From Hyphochytrium catenoides (Eukaryota > Protista > Hyphochytriomycota), in contig FLMG01000807.1 of assembly GCA_900088475.1 (NCBI GenBank), forward strand, positions 46,605 to 110,604: a stretch of 64,000 bases of DNA, in the 5' to 3' direction. How positions within the stretch are numbered: the first letter of the stretch is position 1; the number at the start of each line of letters is the position of its first letter. The notes below the pieces were generated by a model, which did not search any database, was not told the DNA's origin, and was given only the letters and a program-made list of their open reading frames with translations. This document shows, in pieces, positions 1-64,000 of this stretch. Made by a program: the position numbers and the translations under genes.

Positions 1-183
1 GATTTGCTTATCTCTCCCGTCCTCATCTCCGGCGATCCTGTTTTCTCCTCCCTAACAAAGTGAACGCCTTGCTTTCTCTTGGAAGTGCCCCACTGTCTGT
101 GGCTCGTTCCGGTTCAACCGCAGTCTACATCTTTGCTCTGCCTCCGCTCCTCCATTGCTCCAAGCTAACTACATGGTGTCCAG

Positions 184-1541
184 CTTTTGAGAGACAATCT
201 CTATGAGTTTTCAAAGTACAATCGCGAGTGTGGCGACTCTTCCTACTTCAACCTTTCACGGTTAAGGAAGATCAGCCGACAGTGCCTTGTTGCACTGCGG
301 TTTATCCACTCCCTGAACATCATTCATAGCGATCTTAAGCCTGAGAATATTCTGATCAAGAGCTATAGTCGCTGTGAAGTGAAGATCATCGACTTCGGCT
401 CCAGCTGCTTCACGACGGATCACATGAGCTCGTACATACAGTCGCGATCCTACAGAGCACCAGAGGTATCTATCCGCCTTGTCAACATCACCTACTCCAA
501 CCTACTTTGAGTAGTGGACTCCCCTCCACCAAGCGCAGACTAGGCGCTCCCCCATATAACTTTGATAAAAGATATAAACCGGTGAACTGGCTCTGAATGG
601 CCGATCGTTATTACCCTCTGTCTGCCTCTGGGCGCGGGCCTTCTTCTTACACTTATTGGAGTCTGAATCCCTTTCTTCTCCGTTGTCCGTAGGTGATCTT
701 TGGGGCACCCTATAGTCAGAAGATTGATATTTGGTCTCTCGGCTGCATTATAGCGGAGCTCTATACGGGTCGCGTACTCTTCCAAAACGATTCGATTCAG
801 ACTCTTCTAGCGAGGATTGTCTCCATTATAGGTAAGCGTTCATTGACAGCAAGGGGAAAGTCATGCGGCATGTTGGGTGCTTGATAGAGGAACGGGCGTG
901 TAACGAGCGAGGAGCAGCCAGAACGAACAGTATAGACGAGGAAGGTAATGGGCCCGGAAGCCAAGAGAGCGAGCGAAATGATAGAAAGAAGGGGTAGAAA
1001 GAGCATCACCTTCATGTCACTCCAACCGGTGCCTCTGTCTCGTCTATCGCGCAGGACCTTTCCCAGAGAACTTAATGCAGAGAGGGAGAGAGGTGCCGAA
1101 GCTTTTCACAGCGAATCAAACACTTTTTGAGCCTTCGCGAGAAGGAGAGGGCTTTGTTTTGCTCTATCCGAAGAAGACGAGCCTGCGCCAACGTATCAAA
1201 TGCCAGGATGATCTCTTCTTAGACTTCCTGTCCAAGCTGCTAGAGATTGATCCAGACAGGAGGTTGGTTGACTTAAGTTCCCTCAAGCTTCCTCGTCCAC
1301 TTGCGTCCTTCTTTTCACCTGTGTTCCTACTCTCTCCATCCACGGCACATTATCTGACATGTGCAACTGCATTCATCTCCCTTGTTCCCTATCCGTCTGC
1401 CCCATTCCGTGTGTCTCGGATAGATAGTATAAAAGGATCAGCTTTTGCTGCGCTGTAATCTAACTGTCCCCATTCACGTTTAGGCCATCTGCAGAGGAAG
1501 CTCTTCGTCACCCTTGGCTAAACGTAGAAGATTATGAATGA
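184..1541 (+). CDS. DYRK-family Ser/Thr/Tyr kinase, DYRKP-like (3' part; 5' exons lie upstream of the window)
   Basis: Phase-consistent exons 184-465, 693-831, 1055-1262, 1484-1541 give [101 protein letters not shown]. The [11 protein letters not shown] activation loop is DYRK-diagnostic. Confidence 0.93.
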
Positions 1542-1872
1542 ATAAGCTAGACTAGAGAATAATATAGCGAGGAGGAGTTGATAGCTGAGACGGGCTTACA
1601 AAGGGCAAATGGCCCTTGTACACTAGGAAAGCAGATATGACGCGGCTTTCGTTGTTAACTATATTTGTCATTCATTACTGATTTGTCCAGTTAGGACTTT
1701 GAAAGAAATACAACGGCAGCTATCTGCCATCAACGCGCGGCACGATGACGCGACAGTGAGAAAGACAGACTGAAAAAAAGGAAATGCCTGGAGCGGAAAG
1801 TAAGGGTGGATTAGAGGTAGAGGAGGGCACTATATCAGCAGATTCAGTGACTTGCTGGGCAGAGGAAGAGCC

Positions 1873-4077
1873 CTATCGGGCCAGTGCTCTTTCCTTGCGA
1901 AGGGAGAACATGAATCTATAAATCAGCTGAGAGATCTTCTCTTGCGTCATCAACATTAAGGCGCTCTTCAGCACAGTATTCAAAAGTTGGGCCCCACAAC
2001 CCCGATACAGGCCCTCAGGACCCTCGGTTCCGAGTATACGCGCTAGCATCGCAGCCAGGCCTGGAGAAGAAGCTGTTGGGGACTGCTCTCTCTTCCTCTC
2101 TGCTTGCATTAGCACCTAGGAGTCATAAAGACACCATAATGAGATGAATGAAGAGAGACGACTGTAGAGATCGTCTAGGTATCACTTGTCAAGCCCACTT
2201 GCGTTTGCTCTATAGAAGACGGCATTCTAGTTATCCCTCGAAGTCTCCTCTAGCTAAGTCTAATTCTCGCCTTGGATTGTTGGAGGGTCCAACGTTGCGC
2301 ACCCAGTCTACCAGTGTTAGTCATCTATTAGGGTCTGGAGCTTACCTTCGCCCGAATTAGGGGATAAGTGATGACGGTCGCGATGGCCTTAGCAAGGGCA
2401 GCAAGAACAAAGGCTTCAAAGGCCGTCAAATTCTTCGCCCTGACCCTGGCGCCGTAACGCTGAGCTCTAAATCTAAGCAGTACAAGCTTGAGCTGGTCAA
2501 AGAGCGTGTAGTTGATGGCTGGATTCGAGACGAGGACCATTGAGGGAAGAAACCCCTTCCAGAAGGCACAAAGTCCGTTTTCTTTGCGTAGTTCGTTGAT
2601 AGCGCCAGGAACCGTGAGCGTCTAGAATGGGCATAGAGAGAGGTGGGAGACGGAAGCGCCTTTTGAGCTCAATGCCAACGTGGTGTTTCTCTTGCCCTTG
2701 CTCACCATCGTCCCTCTCCTAATATACGAATTATTCACTACGTTACTCCCTCTTCGCCGCTTACACCCTAAAACTGAACTGCCATATCTGTTATCCTCAG
2801 ATCGCTTGTTCCTAGAGATTGTCTCTTTCCGTCCTTGCAGTGGCAGCACTGTCTGTCCTCTTTCTGAGGGTAATCTGTACAGTGCATCTATGGATTTGTG
2901 TCCGCAGCAAGCGATGTTAAGCTGTCTACCTCAACCGCTGCAAGAGCCTACACCGTTTCCTTCGCCAATAGTCTTACCTTATCGACCTGAACTCTTGTCG
3001 TCACCACCTCAAGCGGCAGTGTTAAGGACATGTTCATCGCTCCAGCCAGAGAGGCAACAAGTAGATTAGCCCCTGAGCTCATCTTCGCTCCGGTCTTCGC
3101 ATAGAGAGACTTCAGCATAGAGTAGCAGTAAAAGTAGGTGAAGGCAGAGGCCACCGTGGACAGGCACTTTGGGCCAATGCCCACAAATAATCCGCTAGGG
3201 CCGTCCTTTCTTACAATATCAAGGATGATTTGGGTAAGGCCCGGTGCAACACCTTCTGCCTCCTTCTTTTGCTGTTGACGGAAGGACACAAGAATCGTTA
3301 AAGAAGCTTTGCTTGAGAAGTCTACTCCCCAAGTTTGCAGGTAGAACGTCAACGGAAAATGCTAGAGAATGGAATGCGGATCAAGAGTATGAAGACAGCC
3401 AAACGTCCCATTGCGGTGATGACAGAGAATCGAGTTCGGAGAAGAAAGCTGGTACCAGAACTGAGACTAACAAGAGACAGCAGGCGACATACAAGAAATC
3501 CAAACAAAAAAGAGGAAAGCACAACTAACTTCTGAGCAGCCCATAGGAACGGTGATGAAGTAGTCTAGGTAGAGAACGCTCTGGTAAGGAGTAAGCCAGT
3601 GATCCTTACGTCCTCAAACGTGACCTTGAGAGAAGAGACATTCTTTTTGTCTCCTCCGTCAGAGGCCCTTCTCGCCCGCCTATCATGGGCCGTATCCTTC
3701 TGTTTCTTGGCATCCTTTTCCTCCTTTGTATTGTTTTCGAGAAGAACCATAGGGGAAGCTCCTCTCTTGGACTGAATTTGCTTCAAGACCTTCGCATAGT
3801 CCAAAGGATACAGCGCAACGCAGGAGAACAATGCCCCGGCAGCTCCGGCCTGCCAGATAATCCCAAGAACATATGAGAAGCAGTAAAAAGAGCTGGTGCT
3901 ACGAAGAGTTAGGTGAAAGGTAATTCATCATCAAGGCTAGGATTCAAGAAAGTGTTTCGTGCTGAAGAGGTACTTCAATCGAACAAGCAGACACGGCAAG
4001 GCCTTGTCTCGTCGACCTTATCGCAGGGCGCTTACCGAGGCATCGACGAAGGCCTTGAACCCTGAGTCTTGCGGCAT
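1873..4077 (-). CDS. Mitochondrial carrier family (SLC25) protein, peroxisomal adenine-nucleotide/CoA carrier-like (PNC/PMP34/ANT1 type)
   Basis: First exon 4077-4036 (MPQDSGFKAFVDAS) is spliced to AGAAGALFSCVALYPLDYAK. Three carrier repeats carry Px[DE]xxK/R-type motifs (YPLDYAK, LPLEVVTTR, YPLIRAK). Also LVSNPAINYTLFDQLK and EGPEGLYRG..QLLNTVLKSALMLM. Confidence 0.88.
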
Positions 4078-5385
4078 ACTAGTCTACGCTCAAGGCACTC
4101 TTCGCTTTGTCTGCGCTCCGTCTGCCCTGTATTCCCTGTGTTCCTTCAGTTTAAGAGCCGGTCACGATGCTCATGGAAGGAGGTAAAGTTCTATCGGGCC
4201 AGACAGGATAGACAGAAGAAGCGTCCGACGATTTCTAAGAGAATCAAAAAGCTCCTCTTATGACAATCTGCAGATTATCTTTTGAGCTCTCCAGTCAGCA
4301 CATCCAATAATCTGTCTTTTGTCTCTGTTCCTCTGGCTGTTCAAGAACGGCGCTCTTGAAGCTTGAAGCAAGCAATCAGAGGAACCAGGAGACAGAGGAA
4401 GGAGAGCGTCAAGACAGAAATAGAGAGAAAGGGAGAAGAGAAAGAGTGATATAAGTGAAAGGAAAGACAGAGGAGAGTGAAAGAGCGAAATAACCCCATA
4501 GAGGCTATATTAAAGAGAGACAGAGTGAGACGGATATGGTTATTGACGAGACAGAGAGGAAGAGAGAGAGAGAGATTGACAGAGAGATATCAGCTCTGCG
4601 GGGGTTGAGGTCTATTTTCCTCCCACGTCCGACTCCTCCTTGGGCACCAACAGTGGTGAGACTCAGAAAATAAAATCTATTCACGATATAAAAGGTTTTA
4701 GTAGAAAATTATGAACACTCCCTTATCCATACATACAGTACTTACCAATTTATATTTTATCAGTTTTTTTCCAGCAAAACCTGATTGGCCTAAACCTTCT
4801 TGGCTACCATATTATTAGAGAGAATGACAGGGGCTTTTGAGATTTCTTTCACATTTATTCCACAAAAACCTCATTTACCGCTTATGTGCGTTCCGTCCAA
4901 ACACGCCCGGTAGTTCCTAGTGTGTCTATAACTTCTATAACGGACAAATCAGCATTCTTGTGATGCCGTCACGCAAGCAAAGTGGTGATGCACTGATGGG
5001 ACCAGCAAATAAGAGAGAGAGAGTATTGATGGCAGACGCGGCTCTACGTAGATGACAACACGGAGCTCATTAGCTAAACACTCGAGTGATAAGGTGGTCA
5101 GCCTCTACGGTTGCTTATGGGACCCTTTGGGGGTGATGGTCTGTCTTGGTTTGCTGAGCGCCACATGTCACTTGCCTTCCCTACGTCGTCTCATCAAAGT
5201 TAGAAGCATGATCTGGCGCGACAATCTCTGTTATGGACCGGAGCTTGGAGGTCATGAAGCACACTACTTTATTAAACTTCTGGAAGAGATCAAGAACTAA
5301 ATGGTGAAGTAAGGTGCTCTTCGAATGATGTGTGCCGGGTCACTGGCAAAGAGCTCAAACGCACCAAATCCCGCTAGACGATTGA

Positions 5386-6720
5386 CTACTTCCGAGACTG
5401 TGGACAGAGAAGAGAGATCCATGCGTAAGCGTTCTACAGGATTCATGCTTTCGAGTTAAGGTAGTACCACACTTACCTTCTTGGGTGAAGTAGGTCGCTC
5501 ATCCTGATGGTCATTCTCTCTTTTCTTCATACTTCTATGCGCTGGTGTACCCGAAAACGGTAGCCCCAACAGCTGATTGTGGGTCTCTCTCAGTCCTCTG
5601 AAATACTTCACCGTTTTGACCTTGAGCTCCATTGTGGCGTCCTCATCGCAGACGATGGCAGCCCGCCGATGAAGTTGAAGGACAGACACCGTCCACATGT
5701 GGTTTACTCCTTCCTCAATGACCTTATAAAGCGCGTTTGCTTTGTGAATGCCGGTAATTATGATGATTACCTCACGCGCATCCATGACGGTGCCTAGTTA
5801 GAAAAGATAGACGCAGAGCGTTAGCTGCCATGATTCGCATGTTATAAGGTGCCATTTTGGGCAAAGAAGTGCACAGTTCTCCTAAGTATGTAGAGGACGG
5901 AGCGAAGTCTAATGACTGCGGAGAAAGAAGCAGTGGCGATTCATTTGAAGACACAAGGCGCTGAACATCACGGATCATAGCCGAGGCACTTACCTACTCC
6001 CACTGTGAGAGCCATTTTAGGTACTTTGGAAATATCGTTGCCAAAGAACCGGGAGTTAGCTACGATTGTATCGTACGCCAAAGTCTTAACCCTGGTCCGT
6101 GACCGCAGCGAGGAACCTGGCTCATTGAATGCAATGTGGCCATCAGGTCCAATCCCTCCCAAGAAGAGCTCAATGCCTCCAGCATCCCTAATCTTCTTCT
6201 CATAGCTGTGACATTCTGCTTCCAGGTCCTTCGCGTTACCATCTAAAATGTTGACGTTCTCTCTCTTAATATCGATGTGCTTGAAGAAATTGTTCCACAT
6301 GAAAGAGTGATAGCTTTCAGGATGGTCTTGAGGAAGATTGACATACTCATCCATGTTGAAGGTAACCACGTGTTCAAAGCTTAACTCCCCGTTCTTGTAG
6401 AACTCGATAAGCTTAGCATAGGTAGGTAAAGGTGAGCTGCCTACATTCCAAAGGAGAATAATATGTGTTTAACCTACAAGTGTACATCACCCAGCCAAGC
6501 AATTTGCAATAGTTTGGGGCTTCGGCGCACCTGTAGGTAGCCCAAGCACAAATGGGTTGTCATGACTTGGTTTATAGTCCAGAATACGCTGTTTGATGTA
6601 TTTAGCAGTCCAGTCAGCGACCTCTTCAGCATTCTTCTGGATAATCTAGGATAATACCGAGCAGAGAGGTTCATTTCTGTTTTAACTGGGCAGTGTATGC
6701 ACAGTTCTTACCAGCCTCAT
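5386..6720 (-). CDS. GNPDA: Glucosamine-6-phosphate deaminase (eukaryotic GNPDA/NagB)
   Basis: Spliced MRL|[102 protein letters not shown]. The 3' end is either a micro-exon 5397-5386 (SRK*) or a read-through stop at 5456. Confidence 0.95.
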
Positions 6721-9700
6721 CTTCGACGGTTACTTCCACTAAGGATGTGAGCTCGCGCACGGAACAGAAACACAAGCACTTCTGAAGAAAACGAAAGAGC
6801 CCTTAGTTGTCATGAGTACTGGTGGTGCTTAGGCAGGAAAAGCTGCGCTAGCTCTTCTCTTACATTACAGGCACAGCAACTAGTAGTTAGGCCTTGTAGA
6901 ACCTGCTCTTCTCTAGAGCTTCGTTCAGTTAGCGGAAAAGGTCTCAGTCCTTATCCAGTCATTGATCCAGATGTACAAGCACGAGTTCTACTACTTCGTT
7001 CCCTTAATGAAGGCCTTATTACGTCTTTCCGGATCTGCGGCAACGTGATGGTGACGAGCTCAAGCTTCGCTTACGATACTAGAAAAGGAAGAAGATTCGC
7101 CTCCTAATCTTTCCGATGCCGATGGAAACAAACAGTGCGAAGGTTTCAGAATATTTATTTCTGTATCCAATGGTAGCCATTATTTCATAGCAAGAACGTT
7201 TCAACAGTCAGGCAAGCCTCTTGTGCCTTTTCATCTCCTCTGTTCAGTCATCAGAATACGCTTTCAGGAAAAATCAGCTAAAAACTGCAGAAGCCAGGAT
7301 AGCCGCTAACCGTATGGTAGCCGGTAATGGTACTATGGTGTATTGGTGTATTGTGTACCGTCCTAGCAGGGCCATAAGAAAAGAAGACGACAATGGTTGT
7401 GAGCTATCACGTCTCATGATTGATGATAAATAGCTATCACACTCCTAGGGAGAACTGAGAGCTGTCTCAATGGATTGGAGCTATCACATCTTCCTGAAGA
7501 ACTAGCGACAGATAACTCTAATACCTGCTTCTTACACATTATAATCATCCAAAAGACCATCAAGGAAAAGCATATAACGTGGGCTTTTGCAATTAGTAGT
7601 AAATGTCTGGAACTTCCAGACCTCTTCTCCACTATTCAAGTCATCAGCAGGAGATAACGGTGACTTGTCCTTTGTAACCTCTTGTTAACAGTATGTTAGA
7701 GATCAACAGATTTAATGACTGACCTCACCCCTACTATCGTCTAATAATGGGCGGATGGCCTGCTTGTGATGACGATATAACATCTATTGAACATCTCTTC
7801 GTATTTTCTGCTGCGTGCACTGCCCTTCTTTACTCTTCCAAGGAATCCTTCATCCTTCATCATGGGCCACTTTGAGGAAGAAGGCAGTCTTGTCGAAGTA
7901 AGGGTGAGTTCCGGAGATCATCAAGAGCTGTGATGTAGCGTCCATCGCGTATTATTATTTACTCGGTCGCTATGATAGGTTCCAGCAAGAAGTATTGCTG
8001 CTGCGGCCAACAACCTTACAAAAAAAACTGTTCTTCTTGCTGTCTCCTGTGTCACTTGCCTGATGAGTGAGGCTGATGGTAGAACTCCGGGTCCACCGTA
8101 GCAATCCCAGCTGTACAGGAGAAGTGCATCTTGAAATATAGAAATGACAACAACTATGCTGTAAGTAGAAGAGACGGTGCCGATTTGAAGATGGTAGTGA
8201 TGCTGGCATCGGAAGTGGCCATAACACTTCTTTTACGCCAAGATTAGATATCTTCTCTACTACACTAGTGAACTGTTCCCGCTGTGGCCGGTTGATTGCT
8301 ATCACTATCGCTGCCACATCATCGTCATTGCAGCCAGTCGATACGACGTGTAGCAGCTGCTAGCGCCGCACTGAGCTAGTTGGGCGCGCCAAGTTGCGAA
8401 GGACAGCCATGAAGCTTCGGCGATTGGTTTCTCCTCAAAGATAATAATAGGGAAAATTTAATGCTGCGGAGGAGGAAGCAAGTAAAGATCAGGAGGCGAC
8501 ATTGATCAAGGACCAGGTGTGAAGAGGCGAGCTTGATGCCTCCTTTTTTATAGTAACATCGTCTCTTGGTTCCTTAGGTCGGGTCGTCACAAGAAAGCAT
8601 TGCCTTGATCATTCCAAATTTTCCAGCCAACATTGGATGACTTCCATGTTTCTACTGTCTCTTTTGAACACTTATGCGCATCACCATCATCCTTATGACA
8701 TCATTATGGAAGCGTGGTGACTCAGCTTAGTGAGACAGAACTTGCCTGAGGCAGGCGGCACATCCTCCTTGTGAAAACCGAAAGAAATACTTTGGATGGC
8801 CAACTCTGCTCCTGACAGACAAGTGGAGCGCCAATGTGCGACGGCGCTGATCGGTGATATATTTTTTTCTTTATAATAGTGCTAAAATTATGCCATCGAG
8901 GACAAGATACGAGTTTTCTTGTGCTGTCACAATCATAGTCTGGATCCAAGCTGTCGTAGGCTCCTAATCAAGCTAAAGCAAGGTAAACCGGCGCAGTCTA
9001 CTGTTGTTGGCTCATCGCCACAGTGAGGAGTGCCCACCCAAAATGATCCATTCCCACCTCCAGCCAAATATTCTTTCTTAGCTGCCCGCTCAGTAAGCTT
9101 GGACTGCCTTGAGGATCTTGGTCTATCCTGTACGAAGGGTCAATAGACACTGTATGTTAGTCACAACCTACGTAGGAAGATATCTTTTTGTTTGAAGTTG
9201 GTATGCTACTCCTTCTGTCGAAGGCCACAAGCTTAGGGGAGAGAGTAACTAGAAAAGGATATGGCACTGTATGGGGCAGCCCAAGATTGGTCATTCAAGG
9301 ATGGGGAAGACGATGAAGGCTGTCAAGGTAGGAAGACGACCTGTACTCATGACGCATGTGGGAGATCCTTCTCTCTTCATTGCCTCTCCATGCTATCTCT
9401 CCCCGTTGGTGTGGAGAAGAAGATGCAGGTCGACCCACACCACATCCATCTCTGATACTGCTTAGGAATCACTAAAGAAGGTTGTTCTCTTATGCTTAAT
9501 GCTTGACACGCGATGACAGGGATATGGAGCATCTGAGGATGATGAGGCTGAAAGACAGGCGGAAGATGCGCTTTGGATTATAGGACATGTCTTGACATTG
9601 CTGCTACCCTTTGAGGACCGGACGATAGGACAGCAGTCAATGATTGAGGGACGGACGGCTGTGTACCCTTCAATGTGGTCGGTGAGGGTAGGAAGGGTAG

Positions 9701-12429
9701 AGTAGGAAAGCTTTAACAGCTCGATGGGTGCCTATCAGAACCTCAATATAAATGGTAAACTAGGAGCAATCGTGTGTGGACACTGCTCCACACCTTACTA
9801 CTACGAAGAAAAAAATGAGAAGCACCATGCTATCGTGTTCTTTCTATGTACCAGAGACATTTGGTGTCTCTCTCTCTCGCTCTTCCCATCCTAAGTCTAA
9901 CGCTTTGACCTCTCCTCTTTTGTTGCCTCTTTGTCATCAATTGTTCCATAAGGAAGCTGTGTGTTCCTCTCCCTGCTGCCTGTCATTGCTCTTCAAAATT
10001 GTAAGAGGAAAGCGCCATCATGTGATGATTGAGAAGATACGCTTGGCTTCTTACGCCTTTGTTTAACTAGGCAGCTCCCCTTTTCCCTTCGAACGACGAT
10101 AAGCATTGAGTGTCTCTCCCTGACCACCAGTAACATCATGTACCGACGCACTTCTTGTGCTTCGCATTGTGATGAGCACGGCACTTCCTTCCAAGGTTCA
10201 CTCTCCATTCCTGGCTCGTGTGTTAATGAACAACCTTAGCCCTTCAGCACTATCGTACAAGTGCTGCCTTTGGATTCGTTTCTCTGTTTCTTCCCCTCGC
10301 CAGAGTTAATGCAGCACGGACATCATAGCAGCATAGTAGTCAGAGGAATATTAGTAGAGAGAGACGACAAGCTTCTCTCATCATAGAGCTAAAGCTTGCC
10401 CGCTTGGCTCTCCCTACCTCTTAGGACCGAAGACCAACACATCGCCACTGCTCAGTCCATTGACTACTTACCATCCAGGAACATCCTCTTGGTCAGAAGG
10501 ATCACCAAGACACGCCGCAGTTTGAGCGTAGAAGAGAAGCTTGGAGCAGATTAGTCTAGGAAAAATGTTGAGAGACCGTCAGCTGCAGAGTTAAATTTGA
10601 GGAGAAGAGTCTTTCTCATCATGCTACTCTGTCTGCCGCTTCTCTCTCCTCTGTCTCGGACGTTACAAGCCAATATTCCTTTTTTGTAATATCTCTCTAC
10701 ACTTGCCTTTGCTCTTTATCTCTCTCAGTGTTCTGACTCGCTCTTTCCTCACCTAATGAAGCAGCGCATAATAGGTCAAATGCAAGGGGATGCTCGTACT
10801 ACAGTAGGAGCAGGCTGTGAAAGGATGTGGCTAACTTCCTCAAAGAACATCGGTACATCATAATAATAGGCAGCGCCGGAAGAGCGACTACAACATCAAC
10901 ATCGTTATAGTCTGGGTTAAAATCAGGTCAATGCCTAGAGTGGTAATACCAATGCAGCTGTTGATCACGAGATGTCCAAGTTAGGCTTTTTACCAAGCAG
11001 GTTTGGCTCCAACGGCCGTCTGGTTCTTCTCGAGCCTAAGAGTCAGAAGGATCTTGGACAAAGGAGCAAGAGAGAGGCGGACTAAGAGAGGGTGGGAGAC
11101 AGGCAGCAGCACCTCTCGTGAGTAGGAAATAGTCGGTGCGACGTTCTTCCATGTTAGAGATGATAAGGGTTACGCCATTGCCTCTGCTTCATGGACAGCC
11201 GGCCAAGAGATTCCTAATGTTAAGTCAGGGAAAACCACAGATGCAGGGAAAGTCCCACTCGTACCTTAGTGAACAGTGCACTATGTAATGGCAAATTCCA
11301 ACCCCCTCTTCCCCGTTGAAAGGCTATTGTTGTCAGCGAATCATGGCGATGGTACGGCGACATACACTAGGAGGTCACGACTGTCTATCGAACCCTCGAA
11401 GCTTGCATTCTATGAGGAGCACTTTGAACTCCCTCTTTGGGACCAGGAAGGGTTGACGTCGGACTACGAGTAATGCTAACTCTGTAGGTTCTAGGAAGGA
11501 TTTGACTGTCCCACTCTATCTTTGGGGTTTATTATGCCACTGTCAGAACAAAACCCAAGTCCACATCAGGGACCCGATACCTTCTGTCTTCTAATGGATA
11601 AGATTAGGCTACTTCTCGTACTTTATAAGACGTGGAGAACACCCTAACTGCACTATTCTGAGAACCTTCCTCAGTTCTAAATCCTCGTGCATATTGTCCT
11701 TTGCCATCACCGTCTAAACCTTCGCCGCCTAGAACACTAAACGTGACTATAGCATTTCTCAACCTGCGCTCTAGGCCGCGCTGTTGTTCTACCTTCCCGC
11801 CCACAGGGCAGCCATTCATGTCCCACATCATGGCGGTAGGAAGAAGAAAAGCTAGAAGATCAGGGCGGGAACGACTGCAAGGAGGCTTCTCAGCCATTTT
11901 CATGATGGAGGCGAAGTAGTAATACCTTCCCTTTCCTTGTCTCGGGTACATATGCATGGACAGTAAGCAGTCGGGGAGTAATAGTTAGGGTGCTAAAGCC
12001 TTTGATAATAAGCAGGAAGTGCTAGTAATAGGGCACAACCTGAGATTGTGGAATACAAATGCAGGGACGATTTTGCAGTAACTCGGCCCTACTGAAACCT
12101 TTCCTTGGTGAAAGATATTAGAGGGAAGACTTCATTCCATCACAACAGAATGTAAGCAACATTATTAAGGCTGACTTGTATGGCAATGTTTCAGAAAGGT
12201 TCTTGTGGTCACCGCGAACATTGAATTTTTGGGCACCGCTTCAACACTTCTTTTGTAATGTTCGTATCATAGTCCTCCCCCTTCCAGCCCCTCTCACACC
12301 TCTCTCTCTTCTGTGTTAAGGCCTTTTGTAAAATGAAAAGGAAGAGAGGAAGAACAGCGAGAAATCCCCTTTCTTTTCTCTAAATTTTTTCTTGTTTCTG
12401 AGGGGCCGACTCCTCTGCTTCTTTCTTCG

Positions 12430-13240
12430 ACCTAAGAGAGAGAGAGACTCTCTCTTTCTCTCTCTCTCTCTCTGTCTACTTTCCTGTCTCTTTAGATTTT
12501 TTCATGATCTTCCTCTTTCTTGACTCTTTGGCTGCTCTCTCTCTCTCTTTCTTCCTCCAAACTCCTAGGTCAAAAAAAGGCTGAGGAGCCAGGAGGAAGC
12601 GGTTAAGGGAAATGTAGAAGAGAGAAAGAGAGGGCCTATCTCTCTTCTTGAAGATGGAAAAAGGTCTATCTCCATCTCTTGCTCTTCCTCGCAGGAATAA
12701 CGGTTTAATGATAGGCTCTCTTTATATCTCTTGATGGCCGAGAAGGCATTGACGGGAGACCTAAGTTAACCTTACTGCTTCAGGTTGCCCTCGAATCCTA
12801 TTCTCTTGCTCTCTGTCTCACAACATTCTGAGTGACGCCTGAAGAACTTTACGGGGTGGTGGTTCTACTCTCTCTGTCTCTCTTTCTCTCTGTTTCTCTC
12901 TCTCGCCTCTCTATCTGCTGACCATCTTGCCGTGCGCCTCCTAGTCAAGAGGACTGATGTGTCGAGGCTTGGAGACTAGCCTCTCTCTCTCTCTCCTATT
13001 TTCCTCCACTATCTCTTGTTTCTTTCTTTACCTTTTGTCTTGGTGAGGAAAGGGGAAGATGGCCTTGGTCTTTCTCTGCTTCCCACACGAACGCTCAAAC
13101 TTGCACCTCACCCTGCGAAGGAGGCACACTTAGGAGGATGAGACAGCGACAGGGGGAGAGAGAGAGAAAGAGAAAGAGAGAGCGAAAGGGAGAGAGGGAG
13201 AGAGAGAGAGAGAGAGAGAGAGAAAAGAGAGAGAGAGCGA
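12430..13240. repeat. Cluster of (CT)n/(GA)n microsatellites upstream of the Myb gene
   Basis: Visible runs at about 12435-12550, 12865-13000 and 13150-13240. Confidence 0.85.
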
Positions 13241-13775
13241 TATAAGACTCAAACACCACCTCCCCCCGAGCTCCTCCCAACATTTTAATTGAGCTCGAGC
13301 AGAACCAGGCGACAGTCTGTTAGTCACGTTAGCTCCTACTTCAAAGGCCACTGTGGTTACTTTGTGCATTCTAGTCCTTCTCACTCTTCCACCTCTTCCC
13401 TTTGCTCGCCTGATGAGCTGAGGATAAGTGGAAGAAGAGTGAGAGCAACAACAGAGAAGAGAAAGAGGAGGAAGGGCTGGAAGGGGAGAGCGGGGGAGGA
13501 GAGAGAGAAACCAAAAGCCTTCAAGAATCAATTCTGCCTCTTCCTTTGCACATACACTTTTCAAGATAGCAAAGAAGAAGCCTCAGCCAACGTTGAAGCC
13601 TTCTCAATCTGGAGCTGGACACTCTTGATGTCTCCCCTCCTGATCATTTTCTAACTTTCGCATCAAGCGTTACACTGGAGTGCAGGAGACTGCCATCCTT
13701 CGTCTGCCATCCTATCTACCTGCATCCGCCAAGCTACCTCCACTTTTACATTCATCCCACGATTTTTCAAGAACT

Positions 13776-14531
13776 ATGGCATTTGCAACCACCACTAGCA
13801 GCAGCGGCGGCGTAGCCACCAGAGAAGCACCAGCATCTACACCTGCACAAATGGAGACGAGGATGAGCTTGGATGGTCAGTGCAATTCGGCCAAGGACTC
13901 ACAAGCTGTTGGAGCATGGACCGATGACGAGCACAAGAAGTTTTTGAAAGCTCTCGAGCGTGTTCCTGCTACTTGTCACAACCGATGGAAGATGATTGCT
14001 GCCCTCATCCCTACTCGGAATGCTACTCAGGTCCGCACCCACGCCATCAAGTACTTCCGTACCGTTGCTAGACGTCAGGCCAGAGAAGCCAAGCGCATGG
14101 CTATGCAGCACCAGCACCTCCAGCGTTTCCACGATAAGAACGACAAGCTCGATGCTAATGACTTCTTCCAGCTTCGTGCGTCCTGGTCACCATCCGTCAC
14201 CGATAGCATTAGAAACGAGCTTGGCCTTAGCGGCCCTGTTCTCACTCACCGTCTTAGTGAGGATGACTGCATCGACTGGCTTGTCAACTACTATGCTACG
14301 GCTCCAGAGCCTCTCCCTGCCCCCATCGTTAGCTCTGACAAGAGCTTGGATGTAATCAAGCCAGAAGAGCCCAGCCCGGCGGCCTCCTTTGTTAACCTGT
14401 ACAACAAGAAGGAGCTGGACTTCGACTTCCGGCTGGAGAGCATCAGCGAGACCGGAGAGGCAATGCCTTCCCCGGCCAAGCGCCAACGCATCACGGAGGA
14501 GCCTTCTAGCCTCCAAGCTTTGTTCATCTGA
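13776..14531 (+). CDS. Single-repeat Myb (SHAQKYF-class) transcription factor, intronless
   Basis: ATG at 13776. GAWTDDEHKKFLKAL..RWKMIAALIPTRNATQVRTHAIKYF; basic PAKRQR (NLS-like) near the C-terminus. Confidence 0.9.
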   Translation: MAFATTTSSSGGVATREAPASTPAQMETRMSLDGQCNSAKDSQAVGAWTDDEHKKFLKALERVPATCHNRWKMIAALIPTRNATQVRTHAIKYFRTVARRQAREAKRMAMQHQHLQRFHDKNDKLDANDFFQLRASWSPSVTDSIRNELGLSGPVLTHRLSEDDCIDWLVNYYATAPEPLPAPIVSSDKSLDVIKPEEPSPAASFVNLYNKKELDFDFRLESISETGEAMPSPAKRQRITEEPSSLQALFI

Positions 14532-14678
14532 GCTTGCTGTTACCGTGTCGTATGCTCTCTCTCTTTCTCTCTCCGTTATTTATTCCAAAGCCCGCTGACT
14601 CTTCCTATCTTTTGAAAGCCACATCTCCCCTCGCCTGAGAAACAAAAACCCAGAAACGATGCGATCTACATGTTTCTT

Positions 14679-14739
14679 NNNNNNNNNNNNNNNNNNNNNN
14701 NNNNNNNNNNNNNNNNNNNNNNNNNNNNNNNNNNNNNNN
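14679..14739. other. Assembly gap (N run)
   Basis: N characters; other gaps at 16641-16677, 19756-19817 and 47771-47820. Confidence 1.
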
Positions 14740-14892
14740 GAGAACTTCTTGTTCCTTCTTTATAAAAAGCCATCATTAATCATCAAATCACCCGAGGAAA
14801 TGCTGCTCATTTGCGCAGCTTCCTTGGATGGATTTTTCTACACAGTCGTGCCATTGAACCATAGAGCATTTCATCGCCTTTTGCCTCTTCTA

Positions 14893-15830
14893 CTAAAGAC
14901 CATTGCCGTGATCAGCTGCCCTTGCTAGCGCTATATCGGTCCTGCACACGGGGCACAGACCCGAGCGAACGATCCACCTCATAAAGCAGGTCTAGGATGG
15001 GACGACAATGAAGATCGAACCTGGGATAGTCAGTACTAGAAACAGCAGTAGCTTAGAGACTGAGAGATGGATGGAGCTCTGACGCACCTCGTGGTACAGG
15101 TGACTGCAGGGTAAGATGGCAATGAGAGCCCCTTACATGGAGGATTTTGTTAGCATAGCAGAGTACACTCCATCTTGCTCAAGGGCATACCGGAGGTGAA
15201 GGCTTCCAGACAAATTGGACAGGAATGGAGATGACATCTTTCCTCCTCTTGGCCGGCCTTTGGCAGGTTCGATGCTTCCTACGAAGAACCAAAGGCAGAG
15301 ATCGAGGTGGGTTATCCTCTTTAGTCTCTGGGTTCACATGAGTATAGTATAAGCTGATGTTGCAAGCATTCGGTACTTGTTTCTTACTTCACTTAATAAT
15401 GGAGGTGCAGGCAGCCCATAGGGAGCCACTGAGTAACTAAGCCGTCTACACCGAGCTGCAAGCATATTGTTCTCGCCTCTGGCCTCATAGTCCTGGCCCT
15501 CCTCCATAAACTGCCAGAACAAATGAATCAGTGACATAATTCTCTACTTTTCAGAGTTAACAATTGAGAAGACACCAACTGATCACAATCATACTGCATT
15601 AGATGTCTGTTATCTTTGTAGGGCATCATCTAGCGACTCACGTGGATATAGTTTTCAGGATGGGTGACAACACGCTCCCATTCATTGTCCCAGTCAATGA
15701 AGTTCAGGTTGTATTGTCCTGTTCCTTTCGTAGCACCACCCGTAAGCTTGATATAAACTTCTCTCCAATGCATGGCGACGGTCCTTGCAGCCCATGCCGT
15801 GCTGAAGTCAATGAATATCTTTATGAATAC
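14893..15830 (-). CDS. RING-H2 (C3H2C3) finger protein, putative E3 ubiquitin ligase; 5' exons unresolved (may extend to 16100 or beyond)
   Basis: Phase-consistent exons 15830-15642 (acceptor uncertain), 15510-15388, 15278-15191, 15131-15088, 14991-14893 assemble CPICLEAFTSGALIAILPCSHLYHETCFMRWIVRSGLCPVCR, with all eight Zn ligands and the conserved Trp. Confidence 0.85.
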
Positions 15831-16524
15831 CTGTCAGTGGTCGCTCTTCTTCTTGTCGATTGTCCTGCCATTGGAGGTGCTGATGATAGCTCCCGTCAGA
15901 TTCTGCTCTCACCCTGTCGCCGTCCATACCAGAGCTCTGTTCTCCTCTGGGTTATTATTCTAGTCGACGGGTCATGGCGAGGTATAAGGCGCGGCCTTGC
16001 ATGATGAAGGCCTTGATGTGACAAACTAAAGTAGTTCCTACCACTCTCAAAGGATTTTAGCACATCTGCTTCCTTCTCCCTGTTGAAAGCGTCATCGTCC
16101 CCGCCAGCACCCACTTCTTAGCGAGGCAGGTCTCGTTTCTCCCGCTCAGCCCCTAGTAGTAGGTAACAGAATCTGCAATGGCAGAGCTGCAGATCTCATC
16201 AGAGCTCCGTCGTGAGCTCTATCAAATCTCTGAAATCTATGAGGCGACGACCATGTTAAGTGCACTGTACAGTCAGTACAATACATCTCTTCCTCGTTGT
16301 TTTGAATACGCGTCTTTGGATTATTGATAGTGGTCGCTCATTTTCGAGTATCTCTGCTTTGAAGATATGCTGCATCTCTTGGTCCCTCTTCCTGCGTCGG
16401 TGAATGATAAGTAGCTATTCATTACCTCCCTTTCTTTCTCACTCTGTCTCATGGAGCGAGACAAGACTGTTATCAGCTGACAACAAACAGACTGTGAATG
16501 GAATGATGGACACCATGGAACTGT

Positions 16525-16860
16525 GAAGAAAGAGAGAGAGAGAGAGAGAGCGAGAGAGCGAGAGAGAGGGCGAGAGAGAGAGAGTGAGATTGAGAGAGAG
16601 AGAGAATGAGAGAGAGAGAGAGAGAGAAAGATGAAAGAGANNNNNNNNNNNNNNNNNNNNNNNNNNNNNNNNNNNNNAGAGAGAGAGAGAGAGAGAATGA
16701 GAGGGAGAGAGAGAGAGAGGATGAGAGAGAGAGAGAGAGACAACAGAGAGAGACAGACCAGGAGAGAGAGAAAGAGGGGGAAAGAAAGAAAGAGAGAAGA
16801 CGCAGATAGACAGAACCACAGACAGACAGAGTGTGAGAGAGAGAGAACAAAGAGATGGAG
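16525..16860. repeat. Long (GA)n microsatellite containing an assembly gap (16641-16677)
   Basis: Directly visible. Confidence 0.95.
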
Positions 16861-18789
16861 AAGTGAGGGAAAGGGACAAGGAAGAGAAGCAGACAGAAGA
16901 GATTGCCATGAAGACAAAACAAAGGGTAACACCAACGCCTGGCTTCCCCTCAATGACAGCAGATCCACAGTCTGTCTTTCTCCTTGGCCACGAGCTCAGC
17001 CAAACCAGCTGCCGTTAAGTGATCACGTGATCACGTGCTCACTGATCAGCCACCTAGCCAATCAAAGTCTGGGCAGGAGGATTGTTGTCGCTCATCGTGA
17101 GAGTTACCCAGAGAGTCGGAAAGAGAAAAACTGCCCTTGTCCATGTCCGTTTCCCTGTGTGACAGCTATGGCGTCTTTCGTGCGGATGTTCTTCCCGTCT
17201 CAAGACTTCACGACGACGATCCCTGCCCTGTGATACTTCTTTCTCCTTTCTGATGGATGTCATAAGGTGTCTGCTATGACTGTCTCTTCGTCCTTCCTCT
17301 TCATTGTCCTGGAAGAAAACTCCAAAGCTTGATAGATCCATCTGTTCCAATAGTAATCGTCATCATAATGGCAGCGTCGACAGCGCGGGTGCATAAGTCA
17401 CCTCTCTCCTTGAAAGGCTAAAGAAGGTAAAAAAAAGCCAACTATACGGCTCTTAGCCCTCTTCTCCATACCTGTGCTTGCACCAAGTACGGCCAACCAG
17501 TGGCAGCAGCTGCAGGCTGCCCTTTTAGCGCTGGAGCAAATCTCCAATCAACCTCGGTGTCCGTGCATTGTAGACCTGATCTCTGTACGAGAACATACCA
17601 AATCATCCTTAGCTATCTTCATTTATAAGGAGCAAGTGAAGGCGACTTCATACAACACACTCTGACTTGAACGGACTTCAAAAACAGCCTCTCTAACACA
17701 CGCTTTCTTCTATGCGCGTTCCTTCATAGAAGAGAATGTCCTAGCAAGGGTGAGCTCCCTTATCTCTTGTGTGCCGCCGCCGCGTTAATAAGGGCGATGT
17801 ATCATGGATTGTCCTACAGCGAAAAAAGTGTCTAAGGTCTTATTATTTGCCTTGATTGATCCTTCCCTAATTTGGAATCATGGAGCTTGGGCTAGCGTAA
17901 CAAACAGTTAGAGCTTTGGCAAATCTCTGTACATGCCAGGTAGTGGCGCGGCCGTAGGTCTGATGGCTTGTCCGGTGCGAGTAAATCTCTATCTTGAACC
18001 TTTCTACGTGCTCCTTGCTACCTCTTCTTCCCATCCTGATAACTTGTACAATATAAGGTCCTTTGGTAAGGACTACCAGAAAGACTAGAGTCAGCTTTAA
18101 CCTTCTGCTTGCTTTTCAAAAGAGAGTGAGCATTGCAGTGCCGGTCCGGAGAGGAGACAAGTCCCGCCTTTTTGGACAACATCTTCAAACAGAATCCAGT
18201 GACCTATCTTCAGCTCAGATTCTCAACCCACCGTCCACCAGTGATAGACGACGTAGATTAAGCTATCATCTTCTTCTTCTTCCTTATTTCATCACCACGC
18301 CGCCCCCATCCAAGCCACATACACTCTGTTACGGAAGGAACTTCCAGGAGCTTGATTTTGGTAAGAGCCAGCCGCAGTAGCCGCCAGTAGCACAGAGGCG
18401 AAGCGACAAACAATTAAACCTCATTCTTTCTGAGTAGCACGCCAACTACTGACAGTAAGACTTTATTGTAGAGGCTGATGAGATTAGGCGCGGCACTGCT
18501 CGATGACAACACCCGCCGTCGGGGATGCTTAATGCGCTCTGGTTCTCTTCTTCGTCTGAGGAATTGTCGGCTCCTTTCATGGATAGAGAGAGAAACAGAC
18601 GAAGTAGAGCGCAGTGAAATTGACTGAGGAGAAAAGTAAGGCGGAAAGAAAGAAGTAAAGCGAGACGAGAGACTTAAAAACCTCGTGCCTCTCACAGAAG
18701 GCCAATGACGCTACTTTGCGGTCGATAGTTAGTCAACCTTTATAAAAGAACTTTCATAGAATGAAGACACTTGGCCCGCTAGCGATGCA

Positions 18790-20422
18790 TCAACAAGACA
18801 TAGATAAGAAGGTGAGAACGCCATAAAAAATCAATGCCATGCCCGCAATAAGGTGACTATTATGGTCGTCGTGCACTCCAGACCTCACGATGTTGGGTTC
18901 CGTTGTTGTTATAGGAGTGGGGCTGCTGCTGCTGGAGCCGCTGTCATCATTGTTGCCTCCTCCGAATCCTGGAGAAGAATCATCAGAGCCTGTTGGGGAG
19001 ACAGCATCATCTGAAGCCTCAGAAGGTGTCGGAGATCCAGAATCAGAAGAGTCAGAACCGTCAGAAGAAGCTGTCGGGGCAGCAAGTGCCGATGGCGCAG
19101 CCGAAGCGGGTGGGGGCGGAGGAGAGCCATTGGGTGCTGGCGATGGAGTAACGGGCACCTGCGATGTCGGCGCTTTCCCCCCACCACCACTACTACCAGC
19201 ACCGCAGTTCCTGCAGGTAGAGCCCAAAGGGCAATAGGTCTTGTTTCCACAGCATCGAGCACTTGCAGGAGCACAGGTGCCGTCTGAACAGCACTGGAAC
19301 CCCCGAGGACAGTAGTGGCCGTCTGAGCAGCACTGAACATCAGCGGACGGAACACAGCCCCCACCAGGACACACATAGTTACACATCTTGCCACCGACCG
19401 TGCAGCGAGAGGCACACCCGTCAGAGCAGCACTGTTTCCCTGTCGGGCAGTAGTGAAGCTTGTCCTTACAGCACGTTGTCCCCTTTGGTGCGCAGCCCCC
19501 CGGGCAACATTGCTCGCCGGCGTCGCAGTGGCTGCCATCCGCGCAGCATATCGCTCCTTTCGGTGCACATCCGAGACCCCCGCAGCACTGTTTACCGGCG
19601 TCGCAATACTTGTCACTTCCTGCGCAGCATGTTGCATCCTTCGGTATGCATCCGCCCTCACAGCACCTCTTGCCCGAGTCGCAATATGTGCCGTCTAAGC
19701 AGCAGTCTACATCAGGGGAAGGCACGCACCCACCGCCGGGACAAGTGTACTTGCANNNNNNNNNNNNNNNNNNNNNNNNNNNNNNNNNNNNNNNNNNNNN
19801 NNNNNNNNNNNNNNNNNCCACTGCCACCACCACTATCCGCGCAGCTCTTCCCAGGTAGTGAACATTTCCCCGCTCCACAGCATTGTTGGCCCGCCAAACA
19901 GTAATGAAGCCCATCTGCACAGCAGTTTGCTCCTTTTGGTATGCAGCGGCCATTTCCGCAGCACTCCTCACTTGCCAGGCAGTAGTGAAGATTGTCTGAG
20001 CAGCATTTCACGTCAGCGGAGGGGACGCAACCACCGCCGGGACAAGTATACGGACAACCTGCAGCGAAATTCTTCATTGTCGCCCCGTCTAGCGCCGTTC
20101 TCGAAGAGGAGTTGGCCCATCGCTGCTCACGATTGACCGTCGTAATCTGGTTGTTGTCGTTGTGATTGCGGACACTGAAGTCGATGCCAAGCAGGGCAAC
20201 TGTCGTTGAGCATGAGCCGCCTTTCGCGGCACAGCCCGCTCCATTGCCGCAGCACTGCGAACCTAGAGGGCAGTACTGACCGTCTTTGCAGCACGTGGTG
20301 CCCAGCGGACAAAGAGGCGTCACGGCACGATCATTGTCGTCCGCGATAACGCTGTTCCCTGTCAATAGAAGCAGCCCACCAAGGATACAGAGACGGATAG
20401 ATAATGCTACCGCCGTCTTCAT
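18790..20422 (-). CDS. Secreted cysteine-rich repeat protein with Ser/Pro-rich stalk and probable GPI anchor or C-terminal TM; spans an assembly gap
   Basis: Signal peptide MKTAVALSIRLCILGGLLLLTGNSVIA; at least 9 units of about 26 aa, CC-x4/6-[YH]C-x2-G-x2-CC-x3/4-C; low-complexity S/P/D stalk; hydrophobic tail LIAGMALIFYGVLTFLSMSC*. Parts 20422-19818 and 19755-18790 flank the N-gap. Confidence 0.85.
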
Positions 20423-23122
20423 GATGACCTCCTTCTTGCACCGTTAACAAGTTCGTCTGTGTCGCGCCGTCAGTGGCTGCGACCTACCTGTGATCGACGT
20501 GCCTATCTTCATTATGATCCTTTCTTCCTCATGCTAGTCGGCTGCTGGCTCCTCCTCCAGAGTAGGACTAAAGCACTTCAGTGGATAAGATAAGATACTA
20601 TCCGTCTGGTCTATCCCTCTGTTCACCTCACAGCCGCCCTTGTTTTAGCAAGAAGGTAGACGGATGGGGGAGAGAAGAGATGATGAGGGAAGGGAAGAGC
20701 AAAGAGGATAGCTTGAACATGAGACGCGCCACAAGGATCTGGAGAAGCAAGCACAAGACAAAGATGGAGTGTCAATCGAAGGCCAACCATCCGATCGCCC
20801 ACAACTTCGTTTTCCCATCATCGTCATCCAGCTATTTATCCAGCATAGAGCTCTCGCGGGAAAGACAAGCAGAGAAGAGAAGAAGGGTGGTTCTCATGAA
20901 GAAGCCAAAGTTCTACAGAGTATCTTCCAATACGAAGGGGCCCCACAACCTCTTGTTCTCTCACCAGCATGATTTCTCCCCTCTCTCTAACTGCTTCCTT
21001 TCTCCTCATTGGCTAGCAGTGCTTGTGCTGGTTCCGATGGACGCAGGGATGGTCACCACCGTCTCTCCCGCCACGCCCAGTCGTCTTTATGCCTGAGGAA
21101 CGATTTGGACGCCACCAGGATCTCTTGGCTCTTCCCTCTTTGTAGAAGGTGGTGGTGAGTGAGTAGAGCTCTACCTTGGCTGGGCAGGCCACTAAGCCCC
21201 GCCGTTGGTCGATACGAGGAAACTTTGAAGAAGAATGCATGTCACTAATGGAGGAAGCTTGCTTCTGGCGGCTCCTCATCAGTACGACGAGCTCCTCGTG
21301 CTCCTCGTCGTCTTCAAGAACGATGGGGATCTTGTAAGCTATCAGGGGGCCAGTGTATCTTATACCGTCTTATTATTAGAAGTCCAAATGCAAAGACAGA
21401 ACAGTCCGTTTGCTTGTGGGCCCCCCTTCCTCCCCCTCGAACCAGCTCCGCCACAACTTTTGGTACGTCGCCCGCAGCTCTCTCAATAAATAAAGAGGCG
21501 TTGCAGCGCCTGACTAACCGCTGAGTGCCCGCTCCATGGTCAAAGGCGGCACTATCCTTCACTCCTCTTCCCAGTCCCATTTTCCTCTCCTCATAGAACC
21601 TTCTTCTCCTCTTATTATTATGGGAGGCAGCAGGTGGCTCGGCGGGGCCAAGTAAGCGGAAACTCTTGATATTCGAGGGACTGCTGCAACCCGCTATGGA
21701 ACTAGGACTGTTGACGATAGACATCGTCAATCCTCCGTGAACAATGGCTCATCCTCATCGCTGGGGGCGTAGTATTATGTTTATTGTTTGATGAAGGAAG
21801 GAAGTTGCTGACTTGGCGGCGGTGCGACGTCCACCATCATAAGAAGAGGCACCACCTTCGAACAAGCGAGTTTTTGGATGGAACTCCTATCACTCTCCTC
21901 CCTCTTCGTCGTCCGACGATGGCATGATGTAGGGAGAGAAGGGAAAGCCACGGTTTGCTAGTGGTGGAGACAGTGCTGCAACGGCTGCTTCGTGTTCTTC
22001 TTAGACAGCCTTCCCCGCAATCTCCTTACCTTGTGCACGCAACCATCCTCATTACTGTTGGTGGTAGTCCGTTCCTCAATGCCGCTGCTGCAATTCGTGA
22101 GCATCCATAGTAGTAGTAGTAGCAAGGATACTTCCTCGTTGCCACCACTTTCTTCCTCGTCCTCTCGCACTCCAGAAGAACGGAATAGCACTATTCTCAA
22201 GGCGTACAAAGACAAAGATGGAATGGAGAAACTCTTCTGCATCGCGCAGGCTGTACTTTCTTGTTAGCGACTTTTCCTCCGTCGTATCCCACTTCTATCC
22301 CGTGCTGCCCATTCTACTAATGAGCAGATGTGCATGATAAACCATCTGCCGCACCTTATCTATCTAACTATTCGGGGTTCAGTGTCGGTTGACGGTGTCT
22401 GATCACGAGCAGTCAGCATCCTGACCATACCAACCGCCAAACAGCTAACAGCACCAGTGGGAGATGACGGGCATACATGCCGATGATGGCAGCAGTATCT
22501 TTATCTTCTTGTTCCTCAGTCTTGAGTCCTTTTTACTTTTGCCACCTCTCTATCTCCACCTTATTCTGGCACCCCTACTATCAGTGGGGAGGCACGGCCC
22601 TCAAGAGGATTGTCTAGCATGCCAGGATCGTCTGTGCATTCTAGCCACAGAGTAATGTTGCCATCGACCAGGCCGCCCTGATCATCAGCAACCATCCAGG
22701 TTCTTCTCCATGAAAGTATGCGCGTAGCGCCTACTGCATATCACTAGCAGACTATAATCGGACAGTCTGGGCCGTATCTCGGCCTTAATAATTTATTGTC
22801 GCTGACATGGCAACCTTAGTATGTCTTCAGCGGCCAGTAGAGCTCACCGCTACCCTAATCGGGATTCAAGCTCGCCATCGAAGTTGGCAACAGTAGGTTG
22901 ATATCGACAGGAGAGCAGGAGATATGCTATTGGCTGAAGAGACGACTGGTGGCTGTTGGGTTAACAGGAGTACCTGTTTCCTCTCCTCAACGTACTCGAC
23001 GTAAGAAAATATTCAGCGGAACCGATGAGCGCTCCATTCAGGCAACAATCAGTGACGGTGAGGAGAGATATTGAAAATATTCTTGTGAGCTATGTTCCAG
23101 ACTGCAATAGAAAGAGAGAAGC

Positions 23123-26100
23123 CTAGTCCGGAGGGTGTGAAGGTGAGGGTGGAGGGCTGGAGATGTGGATTTTGATTGCGGGAGGGGGCTCAATCAGTCC
23201 ATTCCGATCTTCCTCTTTTTCCTCCTGACTCGGGTCCTCGTAGTCCGCCGGAGACCTGAAAGATTGATGGCCCTGCTGCAGAGGAGGTGTCTCATAACCT
23301 TGAGAACGACCCAGCGCTGCCTGCTGCAAGAGGTCGTCTGACAGCAAATGCCTTAGACTCTGCTCAAAGCCGAGCCCCTCTGCGAAAAAGTGAATAGTAG
23401 ACCTAGAAAATGTGTAGAGTTTTGCTGGAGAGACGGGGACATTGAAACGACCGAGAGTTTTGGTGAAATGGAGAGGAGAAAGTGATGAGTTTCTATTCTA
23501 GCCACAGAGAGTAGAGATGAAGGTGATCGTGGTGCAGCACTATGTAGCAAACCTCAGAAGGACAGGATCGGTACCGGTTGAAGGGTTGAATAGAGGAACG
23601 AGAAAGCAAGCAAGATATAGGAATTGGCGCCAGGGTTACTGATAGCGAAGATAGAATCATCGGCATTTCAAAGCACTAAGATCAAAGGGTTAAAGCTTCT
23701 TTGCTTACAGAAGTCGAGTAACTTGGAATAGTAGAGCACAGGGATGATAAGCTTGCCCAGATCCTCTGCAAAGCCAAGCTGATCGCTGATGAGTTGATTT
23801 GCATGATTCTCGTCCGAGACAACGATGAGAAAAGCTGCGCATTGCTTGATCAGGTCCTTCACCCTTCTAATGAAGTGGTCACTGCTTTCCTTAGGCCTTC
23901 TCTTCTCCCTAATGCCACGGAATCCCATCTCCTTCTCCAGGGCTGAAAGAAGCTGTAAAAGCATTTTGTACAGGACAGCGAACAGTGTGAAAGATGGACA
24001 CAAAGGGAGACCGGAAAGAGACAAAGAAGACGTGAACATGCATCAAGATGGGGACAGTAGGACACAAGCAGCATACAGTGGATCAGATAGATAATTGTAT
24101 CGGAAGATGTAAGCTCAAGCGGCACGCGAAAGGCCTAGAATTCTCCTGGAGACTGCATTCTGTATAAATACAAAGAGGCATCCCCGTTGGCATCCCAAAG
24201 GGCAAATCCCCCAAGAAAGAGATGCAAGAGGAGAAACAATTGTTGTGAGGTAGGATAAAGACCACCGTGTAGAGAGAAGTTGATGAACCGAATGACGGCA
24301 GGCAAGGGCCTTCTACTCACCTTAGCGCAGAAGTCATCGTGCCGGCCCCCGTCCGCGATGAAAACGTACGGAGAAGGACCTCCTATCATCCGAAATAGCT
24401 GGGACATTGTTGGAGGACTTAGACCATTGGGTGACTCATTTCCTCCTCTCCAAGGGGCAAATATCGCAGAGGGAGTGGCTAGCTCATTGACGACAGAGAG
24501 CCTTGATGCCACGCTAATATCACGATCTCTCGGTCTTGTCTCTCCTGTCCTTTCCTTCTCAAGTTCGTCCCTAATACCATCAGCGAGTAGGAGCATTTGT
24601 CTACTGAAGGCAGTTTCGTCGTAAATGTATTCTCTTTCTTTCTTTTCTGAATCTGCAGGTCGGACGCAGGCAACTATCGTCTCCTTAAAGGAGGTGATCT
24701 GCCGAGTGTAGAGAGAGACACGGAGCTCCTCCGGGATGTCACAGTCTTCACATTGAATCGCCACCACTGCGTTAGGGCGGAGATACGATTGGCCTATGTT
24801 AGCAGGGCCGTGTCTTAGGATGACCACAGTACGGCTGACACATGATACCTGGCTTGCCGACGGATTTTGCATACGCGAGCTCTTTCATACACCTTTGGCC
24901 GCACCAGAAGGGAAAGGTAACGGGCAAGGCATCAGCTCACAAAGGAATTTGTTAAGTGCGGCGGAGTAAAAAACTTTGGAATGAGATGGCTATGGAGTCC
25001 AAAAGAGGGGAATGACAGAGATTGGTCGAAAAGAAGGGAGAGAAGAGAGAGAGGGAGAGAGAAAGATAAAAAGAGAGTGAGGTAGCATAGAGGACAAGCG
25101 CACTTTCAGGAAGAGAGTGATCGATCGCGGTCGTACCACTGAGACTTGTGATAGTCTTCTGAGAGGATTATTAGCATCACCTTGCATTGAGAAATGCCGC
25201 GGACAATCTCTTCCCTCCACACTGAACCCGCACCTATCCCAGTCGGCGCCACAGCATCTATCCAAGCTGTTATGTTCAGCTTCTCCAAGGCGTGACAGAC
25301 CTAAAGCCAACCACAAGGAAAGAGATGCTCATCAGCGCTCACTTTAATTCCCATCCCTCTAGTAGCGCTACAGGGGATGTAAATCACCATCGTGAGAGCG
25401 CGAGCCCTGATGCTTACCTTCCAGGCAAACTGAGAGCGTGAGTGGGTGTAGCTGTAAGAGGAAGAATAGGAAAGAGTGAGTTTTTGCACTGGTTGAACGA
25501 CAAGGAAAGAAGGATTAGTCACTCCCTAACTCCTTCACTAGTTTCCTTTTGGCCATCGTACCTGATCATGACGTCCCGTGCCCCAGCAGCTTTTTTTAGG
25601 GCAAATCCAAACTCTGAGGTTTGGACGCAATCCAACGGACGCTGGCCTGCGATTGAGAGAACAATCATAAGCAACCCTACCAAGATTGAACTGTGGCCAA
25701 AACAGACAACGTTGGTTTATGAGAGGTCTAAGAACACAGTCATTAGCAGAAGAACTTCAACCAGCCAGAACCATACGTGTACAGCGGCCCCTAGCACCCA
25801 CCCCTGTCATTTACTGCTGTGATGGAAGCACCAGCACGCAGAAGGCTTATCGCAGCAGCGCGGTTATCTAGTTTGACAGCCAGATGCAGAGCCGTGTCGC
25901 CATTAGGAAGCTGTGCGTCAATGTTGAGTCCCGACGAACGCAGGAGATTGATAAGAGAAGTATCCAGATTTCCCAATTCGGCAGCGCAGTGCAATGGGTT
26001 CATCATCCTCAGGTCGCGATGCCTTGGGAAGAAGGAAGTGTCAACGTGTGGTAGAGGCACGTGATCACAGTGGCATCTGTTGTGAAGAATAACTTACTGA

Positions 26101-28948
26101 GGTGAGGCGCCAGCCTCTAGTAAGCCCTGGACTATCTCTTTGTTGTTGTGCAGCGCAGCCCTGCATAGGAAGAGACCGAGTAGGCCATGCTCAGCGTTAA
26201 CTGACGTGAAACCTTGATAGACGCTATAAATTTTCCCTTCGTGTAGGTGCCTTTCCATCTTACCAGTGCATGGGAGTTCTACCGCCATTGTCTTCGGCGC
26301 TCGGATTGGCCTTGTAACTTAGTAGGACTTTGGCTGCCTCTGTTGCTCCTGCAATGGCCGCCCAGTGCAGTGCAGAGCGCTTCTTGACGGATTCCAGGCG
26401 TTGAGGTGGGTCAGGTTCCTCTCTCTCCAGCTGCTTTCTAAGCCCTTCAACATTGTTCTCAGCGGCTAACCGGTGTACACGCGACTGAGGGGCATCCCCA
26501 CCAAAAGAGTCCAATAGTCGCACGAGGGGGCGATGCCCTCTTTGAACAGCTACTTGCAGAGGTGTGACTGTCATGTATGAAGCAGAGGGATGAAACAGGA
26601 GGTTCGCCTTATGTTGAACCAATAGCTTTGCTGTTTGAGGAATAGTGCAATAGTAGAGAGGAGGAAGGGCGGCACTGTCATAGTAAGAGTCAGCGCAAAG
26701 GTTGGAGTCGGCTCCGTGTACTAAGAGCCACTCCACAGCCTCCACCTGGCCATAACCACAGGCAAAATGAAGAGGAGAAAGAAGAGAATTCTCGAGCTCC
26801 CTCTGTAAGTGCTCTCGATGTAGCAGACCAGTTCCACGCCTGGCTGTGAAGAGGCCGACTGCGTGAAGGGCCCAGAGATACCAGTCGTGAATGCGATGAT
26901 ATTCCTGCAGGGGCCGATCGAGCGCATTTAGATCAAAGCCTGCCCTGTAAAGGAGACGAAGGAGAGAAAGATCTCCCATTGCTGCAGCCACGTGGACAGG
27001 ATTTTTTCTGCTTTTGCCGAGAAAAAATAGAAGACGTCGAGGCCGAGGATAGAGCTTCCTCGCCCAGCCACGGCCCAGCTGCTGTCGCCCGTGCTGAAGT
27101 ATTAACTCTACGGCGTTGTAGTCCGCGCTGACGACTGCCTGATAGAGATCACAACGTAGTGTCTCTTCGTAGTTGCTTCGGCACAGGGTCTTTATAGGAA
27201 GCTTTTTGCGGAGTTGAGCAAAGAAGAGCTTCCGAGGACTGGCCTAATAACAAAGGGACAAGAGTACGATATGTTTACGTCAAAGTCGTCTGCCCGCGAT
27301 CTCGATGAGTAATAATGAAGGAGTTGAAGTTAGAAGATAAGCTCAGATAGAGTATGAGTGCTTTCTTCACGTCCGATCCTACCTCTTCATAGTCAAAGCA
27401 AGTGTAGGGGAGGGCTATGCTCTGTCTGTGGAGGTGGAAGATGTAAATTTGCCAGTGAAATGCAAGAAAGAGGAGGAAGGCAAGAACGGTGCCCACTCTC
27501 TCTACTGCCCGCATATCCTCACCGCAACTGTCTCCACTTGTCAAAAGGCTGACCAGCATGGCAACAAGCCAGATGGTGAGCAGCAATAAGCACCCTGCAT
27601 TCAAGAGGAAAGGAAACGTCACTAAGACAGCTTCCAGTAACCCAAGGAAGAAGATAAGACTAGAGCAACCATAGACGTCGCCATGGTGACACTTTCCAAA
27701 GAGACATGAAAGCACGGTGCCGTTATCTTCACATGTAAAGGTACAGGTAAGAGAGAAGCGTCCACACTTGGACCAAATGTTGAATGTTAGAGCTTACTGA
27801 CATGCAAAGCAGGACGCCACACAAGTAAAATAGCATAAGTTTAAGACTCCAAACAAGCCAAGGTCTTAGAGAGATTGGAAGAGACAACAGAGAAGAGAGA
27901 CAGGGAAGGGAAAGACAGACGCAAAGATTTTGAAAGAAAAAGAAAGAGAAAGAGAGAGAGAAAGAGAGAGGAAGAGAGACGGGAGGAGTATTAGACGGGC
28001 GGTATAGCGCTTTGCAAGATAGAGTGCGACGTGATACCCGTAATGGCACATTCGAGTAGCCCGCAGAAGACCGTGCGATAAAGGACCCTTGCCCTATGAT
28101 CTACGTGGAAGAGACGAAAGGCCTTGACTGCCGGGAAAGCTGACAGTCCTAGCAATAGCGCAACGAAGAGTCCCAGTCCGGACTCCAAGACACTCAGAAG
28201 AGCCACAGCTTGGCAACTGTCCCCCGCCTCAGGAAACGTTTCCGAGGCAGATGAGAGAAAGAGGACATCAGCAAGTGTGAGAGAGGAGAGAAGGAAGACC
28301 AGGAGAGAGGATAAGAGTAGTTGCCGACAGAAAAACGCATTGCGGATGCTGCTGGAGGCTCCTGGACCAGTCAGCACCACACTGCCCGTTTGGCTGCTCT
28401 CTTCTGTCTGTCTATTCTGCCCCTGATCGTCCTCTCGGTCTCGCCAAATAGATCCTCTCTCCCTCCTAAGGGCAGCCGCAGGCGTGGGTATCGCTATGTG
28501 CCGGTTGGGAGTTTGAGCGCTGAACTGCTCATGCGCTTTACGGGGAGGGACTGAGAAAGAAGTAGACGGATGCCCATCCAGAGGAAAGAGGGAAGGGAGA
28601 AAAAGCAAAGACGGAGAGGAGGAACAAGGCAGGGAAGGAGCGGAGTAAGTAGCGGTAGCATTAGAGGAGTGCTGCTCTGAGAGTGTACAAGAGAGAGGAA
28701 ATGGACCAAAGGAAAGAGAGGAAGTCGCCAGCTTATTCGAAAGAGATACGACACGTGGCGCTTTGTTTTAGCACTTCGCCGTTACTGCTGCTGCCGATCA
28801 ATTTCCAAGGCCGAATCTCTGTCTTACCTTGAGCTGTAGGGGTTCGTAGACAGTCAAGAAAATCGGGAGCTTCGTCATCCTCCACTTCAAAGGACTGGCG
28901 GGGAGTGGAGACCCGGGACAGAGGAAAGGGTGCTCTGTTTCTATACAT
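23123..28948 (-). CDS. Multi-pass membrane protein with ankyrin repeats and two TIR domains (TM-ANK-TIR-TIR)
   Basis: Phase-consistent exons 28948-28828, 28550-28038, 27864-27798, 27659-27383 encode several hydrophobic helices. Exons from 27243 to about 25600 encode ankyrin repeats (NPVHVAA, SPLHFAC, TPLQVAV, SALHWAA, TPMHWAA, NPLHCAA, TALHLAV). TIR1: DVMISYTHSRSQFAWKVCHALEKLNITAWID..WREEIVRGISQCKVMLIILSEDYHKSQWCMKELAYAKSVGKPVVAI. TIR2: YVFIADGG..DLIKQCAAFLIVVSDE..LISDQLGFAEDLGKLIIPVLY. The last junction (about 23705 to 23402) is uncertain. Confidence 0.85.
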
Positions 28949-29798
28949 TTCTACCCTATCTCTCTAGAGCTGAGAAGTGCTTTGCTTTAGCTAGCACCAG
29001 GGACGTCGGCCGATGACCTATAGCTCAGAGCTGGAATCAGGAATCAGAACTGCAGAAGTTCAATCCATCGTCGGCGGTCACTAGTAACACGCGGTTCCCG
29101 GCACTAATCCTATGCCTAACCACCAGGACTGAGACTCTTCCATCGCAGCATTGGCATTGGAACGCCTCATCTTCGTTGGAGGACCAGCATTGAGGCAGCT
29201 CTTTGCCGGAGTCCAAGGTCCGCGACAGAGATCTGAGTTCCCGATAATCTTCGACGGAGACACACAACTCCAGGATCAGAATAGCCGCTAACGCCAACAA
29301 GTGAAACGACACAGAAAATAGGAACAAGAGCCTCAGGGCGTTTTGTCAATCTTCCGCTCTATCTCTAGCACACTCTGTCTAGCAGCATAAATAGCATTTG
29401 ATTGTTTGTATCTCTCTCTCTTGGGTATCTGTCTTCTTGTGATGTCTGGCCTCCCACCTTCGCTTGCGGCTCACACTTTCCGCACTGCAGGTGAGGAGGA
29501 TCGGAGGTGCGTGCGTCCGTGTTGAGGGCAACGCCAATGGCGCCCTTTCTCTCTTTCACTCTTCTCTCTCTTTGTTCTCCTCTTCCTCTCTCTTCCCAAT
29601 CACATGCCGCCCTACCAGGACCAGTGATGCTGTTTAGAGCCCAAGCGGCAGTGATGCTGTTTAGAGCCCAAGCGGACAGGGACATTCCAGCAGCAAACGC
29701 AGTAGAAAGAGGCTCAGAGGCCAGGAGGAGTACGCTAGTTATGAGATGCCGACAGTGGTCCAACCTCGCCCCATAATTCTAGAGAGGAGAAGAGTAGA
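28949..29798. promoter_or_regulatory. Divergent (putative bidirectional) promoter region between the TM-ANK-TIR-TIR and PDZ-TBC genes
   Basis: Inferred from head-to-head start codons at 28948 (-) and 29799 (+). Confidence 0.45.
29622..29675. repeat. Perfect 27-bp tandem duplication (cagtgatgctgtttagagcccaagcgg x2)
   Basis: Read directly: 29622-29648 and 29649-29675. Confidence 0.95.
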
Positions 29799-32700
29799 AT
29801 GTCTGAGCCCACAGGACATGAGTCCCAGACCACTGCCTCCCTACCAGATGGAGACACTTCCTCGCGTGGGTAAGTGGAGTCCGACTCTTCCGCTCTACTA
29901 GTCCAATGAAAGCATGACTCTCCATGGTTTCAGGAGAGTTCAGGAGGAAGAAGAGGACGAGGAGAACTTAGTACCAGGAACGTCGGTGCTGCTGCAGGTG
30001 CTTGGCCACTCTTGTTATCTTGTCTCATCAACGTTGTTTCCTTTCTTGGGCCATCCTTACCGATATGTCCCTCTCTCTCTCTCTTACAATCTGTTACTCT
30101 TGCTCTTCCCTCTGCTTTCTCCTATCCTTGTCGCAGGATTGGGAGGAGTTGCCCTCCGGAAGCATTGCCTTAGCAGAATACGCCGTAGAGTTCAGCACAC
30201 CACACGTTGGAATCATCCTCGAGACAGATGGTCAAAGCCGTCTCGCTATCGTGAAGGGCTTCGCTGCGTCAGTGTTACTTCGTCTCCCTTCTGCTGGCAA
30301 TAATCTCTCTTTCTGGCGTTGTTCCTAAATTTCTCTCTGCTATATAGTTAATCTCTCTCAATACCTATTCTCCAATCGCAGTGTCACGCTTGTGATGAAT
30401 CCTCAATCTCTATCTTGCTTGTCTTTATTCTTGCTTCATTGACGCACCGCTTCCGTCAGTCTCTCTCTCGCGATGGCTCTGTCAATGTATGAGTTAGCTC
30501 CCCTTTCTGCGTGGCGATGGACCTTGAAAAGAGCAGAAGCAGTACTCTCAGCTAACTCATTTCATGTCTGCAGACCTGATGGTGAGACCAGCGCGGCGGA
30601 GGCCCTGGGTTTTATCCAGCCAGGGCACATCCTTATAGCGCTCAACGAGGAATCTGTCCTCGGCCATTCTTTTCAGGAGGTAAGTCCTTTGGATCATATG
30701 CCATGCTATCCATGCCTCGCACTTAATCTGATTCTGTGTCGTCGGTCGCTGACTCTCTTGCTCTTCCTCATCAACCTTCTCTTTACATGCGTCTTCAGAC
30801 CATGGCGCTCCTAAAGAGTTCAGCCATACCAAGGAAGTTGCGCTTTCTAGACCCCGCTGTACGGTCGCTAGAGCTAGTAATAGAGAGAATTGAGGCGGGG
30901 GTTGAAGCCAGGTATTCTCTCTATTTCGTCCTTCCGCATCTTCTTGAGTTACTCTCCCATTGACTTGGTTACTTTCTCTGCTTTAGTTCTTCTTTATTGC
31001 CTATGTAACCCTGGCATCGCCAACATTTATCCATGGGCCTTTTCCCTATGAGCAACCCAACGATACTTTTCTCCCTTAGCTTAAGTGAGGACTAACCAAG
31101 ATACGTGTATCCCCGCTAGGGATGCCTATGGATTCAGCAGACGGATCAAGCTCATAGAGAAAGAAAAGGTTTATAGGTCTCTCTCCTATCGCAAGGTCAG
31201 CAACCGCAGGGAAGGCTATAGAGCCTTTCTCCTCCTCTCTCTACTCTCTTCCTCACCCCGCCAATGCTTTGCTTTTTTACTGCTCAGCTACCCCTGTGTA
31301 ATATTCCGACCTCTCTTGGGTTCCCTCCTTTTTGCTGGAGTCTGCTACTTCTCCAGGACTTGTCATTCGCTATGGCCTCCTCCTTTGCATGCCTTCTCCA
31401 GCTTTCTCCTCTCATTTCTACGACACCAGCTGGAGGTGCGCGACAAGGCGTGGATCAAGTTCCTGAACAAGCACAAGGGGATTGAAGGGTTAAAGGCTGT
31501 TATGGTCAACCTGAGAGCTCCTCCTGGCGGCCCAAAGGTCTTCCCTCGGGGCCTTAAGGTAAAAGATGTCTGAAAGCTCTAGGCTCCGGCTGCATGCGGT
31601 AGATTTGTTCATTGTCTCCTTTTCTTTGCTGTCGCTCTCTATTCCCCTTAACATCTGTCTTATCATGTCGTAACTATTCTCTACGTTTTGAATTATCCGC
31701 CAGAGATTGGTACGACGAGGCATCCCCGTTGCCTTCCGAGCCCCTCTATGGAAGTTGCTGGCGGACGTAGAAGGCTATAGACGAGCTTTCAGGCCTTCTT
31801 ATTATTCAGGTGAGAACATGCGATGGTTATTATCCAGATGACAATTGTGATTTGAGCAGAAGAGACAGGCCTATGACTCGTTCGTGGCGAGAAGATGGTA
31901 GACGTAAGAGAGAGACAGGAACAGGAGGAGAAAAGGTTGATGATGTCTCTGGTAAGACTAATCGATCTTTCTGTAGAGCTAAGCTGCAGCTCTGAGATAC
32001 CGCAGCAAGTCCTCGATGGGATAGAGAAAGATCTTGACAGAACCTTTCCGGACCACGAACTCTTCCAGGTACAAGGACAGCTAAACGCAAGGGAGACCTA
32101 GCGCATCCTCTCTTTTTATCTCCTTCTATCTACTGCCCTTCTCCAGGGTCATCTCATCGAACCTTCAGCAGTCAGCTTTTTCAACAAATGGGTGCTTGCT
32201 CCTCGGTGGTGTAGCGCACTAGTGGCTGCAAAAAAAGCTGTTCTTCTCTATTACATGTCTCATAACAAGTCCACTGTCTGCCGTTCCACTTACTCTTTTC
32301 TACTGTCTGAGACAGACATCAGAGGGCTTGGAGGCACTGAGAAAAGTTCTTCGCGCCTATGCAATGCACAATCCGTCAATAGGTTATTGCCAGGTGGGGG
32401 ATTGTGACCAGCGGGAGCAGAATGCTTTTTAACGTACGGCAATGTCTGCGCCCTATTTGTCTCTCTTATTCCTGTCTTCAAACGCTGCCGGTTCCTTCAT
32501 TGGTCTGCGTAGTCCATGAACTTCATCACTGGTCTGTTGCTGCTTTTCCTTGATGAAGAAGATGCTTTCTGGATGCTCGTCAACCTCATGGAAAAGCTCT
32601 TGCCCGCTGACTATTACACGTGAGTCGCACTTCTCCGTCCTCAACCATAAACCTTTCTCGCGCTTGAGCCTTGTTTTACTCCCGCTCTGTTTACCAACAC

Positions 32701-34401
32701 AACGACAGGCACACTTTTCGTCTCCTATCACCTCTGCTATTGCTCTCGTCTTCTATTGTCTCCTCTCAATGGCCTTTCCTCTGCTCGCTTTCTCATACCT
32801 CAGCGATACAATGATTGGCATTCATGTCGACCAGAGAGTGTTTGGATACCTACTGACCAAGCTGGTGCCAACAGTGGCAAGCAAGCTCGCCGCGGAGAGG
32901 GTAGGTGGGCCTTGGTGGTTTATGTCCTACTTCTAGTCCAATCTTCTCTGCCTATTTGTCGCTCTATTTTCACCCTGCAGCATACTCCGTGATAACTTAT
33001 GTTCGCTAATGCTTCTCTGTCTTCAATTTGAATCCACCTTCTACTCTCTGTGCGTCAGATATAATGACAACCAGCACCTTAGTGTTAATCTGTCCCCATC
33101 ACTCTTTGTCTGTCCAACTTCTGCAGGTACAGCTACATCTGATCACTCTCCAGTGGTTCCTCTGCCTCTTCGTGAACACGTTGCCCATAGAAACCGTGCT
33201 TAGAGTGTGGGACGTGTTCTTCCTCGAGGGCGTCAAAGGTAGTGTCGGGATGCTCTAAGCGCCAGCTGTGACCCCAATGCCGGTTAATCTCGTCATTGGA
33301 CCCTCTTCTTCTCTCTCTCCCACTTTCTTTTCAATGAAAAGTGCTCTTTCGCGTGGGCATTGCGATAATCAAACTGTCTGAGTTGAAGCTCTTGGCGGCT
33401 GTGGATGGAGAGGAAGTCTACCGATGCACGAAAGGGCTAGGTCAGGACATACATGACGCCGACAAACTCCTTAAGGTGTGCTGCTACGAGACTGGGCCGA
33501 ATTGGGGATAGGACTGAAGGAACAGAGGCGCTCTGTAGAGCTGGACGTCACATTAAGTTCTGGACGTCGAGGACACGTCATAACCTGTCTGTGTCCCTAT
33601 TCTCTCTCTCATCTTGACCCGCAGCTTTCTTATATGAAACGTGGAGGACCGCTCTTCCGCTCTGCCTCTAAGCTGAAAGGCAAGGTAGAGGAGGATCTCT
33701 CTGCCTCTCTTAAGGGCCTCAAGTCTCCTGGCGCCCTGCTTAGCCCCAGTAAGTCTCCAGCCTCCAGCGGCGGGGAAGGAAGTGACGATAGTTTCCATGT
33801 CACGAATAGTAAGGGCCCAGCCAATCCCTTCAAGAGCCCTTCTGCGCCGTCTCTTAACTGGAGAGGATTCTCATCAAAGCATATAAAAAAGGTTGTGTGC
33901 GATCCATCAATACCTACCCTCAAGCTTTCTGTTCGCCTCCTCTGCTAGAACCTCGTGCCTTCCTTGCTTGTCTACGCAGCCAGAATGTCCTAGCCTCCGG
34001 ATTACATTCACTCCTTCCCTTCATCAGCCCTATCAGTTTGTCGCGGAGCATGGTGACAGAAGCTAACATTGGCTATATATTAGTGGCGAGACAAATTTCG
34101 GCCAGAAGTAGAAGCTCAATTCCATAACATGGAAACACTACGAAGCAATGGTAGGAGATCCCCTCCTTCCGCCTCTCCCTCTCCCTCCTTGGCCCCTAGT
34201 AGCATCAGCTCTCCGCCAAGCGAGATTTTCGTGGACGAACGTGTAGGCTCTGTGAGCCATAGAGAGGAAGATCGCGAGCTAAAGGGATCAGGAGAGATTG
34301 AGGAGAAGCAACACTCAGAACCACGAATATGCACTCCAGCTTTCGAAGCACCAGAGGAGTGCCGTGCACCAGAAACAGCTCAAAATAACTTAATAAATTG
34401 A
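29799..34401 (+). CDS. TBC-domain Rab GTPase-activating protein with an N-terminal PDZ-like domain
   Basis: TBC motifs across exons: [33 protein letters not shown] (R finger), [19 protein letters not shown]|[10 protein letters not shown] (Q finger), [36 protein letters not shown]|VLFRV. PDZ-like: [59 protein letters not shown]. Ser/Pro-rich tail. Confidence 0.9.
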
Positions 34402-34532
34402 ACCGGGCTCAGACATCAGACTCCGCTGATGGATCCAGCGCTAATTCTTCCTTGTGGTTCGGTCCGGCCTCTGTGTATCTCCTGAATTTCTTTCTCTGTT
34501 TCTTTGTCTCTCGCCAGCCAGTGGCCAGCTAC

Positions 34533-37500
34533 TTAGAATTCAAACTTTATCTGCGAAAGGTTGAGCAGCAAATGTTCCTTCATCATGCCTGAAATCATAT
34601 TCTGCCTGAGCCTAGCCAAGACACACAGCGAAGATTTGGAGCTATTAGTACCATGCCCACAACTTCCTCTATTTCTGCGGGTCGGGTCTATTGTCTGCCC
34701 CTGCGCGCCGTTAATGCTTACTTTAGCTCTTGCATAGGATGTTGCGTCTCCGAGAGAACTGCAAGCATAAAGCCAGCTTCCTCCGTGCAAATCCAGTTAT
34801 CTGAGAGGCTACGGAAATAGATAAGAGGGAGAAATCAATAGAGGGTTTAGACATCCATGCGAAGCAACAGCAAAAAGAAGGAGGGACACTGCAATACAAA
34901 GTGAGACACACTGCGGCCCGCCGGCCCTAACTGAGAAATAAGAACTTACTCTAAAGAAACCAGCCGGGATTGCGGCACTGCATGCATGAGTGCTGCAATT
35001 CCAGGAGAAACGGGAAGCTGAGGCTGATCTCCGATTGGAGTCTCTACTTCCTCGCCACAGGACACACGACCTCGTTGATCCTTCCGACTCCGCTCAACCT
35101 CATAGCCGCCAATGAAGTTGCCTACAACCGTTAAGGCCCCAGCTTGTCAATAAGAATATCAAGTTACAAACCTCTAAGCTACTCTTTCATTGAACTTTCT
35201 CTTAGCCATTCCCCAGGTCCATGTCACTTCTGTGGGTTGTTTACCTATGAGGCTGCAGACGCTGCGACGATCACTGACCGTCTCTACTATTCTGGCCCGC
35301 TCCTTTTCTCTCCCTTATGTCAACAACTCAATAACTCGATACCCTGTAGTACTTACCGGCTAGGTTGAGATTGACCAGCCTTCCTGTCACCAGGACGTGA
35401 GACATTGCATTGATGACTACCATTGTGTCCCCAAACTGTCCCGCCAAAGCATTGTAAGATAGGTCTAACACTGAAAGGGAAGAAGAGGTGCAGAGAGCCT
35501 TGCAGAGCAACAGAGTTCCGGATGGGTCATAGCGTCCAGAACCTCTCTCATCTACCCCACAGAGTATATTTCTAGAGATGTTAAGCTCGCACAGAGAAAG
35601 AGAGCTATTGACAAACGATGCAAGGACCTTCGCCCCATCTACACCCAAGGAGTTGCGGGAGATGTCAAGAATCTTAAGCATCTGGGTGCTTTGTAATGGC
35701 TCCAGCAAAATAGCAGCTCGGCTAGGGCCTGAATGGACGCACGCGGAATAAAGTTAACACAGAGTTATTTAGGAGTCGTGACGGACGGCAGTCATTGGAA
35801 CTCCACCAAGACTCCAAGAAGAGCACTGTAGCCGAAGAGTAAGTGTAAATAACCTCTTACCTAAGCTATTGTTGCTGATTCTTAGCTCTTGCAGCGAGAG
35901 ATCAGGCAAAGTGTCCCTCAGCACAGTTACTGCCTCCTCTCTATGATAAGGATAGGGTCCACATAAGGCATTCGACGATAGATCCAGTGCGGTCACTCCG
36001 CAGACGTTGAGAGCATCACAGAGCACCTGAAAAGCGCTGACATCAAAAGCTGCAACTCTATCGTGGCGGTGTCTTAGTGCATAGCACAGGCCATCGCCTG
36101 CCAGCCTCACTGTGCGAAGGTTGGAGGTCATAAAGGCAAGAGATAAAGCGACAAGTCCATCTTCACAGAGCTCTCCGATGTGATTGTCTACCGGAAAAGG
36201 CAAGTGTTCAGTCTATGATTAGCTCTTTGCATAGAGAGGACTCCAGCTGGAGAAGATTCCAAGAAGGAGAGAAGAGAATGGCAGACAAAGAGAGACAAGA
36301 GAAAAGGCGCAAAGTTACCCCTCGGCAAGTGGTGTAAGGCACATGGAACGAGGTGGTCAGTAAGCGATGGACACAGTCTTTTAAGTCTGGGCCTCAAGCG
36401 GGTGAAAGACTTACAAGACAGGTCAATGCTTTGTAAGGCAGAACGCTCATTTTTGACGGCATCTGCCAGAAGCTTGAGCCCTTCCAAAGCTCCGCCCTTT
36501 GCCAGGTCATTCCGAGACAAATCCAACGCGATCGTTGTCCTGTTATGAGAAAGCAGTCGGCCGATGACAATTGCGTCCAAGCAGCCCAAAGAAAGAGCGG
36601 AAAGCGAGATCTCAGGGGCAGCAGTGGTCTCGGTGCTATCGCAAAGAAGCTTCACGGGTAGTGGCACACGATCGACAGTCAGAACTTGCAAGCGGCTCCG
36701 AGGGACCGCGTCACAGATCGCAAGGAGGCCTGATTCGGAAATAGAAGTAAGTTAGGACCGGAGAGTTCGCGTTTGGTGCAGGAGAAACGTGTAAACAAAG
36801 AGTCTAAGGTCAGGTATAGGGAAGGAGCGTCAGACAGGAGGACGAGAAAAGTGGAGTGCAGGAGCGGCCACCTGATGTATCCATTATTTCATGCAGTGTG
36901 CTATCCACCCCACACAGAGCAGTGTCGGAGATGTCCAGCTGCTCCACCTTAGAGGAAGGAAGTCGCGTGGCGATGAAGAAAGCCTCATAGCCCTGCAGGC
37001 CACCGGGTCGGTGAGATAAATCGACTTCTGGCTTGCTGAGATGGATGCCATTCAAAACTGCCAGACAGCTATTTTGCGTCACAGCATGAATCAGCAGAGA
37101 GCTTGTATCCTCCTCCCCTCTACTCTCTATTGAAGTTTTTCTCCGACCCCTGGTCCGGTTGTCTCGGAGGTCCAGGCTCTCCAAAGTGTTATTACTAGCA
37201 ATGAAGCCAGCCAATAAAGCTAGCTCTTCGTGCTGGAGGCGGAGATTGGACAGGCTGAAGAAAGGAGAAGGTCAGTAAGGTCTCCCCTCGGCCTCTATTA
37301 TGGGCTTTTCTAATCGAGAAGGTACAAAGGGGCGAAGAACAGAGATCCCATAGAAACGCTAGTGGAGACAGCAGATATTACAGGCAGGGAGGGTGACGAG
37401 GTTGGAGAAGAGTAACAAAGAGCATCTAGCCAGCAAAAGCGCCAAATGGGACGAGTAGGGTTTCGGTAAATAGAAATGGAAGGCCTACTTTAGCACTTTG

Positions 37501-40500
37501 ATGGTTGCATTACGCTCCAACGCCCTTATCAGCTCGTCGACTGCGGAGAGAAGTGTCCCCTTGGAGCCGCATATGGAGGACCTAGCGATGGAGAATGATG
37601 GGTAGTACAATCGCAGCCTTAGCCCTCGCGGTGCAGATGCAGATAAAGCTTAGATGAATAAAAAGAGAATCTTCTAAATCAAAAGCGAGAGCAACAGAGA
37701 ATGATTGAACACCAAGGACTTACCCCGAGAGATCTAGGACTGTCAAAGCGCCATCAAAGGCGATTGCCTTAGCTAGAAAGGTTAAATCTTGAGGACCGAG
37801 CTGGACATTTCTGAAGGCGATCCGCTCACGCACCCTGTGGCGATCAGTTGACGGCAACAAGGAGTGTTAGAACATGGAGTGCCCGACTGTGCGTCTCGAC
37901 TCCTAGGTGAAGCAATGCCGCACTGGGGTCTAAAGCAAGCTATGAGCTCATAGCGACGTGGACGAGAGAGGTGTCACGACGCCACGCAGAGACAGTTCTT
38001 ACCAAGTGTCCATAGCACGCAAGTCGGCTAATATCCTTCTCTCTCGTCCGCAGCGCTTTAGCCAGTGGGCAGCTTCCTCAAAACCGCACAGCCTTTCCGC
38101 AGGGGAAAGTGACGGTCTTGAAGCAACGATATGCATCTGCGTTAACGAGATGGGTTAGCTTGGCGATAATTGGCTTCATTCTTTGACCACATGCGCTTCG
38201 CTCTGTCTCCTCCAGCCTCCAAGGGCCGAATGCTTCTCTCGCTTCATCTACTCGCAGCATATTTTTCTGCTATCCATGTCCAGAATAACCAACGCAGCCC
38301 ACTGTCAAGCACTCCTTTACCTTGTTCCTGGCGGCCTTGTAAGACGCATCCTTCGACCTGGGAAGGGCCATCAAAGCGCGTTCGAACTTCCCCTCTGAAA
38401 GTGCCATGAGTCTATCCACCTCTAAACTGTCCTTGGTCTTCTCCTGTCCACCCAGTGAGCACTTCTCTCTGGCCCTAAGGCGATCTAGCTCTCTGTACAG
38501 GAGCTCCCCCTCTAAATAGTGCAGAATAGCCAGGTTCCGTATAACAGGAACTATCATCTCGATATCCACAGAATAGAAATAAATCTTGCGATTGGAGCTG
38601 GACAGACAGTAGAAAGAGGACGAAAAGGGGTTAAAATTCAAGACAACCAGCTAACCCGATCTTTCTAACCCTCCTAAAAAGAGCTATATGACGAGAAGTC
38701 CAAGGCAAGGGAATAGAGCAAGAAAGCTGGTGCACGCAATGGGCAGGAATGGAACTTACGCGAGAGCTTCAGATGCTGAGGCCGAGAGCTTGATGTTCAT
38801 CAGACTCAAAAGACGTCTTACTACTTTGACGGTGATACCCTCAGCCAGACGCCGAACACGGGATGATTCTACAGCGAAGGCACCATATCGGTTCTGGTGC
38901 AGCCCAACGTAAGTGTTATGAGCCAAACGGCCTCGGGAGAGCCCCAGGCTCTCTTCCTTTTCATCTTACGTATTCCGACCATCAATCTACAATCTATCTA
39001 ATTTTCCCTCCCTGGGGCTTAAGCAACGAACGTCGCTTTCATCTAGTCTCACCAGAGCTTTCTCGAGCGGGTTTCGCTCTATTCACTGACCTGCATCTCG
39101 TCTACCAAGTCGATGTCCCATAAGGAAGCGAGGTCCTCCTCAGTAGGGTGCATGACGGAGTTAAGGAATTTCGTTGTCTCTTCACGCAAGAGGCTGTCCC
39201 AGAGGAAAGGTCCAGATGCGCCTTCTTCAGAGTCTTCGCCGGCTGGCCCTACTCCTGACGTGCCATTGGCTTTGGTCCTCACCTCCATCCTAGTGGTCGA
39301 AAGTGGCTCTGAGGAGGTTTCTGCTGGAGGAGAAACCTTCCTTCTACTCAGGCCCCGACCTCTCTTCTTGGCCAAGATGCGGAACTTTCGCCGAAGCAAG
39401 CGCTTCAACGTACGGCTGAGCATCTCTGAGAAAAGTAGCTGGGAGACTATCGGAGAATGCCCACAAAGCAAACTGTGACAAGACTAATCAGTAAAAGGGC
39501 AAGCCAAGCACGACGAGGATGTACATGAGCGGCTTTGCAGTATAGAATAACGGTATTGATCAGTTTGCCCTGAATAAGAGCGAGCTACTGACCGAATGTA
39601 ACCCAAGTGTCTGAGACTCACTCCGAACTGATGGAATTCAAAAGTCAGATCCCGCTCGGTAAGGTTAACGTCCAGGCTTAGTAGATGCTCCACAAATTTG
39701 GGCATAACACTATCCGTTAAATAGCGGGTTGCCTCGGAAGGACTGATGCGCAAAGCTGTAAAGCCGTCGCTCCTTCATTGAATAAAGTATTGAGCGTGAA
39801 GGGTTAGAGACCAAGGAATTCAGGAAAAGGTCACAACTCCTAAGACCAATCTCTTCTCCTAACAACTAACCCAACAACTAACCCAATCTATTGTCCTCAA
39901 TGGCCTTTCAGCCCTACTATCTGGGTTTACTACTCCTGATTGCTGTCAACGTGACCATCGTCCTAAAAGAGACATTATTACCTTAGCCCGAAGTCGGCCG
40001 CCTGTTTAAACTCTAGGAAGCGGATGACCATCTCTGGGCGCAGCCTTCTTTTCGCTCTGCGCGCTATTTCCAGGAACCCTTCCTTCGCCTCATGCGCGGA
40101 CCTTTCTCCGCCTCGTGGTTGCGCTGAGCTCTTGCCTGGTGGCAGGTAGACATTCTTCCATCGATCACCCCGATTTTCCTCGGTCGGCAAGCATGCCAGC
40201 AACTGAGTTGGAGTTAGATAGCCCTCGGGATCCTCTAGTCTGCACTGCTCACTGCTGCTGCTCTCGCTTATCGCCAAGTTAAGGTACGACAGTACAAATG
40301 GCTCTATCAGAGATACCGGCAAGAGTGAGAAGAGAGTGGCAGAGATCCCTGTTGTGGGAGAGGAGAGAAGAACCACGACGTAAAAAGAGTCATCACTATC
40401 GACAGGAGAGAGTCATGCAGCCGGCACCGACGATGTTGATAATGCCTCGGAGAACCCTTCCCCATCGACCAGGGGAAAAAATTACGGCCTGATTGCGAGG

Positions 40501-42387
40501 CAACGGATAATGATCAGAGGAAGGACATTGAGAGGCCATGTCCGTACCCAAAGCACCAGTTGTCAGTTCCCATCTGGTCTCTGCCACAGCGAAAACTCTT
40601 TGCCCTCTGTAGTCCAAAAGCAGCTGTAAAGGAATGCGGAGCTTCGACGATAATTGCATCAGGTAGGAAGCAGTCTGCCGGTGTGCACAGATGAAGGACA
40701 CAAAAGAGAGGAGGAGTTAGCCTGCACTGGCGCCTATTATAGGAATACCAGAGAACCCAATAAGTCAATAGCGGAGAGAGAGAGAGAAGAGAGAAAGAAA
40801 GAAAGGGAAGGGAAGTACAGAAGAGAATGAAGGAGGAGGAGAGTCGAGCTCTACCGTGAAGACTCGAGAGCTGAGACTGAGGACGTCACCGATGGTCAGT
40901 TTGCTGTCTGCAGGAGAGGGCGGGACGAACTCATCCTTGTTGAGAATCAGCGTGAAGACAATGCCATGAATTAGGAACGATAGCAAGGCACCGCCTGAGA
41001 CGAGACGCACGCGCTGCGGCTTGAACCGTCCTCCCAGCGTTTCGGGGCTAACGGCAGAACCTACCAGCACGACTAGCGCGTCAGATTGTGATGACAACGG
41101 ATATGGGGGTTTGAGAGAGAGCTGAAAGACAGAGGCGGAGATGGGATCCTGGTTTAGTTTCAATGAAAGTAGTAGCAACCACTGCGTGGCCTTTGCGCGA
41201 CAAGTACGAGACAGCAGAAGCAGCTGAAAGAGAAAACAAGGGACAGAAGAGGTGTGTATGCTGCGGACAGAAGACAGACACAAAGAAATGAGAGAGAGAC
41301 GGAGGAAGAGAGAGCGAGAATGTAAAGAGAGAGCGAGACAAAATAGAAGAGAAGAGAGAGAGAAAAAGACGAAAGATAGAGAAAGAGAAAGAAAGAGGGA
41401 AAGAAAGAAAGAAAGAGACGGGGGTGACAAAGGTAAAAAAGAAAAGGTAGGCCAAAGTGAGAGAAGAAAAACGAACGATGACACGGAGACCGGTTAACGC
41501 AGCTATGAAGGGTAGAGAATGGGAGGGAGAGGATAAAGTGAAAGACGGAGGACGGTGAGAGAGAGACCCAAAACCACCAGGGGCAATAGGACAAAGAAAC
41601 TGAGACAGGGGTGACATGGGACCCAAGCTAGACAGGCAGCTTTTAGGTGACAAAGGCAGAGGATGTTGGAAGCATTAATTGCAGCCCTCTAACCACCTAC
41701 CTGCCTCCTCAACGAGCAGCTTTCCATAGTACGTGGCAGTGTCCTGGAACTTAAGAAGGACTTCTTTGATGCTCTGCAGATCCGTCTTTCCTTGTGAAGC
41801 CTCTTTCAGCTGGTAGAACTTCTCATTCCACGCCCAAGGATTGAGTTTCCTGTCTTCTAACAGAGAGTGCGCAAAGAGCTCTATGCCACTGCTTCCCTAG
41901 GGAGCGCAGGTAGCTGAGCTGGCGAGTCATAATAAGCCGACGGTAGGGGAGAGGGCTGATACCTTGGCTCCAGGGGACGGAACCCGAGGCGAAGATAAAG
42001 ACTGGGGGCGGGGAGACGTGGTTCGCTCTGCCTTCTCTTGGCCCCGGACGCCACGGATACCTGCGCCACTGTCATCCGTCCTCTCTGTTTTGTCTTCTGG
42101 CTGTTCCTCGGTGTCAGCCTGCATTTCTCCGCCCTGTAGACCTTAACGGTCAATGTGGGATACTAGCTCCTGAGCTCGTCTACCATCACGTTCCATCCCA
42201 TCGATGTCCTCAATCTTCTCCCTTCCACGCCGCTTCCATAGGAAGGTTGTTCGCTACTCGCAATAGCTCATACTGAGCACTGTCCCGCCCATGGGCTCCT
42301 GCTAATGGAAAGAGACTACGGCAGAGCGAGGGAAGACCGAGAGAGTCAAAGAGAGAAAATGATAGCACCACCAAGCCTGCCTGCACC

Positions 42388-42420
<33 letters not shown>

Positions 42421-42744
42421 AGAATGAAGACGCGAGAAGAGGCAGAGACGGAGACTCCGATGAGCCAGCGAGGGCGGTCTGGGAGGCAAGCAAACAAATG
42501 AGAATCAGCAACAAAAAGACCCAGTTTCCGGAACATTCAAGATTTCCAGCTGCATTATTGAGGCATATCAATAGTGTTTTTTGTGCAATGAAACTAAGGA
42601 TACTTTCATGGAAACCTTGCACGCGAAAGCTGATGGGTTTGAGGTGATGATGGTTCGCTTCTGCTCTTCCGCTCCAGGCTCTGTCTCTTCCTTTCTTCTG
42701 TCATCTTTCCTCTCCCTCGACATGACGACCTCAGGGAAGTGCAT
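34533..42744 (-). CDS. CLU-domain protein with C-terminal RI/NLRC3-type leucine-rich repeats
   Basis: CLU-like motifs: WNEKFYQL..FQDTATYYGKLLVEE, FLIHGIVFTL, LRIPLQLLLDYRGQRVFAV, RLRPEMV, LTFEFHQFGVSLRHLGYIRS. Many LRR exons in 37800-34533 (LESLDLRDN, ALDLSRNDL, LKILDISRNSLGVDGAKVLA, LNISRNILCGVDERGSGRYDPSG). Last exon ends IKFEF* at 34533. Start at 42744 or 42723. Confidence 0.8.
41270..41480. repeat. Purine-rich (GA/GAAA) low-complexity tract inside a CLU-LRR intron
   Basis: Directly visible; it produces the spurious Ser/Leu- and Arg/Glu-rich ORFs. Confidence 0.8.
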
Positions 42745-42933
42745 CTCGTCATCAGCCTTCTTTCGGAAGACAAGAAGAGGTCCGTCCTCCTGCCCAGCGA
42801 AGGACGTATCAGGTCGAAAGGTAGCCAGGACGAGTGAAAAAGGAGAGGAAATAGAAGCAAAGAAGCAGAGGGCCTACTCTGCAACGGCGGCCTGCAGGAG
42901 GGAAAGAGAAGTGCGCCGAAGTAGCTGGCAAAG
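42745..42933. promoter_or_regulatory. Compact divergent promoter (about 190 bp) between the CLU-LRR and MTase-OB genes
   Basis: Inferred from predicted ATGs at 42744 (-) and 42934 (+). Confidence 0.4.
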
Positions 42934-45900
42934 ATGGCTCGGGCCAGCTCAGCTTTCAAGGTTCCCTCGGGCCCAGGGCAGGATGGGAGCGCTCCTGGAC
43001 CAGAGCTGGGCCCATCTCTGAGGTAAACGAAGAGCATCCTGGCAATGCTGACAAGCTGCCTTGCATTCTAACGCTCCTCCTATTGCTGCCTTCTGCTCCA
43101 TCAGGTACCTTGATGAGTTCGTCACAAAGCTTTCCTGCGCCCCTGACCTTCTTGAGATGAAGATATTCCCCGACTCAAAGGAGATTACTGAGGTCATCCG
43201 GGATGTTTCCTTTCCCAAGTCCAGGGTCCCTAGCACTAACCTCGCCGCTGCCCAGTTTAGAGTATGGCAGTCTACAACGCTGTCCGAAAGCTTGTACTTC
43301 GGTCTTCCACTGAGCTGCTGGAGGGTAACGCCCCGCCAGGCGCAGAGGGAAAGGAAGCCACCCCCTTCCGAAGAGACTCCATTATCTGCATAGGCGATGG
43401 CTCGACCCGTACGCCTCAATTCGTTTCTCTTGCTGGTCCACTCTCTTTGCTCAATGCACGCCTCTTGCGACCTGGGCCGTTGGCTCTCCTGAGCACTGTC
43501 CTGCCTGTCTTTGTTCCTATGTCTCTGCGTCGATGGAGGCCTTCACTATCGACTGTCTGCTAATTGCCTTTGGTGGTTCATCTCAAATTGGTGCTGCCAT
43601 GACTGCCCCTGTGAGAGCTCTGGTGCAAACCTTCTAAACCTTTTGCCGGTTGTCATCCACTAGCTCGATCTGCCGCACTCTTTGCATACCGTACCCGCGG
43701 CTGGGTATGTTACAGCATCGACCCCATGATGAAAATCTCTGAGGGTCCAACAAATGGGCAAGAAGAGTCTCAACAGGTTTGTTAAGAAGAAGGAAGGAGC
43801 TCCCTTGCTGGTTAGCAGTTTCCTATTAAAGTGTGTTGTCAGGCAGGCGGAGGTCCAACAACTGACAAGAGAAAAGGGATGCCCTGGGACAGAATCAGAA
43901 ACTTGAGGACAATCCGAGACAAGATTGAGAATGTAAGAGAGAGACACTCCTTTGCCACTTGGACGAGAGGTGTTCTCCCTTGTGACCGCTATATCTCCCA
44001 TCTCTCTCTCATTTTGGAGACTTTCACACCTCCCGGGGCCTAAGCCATGGACCTTCTCTCGTTCTGACCAGCTCTATATTGACTATCTATGTGGACAGGT
44101 GTCTTTGAAAGTGAACCGTGCAATCGTCGTCCTCGTGCACGCCCATGTCACGTTAGAGCAGGCTATGCAAGCTGTGGATGCTGTCGAAGTCTTGGGTGTG
44201 GTTACCTCTCCATGGTACAGTCATCTAAAATGTTCTCTTGTTCTTCCTCTATCTCTGTTCTCACTTCAACCTCTCAATGCCTCCGATTGACAAACTTGCA
44301 GCTGCAATTGGTACTCAAGACAGATGGAATGGCAGGGCCGGCCACCTGATATAGTGTATGAGGATTGCGGGATGCTTACAGAGCACAGAGAAGTAAGGTG
44401 GTGCTTCCTTTCAATAAGTGATAGATAGGTATGAGAGAGGGATGGGAGGTAAACGTCGAGAGAGAAGCAAGAGCGAAAGCCCTACACCAGCAATATCAGC
44501 TAAAAGCGATTCCTTTTCTTGCATCGTAGCTCCGCGTGTGGTCGAGCCGTCCAGTAACGCGGAGACCCGAAGAGCTGCGAGGCTGTATGGTCAAAGAGCT
44601 CCCTCCCTCGCTCCCAGGAGAGACGGGGAGTGAAGATGATGAACATCTAGGAATAGCAGACGGTGAAGCTCTTCTATCTATGGCTCTCCGGACCCAACCA
44701 CTGCAACGATCCTTGCCTCCCTCAGCTATGGAAAGCCTAATGGGGTGAGCAGAAGTTCTGTGCTTGCCTTCTCCCTCTTTTTCTCAGAATCTGCTTGAAG
44801 GCATTTCGAGAGAAGGACCTCTGCTTCAGTCCTTTTGCTAGGAGCAAATACTTCTTGCCTAGATGCAATGAAGGGGCTAGGACTACGACGAGCCTGGATC
44901 CCAAGGGTAATGGATGATGGAGACATCCAGTTTACCCCGTTAGGAGCCGCAGATGCCCTTGCTAGGCGAGAAGGGGTGTTGCCTGTGGATTATATCATAG
45001 ATTTTGCCGTGCTCGATACTCTGCTTGCCACAGCCGGAGCAAACCGACGTCCGGCCCTAGCAGTAAATTTTATGGCCGCGCTGCAAGACTGGATGACGCG
45101 AAGAGAAAGCGAGAAAGGTAGCTACATATGCCTTTAAGTAGCATATATCTCATGCCTGCTTACAGCAATGCTGCAGGTGGCGGCATCTCAGGTGCCGTGT
45201 ATTGCTTCAGCACCAAGAAGTTCCTAAGGAAACAGGCAGCGCTAGCCAAGTGAGTGAACCCACAGGAAGGATTGTGAGGCTTCAATGAGGAAGGAGAGGG
45301 AAGGGAGGTTTATTAGGAGGGGGAGTGCTGTGACCAATGAGGAAACATATAAGACATCCAAATGGAGGGCGAACGGAAACTGTGAGTCTCTTGCCGCCGG
45401 CCGGCTAGAACGAAGCTCATACGATGTGTGTTTAGTCCCGCCCTCTCTTGGCACGTCCAGACCAAGACATTCACTACTGAGACCCCGACTATCTGGCGCC
45501 TGTACTGCTGCAGGTATAACAGAGAGCTTTTTTCTTTTTTTCAAAAGGCTATAGATTGCTAGTCACTGCTCTGCAGGACAGGGTGGCGGCAGCCAGTTCT
45601 AGTACTCTGACAATCTAACTCTGTGATTCTTTCTTTCATTCACTTCAGCTCCTCATCTGGTGACGATAACAGAGAGGAGACGGACTTAACACAGATCGGT
45701 GGCAGCGGAGACTCTACCCCGGCCGTCTTGACCGAGTTGTGCCGCCAACGGGTACCACTCGGAGGCTGTGAAGAGCTGATGAGCACCCCACGGACTATCT
45801 CAAGCTTCAATGCTCTGTACTCTCAAGCAGTGAAGGACAGCGAGGACAGGACCGGATCAGCTTTGTCCACTGTCACAGGCACGATAGCAGTGAAGCGCTT

Positions 45901-46372
45901 GGCAGGTAAACATCTCCTGTTCCTGGATATGCAAGACCCAGCGGACGGGAGTCAGCTGCAGGTACTAGCTAGAAGAGAAGGGGGCCCTGGAAAAAAATAT
46001 AATTGTCGTTGCCACCTTTCCCTCTCTGCGCTGGCGATGTGACAGATAATAGCCAACAGCAGCCGCTTTTCCTCCGAAATCCTTAGAGAGAACTTTCACT
46101 TAGTGGGTAGCATCCTCCGCAAAGGTAAGAATGATGTTGCTCTATGCGGGTCCTGTACTGGGAGGCAAGAATAGACGCCTTTCCTCCTCTTTTCACTATA
46201 CAAGCATCGCTGATGGACTGATGGAGCATACGGCTTCTGCGACCCGACAGGCGATACAGTGCGGGCCACAGGCCTTCCGGATGTCTCAAAGAGAGGAAAA
46301 TTTTCGCTCAATGCCTCGGACCTTCAACTGCTTGAAAAGGCACCAACCATGTCCAGGACCGTATTTCAGTGA
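42934..46372 (+). CDS. Multidomain protein: uncharacterised SAM-methyltransferase-like domain + second (degenerate) MTase-like domain + LysRS-type anticodon-binding OB-fold
   Basis: Spliced N-part RYLDEFVTKLSCAPDLLEMKIFPDSKEITESMAVYNAVR..IICIGDGSTPRSAALFAYRTRGWVCYSIDPM..VVLVHAHV..VVTSPCCNWY..PPDIVYEDCGMLTEHRELRVW. Middle SVLLLGANTSCL..VDYIIDFAVLDTLL. C-terminal TVTGTIAVKRLAGKHLLFLDMQ..QLQVL..ILRKGDTVRATGLPDVSKRGKFSLNASDLQLL, stop 46370-46372. Some middle junctions are uncertain. Confidence 0.75.
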
Positions 46373-46446
46373 ATCAGCTGGCGATTGCAGTCTTCGTGGT
46401 AATCAGAACGTACTCCGCCTCTCGCTAGCTAGACAACGGACCTGAT

Positions 46447-48288
46447 TCAAGGAGGTAACACGAGAGGGGTACCCATAGACTTTCGGACTTCATAAGGAGG
46501 AAGCCAATGGGTTAGGAGATTTTCGAACAGAGCCCGTACAAGGGATGGAGAGGGTCCTGTCTTCCTCTGAAGATAGCGGCATATCTCCATTGTGGGCTTC
46601 ACGCCTGTCTCATCGAAGATTTGGATTGTCCGAACAAGCCGTTCAGGGTATCGATCGGCCTTTTCCAGCCGACGAATAAATCGAAACACAAGTGAGGCAT
46701 CAGGTTGCCAGGTCACGCGAAGAGGGAGTGGACGCTTGCCTCTCCCCTTATTGTTAACCGCTATCTGTCCCTTTGTAGAGGAGAAAAGTGCCGACAACAC
46801 CTCCTCGGTTTCGTCCCATTGACCCTCACTAGTCAGGAATTCCAGCACTTCCTGCACCTGCAGGGCTGTTAGCTGCAGCTGTCTCTTCTTCATAGCAGAT
46901 ATACACTGCCAAAGCAGGCTAAGATCTTGGTTTCGTTTGGCATCTCTAAGAAGAGGGTAGAACTCCCTCGTGTCGCCTAAAGTCAACACCTTCTGGCGTT
47001 CCCACCATTCCGCGTAGTGGTTCAGCCTTCGCCGTCTATAGAACCCAATAAGATGACAGAAAGATGCGCGGTCGGGCATGAGACCCCATTGGGGTAGCTT
47101 TTGTTGAAACAGTCTCAGTGCTTTCTGCTCTGCTTGGTCGGCCAATTGTTCATTATCGTGCTCCTGGCAATAGGCCGCTAGTAGAAGGTTGAAGAGCTCA
47201 ATGTGGGGAGTTAGCGCTAGATCTCGGTACGCTGTCTCAACCAGGTGCTCTACTTTGTCTGTCCTTCCCCTCTGCAAGTAGAAGAGGCCCAAGGCCTGAA
47301 GAGTTCGTAACGTTGGCTTGAGCCCATACTTGTTTGACATTAGCTGCAAGATACTTTCTGCTCTTTCTGCTTGTCCTCTGGACAGTAGAACGCTGATCAA
47401 GGCTTCAAACACCTCAGCGTTAGGTTCGACCCCAAGCAGCGCAATGGCATCTTGCAGAGCTTTGTCTAGTTTATAGGCATTGGTCACTGAGGGCAAGGCG
47501 ATGAAGGCATTGAGCGTCTCCACATTTCTCTCAGTGTCATACTCTAAGCTAGCCTTCACCAGGTCTAGGCCTAGACTAGATCGGTTGAAAGCGCCACAAG
47601 TACGAAGAATACGATTGAGCGCTGTCGCTGATTGTAGCATCAACCCTTTCCCCACCAGCTCCGTCAGCGCCTGTGATGCCTCTTTCACTTTGGCCTTTTC
47701 TACCAGCGTCATTGCTATCTTGATGCCGATGGGCTCTGTATCCAGCCCGAAATGCTCTGACAACGAGGCGNNNNNNNNNNNNNNNNNNNNNNNNNNNNNN
47801 NNNNNNNNNNNNNNNNNNNNGTTGATGAGGAGCTCTATCACGGAGGCAAACGTTTCGGCGGACGGGCTGGTGTCACTAACCCCGCGCTCAGAAAGCAGCT
47901 TCGACAAGGACGCCCATTCAGTTAGCTGAAAAGGCCCTGGCGGGACTTGATGGCGACTTGACGCAGCTCCATCTTCTTGCTGGCTAATGGCTTGGGGAGA
48001 ACTCTTAGACGGTGCCAACGGACGGCCTTCTGCGTCTGGGCTTCCTACTTCACTATATGCTAACGGAGCTGCATCCGCGGTAGAGGAGGACGATCTGGAA
48101 AGGCAAGCGTTTGTTCCATGCCGCCTTTGCCACCGGCCTGGCGGCAGCAGTGCCAAAACCGCGCTTGCATCGGAAGGTTGTATTCTTGCTCTGCCAAGTC
48201 CTCTCCACGCTAGATGAGGATTAACTGAGGGCGACGCTCCAGGACCTAATGTATAATAAGCGAGGACTAGGCGTCTCGTGCCCTTCAT
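46447..48288 (-). CDS. Pentatricopeptide repeat (PPR) protein, probably mitochondrial; apparently intronless, spans an N-gap
   Basis: About 35-aa repeats: GVEPNAEVFEALISVLLSRGQAERAESILQLM..GLKPTLRTLQALG.., PHIELFNLLLAAYCQ, GLMPDRASFCHLIGFY, GVKPTMEI. Arg/Ser-rich N-terminus resembles a transit peptide. Confidence 0.85.
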   Translation of the reverse strand: MKGTRRLVLAYYTLGPGASPSVNPHLAWRGLGRARIQPSDASAVLALLPPGRWQRRHGTNACLSRSSSSTADAAPLAYSEVGSPDAEGRPLAPSKSSPQAISQQEDGAASSRHQVPPGPFQLTEWASLSKLLSERGVSDTSPSAETFASVIELLINXXXXXXXXXXXXXXXXXASLSEHFGLDTEPIGIKIAMTLVEKAKVKEASQALTELVGKGLMLQSATALNRILRTCGAFNRSSLGLDLVKASLEYDTERNVETLNAFIALPSVTNAYKLDKALQDAIALLGVEPNAEVFEALISVLLSRGQAERAESILQLMSNKYGLKPTLRTLQALGLFYLQRGRTDKVEHLVETAYRDLALTPHIELFNLLLAAYCQEHDNEQLADQAEQKALRLFQQKLPQWGLMPDRASFCHLIGFYRRRRLNHYAEWWERQKVLTLGDTREFYPLLRDAKRNQDLSLLWQCISAMKKRQLQLTALQVQEVLEFLTSEGQWDETEEVLSALFSSTKGQIAVNNKGRGKRPLPLRVTWQPDASLVFRFIRRLEKADRYPERLVRTIQIFDETGVKPTMEICRYLQRKTGPSPSLVRALFENLLTHWLPPYEVRKSMGTPLVLPP

Positions 48289-49198
48289 TTCCTCTTGGTG
48301 TCACAGGGTCGGTCTTCTAGGCCGATACTCGGTCATGCTCGAAGCCGCGGGAGCATGATCACGTCACCAACAATAGGAGGCTACTCAGGAGGCGTGAATA
48401 TCTGCTCAAACTGCCCTTCCCAGGTACAATAGGCGCCCAACAATATCAAGCATATGTCTGCCATCTCCTTCGTCTGGGCTGCTGCTCTTCCACTGAAAGC
48501 TTTGGAAAGCGAGCCGGCTACGAAGTCTCCTGACTTCTACTTTCCTTCCAGGTGGACTGCCTCCTCTTGCTGCTGCTCTCTTGGTCATCGCATGGAACAG
48601 TGGAAAGGGAGGAGGGCGCGGTTCCTTGTGTTTGGTAGAGTTGTGAGGAGAGCGTCTACGATGCCTGCCGTTAGCGGTCTCGTTAGTGGTCGATGATCGT
48701 TTCTTGGCGCTAAAATAATGCTAAGAGCTGCACTATAAGGTCTTTATTCTTAGGCACATCATGAAACTTATCGAGAGGCACACCGTCTTCTTGGTCTTCG
48801 CATGTTCTTTGGATTGATTGTGGAAGAGGTAAAGCAGGAGATGTCAACCACATGGCGAATAAAGATAAAGCCTAAGCGACATGGAAGAAGTAAACTCCCT
48901 GACCACCTGACCCAGAAGAGTTAGAATGGAGCGTGACACTACTCAGCTACTGAAGATTGTTCGTTGTCGCCCATCGGTCAACAGACGGACAGGATCACTA
49001 TCTCTTTATAGCTCTCCATGAAGATCATCGTCTGTGCTCTCTTATGGCAAGCAGAGAGGCTCTAGAGCGGTCAGCAGTCCGATAAATGAACGTTGTATTC
49101 TATTGCTCTCACAGCCTGGACACACCTATTTGAAGCCAAATAAGCAGGGCATCTATTGCTGTGGTTGCCCCTTCAGTGTGGCCAATGACGGATGCGAA

Positions 49199-50170
49199 CT
49201 ATTGGACAAAAAGCTGTGCAATCTCCCGCATAGGATGCTTCTTAGGCGTCGGGCCCCGGCGCCGGATAGGGTTCGCGCCCTTGAGAGTCCTTATCCCAAC
49301 TCCTCCAAACATATCACGGCACATCATGTCCGAGAAGGTGATGCGATGTGTGGCGACTCCTGGCGGCGGCGGAGAGCCTTTGGGAATATGAATCTGTTCA
49401 ATGTACTTTCCTTCGGCAGCAGGGTTGAAGGGATCAAAGAGAACATGCGGGGATCCCATGGTATAGAGGCTCTCAATCGTCCGCTCCAACTCAAGATCAA
49501 AGCGCTTCCACTTCGCCTTTCTTCCTGTAGGGTTGTTGTCATACCGGTATTCCCATCGAATGGAAGGATCATACTCCATATCACTAATCCACTCGTCTAT
49601 CTTTACCGCACTGTAGATGCGCTTCGCTGCGCCACAGTCACACTTCTTCTCTCCAAACCCCTTGCAAATGCAGTATTCGCATGCACAGCGCTTCTTAAAG
49701 ACGGGTGGATACTTGCAATGGGGGCAAATGCGGTTCGGAGGAAACGGGGCATCGCGTCCTTGTATGGTCCGGAAGAGATGGCCTCCCAAATGTCTTCTAT
49801 CTTCAATGTCTTCAGAGAGTGTCGGTCGACATCGTGGATAGTCCTCGGACACTTTCATACGCTCTAACTTTTCAGCTTGCGCGATCGGTCCGAACACATC
49901 CTTCACCAAGCCTGTAACTGGATCTCTGGGAACGATAATTTTTCCTTGCGCATTTCTGTGGATGCCCTGCGCTCTCTCCCTTGAGCGTGCGGATAGCTCT
50001 TCCTCTGTTGGCTGACGTTTGGCGCTCAATTGCTCGCACATAGGTTTGTGCGCCTTCCACGCCGCTTTTTGGCATTCCTTAGAGCAATATCGAGCAGTTT
50101 CACAGGCACTGCAAAGTAATAGCCTTCCAGCTTCCTGCTGGGTCTTCTGACAATTCGCGCATGCGTCCAT
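49199..50170 (-). CDS. MYND zinc finger + Cys-rich module + WWE-like domain protein, intronless
   Basis: CANC..LLLCSACETARYCSKECQKAAWKAHKPMC (zf-MYND); CPHC..CACEYCIC..CDC; RWEYRYD..WKRFDLELERTIESLYTMG..HRITFSDM..PIRR (W-W-E pattern). Confidence 0.8.
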   Translation of the reverse strand: MDACANCQKTQQEAGRLLLCSACETARYCSKECQKAAWKAHKPMCEQLSAKRQPTEEELSARSRERAQGIHRNAQGKIIVPRDPVTGLVKDVFGPIAQAEKLERMKVSEDYPRCRPTLSEDIEDRRHLGGHLFRTIQGRDAPFPPNRICPHCKYPPVFKKRCACEYCICKGFGEKKCDCGAAKRIYSAVKIDEWISDMEYDPSIRWEYRYDNNPTGRKAKWKRFDLELERTIESLYTMGSPHVLFDPFNPAAEGKYIEQIHIPKGSPPPPGVATHRITFSDMMCRDMFGGVGIRTLKGANPIRRRGPTPKKHPMREIAQLFVQ

Positions 50171-50995
50171 CTTGATCTTAGGTTGACTGAGAGCAAGACG
50201 GAGCTAGGCTCTGTAAAATTCAACTCCACTATAGCGAAGATCCACCAACTTCCTTAGAAGAAGCCAGCGAGAGGCTTCCCGACCTTATACCAGGACTCTA
50301 TGAGAGTTTACTGGCTTCTCCTGGCTGTCGGTCCTGCAACCAACCTTCTCTCAGGCAAAGAAGAAGCAGGGCAGCGAGCAGCCAAGGACTTTTCTTCTCA
50401 TGAAGATCCATCGCCTTTTCTCTTTGCAGGTTCGCACATATCGACGCCACGTAGCCGCTAACGCCCACCGCACCGCGTCCATCCAGCTTTGGTTATCATT
50501 TGTTGGTTACTTAGCATGTTGTGGGGGCTGTTACAAACAATACCTGCCAAAAGGTATGGCATTTCTGTAGTGTTACCTTAGGCTTTATGACACAACTTTC
50601 GTCGGTCTGACTAACAATTGCCCCACCCATCTCGTTGAGCTTAATGCCCGTCTTTTCCTTCAGGCGTGGGTGGTTACTGCACTCTCGGTAGGGTGGATGG
50701 GTCATGGCAGTTAGAGAATGGGTAGGTGATGTGGGTGTTACAAGACAGAAGTGACGGTGAGGCTGCGGCGCGGGAGCCAGCACCGGCCGCCGCTGCACCA
50801 CTGCCATCGCTCGCCCACGCTGCGATGGTCCGATAGCCTGAAGCGCGTCTGGAAGAAGCTCCCAGACTCTATTTAAAGATCACTTTGCCTCCTCAAGTTG
50901 CTATATGTTGTACTCATCCGTCACCGGGCACTTGGGTTGAAGAAACAAAGAGTACACTCAGAGGAGCGCTAGGCAGCTCTCCTTTTGAAAGCAGG

Positions 50996-53739
50996 ATGTC
51001 GGTCGACATCTGGCTAATAATTGTTGTCTGCGTCATCGCAGTGCTCCTGATTGTTGCAAATGTATATGCGCTAGTCTATTTCCAGCATCCAGATGACAAG
51101 AACACCGCCTGGATGCCGAAGATCCTCGTGGTACAGTCTGCAAACCTATCGCTGTTATGGTCTTCGTTGAGCCATGCCTCACCTGCTCTTGCCGTTGACA
51201 GATCTTGGGCTTTTTCTTCGCTGAGGCCGCAATCCTGATGTTTCCTCTTGACGTGGTAAGTAAAGATCTGTGTGCGAAAGATGCCGGTTCGCCGTTAAGA
51301 TGGCTCTGCATGGTTGCAGGCAAACCAAGCTGGCGCTGTTGGCTGCGCTGAGGGTTGGAATCCAGCATGCGGTGGGCTTGATATGGAGACGATGTGGTAC
51401 ATTGTCTTCATATGTATCATTGTTTCGGTGATTGTCCTGATCCCGTTCGCAATCTACTACTACGAGGCGGATGACGGTGATGAGTAAGTCTCCTTTTCTC
51501 TCTTTGGAGATCTATAGCCAACACTAACGTAGAGCATTCTGCAGCACTCCGGTCATCAAGAAGCTTATTCAAGCCTTTCAGTATGAGTTCGCGACTGTCG
51601 TGGTGGCTATATTAGTCCTTCTCATCTCCTTCCAGTACCTCTCAACCACAAACATTCCACTAAAGATCATCAGCGGCTTCGCTAATGGGACCTTCCCTGA
51701 TGTCGCTGGTACGTCGTACAGGACCAAGCAGAGAGAGAATAGTCGGCTAACGCTCTATTTACATGGTAGTGGGCGAGTCGGACACCGCATCAGACTTTTA
51801 CTTGTCCGAAGAGATGATTGATAAAGCTGCAAGCCTCAGTATGACAAGTACCGTGCTGGATATGAAGGTAAGTGTGGAAGATTGACAGACCGGACGTTGG
51901 AGCTGCTAACAATATAGCTCTTTCCCAGGTCACATTCACCGTTTATGCCATCGCGTTAATGTCGTTCTTTGGCTGGTTCGTCTTCATTTTCTTTGGGGGG
52001 ATTGGTATGGTCGCGTTGCCGATTGACCTCATCATGGCATTCGTCTACCGGCCAAAGTTCATGCCCGCTGATATTTACGCGGAGCAGAAGGTAGCGGCGT
52101 CGGAGGAACGTTTGTCTAACTCTGTCTCTGCATATTTTCTAACTAAATGCTGGAAATAGCTTGCTCTGCAGCAAAGGACGCAAGAGATTATTGAGATTGG
52201 CGAGCTGATGAAGCAGGACAGGAAGGTGAGATCTTATGAGACAGAGAGACCTACACTGAGTTGTGGCTGATCTATTACCTTAATGATAGAAATGGAACCA
52301 GGAGAAGCACAGCCGCCTCGAGACAAGACGTCGGAAGGAGCTTGACCGCATCACCATGAACAAGTTCAAGCAGGTGCGCCCAATTCTCCACCTATAACTT
52401 GTAGAAGCTAGGCTCTGATCTCTGCTTCGTTCTTGCGCTTCTCCTGACTAGATGGTGTTTCTCATGGAGAAAGACTATGACGAGCTCCGCGAGTGCCACC
52501 TCGAGTATAAGAACCACAACCCACTCATTCCTTTCGCCAAGCTTTTGCTGGGAATTATCAGGTAGCGCAGCTCAGTCCAGTCCCTTTTCCCCCACTACTC
52601 TGGTTGTTGAGTCTGCTTACCTCTCTCTCTCTCTCTTCCTGATCAATCTCCTGCGTTACGCTCAGCTTACTGGTATCCATCATCTGGGTGGTGCACATCG
52701 GCATCTACTTGTTGCCTGGAAGGTTCAGCTTGCATCCCTTCCTGAACACGTACTTCATGTGGTTCGACCAATGGTTCCCTCTGTTTGGCACCATCTCCGT
52801 CGGTATCTTCACCCTGTACCTCCTGACGGCTGTGGTCGCGGGCTGCTTCAAGTTCGGAATGCGTTGCTTCTGCTGCTCGGTAATGTTCCACGATAAAGCG
52901 GGAGCTATTGACACTCATAAGCGCTGACTCTCTTGTCCCTGTTATCCAGCTCCACCCAATGAAGTTCAACGGAACCTACATGAACTCTTTCCTCTTCAAC
53001 CTTGTGTACGTACTAAACCTTAAGTAGCTCTTCTTCCTGGTAGTCGTTCTTACTACTTCCGTTATGGAGTTCTTTTGAGCTCTTCTTTCACTCTCCGTTC
53101 GTCGATGTTGCTCTGGACTTATTGTCGAATCTTACCCACGGGGTTCTCGCAGACACTTGGTCTCTCTCTCTTCCTCACACATTCTCTGTCTCTCTCTCCT
53201 CTTTTCCTCTCGCTCTCCCACTCTCTTTCTCTCTGTCTCGCTCTCTTGACTTCCACAATTGATATCTTGCAATGACTTACATGCTGTCGTCTCATGTTAA
53301 CATATTTCTCATCGTTGTCCATTAGCTTGATCCTTCTGGCAGTTATCCCGGTGGTGCAGTTCGCGGCACAAGCCTTTCAGGAATACGCCCGCCTCACCAA
53401 CATCTACAGTAAGTCAATGGAAAGCTTCCATTTCTTCTTCATGACGATGCACAAGCTCACAATCCTGTTCGGCAGACATCTTCGGGTCACAGGTCCGCTA
53501 CTTGCGGTTTTTCTCCATCTTCTTCAACTATAACATCTTCATCTACATCTTCGTCGCCATCATACTTTTAACGGTGATGTACCTGGTAAGTGCTATGTCT
53601 AGTCTGCCAAATGACGGAAGCCTAACTTTATTGCTCCTTCCCTGCGACCGACCACAAGACTGCTGCTCCCTCGGACAGACCAGTGACTGTTCACGAGATG
53701 CGCGAATCAATGAAGAAGAGGTCACTCATGGACGCGTAG
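50996..53739 (+). CDS. LMBR1/LIMR-family multi-pass membrane protein
   Basis: MSVDIWLIIVVCVIAVLLIVANVYALVYFQHPDDKNTAWMPKILV..LMFPLDVANQ..IPFAIYYYEAD..GWFVFIFFGGIGMVALPIDLIMAF..HPMKFNGTYMNSFLFNL..QAFQEYARLT. Last exon ends SLMDA* at 53739. Confidence 0.92.
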
Positions 53740-54066
53740 ATGGACGCGTAGCTTGTAATGGTGTTCCGCTCATTGCCACCACGTTGATGAGCCTCCAGAG
53801 GAAATTATGTCATTGACAGTGTTTATGTGCTCGCCAATCTACCAGGAGATCCAAAGACTATGAAAAAGCTAATAATATTAGGCACTCCTCCGCACCGCAG
53901 CTACGACAACTGAAACTAGGCTTCTTTTCCTTGCTTTCATCCTTTTTTTCGTCTTAAGATTCGCCGCTGACAAGATATCTCTCGTTCTCGCCGATACGGA
54001 TGAATCCTGGCGATGGATACTCGTTCGCCACCTCACAGTTTATGAGGCAGGTATCTTCGACAAGAC

Positions 54067-56133
54067 TCAATGCTTGTAAAAGTTCACAAGGGCGAGTAAC
54101 GAGACAATGATAATGGCCACGAAGGTAGGCCCAAAAGCTGAAACGAAGTAGAGCAGCGCTGCCACCTCTCCAATGGAGCTCATGCGATAAGCCATCCGCC
54201 ACACTCCTCCATGGAAACTTCCTTGGGTGAACAACTGCAGAGGGTTCTTCAGTTTGTTGGTGGGGCTAGCCACCGACTGTGGATTGCTGCAAAAGGAAAA
54301 GGAATCAGCCCAGAGGGAAGAGAAGAGAAAGCCAGGATTCGCTAGTGGCTGATGTCCTTATTGCCTTCCTCCAGTCTCTCTTTGTTATATACGTGACCAA
54401 TAATTGCGATCGATGACGTACCGAAGATCATTAATCAGGAGGGCACACATCACTGCGTTTGACGTTTCCTGCATGAATACTTCCAGCGGTTCGAAGAAGC
54501 GAAATCCTCCATAAGCCCAGGCAAACTGCCTATTGTGCACCACCGAAGCCGTCGCGGTGGATGGAGCAACGTTGGTAGATACAAGGTGTCCTGCAGACCG
54601 CGCTGTCATAGCCCTCCAGTGCTGTTTACGACAGAATCAGAAAAGAAATGAGGCATGAGTTAAATGGTCCTAGCTAATCACACTATCCTTGTCATTGCAG
54701 AGTACCTGAAGACGCTTGGCAAGAGCATAGTTGGGTCCCTGAGGCACTACGAAAGCGTCTACAATGTGCATCTGGGTGCCATCATCTGTGGTGACAGGCT
54801 TCCGCGCGTTCTTGGTGACGTATTTTCCACCGCTCAACAACCTGATGACGGACATAAGGAGGTTGAAGGGAGTCGTTGCTTCAAATCTCTTCTTTGATTC
54901 TTCCCAAGCTTCCTTGGGAATGACGTGGGCGTCCGTGGGCGTGCAAAGATATGCCAACGCTGTGTTGGGTCTCTTCTCGGTTACACCTTGCACGATAGCG
55001 TCCATTGCCAGAGAGACGCGCACATGAGCTTCACCATCTAGATAGGCGTAACTGCCGATGATAAGGCTCCTTTCAGGATAAAGCTGTGTGATCCAGTTGC
55101 GGATCTCAGGGGTCTGTGTGAAGAGATTGCACCCCGCGGCCGCATAGAGGTCCTCTTTGGAGCCCAACTGGTCCTGCGGCATGTTCAGAGGGAAGGTGAT
55201 AGTTCCACTGGAGTTCTCTGTCGCCTCAATGAGCCGTTTCCAGATCTGCGGCCTGTCCAAATCGATCGCGATAATGTTGGCTCCCAGCGAGAGAAGAGTG
55301 AGGAACGGACCCATAGCTGACCCAGCACCAAGGAGAACAAAGGACTTGTCTGACAAGTCCAACCTGCAGGCAGACCGCTCGTTAGGTGTCATCTTCAGGA
55401 CGCCGCCACGTGGAGAGTGAGACGCAGCGAAAGAAGAGATATGGAGAGATGGGGTATGCAGCAGGCGACGGCACCGACCAGTTGGGGCTTGCGATCACGG
55501 CCTTGATTGCAGCAGCAGCGGAAGGCTCGATTGTCCCCGCTGCGGCCCATTTGTCCACTTGATAGACGAGGTCATCGCCACTGAGACGCGTGTTTTTGTA
55601 GGGCACCTCGAGCCTAAGATTCTGTCGTGGTGGTTAGCATTAGAGGCAAAATCTCCTTTGTGGGGGAGAACAAGGCTAGCCCAGTACCTTGTCAGCAGGT
55701 TTCTTGCCCTTGATAAAGCCGGTGTGAAAGCTGCTCGACGTGTTAGACTGCATGGCGCTGGCTAGACTGGTTGTCTTGCCGTCACGAGTGAACTCAAAGC
55801 TGTTGTGCAGGTAGTCCAAACCAGCCTTTGCAATGACCAAGGCATTCTTATCGTTCTTGGCGCTCAGCTCTACGTGCTCTAAGAAGTACTAGACGGGACA
55901 AGGTCAGGAAGATCCGATGCAACCGTAGCTCTAGCATATAAGGTAGCTACCTTGTCATACTTGAACCTCCAGTTTCTCTCTTTTTGGATCCTCTCGGCCA
56001 AGCTGGCATCCACATCACTCACTGCAGCAGCCAGGGTCCCTTTGTTGGCCGCTGTGGTGCTACGGTCGGCCTTGGGGCCTGGAGGAAAGAGCACACCTTC
56101 AGGAGGTCCTCTGGGCTCTCGTTTGCCTGGCAT
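54067..56133 (-). CDS. Conserved uncharacterised protein with a Rossmann-like dinucleotide-binding motif and C-terminal membrane anchor
   Basis: Exons give GVLFP..RSTT..NWRFKY, VPYK..LSGDDL..GTIEPS, LDLSDKSFVLLGAGSAMGP..IIAIDLDRPQIWKRL, SYAYLDG, LAYLCTPTD, QGPNYALAKRLQHWRA, VSTNVAPSTATASV, FHGGVWR and a hydrophobic tail. Confidence 0.85.
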
Positions 56134-57531
56134 CTTGCTAAGATTTTCCAGTCACAATCACAGATTCTGAAGACTCAATACGCTGTCGTCGACCTAGACT
56201 TACTATCAATACGCCTGTTTAGGTCAGCGGTGCGCTTCTCGTTGCAGTCTGAGGACTATCCTAGTCGGAGACACGTCCTCCGATAGAAGCTTCATCAGAC
56301 TCATTGAAGGATCTTTCATCATCTGACAGCACCGCAGTCCCGCTGATTCTTTTGGACCTCTGGACGGCTGTCATCACCGGTCAGAATCCCTGTCAGCATC
56401 CTAACCGTTACCGGCGCTCTGTCATAGAGCTTCAATGGGGACTTTCTGATGTTTGGAGGACGACGAAGCTTTCTGCTTCCAATGGCAGAGCTTTGATTGG
56501 GAAGATCTTCTCCAAGCTCATGTGTGCCTGGCAGATCTTCAGTCCTACGTCTCCAGCATTGCTCTCGGCAGCATTCAAGGTAGAGACTCCAGAAGCTACC
56601 TTCCAGGACTGTCCTAGCTATCTGCTGTTGACTTGGACCTCGTATCTGCTGCACTTTCTCAAAGGTATTACTTCGCACCATCATTGACTTGAGGGAGTTA
56701 GCCTATAGTACTGCAGGTAACACTAAGTCAACGGGCAGACGTCATCTTTAAGCTACTTATTGGAGGGCAGAAGTCAAGAGGTGCAGCCCACGCCCGTGGG
56801 CATAACCGTATCTCTCCAGACTGAACAGTCTATCGGCATAGTGGTGGCGCTCCAAACATTTTTTAAAAGGAGTCACCTTGGCTTTCTTCGCAGGTTGTCA
56901 TCTCCTGTTGTCGATATTAGCTAGAGCCGGTGTCCTCCTTCCGCGGCTGGTTCTGCTCTTTTGAGCAGAGTACAGCGGACGCACTTAGGTCTTCTTCGGA
57001 TCCTCGTCGACACAGTCTCGATTCCATCTTGAGCCCCTGATTAGGACAGCTCACCCTTTCCTCTGCAGTCCATTGGCATCAGCCTATAACAGGCTTCAAC
57101 GGCGATGTTCTGATCATGGACAGGCCATCGTCTGTTGTCACGGAGCCCGTTGTTTAGGCTAGGATCGAGGCCCGTAAGGAGCCTTTTTCAACTTTGTCTC
57201 AGCGAAAGGGAAATTCATGCCAGGCTATCATCATCTTGCAATCTCCGTCCATCTCGTCCGTCACTGTTAAAGGAGTCCGCTTCAATGCTGCATTGAGTCG
57301 CTTGAAGCTTCAAGCTGGCCATTAGTCTGGGGCTTCTTCTTCCTAGAGGCATTGCTCGTCCACGCACTATGGGAAATGAGGCATTGTTAGTAGAGGCCAT
57401 AAGCAGGAAAGGTTGAGGATAGTGGGCGCGTAGAGTAAGCTTCTACACTAACAAGAAAGCAAGGCACACAGATGAGTAGCGACGGATGGAAAAGTGACAT
57501 GCGATTGGACACTCCAGCAACAGTGAACGAC

Positions 57532-58164
57532 TCAAGCGACATCTCTCACTAGGTGCAAGTGAGCCATTGATTTGCAAGCGCGATCGATAAGGCCATCAGA
57601 AGGAGTTAGACGCACAGTCCCCAGGGAGTCGTGAAGGACTGGTGCGCACCTTATGTCCTCAGTAGATAAGTTTGATCGTTGTAGCTGCACTTGAGGCGGG
57701 ATTAGAGGACCGCCCTTATTTTTTGTCCCCGGTCTCTGCTTAGTACCACTAGTAGCTGAGGTAGGTCTGGTCGAAGCAGTTGGCTTCTGAGCTGAGACTG
57801 AGGAAGGAGACAAAAACGCTCCTAGGCCTGTACCAGACTTCGAAGACGTATCGCCAAAGAGATCTAGCGCTGATGGCAATCTCACTGCTTTCTTTGCGGA
57901 AAGTGGAGCCGCCTCTGCTGGACGTTTTTTCGCCAATGTGACTACCGCTGGCTTGCTGCTGACTGCATGGAACAGACTGTGAGCATGGAAGTCCAGTCAT
58001 TAGTGTCCTCCAACCAGGATATCCCTACCGGGTACTTGTGCCGATACTGGAGTCTTTATATCCTTCTGTAAGGTGCCATTAGCTGCGATGAGAGCCTGCG
58101 GTTCCCCAGTCTCCTCGTCAGAGTCGGATGAGGACCCATACGCTGCAAGCAAAGACAGCGACAT
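57532..58164 (-). CDS. Small low-complexity hypothetical protein (3' end uncertain)
   Basis: ATG at 58164 gives MSLSLLAAYGSSSDSDEE. The second exon has KKRP..RLPSALDLF..LIPPQVQLQRSNLSTEDI followed by a GT donor. Confidence 0.6.
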
Positions 58165-58773
58165 CGTACCACGCACTGGCCCTTTGACGGATGGTCACTA
58201 GATCACTACGAGGAGGCGGCGAGGGCGCAGCCGGACTAGTCCCTCTAGAGCTGCACTTAGAAGGGCGCTTTCGCTCTGGCCCTTTGCCTCCAATTTGTGC
58301 TTTGTCATCGTGGTGGCCGCATTGTCAACGAAGATCATTGTGGTTTATAAAAGACCTCCCCCAGGAGAAGGATTTTTGGTGCAGACAGATTGGAGCGTTG
58401 ATACCTGATAAAGCTTTGACGACTAACGAAAGAGATATCTCCTACTCTACCTGCAAAAGATCTGCAAAGCTTCATCCCAACTTTCGACGAAGATCCCGAT
58501 CGATCAAGTCAACGAAGCTCACAGCACTCAGGACCATTGATAGAACTATGGGTGAAGGAGGTAGAGGACCTGCTTATAAACTGGGGGATCGGGAACAAAG
58601 CAATAAGCAGGAGCATATCTTACTGGCAGGTTTTTAGACCTTGGGAGGCTTCTTGACTCCAAATTTGAGTCTATCACGCTCTTTTCTTTCTAGAATACTT
58701 TAGCAAAAATAATAACTAACTGAGGTAATGGGAGCTGGGAAGTGCCTCAGAAGACATCTTCTTTCATCCGAAT

Positions 58774-61700
58774 CTACCTGGGAGGAGATGTTGATGTGAC
58801 TTTGAGCTGCTGAACGCAAGAGACCAGCAATCCGCTCCGGCTGAGGCCGGAGACGTGGAAAGCCTCGCTCCGCAGCACTGCGGATAGGTTTTGCAGAATC
58901 CATAGACCGCTAGCCGCTCCAAGGTGCCCTAGATTAAGAAGTTCAGCAATTCCCAGCACGTCTACCGCCACATCTGCACTGAGCCGGCGGGCGAGCTGAA
59001 CCTCACAGCAGTCCTGGAGTCTCTGCAGCAACAACTCGTTTGACACCATCAGTAGCGAAAGAAGCTCCTGCCCTGTAAGTGCCTGTAGACGAAAGAAAGT
59101 TCAGTACGAAAGGGTCATCAGCAAGGAAAATGAATAAAAGTAATGAAGATAAGGGCAAATCAGATGTGTCGGCATAGCGTGTCAATGCCCAGCTGCTGTT
59201 TCTCACCTCCAGAGATATATTGTCGGTGTAGAGGTAGCGGAGGAGGTGGCGCAACACGGCCTCAGAGGAAGCCTCAAGGAACAGTGAGGACCGTTCAGAA
59301 TCCACCATCCCCGAGCGGTACAGCCCAGCAAACTTTTCACACCGAGAAGCCAGGAGCGACTTGTGGACCTGTGGAATGTTTGGTGAACAGAGATTCATAG
59401 GGTAGTTGACAGTGCAAGGCTAAACATGGGTAGAGGGAAAGGCGAGTGCATTCAATGATGCGGCCCAAGGAGAGACAAGCTGGATGACAGATGGACAGTG
59501 CAAGCATCGCAGGCAACGAGTTGAGCGCAGTACGAAAGCATATGTGGTCGATGGTTAGAAAGTCAAATGCATGACAGATTAGCTAGAGCGGAAGGGCCTG
59601 GGTTGACATACGGGCATGGCATAGTCTGAGAGTGAGTCAATGACGTTACAGTCCTGGTACAACGGACTGGCCATGGCTGCTTTTAGTTCGCGCATTAGCA
59701 AGAGCACATTGGGCGCCATTTTCTCCTGCTGCAGGTTGAGGGAACCCTCTGAGAGAGCAGAATTACCGCGAAGGTTGTGAGACGAGATCACTTGAGGATG
59801 TGATGGAACAAAGGAACCCCGAGGTCATGTTCGGGAAATTAGGGAACAAAAAGTGAGAGAGGCACAGACAGACACCCAGGAAGAAGAGGACCGCCAGCAC
59901 ATGATACCGCACCTCTTGCTTCGTTCAGCTTGAGCTCTAGATACCGCGCCTGGTCCACTGCCATACCCCTGCCATAAGGGCAGTGAGCATTAAGGAAAGG
60001 GCCTTACTTCGCCCTCTCCGCCGCGGCCTCTTTTCCTTGGTCTCTACCTCTTTGTGACTTACAGTTGCACCATTGTATCTCGGTTCTGGAACATGAGCTG
60101 TCCATAGGTTAGCTTTCGCTTCTCCGCAACCTGAAGGACGTCTCGCGGAGCGTGGACTGAATGAAGCCAGCGAGTCACTACTACCTCATCAAAGTAACCT
60201 GGGAATTGCATCCAGTGGGGCGGTGAGAGACCAGTAGTTCAAAGATGAGAGCGAGAAGGAGGCACAAGATGCGCGAGAACCGAACCGAACAGAGCGCTAA
60301 GTGAAGCCGCAAAGACTGAGGCATTATAAGTGGGTAAGGAAGCAGGGAGCGTGCCGGTAGCAACTGGCGGAAGCGATCTCATGCTCAAGAAAAGTGAACG
60401 ATTAGACCGTCGTGGGCGATATCGGAATTCCACAGAACAGAGAGAGGAGGGGTTGGCAAGCAAGGAGAACGGAAGGAGCTATCGTCCTGATTCAGTGTTA
60501 CCATTCGTTTGCAAAGCCCTTATTTGCCGTTTGCACCACCCATGAAGGGCATCTCTCACATCTTCGAGCCTCTCCTTTGTTCCATTCGCAAACTCCTCGG
60601 CCTTGATCCAGGGCAGACCTAGCTTCGTCGCTTGATCGGCAGTACCTTCCATCTGAATATACCATCTGTTGACAGAAGGTCAAAATAGTTGGCCAATCTT
60701 GTGAAGTTATAAACGATAGGCTAGAGTGTGTTGCCTCACTGTGCGTATTCCTTAAGATCGTCCGCCGTGAGCATTTCCGCGAAGGTCACAATCTCCTCCA
60801 CATTCTGCTTTGTAAGCAGATGGCCTAAGCGATGCTCAAGGACCTTTTGCAGCCGATCTAAGAGGAATCGATTGGCCAACGTAGCAAGTTCCATAAGAAG
60901 GCTAACGTCGTGATGCGCAGGGACTTCTCCTAATGCAGAAAGAGCGACAGACATTAGTATGAAGGCTCCCAACGTCCTGCGTGAGAGCCAGCTATACCGC
61001 TACATATCTTGCCCTTCCCATCCGTCTTCACCGTTGTCTCCGTCAGTGGTTGGACCACAAGGCGGCGCACTTACCAGTGTAGAGATAGCCTAACAAGCTT
61101 TGGAAGGCCTCAAAGGTGCATCCTTGGATCTCCACGTCCGTTGCGCCGGTCTCCCGCATATTGCTGGTGAACATCACTTGGAAGTACTCACAGCGCGCAG
61201 CGAGCAGCCACCTATGAGCCCTGATACTACGCCCATTCACCTAACAAATTGCCATAAGGACACCTGGGCGGCTCCTGAGGTGGTGAGGAGGTAGCGTACC
61301 AGAAAGGATATATCGCTAAAGGTCTCGGAGTCTTGTAGCCGCCGAAGGTCCTGTATGTAAGTTGACGCTGCAATCTCCTTGGGTTCGATGGCTGTTCAGG
61401 AGCAAAGAGACGGATAATGTTGAAATTGAAGAACAGTTAGCATCACACTTGCGACAGAAGGAGGATAGGTATTCAGGAAGCAACCACGTTGAGGTAAGGA
61501 GCAGCCAAAGGAACAGTAGTCGAAAGATGATAGAGAGAAGCGAGAATCACGCATAGATCCCTTGTTAAAGATACTTACCGCTGGCTCCTCTTAGCTTGAT
61601 AACCTCCAAGAACTCAGAAGTCACCGCCGCTCCGTTATTGAAGAGGCAAACTAACGAGCCCATGGTGCCCTCTGCCCATGCTGTCAGGGCAGCAATGCAG

Positions 61701-63608
61701 CAATGCAGATTATGGAGCAATGCAGCAATGCAGATTATGGAGCAAGCAAGGGAAGACGAGCGGTAGAGGAGCACTAAAATTAGTTAGGTGGACAGCTAAA
61801 CAACGAAGCCAACATACCGGCTGTGATAGGGAATAGCCCGGAGGAGCTCCGTCGGTTAGGGTCAGCGCCAGCCTGTAGGAGGCTTTCAAGACAATCCTCT
61901 CGGTCATGCTACAAGCACAGTCACAATAAGCACCTCGGCCTCTAGAGGTACATACTTTTGAGGACACTCATGTGATGAAAAGACCATTTTGAATTCCTTC
62001 CTCGCACCATACATCACGGTTCAGAAGCAAGGTATGTACCTTGATGCATAGAATTAGCGGGGTCTCGCCAAGGGAGTTCTCGCAGTCCAAGTCAGCTCCG
62101 TAAGCGATAAGAAAGTCCACTGAATCCCGATGGCCGCCTCGAATGGCGCACCCTGCCATAAAAGTGGTCAAGATCCTAGCCTTTCAGACGTGATCTGTCA
62201 ATAAGGGAGTAAAGGCACGAAGAGTGGCCTACCCAACACAGTGTCGCCTGCCATGCTGCTCTCGTCTTTTCCGTTGACATCCACGCCCACTGACTCAAGC
62301 AGCAACTCTAAGCAACCGATGTGCCCCTGCAAAGCCGCCACGTGCACCGGAGACTTCAGGTGTGGCATCCGGTCCGAAAGCTTCAAAGGCTTTGTCATGG
62401 TCGAGCGCTCGATTTGGAGCGGGTTGACCGGAAAATTTTTCTCTAGCAGCCAAGCCAGTACATCTCGATGACCATGGGCAGCGGCTGCAGCAAGAGCAGA
62501 GAAGCCATCCGTATTAACGCTGCTGGACTCAGCGGCCCGAGAGTACAAATAAGCGGCAGCTTCCTGATGTCTGCGTCATGGACGCCGATGAGAACGTCAC
62601 ATTTAGAACCAAGGAGTAAGGTCAGGAAGACGCACCCAGCTGCCACAGCGAGAAAAAAAGCGGTCTCTCGCCGCTTGTTCTTGGCATCCACCTTCACCTT
62701 TTCTCCGAGAAGCTTCAAGCAGCCTAAGTGACCGTTCCTGAAGACAAAATAAGCCATTTCATGATATGTCTCTCGACGTCGCACAATGGAGGTCACAGCG
62801 ATACCTAGCAGCCTTGTGAAGGACCGTCTCTGAAGCGCGGTCCTTGCAATCAACATAGGCCCCGTTCTCTAATAGTGTTTTCAGGCAATCCAGGTTTCCA
62901 GCACTTGACGGAACAAGAGGGGAAGAGGAGGTTAATCAAGGTGCGGCTCCTGGATATTGTGAACAGATCTTGAAGAAGTTATAAGGGCTACTTTCTTTAC
63001 GCAATCGCAGAATTATGGCCGGTAGGGCATTGTGGGTGAGGGAAAGAACGATCATTTCCAAAGTGAAGAAAGGAAGAGACCCAACGCACAAGAGACAGTT
63101 GATAGCGATTGGCACCTGGCTGCCAAGTGAAGAGGAGTCTGGCGGTGTTTGTCCTTGCTGTCAATGCCTCCAGGAACCGTGCTAACTAATAGACTGAGGA
63201 GCTCAGCATGACCAAGCGCAGCACAAAGATGGAAGCCATTTTGCCGTAACTTCTCGTCCCTGTAGTCCCATAGTAATGGAGCTCTTTCAAGCAACAGCTC
63301 TACCTGAGCAACCAGATTGCTCCTACCATGTGAATGTCAGACTGTGTGTGGCTGTGGTACATCCTCTCTTGGTGCTCGTCAGTGATCATTGTTATTCACT
63401 CTTTCCCTCTCTCTCTCTATACGTTGGCGCTCTCTCTTCTCTCTCTGTCTCTCTCTCTCCCTCTCACTCTGTGTGTCTCTCTTCGCTCTCTCGCTCTCTC
63501 TCTATATATATGTCATCATAAATCTCGCAAGGTCGCACCTTACTGCCTCCAAAAAGCTGCACCCCATATCTCTGCTAATTTGGCTGCCTTGGTTACCACG
63601 CTTGTCAT
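58774..63608 (-). CDS. Ankyrin-repeat + tandem BTB/POZ(-BACK) protein (ABTB-like), putative Cullin3 substrate adaptor; start codon uncertain
   Basis: Ankyrin exons 63300-61580 (GFHLCAALGH, QTPLHLAA, ETAFFLAV, SPVHVAALQGH, ETPLILCI). BTB1: FSDISFLVNGRSIRAHRWLLAARCEYFQVMFTSNMRE..FQSLLGYLYT. BTB2: VHKSLLASRCEKFAGLYRSGMVDS..LLRYLYTD. Both are followed by BACK-like helices. Confidence 0.88.
61691..61745. repeat. 25-bp tandem duplication (agcaatgcagcaatgcagattatgg x2) in an intron of the ANK-BTB gene
   Basis: 61691-61715 and 61716-61740 are identical. Confidence 0.9.
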
Positions 63609-64000
63609 CTTGGCTTACACCAGGTTGCTGCAGGTTCCCGAGTTGGTGGCTAGTAGATCTGATGGCTTCCTCTGGGTGTTGGACACGAAATGCTCGCCGG
63701 GGTAGTGCCAGTGCTGTTGGACCCTCTATATAGTAGCTATGCGGAAAAAGTCACTCTCTCTTCGGTTCATGTAGCTAGCCTTTCTCCGGATTACCTTGCT
63801 TCCTTCACATCTGGCACTCTCAGGTTCCTGGCTGCACGGACAAAGAAGAAGCCCGGCCCAGGCTGAGCAGACTCAGCAATCTCATCATGCTATCACACCA
63901 GCCAGAGGAGCGCGTCAGAAGAGAGAGAGAATGCATATTCTTAAGGGGAACATCTCGCCCTACCACCATAGCCTCGTCCATTGCTCTTGACTGACATACA

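Follow-up and report, generated by a model that had tools for sequence, protein, structure and literature searches.

The minus strand of the window (the whole stretch of DNA analysed here, 64,000 nucleotides) carries, between positions 28948 and 23123, a chain of 13 exons whose spliced translation is a single open frame of 1186 amino acids with no stops. All 12 introns (75-368 nt) have canonical GT-AG borders and are in phase, thus reproducing the phase-consistent chain that an earlier sequence-only reading of this DNA had claimed. Along the protein follow a polar N-terminus, hydrophobic helices, ankyrin repeats and two TIR domains, TIR1 and TIR2. The locus most likely represents an intron-rich protist gene encoding a membrane protein with ankyrin repeats and two TIRs. 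All features described below lie on the minus strand.

Proposed structure of the gene

Exon 1 (28828-28948; aa 1-40) encodes the polar N-terminus. Its proposed start codon, at 28948-28946, is the earliest ATG past an in-frame stop, and the exon ends at the donor CAAG/gtaaga (the slash marks the splice border). A further open reading frame upstream (29040-29345) was scanned for a consensus donor and none was found. Exon 2 (28038-28550; aa 41-211), bordered by the acceptor ttctttctcag/ and the donor ACGG/gtatca within a 258-codon open segment, encodes a disordered Arg-rich segment, two hydrophobic helices (TM1 and TM2) and the start of a weak third one (TM3). Exon 3 (27383-27726; aa 212-326) contributes an NGT/Cys-rich loop and helices TM4, TM5 and TM6, and exon 4 (26264-27243; aa 327-652) a basic juxtamembrane stretch and the bulk of the ankyrin array. 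The last ankyrin repeats and their C-terminal cap are spread over exon 5 (26160-26098), exon 6 (26022-25802) and the first part of exon 7 (25646-25591).

TIR1 (24561-25581; aa 770-925) is assembled from the end of exon 7 (to 25562), exon 8 (25451-25418), exon 9 (25300-25137), exon 10 (24892-24849) and part of exon 11, in agreement with the earlier claim of a TIR split across about five small exons. Exon 11 (24321-24766; aa 857-1005; acceptor ctaacgcag/, donor TAAG/gtgagt) encodes strands D-E and helix E of TIR1 and, after a linker of 60 aa, the first strand (A) of TIR2, which reads PYVFIADGG. TIR2 (23309-24377; aa 987-1125) is completed by exon 12 (23952-23709) and the start of exon 13 (from 23424), and is followed by a Pro/Ser/Glu-rich C-terminal tail (23123-23308) that ends at a stop codon at 23125-23123.

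The ankyrin array and the two TIR domains

We counted about 8-11 ankyrin repeats, eight of which are clear by motif, in addition to terminal caps; at least seven had been proposed. Pfam matched Ank_2 on 26263-27243 (E=4.3e-24) and Ank on 25794-26093 (E=2.9e-9). The repeats continue over the splice junctions (TPMHW/AALHNN, GASPQ/HRD and NDRG/QRPLD), and it is this continuity that fixes the junctions of exon 7, through which the ankyrin frame passes in phase into TIR1, placing the array N-terminal to the TIR within one polypeptide. A search of 5.8 billion proteins retrieved no relative of 180-572 aa for the ankyrin exon. A metagenomic contig of 156 nt falls inside exon 4.

The spliced TIR1 reads DVMISY...ITAWID...VWREEI...CKVMLIILSEDYHKSQWCMKELAYA...VVAIQ, and the motifs of strands A, B, C and D and of helices B and C are legible in the translation. 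Exon 9, the largest of the TIR1 exons, by itself matched Pfam TIR_2 (PF13676) with 36.3 bits (E=8.9e-9; gathering score 28) over profile positions 16-69 of 122, and it also matched TIR_2 clusters in the ESM Atlas with a score of 0.94. The PADLOC model PDC-S66 matched TIR1 with E=5.8e-5. The motif set comprises DVMISY, WID, a Gly-rich BB loop and W842-C-M-K-E846-L, in which Glu846, assigned by motif, occupies the WxxxE or catalytic-type position; its GAG codon lies at 24880-24882, exactly where the earlier reading had put it. TIR1 keeps the WxxxE signature typical of NADase-type TIRs. Judging from these motifs, TIR1 is likely to be an enzyme-type TIR, and NADase activity may be predicted for it.

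A second TIR had also been claimed, and several lines of evidence uphold it. Exon 12 alone scored 15.3 bits against Pfam TIR_2 (E=0.029), which is under the gathering score, but reached 0.94 against TIR_2 clusters in the ESM Atlas, with 171 shared features. PADLOC ThsB models matched TIR2 with E=0.0025-0.04, and a local alignment placed TIR2 in register with TIR1 at z=12 relative to shuffled sequences. In that alignment Gln1063 (23779-23781) stands opposite Glu846 of TIR1: TIR2 reads L-I-S-D-Q1063, with Leu at the Trp position and Gln replacing Glu. TIR2 thus appears, from its residues, to be catalytically dead.

The hydrophobic N-terminal region

Kyte-Doolittle analysis revealed five strong hydrophobic helices (aa 113-140, 153-182, 231-252, 255-276 and 290-311) and a weak one (aa 194-213), within the range of about five to seven previously suggested. 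On the DNA, the hydropathy peaks place TM1 at 28335-28252 and TM2 at 28215-28126 in exon 2, and TM4 at 27670-27605, TM5 at 27598-27533 and TM6 at 27493-27428 in exon 3. Basic loops (the N-terminus, aa 183-195 and aa 311-345) alternate with acidic or NGT/Cys loops, a pattern that fits the positive-inside rule if there are six helices and both termini are inside. The most likely topology is therefore one of six helices with both termini cytosolic; a count of five, taking only the strongly hydrophobic helices, would put the C-terminus outside the cytosol.

Exons 2 and 3 matched no profile in Pfam, NCBIfam or PADLOC, and neither profile nor sequence searches linked the membrane region to GPCR, ion channel, PGG or transporter families. 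Phmmer retrieved no homologue of exon 3 among 1.84 billion representative proteins (a single spurious hit to a repeat protein had E=1e-4), the best ESM Atlas score for the membrane region was 0.72, with no homologue, and no relatives were found in the metagenome contigs searched. Conservation consequently cannot support the coding call in this region. Since the membrane part has neither a homologue nor a recognisable ligand-binding or channel family, calling it a sensor or receptor is conjecture, and it may be a mere anchor.

Comparison with known TIR and ankyrin proteins

TIR enzymes serve immunity and cell death in bacteria, plants and animals alike; what they do in protists is only beginning to be examined. 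Toll-like receptors and IL-1 receptors (TLR/IL-1R) cross the membrane once and carry ectodomains of the LRR or Ig type. The protein proposed here resembles them in being a membrane protein with a C-terminal cytosolic TIR, but it has five to six helices with short outside loops and no ectodomain, an ankyrin array separating the membrane helices from the TIRs, which come in tandem. None of the locus segments scanned with Pfam contained an LRR or Ig domain; together with the presence of several membrane helices rather than one, this bears out the earlier claim that the design differs from that of TLR/IL-1R. SARM1 (ARM-SAM-SAM-TIR) likewise has helical repeats, possibly autoinhibitory, N-terminal to an enzymatic-type TIR, and like the protein proposed here it is membrane-associated. 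The proposed protein differs in having ankyrin instead of ARM repeats, a second TIR, and integral multi-pass helices in place of a mitochondrial targeting sequence, and in lacking the SAM domains used for oligomerisation; outside the TIR fold no sequence relationship to SARM1 was seen.

An ankyrin array is combined with a multi-helix membrane domain in plant proteins of the ACD6 type, in TRP channels and in plant Shaker channels, and ACD6 acts in immunity. None of these is known to carry a TIR, the domain order of ACD6 and TRP is the reverse of that seen here, and Pfam reported no match to PGG, Ion_trans or other membrane families on the membrane exons. Profile and embedding searches with both TIR exons gave their best matches to TIR_2/ThsB-like sequences, the type of bacterial TIR_2 and Thoeris ThsB NADases, with which TIR1 shares WxxxE; the matches are weak and on fragments (E=1e-2 to 1e-9). 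In contrast to bacterial ThsB, the present gene is eukaryotic and multi-exon, joins its TIRs to ankyrin repeats and a membrane domain, and lacks a ThsA-type effector context.

A close precedent in design comes from oomycetes, which share uncharacterised ankyrin repeat-TIR proteins (Lapin et al. 2022, Plant Cell, PMC9153377). These likewise fuse ankyrin repeats to a TIR in eukaryotes that are neither plants nor animals; compared by description only, they differ in that their descriptions include neither membrane helices nor a second TIR. The architecture had been put forward as an unrecognised one, and this stands in part: the ankyrin-TIR core has already been noted in oomycetes (PMC9153377), but our literature search found no description of the multi-pass membrane addition or of a live/dead tandem TIR. 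The gene thus most likely extends a little-studied ankyrin-TIR design.

Proposed function and alternative explanations

We consider it probable that the locus is one 13-exon gene for a 1186-aa polytopic membrane ankyrin-TIR-TIR protein, in which TIR1 is likely catalytic and TIR2 probably non-catalytic. About ten ankyrin repeats and the tandem TIR pair would then lie on the cytosolic face of the membrane. TIR1, as the likely catalytic unit, would cleave NAD+, either depleting it or yielding a cADPR-type signal, and TIR2, having lost both Trp and Glu, would probably help TIR1 to assemble, as a partner or scaffold without catalysis of its own. The array of ankyrin repeats is likely to be a partner-binding or autoinhibitory module. 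The membrane domain would localise the protein, and lateral clustering within the membrane could govern the TIR-TIR contacts required for TIR enzyme activity. A role in immunity or cell death may be proposed.

That the membrane exons and the ankyrin-TIR exons share one transcript we infer from the logic of the gene structure alone. The open frame of exon 4 begins precisely at its acceptor (tgttattag/) and contains no in-frame ATG until within ankyrin repeat 2, so that this exon, lacking a usable start codon, needs a coding exon upstream. If intron 3 is retained, the exon 3 frame reaches a stop at 27278, and the locus might then be two genes, with exons 1-3 encoding a small polytopic membrane protein and the rest a soluble ankyrin-TIR-TIR protein that begins with an exon missed by the model; such a protein would agree with the oomycete ankyrin-TIR proteins, which are not described as membrane proteins (PMC9153377). 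We hold this division to be improbable. The stop lies only 33 nt ahead of the exon 4 acceptor (27243), leaving no space for a separate 3' end, a promoter and a start exon; an alternative start exon would have to sit within the other gene. Intron 3 has a good donor (GAG/gtagga) and a good acceptor, 139 nt apart and in phase. The hydrophobic exons might also be non-coding, their frames having arisen by chance in pyrimidine-rich introns or a pyrimidine-rich 5' UTR; a short unrecognised exon would then encode the true N-terminus. The membrane region is indeed pyrimidine-rich, and such DNA alone gives Leu/Ser/Phe-rich open frames; low-complexity DNA elsewhere in the window has long open frames in the wrong frame, codon-usage log-odds for exons 2-3 do not favour the model frame when stops are ignored, and the lack of an exon 3 homologue points the same way. 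Several signals nevertheless make this very improbable. Codon-position base periodicity is significant in the membrane exons (p=3e-4; exon 3 alone, p=8e-4), with the order GC1>GC3>GC2 seen in exons 4-13, but flat in the introns (p=0.62). The GC content of the membrane exons (0.53) is similar to that of the other exons and differs from that of the introns (0.465), their purine content is exon-like, and the model frame ranks top of six when stops are counted. Furthermore, the helices are of about 20-28 residues and include W, H, Q, Y, M and G besides L, S and F, and the loops between them obey the positive-inside rule.

A different question is what the TIRs do. Within the same single-gene architecture, both could be non-enzymatic assembly scaffolds like MyD88, Mal and most TLRs, nucleating a signalling complex at the membrane, with the conserved Glu kept for structure. 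Some protist TIRs with this Glu are NADases, and in a 2026 survey of 29 TIRs from unicellular eukaryotes that have the conserved Glu, 4 yielded a cADPR isomer (bioRxiv 10.64898/2026.04.20.719644). That the other 25 of the 29 made none favours scaffolding, as do the absence of the Glu from TIR2, by which catalysis is already dispensable in at least one of the pair, and the nature of ankyrin repeats as generic protein-binding modules. The published assay detected cADPR isomers, so plain NAD+ hydrolysis could escape it. TIR1, moreover, retains the Glu, the Trp four residues earlier, the DVxISY strand and the Gly-rich BB loop, and the live/dead contrast in one chain suggests that selection is holding its site specifically; a purely scaffolding role for both domains therefore seems rather unlikely. 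A more ambitious reading would make the hydrophobic domain a new module of six helices, a sensor or a pore, joined in cis to a TIR NADase; the protein would then belong to a repertoire of multi-pass membrane receptors for immunity or cell death that is specific to the lineage and differs in design from TLRs, NLRs and SARM1. In one form of this reading, a single chain would both make the signal and act as its membrane effector, much as the product of a TIR opens a membrane protein in some Thoeris systems. We regard this as quite unlikely.

If the single-gene model with a catalytic TIR1 is true, it would add a further control of TIR assembly, through membrane confinement and clustering and not through an NLR or SAM scaffold, and would offer a tractable live/dead TIR pair for studying how composite TIR active sites form. 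A housekeeping gene within the window has oomycete proteins as its best matches, and the lineage may therefore be related to oomycetes. The intron content of the present gene is far above what is usual for oomycete genes. Should the lineage be close to the oomycetes, the gene would give a wider context for their uncharacterised ankyrin-TIR proteins.

Proposed structure of the gene

The DNA of the window is eukaryotic and intron-rich, with about 50% G+C and several recognisable genes. On the minus strand, a succession of open segments between 28948 and 23123 could be read, from the splice sites in the sequence, as 13 exons with GT-AG at every border and donors of the GTAAG, GTGAG, GTACG, GTATC and GTAGG types. 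Exons 1 to 3 (28948-28828, 28550-28038 and 27726-27383) encode the membrane part of the predicted protein; the ankyrin array begins in exon 4 (27243-26264) and runs through exons 5 (26160-26098) and 6 (26022-25802) into exon 7 (25646-25562), where the first TIR domain (TIR1) starts. TIR1 continues over exons 8 (25451-25418), 9 (25300-25137) and 10 (24892-24849) into exon 11 (24766-24321), and the second domain (TIR2) occupies exons 11, 12 (23952-23709) and 13 (23424-23123). The spliced frame is open over 1186 codons. The chain of exons and the domain content reported in the sequence-only reading are confirmed.

Junctions in the ankyrin and TIR parts were fixed by the domains themselves, which continue across them. 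Ankyrin repeats run over junctions 4/5, 5/6 and 6/7, and TIR1 reads across exons 7 to 11 as the successive pieces DVMI, SYTHSRSQFAWK, VCHALEKLNITAWID...SQW, CMKELAYAKSVGKP and VVAIQ. An extra hydrophobic exon in intron 2 (around 27866-27800) was rejected on hand reading, which gave no acceptor and donor pair that keeps the phase. Immediately 5' of the proposed start lies a 102-codon open segment (29040-29345, minus strand) in which a hydrophobic stretch (LLFLFSVSFHLLALAAILILELCV) is accompanied by a Cys-rich region; extending the gene into it was also rejected, as it has neither an ATG nor a consensus splice donor and ends in a stop 89 nt ahead of the ATG at 28948. Microsatellites of the (CT)n type lie within intron 9 (25035-25079) and intron 2 (27926-27979), and were skipped as repeats in read mapping.

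Ankyrin array and TIR domains

Pfam matches were found to Ank_2 at 26263-27243 (E=4.3e-24) and to Ank at 25794-26093 (E=2.9e-9), and the array, at about residues 355-766, comprises 8 motif-clear repeats together with degenerate and capping repeats. A TIR_2 fragment at 25109-25300 exceeded the gathering score of 28 bits, with 36.3 bits (E=8.9e-9); TIR_2 also matched weakly at 23671-24042 (E=0.029). TIR1 (residues 770-925) carries the strand-A motif, a WID following strand B, a Gly-rich BB loop, W.EEI, and the W842-C-M-K-E846 motif whose Glu is of the catalytic type; direct reading places the codon for this Glu at 24882-24880, where the sequence-only reading had put it. The local alignment of TIR2 (residues 987-1125) to TIR1 is in register and scores 74, where shuffled sequences give 26.7 ± 4.0 (z=12); it sets Gln1063 opposite Glu846 and a Leu opposite the Trp.

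In protein-language-model searches, the exon-9 and exon-12 pieces fell in TIR_2/ThsB-type clusters, with 0.94 each, and for both pieces all 10 of the best named matches were of this type. PADLOC gave weak TIR matches (PDC-S66, E=5.8e-5; ThsB, E=0.0025), and a sequence search of the PDB with exon-sized TIR pieces, which are too short for it, returned the Cat1 TIR as best match (E=0.24).

Membrane part

Five strongly hydrophobic helices are encoded by exons 2 and 3 (residues 113-140, 153-182, 231-252, 255-276 and 290-311), along with one weak hydrophobic helix (residues 194-213). Because the chain alternates between basic segments (the N-terminal 110 residues, residues 183-195, and those after 311) and loops that are acidic or contain NGT/Cys, we infer a six-helix topology in which both termini would be cytosolic; the same placement of the termini is required by cytosolic ankyrin and TIR domains. 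Exons 2 and 3 had no match in Pfam, NCBIfam or PADLOC, the best score for the membrane region in the Atlas was 0.72, and when exon 3 was searched by phmmer, 1.84 billion representatives yielded nothing beyond a spurious tandem-repeat protein.

One gene or two

Neither transcript nor comparative searches lent support to the joining of the membrane exons to the ankyrin-TIR exons, and the case for a single gene was therefore built on gene structure. A search across the whole locus listed no RNA runs covering it; among runs of any kind, those listed for exon 4 were all either DNA runs from the source organism or metagenomes with a low share, and four runs mapped to the locus yielded a single 156-nt contig inside exon 4, with no joints. 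Scans of metagenome contigs with the membrane exon and with the ankyrin exon gave no confirmed locus, and among 5.8 billion proteins the ankyrin exon matched a single, generic ankyrin protein (45 bits).

Exon 4 starts precisely at an acceptor and lacks an in-frame ATG up to the middle of the second ankyrin repeat; a join to an upstream coding exon is therefore needed. The sole alternative end for the frame of exon 3 is a stop at 27278, only 33 nt from the exon-4 acceptor, too close for a gene boundary to fit between the two. Intron 3 is 139 nt long, with good splice sites, and is in phase. Codon-position periodicity of base composition is significant in exons 1-3 (chi-square p=3e-4) and follows the GC1>GC3>GC2 order also seen in exons 4-13; the concatenated introns show no such periodicity (p=0.62). 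In G+C (0.53) and purine content, exons 1-3 are exon-like. Codon bias in this genome is slight, and codon-usage log-odds support the model frame only if stops enter the count, which is circular; the coding call for exons 1-3 leans instead on the periodicity. Taking the enzymatic and scaffolding readings of the protein together, these structural features make a single-gene architecture probable.

Elsewhere in the window, N runs representing assembly gaps (16610-17230 and 19457-20443) are flanked by low-complexity CT/GA-rich DNA containing several overlapping long open frames, in differing frames and on both strands, so that in this window a long ORF is by itself weak evidence.

Proposed mechanism

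Uncharacterised ankyrin repeat-TIR proteins are common to some oomycetes (Lapin et al. 2022, PMC9153377), and protozoan TIRs are diverse in architecture (Toshchakov and Neuwald 2020, PMC7075850). The protein described here thus belongs among the repeat-domain TIR proteins of unicellular eukaryotes, a kind already known; the sequence-only reading, which had proposed for it a receptor design of a different kind, is partly supported, being right in the domain content but not taking account of this oomycete precedent. Full-text searches of a limited library, which are not proof of absence, did not turn up any report of ankyrin-TIR fused to a multi-pass membrane domain, nor of a live/dead tandem TIR within an ankyrin-TIR protein.

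NADase TIRs need ordered self-association, and it is on this need that the mechanism proposed here rests. On the best-supported reading of the sequence, the protein is probably a TIR enzyme that resides in a membrane. Catalysis would fall to TIR1, and TIR2 would be a degenerate partner that may aid or regulate TIR-TIR assembly; the ankyrin array might bind a partner or hold the TIRs in an inactive state, much as the SARM1 ARM domain does with its TIR, and the membrane domain would determine where the protein sits and permit activation through clustering. The main rival explanation retains the same architecture and gives the protein a purely scaffolding role, which we consider rather unlikely. 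As for activity in comparable proteins, Glu-dependent cADPR production has been described for TIRs of a choanoflagellate, an amoebozoan, a cryptophyte and an oomycete, with activity seen in only 4 of 29 TIRs assayed from unicellular eukaryotes (2026 preprint, 10.64898/2026.04.20.719644).

Relatives and neighbouring genes

The 64-kb window contains no paralogue of the gene. A further ankyrin-repeat coding segment lies near the window end (62201-62868, minus strand; Ank_2 E=1.6e-10); tblastn of the 1186-residue model did not pick it up at E<=0.01, and it is therefore not a close paralogue. Exons of a glucosamine-6-phosphate deaminase are found at 5459-6468 (minus strand; Pfam Glucosamine_iso E=4e-12). 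Among named matches to this highly conserved enzyme, the best are oomycete proteins (77-84% identity), and no identical protein occurs in the 5.8-billion-protein collection, so that the genome's own proteins are apparently absent from the database searched. Typical oomycete genes have far fewer introns than the gene structure found here.

Three further features lie on the minus strand. A run of open segments with leucine-rich repeats at 35331-37271 (LRR_6 E=1.2e-5 on 35331-35753) is probably one multi-exon LRR gene. Two same-strand neighbour genes are represented by an open segment of 617 codons in which PPR repeats are weakly recognisable (46450-48300) and a 334-codon segment with a MYND zinc finger at its start (49202-50203; E=1.4e-11).

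Follow-up and report, generated by a model that had tools for sequence, protein, structure and literature searches.

The window analysed here comprises 64,000 nt of Hyphochytrium catenoides, whose intron-rich eukaryotic genome is assembled as 61 Mb in 4759 contigs, the window lying on contig C3239. Its region 42934-46372, on the forward strand, raises the question of whether a run of short exons encodes a single protein and, if so, what that protein might act on. A preliminary description had proposed an orphan methyltransferase-like enzyme fused to the anticodon-binding OB-fold of lysyl-tRNA synthetase (LysRS), and with it a candidate tRNA-modifying enzyme.

The gene model, read from the sequence and refined with homologues, has 14 exons, and its introns, 59 to 255 nt long, are all GT-AG. 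Once spliced, the ATG at 42934 opens a frame of 606 codons that meets no internal stop before the TGA at 46370-46372. The exons, in which the N-terminal domain is called the N-domain, are as follows.

Exon 1, 42934..43022, + strand: putative start codon (ATG), followed by a variable N-terminus; the last residues are ..PSL, with 2 nt of the Arg codon of SLRYL before donor gtaaac.
Exon 2, 43105..43192, + strand: conserved N-terminal helices (RYLDEF..CAPDLL..FPDSKEITE); exon end as in oomycete loci.
Exon 3, 43261..43408, + strand: helix, strand 1 and glycine loop (..ICIGDGST-P).
Exon 4, 43664..43776, + strand: PR-SAALFAY helix and strand 2, ending in acidic SIDP.
Exon 5, 43843..43932, + strand: ..WDRIRNLRTIRDKIEN, strand 3 region; aligns with ..NLVVIRNKIEN of homologues.
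Exon 6, 44099..44214, + strand: strand 4 with VHAH, followed by a helix and by strand 5, which closes in ..VVTSP; the first Cys codon begins at the exon's 3' end.
Exon 7, 44302..44392, + strand: CCNWY.. to ..YEDCGMLTEHRE, strand 6; aligned with homologues.
Exon 8, 44530..44662, + strand: last strand of the N-domain (LRVW) and linker motif LRGCMVKEL; 3' end tentative, with 44744 as the alternative.
Exon 9, 44830..45117, + strand: opening of the second, degenerate methyltransferase-like domain (VLLLGANTS .. DYIIDFAVLDTLL ..); open 96-codon frame.
Exon 10, 45177..45249, + strand: ..GAVYCFSTKKFLRKQAALA, middle domain; phase-consistent GT-AG and in-frame codon score.
Exon 11, 45436..45513, + strand: ..TFTTETPTIWRLYCC, where the middle domain ends; of all exons the least certain, with phases that fit on both sides.
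Exon 12, 45649..45961, + strand: acidic/Ser linker, helix and first OB strands (..VTGTIAVKRLAGKHLLFLDMQD..QLQ).
Exon 13, 46046..46124, + strand: middle of the OB (IIANSSRF..LVGSILRK-G); GT-AG, consistent phases and in-frame codon score.
Exon 14, 46251..46372, + strand: last OB strands (GDTVRATG..KRGKFSL..LQLLEKA), short tail and stop.

In a codon-usage test trained on three other genes from the same genome, the model frame ranked first of the three frames in 13 of the 14 exons, and the introns showed no frame preference. Exon 9 scored 0.29 in the model frame versus -0.50 and -0.36 in the other two; for exon 11 the model frame was not favoured by codon score, and its likeness to ..VVFxCRK of the relatives is by eye only. 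By tblastn, exons 2-7 match oomycete proteins with E-values from 5e-4 to 7e-20, and over the N-domain the window exons are 55-69% identical to Aphanomyces invadans. Exon 2 matched P0011 (E 2.8e-12), P0021 (2.6e-9), A. invadans (1.2e-9) and P0032 (3.6e-8); exon 3, P0011 (6e-5) and A. invadans (5e-4); exon 4, A. invadans (1.2e-13) and P0011 (1e-7); and exon 6, P0011 (6.6e-20) and A. invadans (4.6e-12). Exon 10 aligned weakly, in colinear order, with A. invadans (E 0.7). The exon chain is therefore more than chance, given the open frame of 606 codons, the codon scores and the oomycete matches. Exon 13 is too short to reach significance in any search.

Homologues also guided the choice of splice sites. 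A 35-nt intron at 43226-43260 was dropped in favor of a homologue-supported donor at 43193, which gives a 68-nt intron; exon 2 then ends at 43192 (..KEITE), the same end as in the homologues. The SL-RYL junction of exons 1 and 2 agrees with SLRYLNEF/SLRYLDEF of homologues. With exons joined at canonical GT-AG sites, every string quoted in the preliminary description could be located: the motif-I string ..ICIGDGSTP/RSAALF.. across the intron 43409-43663, PCC as SP/CC across the intron 44215-44301, YSIDP in exon 43664-43776, VHAH in exon 44099-44214, and both VLLLGANTS and DYIIDFAVLDTLL in exon 44830-45117. Several of these motifs (GDGSTP/RSAALF, SP/CC) appear only after splicing.

A word search with exon 6 through 5.8 billion proteins led to a 152-residue metagenomic ORF, P0001 (E 1.4e-6, 69% identity), whose contig L015, like four Logan contigs (L017-L020), is intron-poor genomic DNA with a GC content of 57-62%. 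A profile search placed proteins of Pythium insidiosum, Peronosclerospora sorghi and A. invadans among the closest, which makes the relatives oomycetes. With its 55-69% N-domain identity to A. invadans, the window probably comes from a stramenopile related to them. Exon order and strand in all seven related loci are those of the window. An exon ending ..FPDAKE[IV]TE precedes one ending ..GDGxT, after which a phase-1 intron, common to the window and all oomycete loci, is placed identically; then come the SIDP exon, the VHAH..PCC..HRE exon, and one long exon of 450-500 codons that starts with [ILVM]RLW and runs to the stop. In 7 of 7 related loci, GT stands directly after ..HRE and AG directly before [ILVM]RLW, and the introns so defined are 54-71 nt long, with lengths in all three classes modulo 3. 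The equivalent junction in the window is EHRE / LRVW, with an intron of 137 nt whose donor, gtaagg, lies directly 3' of HRE in exon 7 as it does in the seven related loci. Standalone members of the family end in that same strand (P0032 ..SPHNTIRIW, P0020 ..RVF, P0034 ..RLW), so the long exon joins the N-domain's last strand to all that lies downstream. Exon 8 aligns with the start of the big oomycete exon (MKGCIRKEF) through the motif [KR]GC[IM][RV]KE[FL] (hhalign E 8.8e-4).

Public annotation of P. sorghi implies a different arrangement, in which the locus would be two genes: the NCBI gene calls in L022 give the N-domain a protein of its own, 243 residues long, and place a second one of 472 residues 21 nt away. 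Such a split, however, runs the N-domain past ..HRE into non-conserved sequence and deprives it of the closing [IVL]R[IVL]W strand of its family, which opens the next exon, behind canonical GT..AG, in 8 of 8 genomes. Given also the conserved order and strand in the window and all seven related loci, we regard two genes as highly improbable. The comparative evidence suggests instead that the locus is a single transcription unit. The public model for A. invadans is mis-spliced and omits the SAM loop; with the gene divided in the public P. sorghi annotation and wrongly spliced in this one, the architecture is not visible in current protein databases.

Five distant members of the N-domain family have as invariant columns GDG, P-R-T-x-A, D-P, H-x-H, P-C-C, a later Asp, and one Ser. 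The window retains nearly all of them, departing only in having PRS where the others have PRT, and Thr in place of that Ser. An AlphaFold2 model of the standalone homologue P0032, built on a 26-sequence alignment, has a mean pLDDT of 82.5 and a pTM of 0.81, and consists of three N-terminal helices and seven strands; the fold was tested on this homologue, and window exons 2-7 align to its family. The GDGxxPR(T/S)xA loop follows strand 1, DP follows strand 2, HxH strand 4 and PCC strand 5, and the domain closes with an [IVL]R[IVL]W strand. Both the glycine loop after strand 1 and the acidic end of strand 2 are present in the window (..IGDGSTP.., ..SIDP). Searched against the PDB with Foldseek, the P0032 model found almost only enzymes of the SAM-dependent class I methyltransferase fold (best E 2.6e-4), among them COMT, halide methyltransferase, MeT1, nicotianamine synthase and RsmG. 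These matches (Foldseek, VIA-align), with the seven strands of the model, bear out the class I methyltransferase fold that had been anticipated for this domain. On sequence and modeled fold, then, the N-domain is most likely a class I (Rossmann-type) SAM-dependent methyltransferase domain of an unnamed family, and we take it as the presumptive catalytic part of the protein.

No Pfam or NCBIfam model was found for this family in scans of the window exons, the oomycete ORFs and the standalone homologues, and PDB sequence searches with the window exons returned nothing meaningful. The family profile did match M-Ras among PDB sequences (E 0.017; VVVGDGGVGKSAL against VVVGDGxTPRTAAL), which we set aside as a motif coincidence because searches by fold yield nothing but methyltransferases. 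The clusters closest in language-model features (0.96) are unnamed and come mostly from phages. Compared by shape, these phage clusters (TM 0.71-0.86) again stand at the top, along with a chlorophyte cluster of 458 residues (TM 0.76).

The nearest annotated families share the class I fold with the N-domain. They are phage Methyltransf_32 (PF13679, the METTL25/RRNAD1 type; features 0.91, 189 shared features, TM 0.72) and TRM13 (PF05206; features 0.88, TM 0.65), the latter a tRNA 2'-O-methyltransferase. Yet the PF13679 and PF05206 HMMs found no match at E<=1 in the window exons, oomycete ORFs or standalone homologues. Genome-wide scans with both models match other loci only, including a separate canonical TRM13 on contig C4338, and hhalign of the family against that TRM13 was null. 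Zinc fingers of the TRM13 type were not found by Pfam in the family, which has its own invariants in GDGxxPRT, HxH and PCC. Because the Pfam HMMs do not match and the genome has a separate canonical TRM13, the N-domain family is distinct, and at most a distant sister of Methyltransf_32 and TRM13.

The middle domain of the oomycete model likewise has a methyltransferase fold, with window exon 9 in the same position. Its glycine loop is degenerate: where the window has GANTS, oomycetes have D-S-x-x-D-L. Neither Pfam nor NCBIfam nor the atlas (1752, below 2300) recognized exon 9, and hhalign of the middle exon was null. The suggestion of a degenerate domain like METTL13/EEF1AKMT4 thus stands as to the degenerate loop and a fold-level match to 2pxx in a relative, but not as to the family, for which there was neither a signature nor a Pfam hit; the score of that EEF1AKMT4/METTL13-type structure lies within 1 Z unit of many other methyltransferases. 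Since the glycine loop is lost, the middle domain is unlikely to be the catalyst. It is probably a second, inactive methyltransferase fold that serves as spacer or scaffold.

Several lines of evidence bear on the C-terminal domain. In a homologue model, its first 45 Foldseek matches are all LysRS, LysRS alone among the matches aligns the helix before the OB barrel, and the fold contains both the barrel and the N-terminal helix of the LysRS anticodon-binding domain. When the OB of the genome's own LysRS (L002) was searched by tblastn against the 64-kb window, exon 12 was the best match (E 0.003, 38% identity) and exon 14 the third best (E 0.5), in the right order; the KR, LFFLD/LLFLD and LQ positions are identical in the alignment of the two. 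Exon 14 matches Pfam PF01336 over model positions 47-75 of 75 (E 0.038; 14.4 bits, far below the 27-bit threshold), a weak match that was the single hit when the window exons were scanned one by one against Pfam and NCBIfam. The C-terminus of L015 matches the same model at E 0.23 (11.9 bits, far below the same gathering threshold). The oomycete C-terminal profile aligned by hhalign with exons 12 (E 0.049) and 14 (E 0.019) in the expected columns, and with the OB of the genome's own LysRS over 77 columns (E 6.5e-4). The own-LysRS tblastn, PF01336 on exon 14, the oomycete-profile alignments and the homologue Foldseek all agree with the earlier assignment of a LysRS-type OB. In a PDB profile search, three entries for LysRS came up at E about 0.9, each aligned through its OB domain. 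The OB pattern originally quoted was recovered across exons 45649-45961, 46046-46124 and 46251-46372 except for QLQV, where the splice 45961/46046 gives QLQ-II.

The C-terminal half evolves fast, as judged from sequence comparison. Exon 12 had no match among 1.84 billion representative proteins, and HMMs of the oomycete C-terminal half miss the window exons (best, the last exon at E 4.9). No paralogue of exons 4, 6 or 12 was found in the window's own genome. As exon 12 has none, and as the genome's own LysRS carries its OB in one exon, the OB is an old acquisition rather than a recent LysRS duplicate. The domain order also differs: the OB is N-terminal in lysyl-tRNA synthetase, where the class II catalytic core follows it, and C-terminal in the window protein, whose frame stops 40 codons into the last exon. 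A PPR-like convergent gene ends 75 nt downstream of the TGA, in accord with the claim that no synthetase catalytic domain is present.

Class IIb synthetases read the central U35 of the anticodon in tRNA-Lys, -Asn and -Asp, and contact it through Arg, Phe and Gln. At all three positions the window exon agrees with the LysRS of its own genome; in oomycete C-termini, Arg and Phe are invariant and Gln is Asp in two sequences. U35 is a determinant common to class IIb synthetases (PMC9976931). The reading that we favor, as reasonably probable, is that of one 14-exon gene for a protein of about 606 residues, in which a methyltransferase of an unnamed family, a probably inactive second methyltransferase fold and a LysRS-type OB would act together, docking on a tRNA to methylate that same tRNA. 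The three folds were seen in homologues, the arrangement as one gene in the relatives, and the exon chain and its conservation in the window itself. The OB domain would dock on the anticodon loop and so present another part of the tRNA to the N-domain, which would methylate it using SAM; here we infer SAM use, catalysis, the tRNA substrate and which tRNA it is. The middle domain would serve as spacer or scaffold, as in active/inactive pairs such as Trm61/Trm6. Those pairs resemble the window protein in combining a class I fold that is intact with one that is degenerate, the two acting jointly on a single substrate, and TRM6-TRM61 (5erg) and TrmI are among the structural matches. The window protein differs in having both folds in one chain with a synthetase-derived anticodon binder, so the functional analogy can only be suggestive.

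The same fusion might instead serve a substrate other than tRNA, whether a protein of the translation apparatus, rRNA, mRNA or ssDNA, with the OB as a general nucleic-acid- or protein-binding module. The protein-substrate version draws on the resemblance of the middle domain to the eEF1A lysine methyltransferase EEF1AKMT4, but that domain, having no glycine loop, is a poor candidate for the catalyst. The exclusively LysRS character of the leading Foldseek matches and of the pre-barrel helix, and the retention of the Arg/Phe/Gln positions of the genome's own LysRS, argue further against a general binding module, and we consider such substrates unlikely. A different departure concerns the N-domain, which could use SAM for aminocarboxypropyl transfer, as nicotianamine synthase and CntL do, or be a non-catalytic SAM sensor. 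Nicotianamine synthase (3fpe) and CntL are indeed among its structural matches, 3fpe/3o31 appear also in a sequence-profile search (E 1.4), and invariant HxH and PCC motifs are not typical of methyltransferases. The large majority of structural matches are nevertheless methyltransferases, as are the nearest annotated families by features, Methyltransf_32 and TRM13, and we give these alternative chemistries very little weight.

The folds are known; the N-domain family is unnamed, we found no description of the three-part architecture in the literature searched, and we know of no other tRNA methyltransferase that is targeted by a captured LysRS anticodon-binding domain. The fusion hints at the function of a whole unannotated enzyme family. 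We tentatively suggest, as a possibility still open to considerable doubt, that the GDGxxPRT/HxH/PCC proteins are an unnamed methyltransferase family of large phages, giant viruses with big translation gene sets, algae and stramenopiles, whose cellular role would be anticodon-directed tRNA modification, exposed by fusion in the oomycete lineage to a captured LysRS anticodon-binding domain. An OB that indeed targets tRNA would turn the family into a testable candidate for an orphan tRNA methylation, to which identification of the product could assign the enzyme, and an aminoacyl-tRNA synthetase module would have been reused by a modification enzyme.

The family extends well beyond the oomycetes. 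It occurs in green algae, in oomycetes and, in MMETSP and EukProt transcriptomes, in other protists, and BFVD contains members from Tupanvirus, Hyperionvirus, Catovirus and Klosneuvirus (E 8.8e-11 to 2e-7). A scan of IMG/VR found at least 20 loci on uncultivated viral contigs (E 4e-31 to 2e-12), one of them a contig from a giant-virus MAG; GC content in the 17 measured ranges from 30 to 71%. Searches of cultured-phage genomes by tblastn with P0032 and P0033 gave no match, and a survey of phage neighbourhoods revealed no consistent partner gene; phage gene context adds little to the question of function. The phage homologue P0033 lies on a T4-like contig between rIIB and RNase III. Of 20 viral loci, 3 have tRNA genes nearby; an RNA ligase of the PHA02142 type is a neighbour in 3 of 21.

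Standalone homologues of the N-terminal methyltransferase-fold domain, 165 to 236 residues in length, are encoded on at least 20 uncultivated viral contigs (IMG/VR loci L032-L051 and the Logan locus L030). A search of cultured-phage genomes for such homologues gave no match. The contigs bearing them reach 200 kb in size and range from 30 to 71% GC (17 measured). In one T4-like contig the homologue is flanked by rIIB and RNase III, and a giant-virus MAG (L051) encodes a 311-residue version. At three of 21 loci the phage homologue has a PHA02142-type RNA ligase (PF21189 plus PF09414) no more than 6 kb away, and at three of 20 it has tRNA genes at this distance. This proximity may be merely the common synteny of kindred AT-rich phages. 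The homologue on the Logan contig and the three ligases lie as follows:

L030:7001-7591, N-domain homologue, Logan SRR6220839 contig
L030:64-1050, PHA02142-type RNA ligase
L033:6861-7877, PHA02142-type RNA ligase
L042:about 5240-6280, PHA02142-type RNA ligase

Among eukaryotes, a standalone protist subgroup (P0020, P0022, P0023, P0025 and P0028-P0030, from MMETSP, JGI, ENA and Logan) differs from the fused oomycete type in two features, both of which the latter lacks: strand 2 is separated from strand 3 by a long insert of acidic or low-complexity sequence, and the last strand is followed by a short tail that contains Cys (..LPCG..C..C). In the ESM Atlas, the top row is a chlorophyte cluster of 458-residue proteins that aligns with the N-domain model over its full length (TM 0.76) and may carry a different C-terminal extension. 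The gene is broken up in the public annotations of two oomycetes:

L022:5001-7517, Peronosclerospora sorghi (GCA_026184515.1), annotated as two adjacent genes of 243 and 472 residues with a gap of 21 nt
L021:5001-6590, Aphanomyces invadans (GCA_003546525.1), a 207-residue model from which the SAM-loop and SIDP exons are left out

When the N-domain family alignment was compared with PDB sequences, M-Ras was matched at an E-value of 0.017; the similarity is between the strand-1 loop of the family (VVVGDGxTPRTAAL..DP) and the P-loop region of Ras (VVVGDGGVGKSAL..DPT). Because all fold searches returned methyltransferases, we judged this likeness to be coincidental.

Downstream of the gene, a PPR-like open reading frame converges on it, the two stop codons being only 75 nt apart:

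window 46447-48288, minus strand, ORF with PPR-like repeats, single exon, 613 codons, with an internal run of N at 47771-47820

Elsewhere in the same genome, a canonical TRM13 of at least three exons occupies a separate locus (contig C4338:2616-4068; L027-L029). The LysRS of this genome (contig C1358, L002) has its OB domain within one exon, and its AsnRS (contig C1747, L003), 741 residues long, is without introns. By eye, the N-terminal part of this AsnRS is GST-like in appearance.
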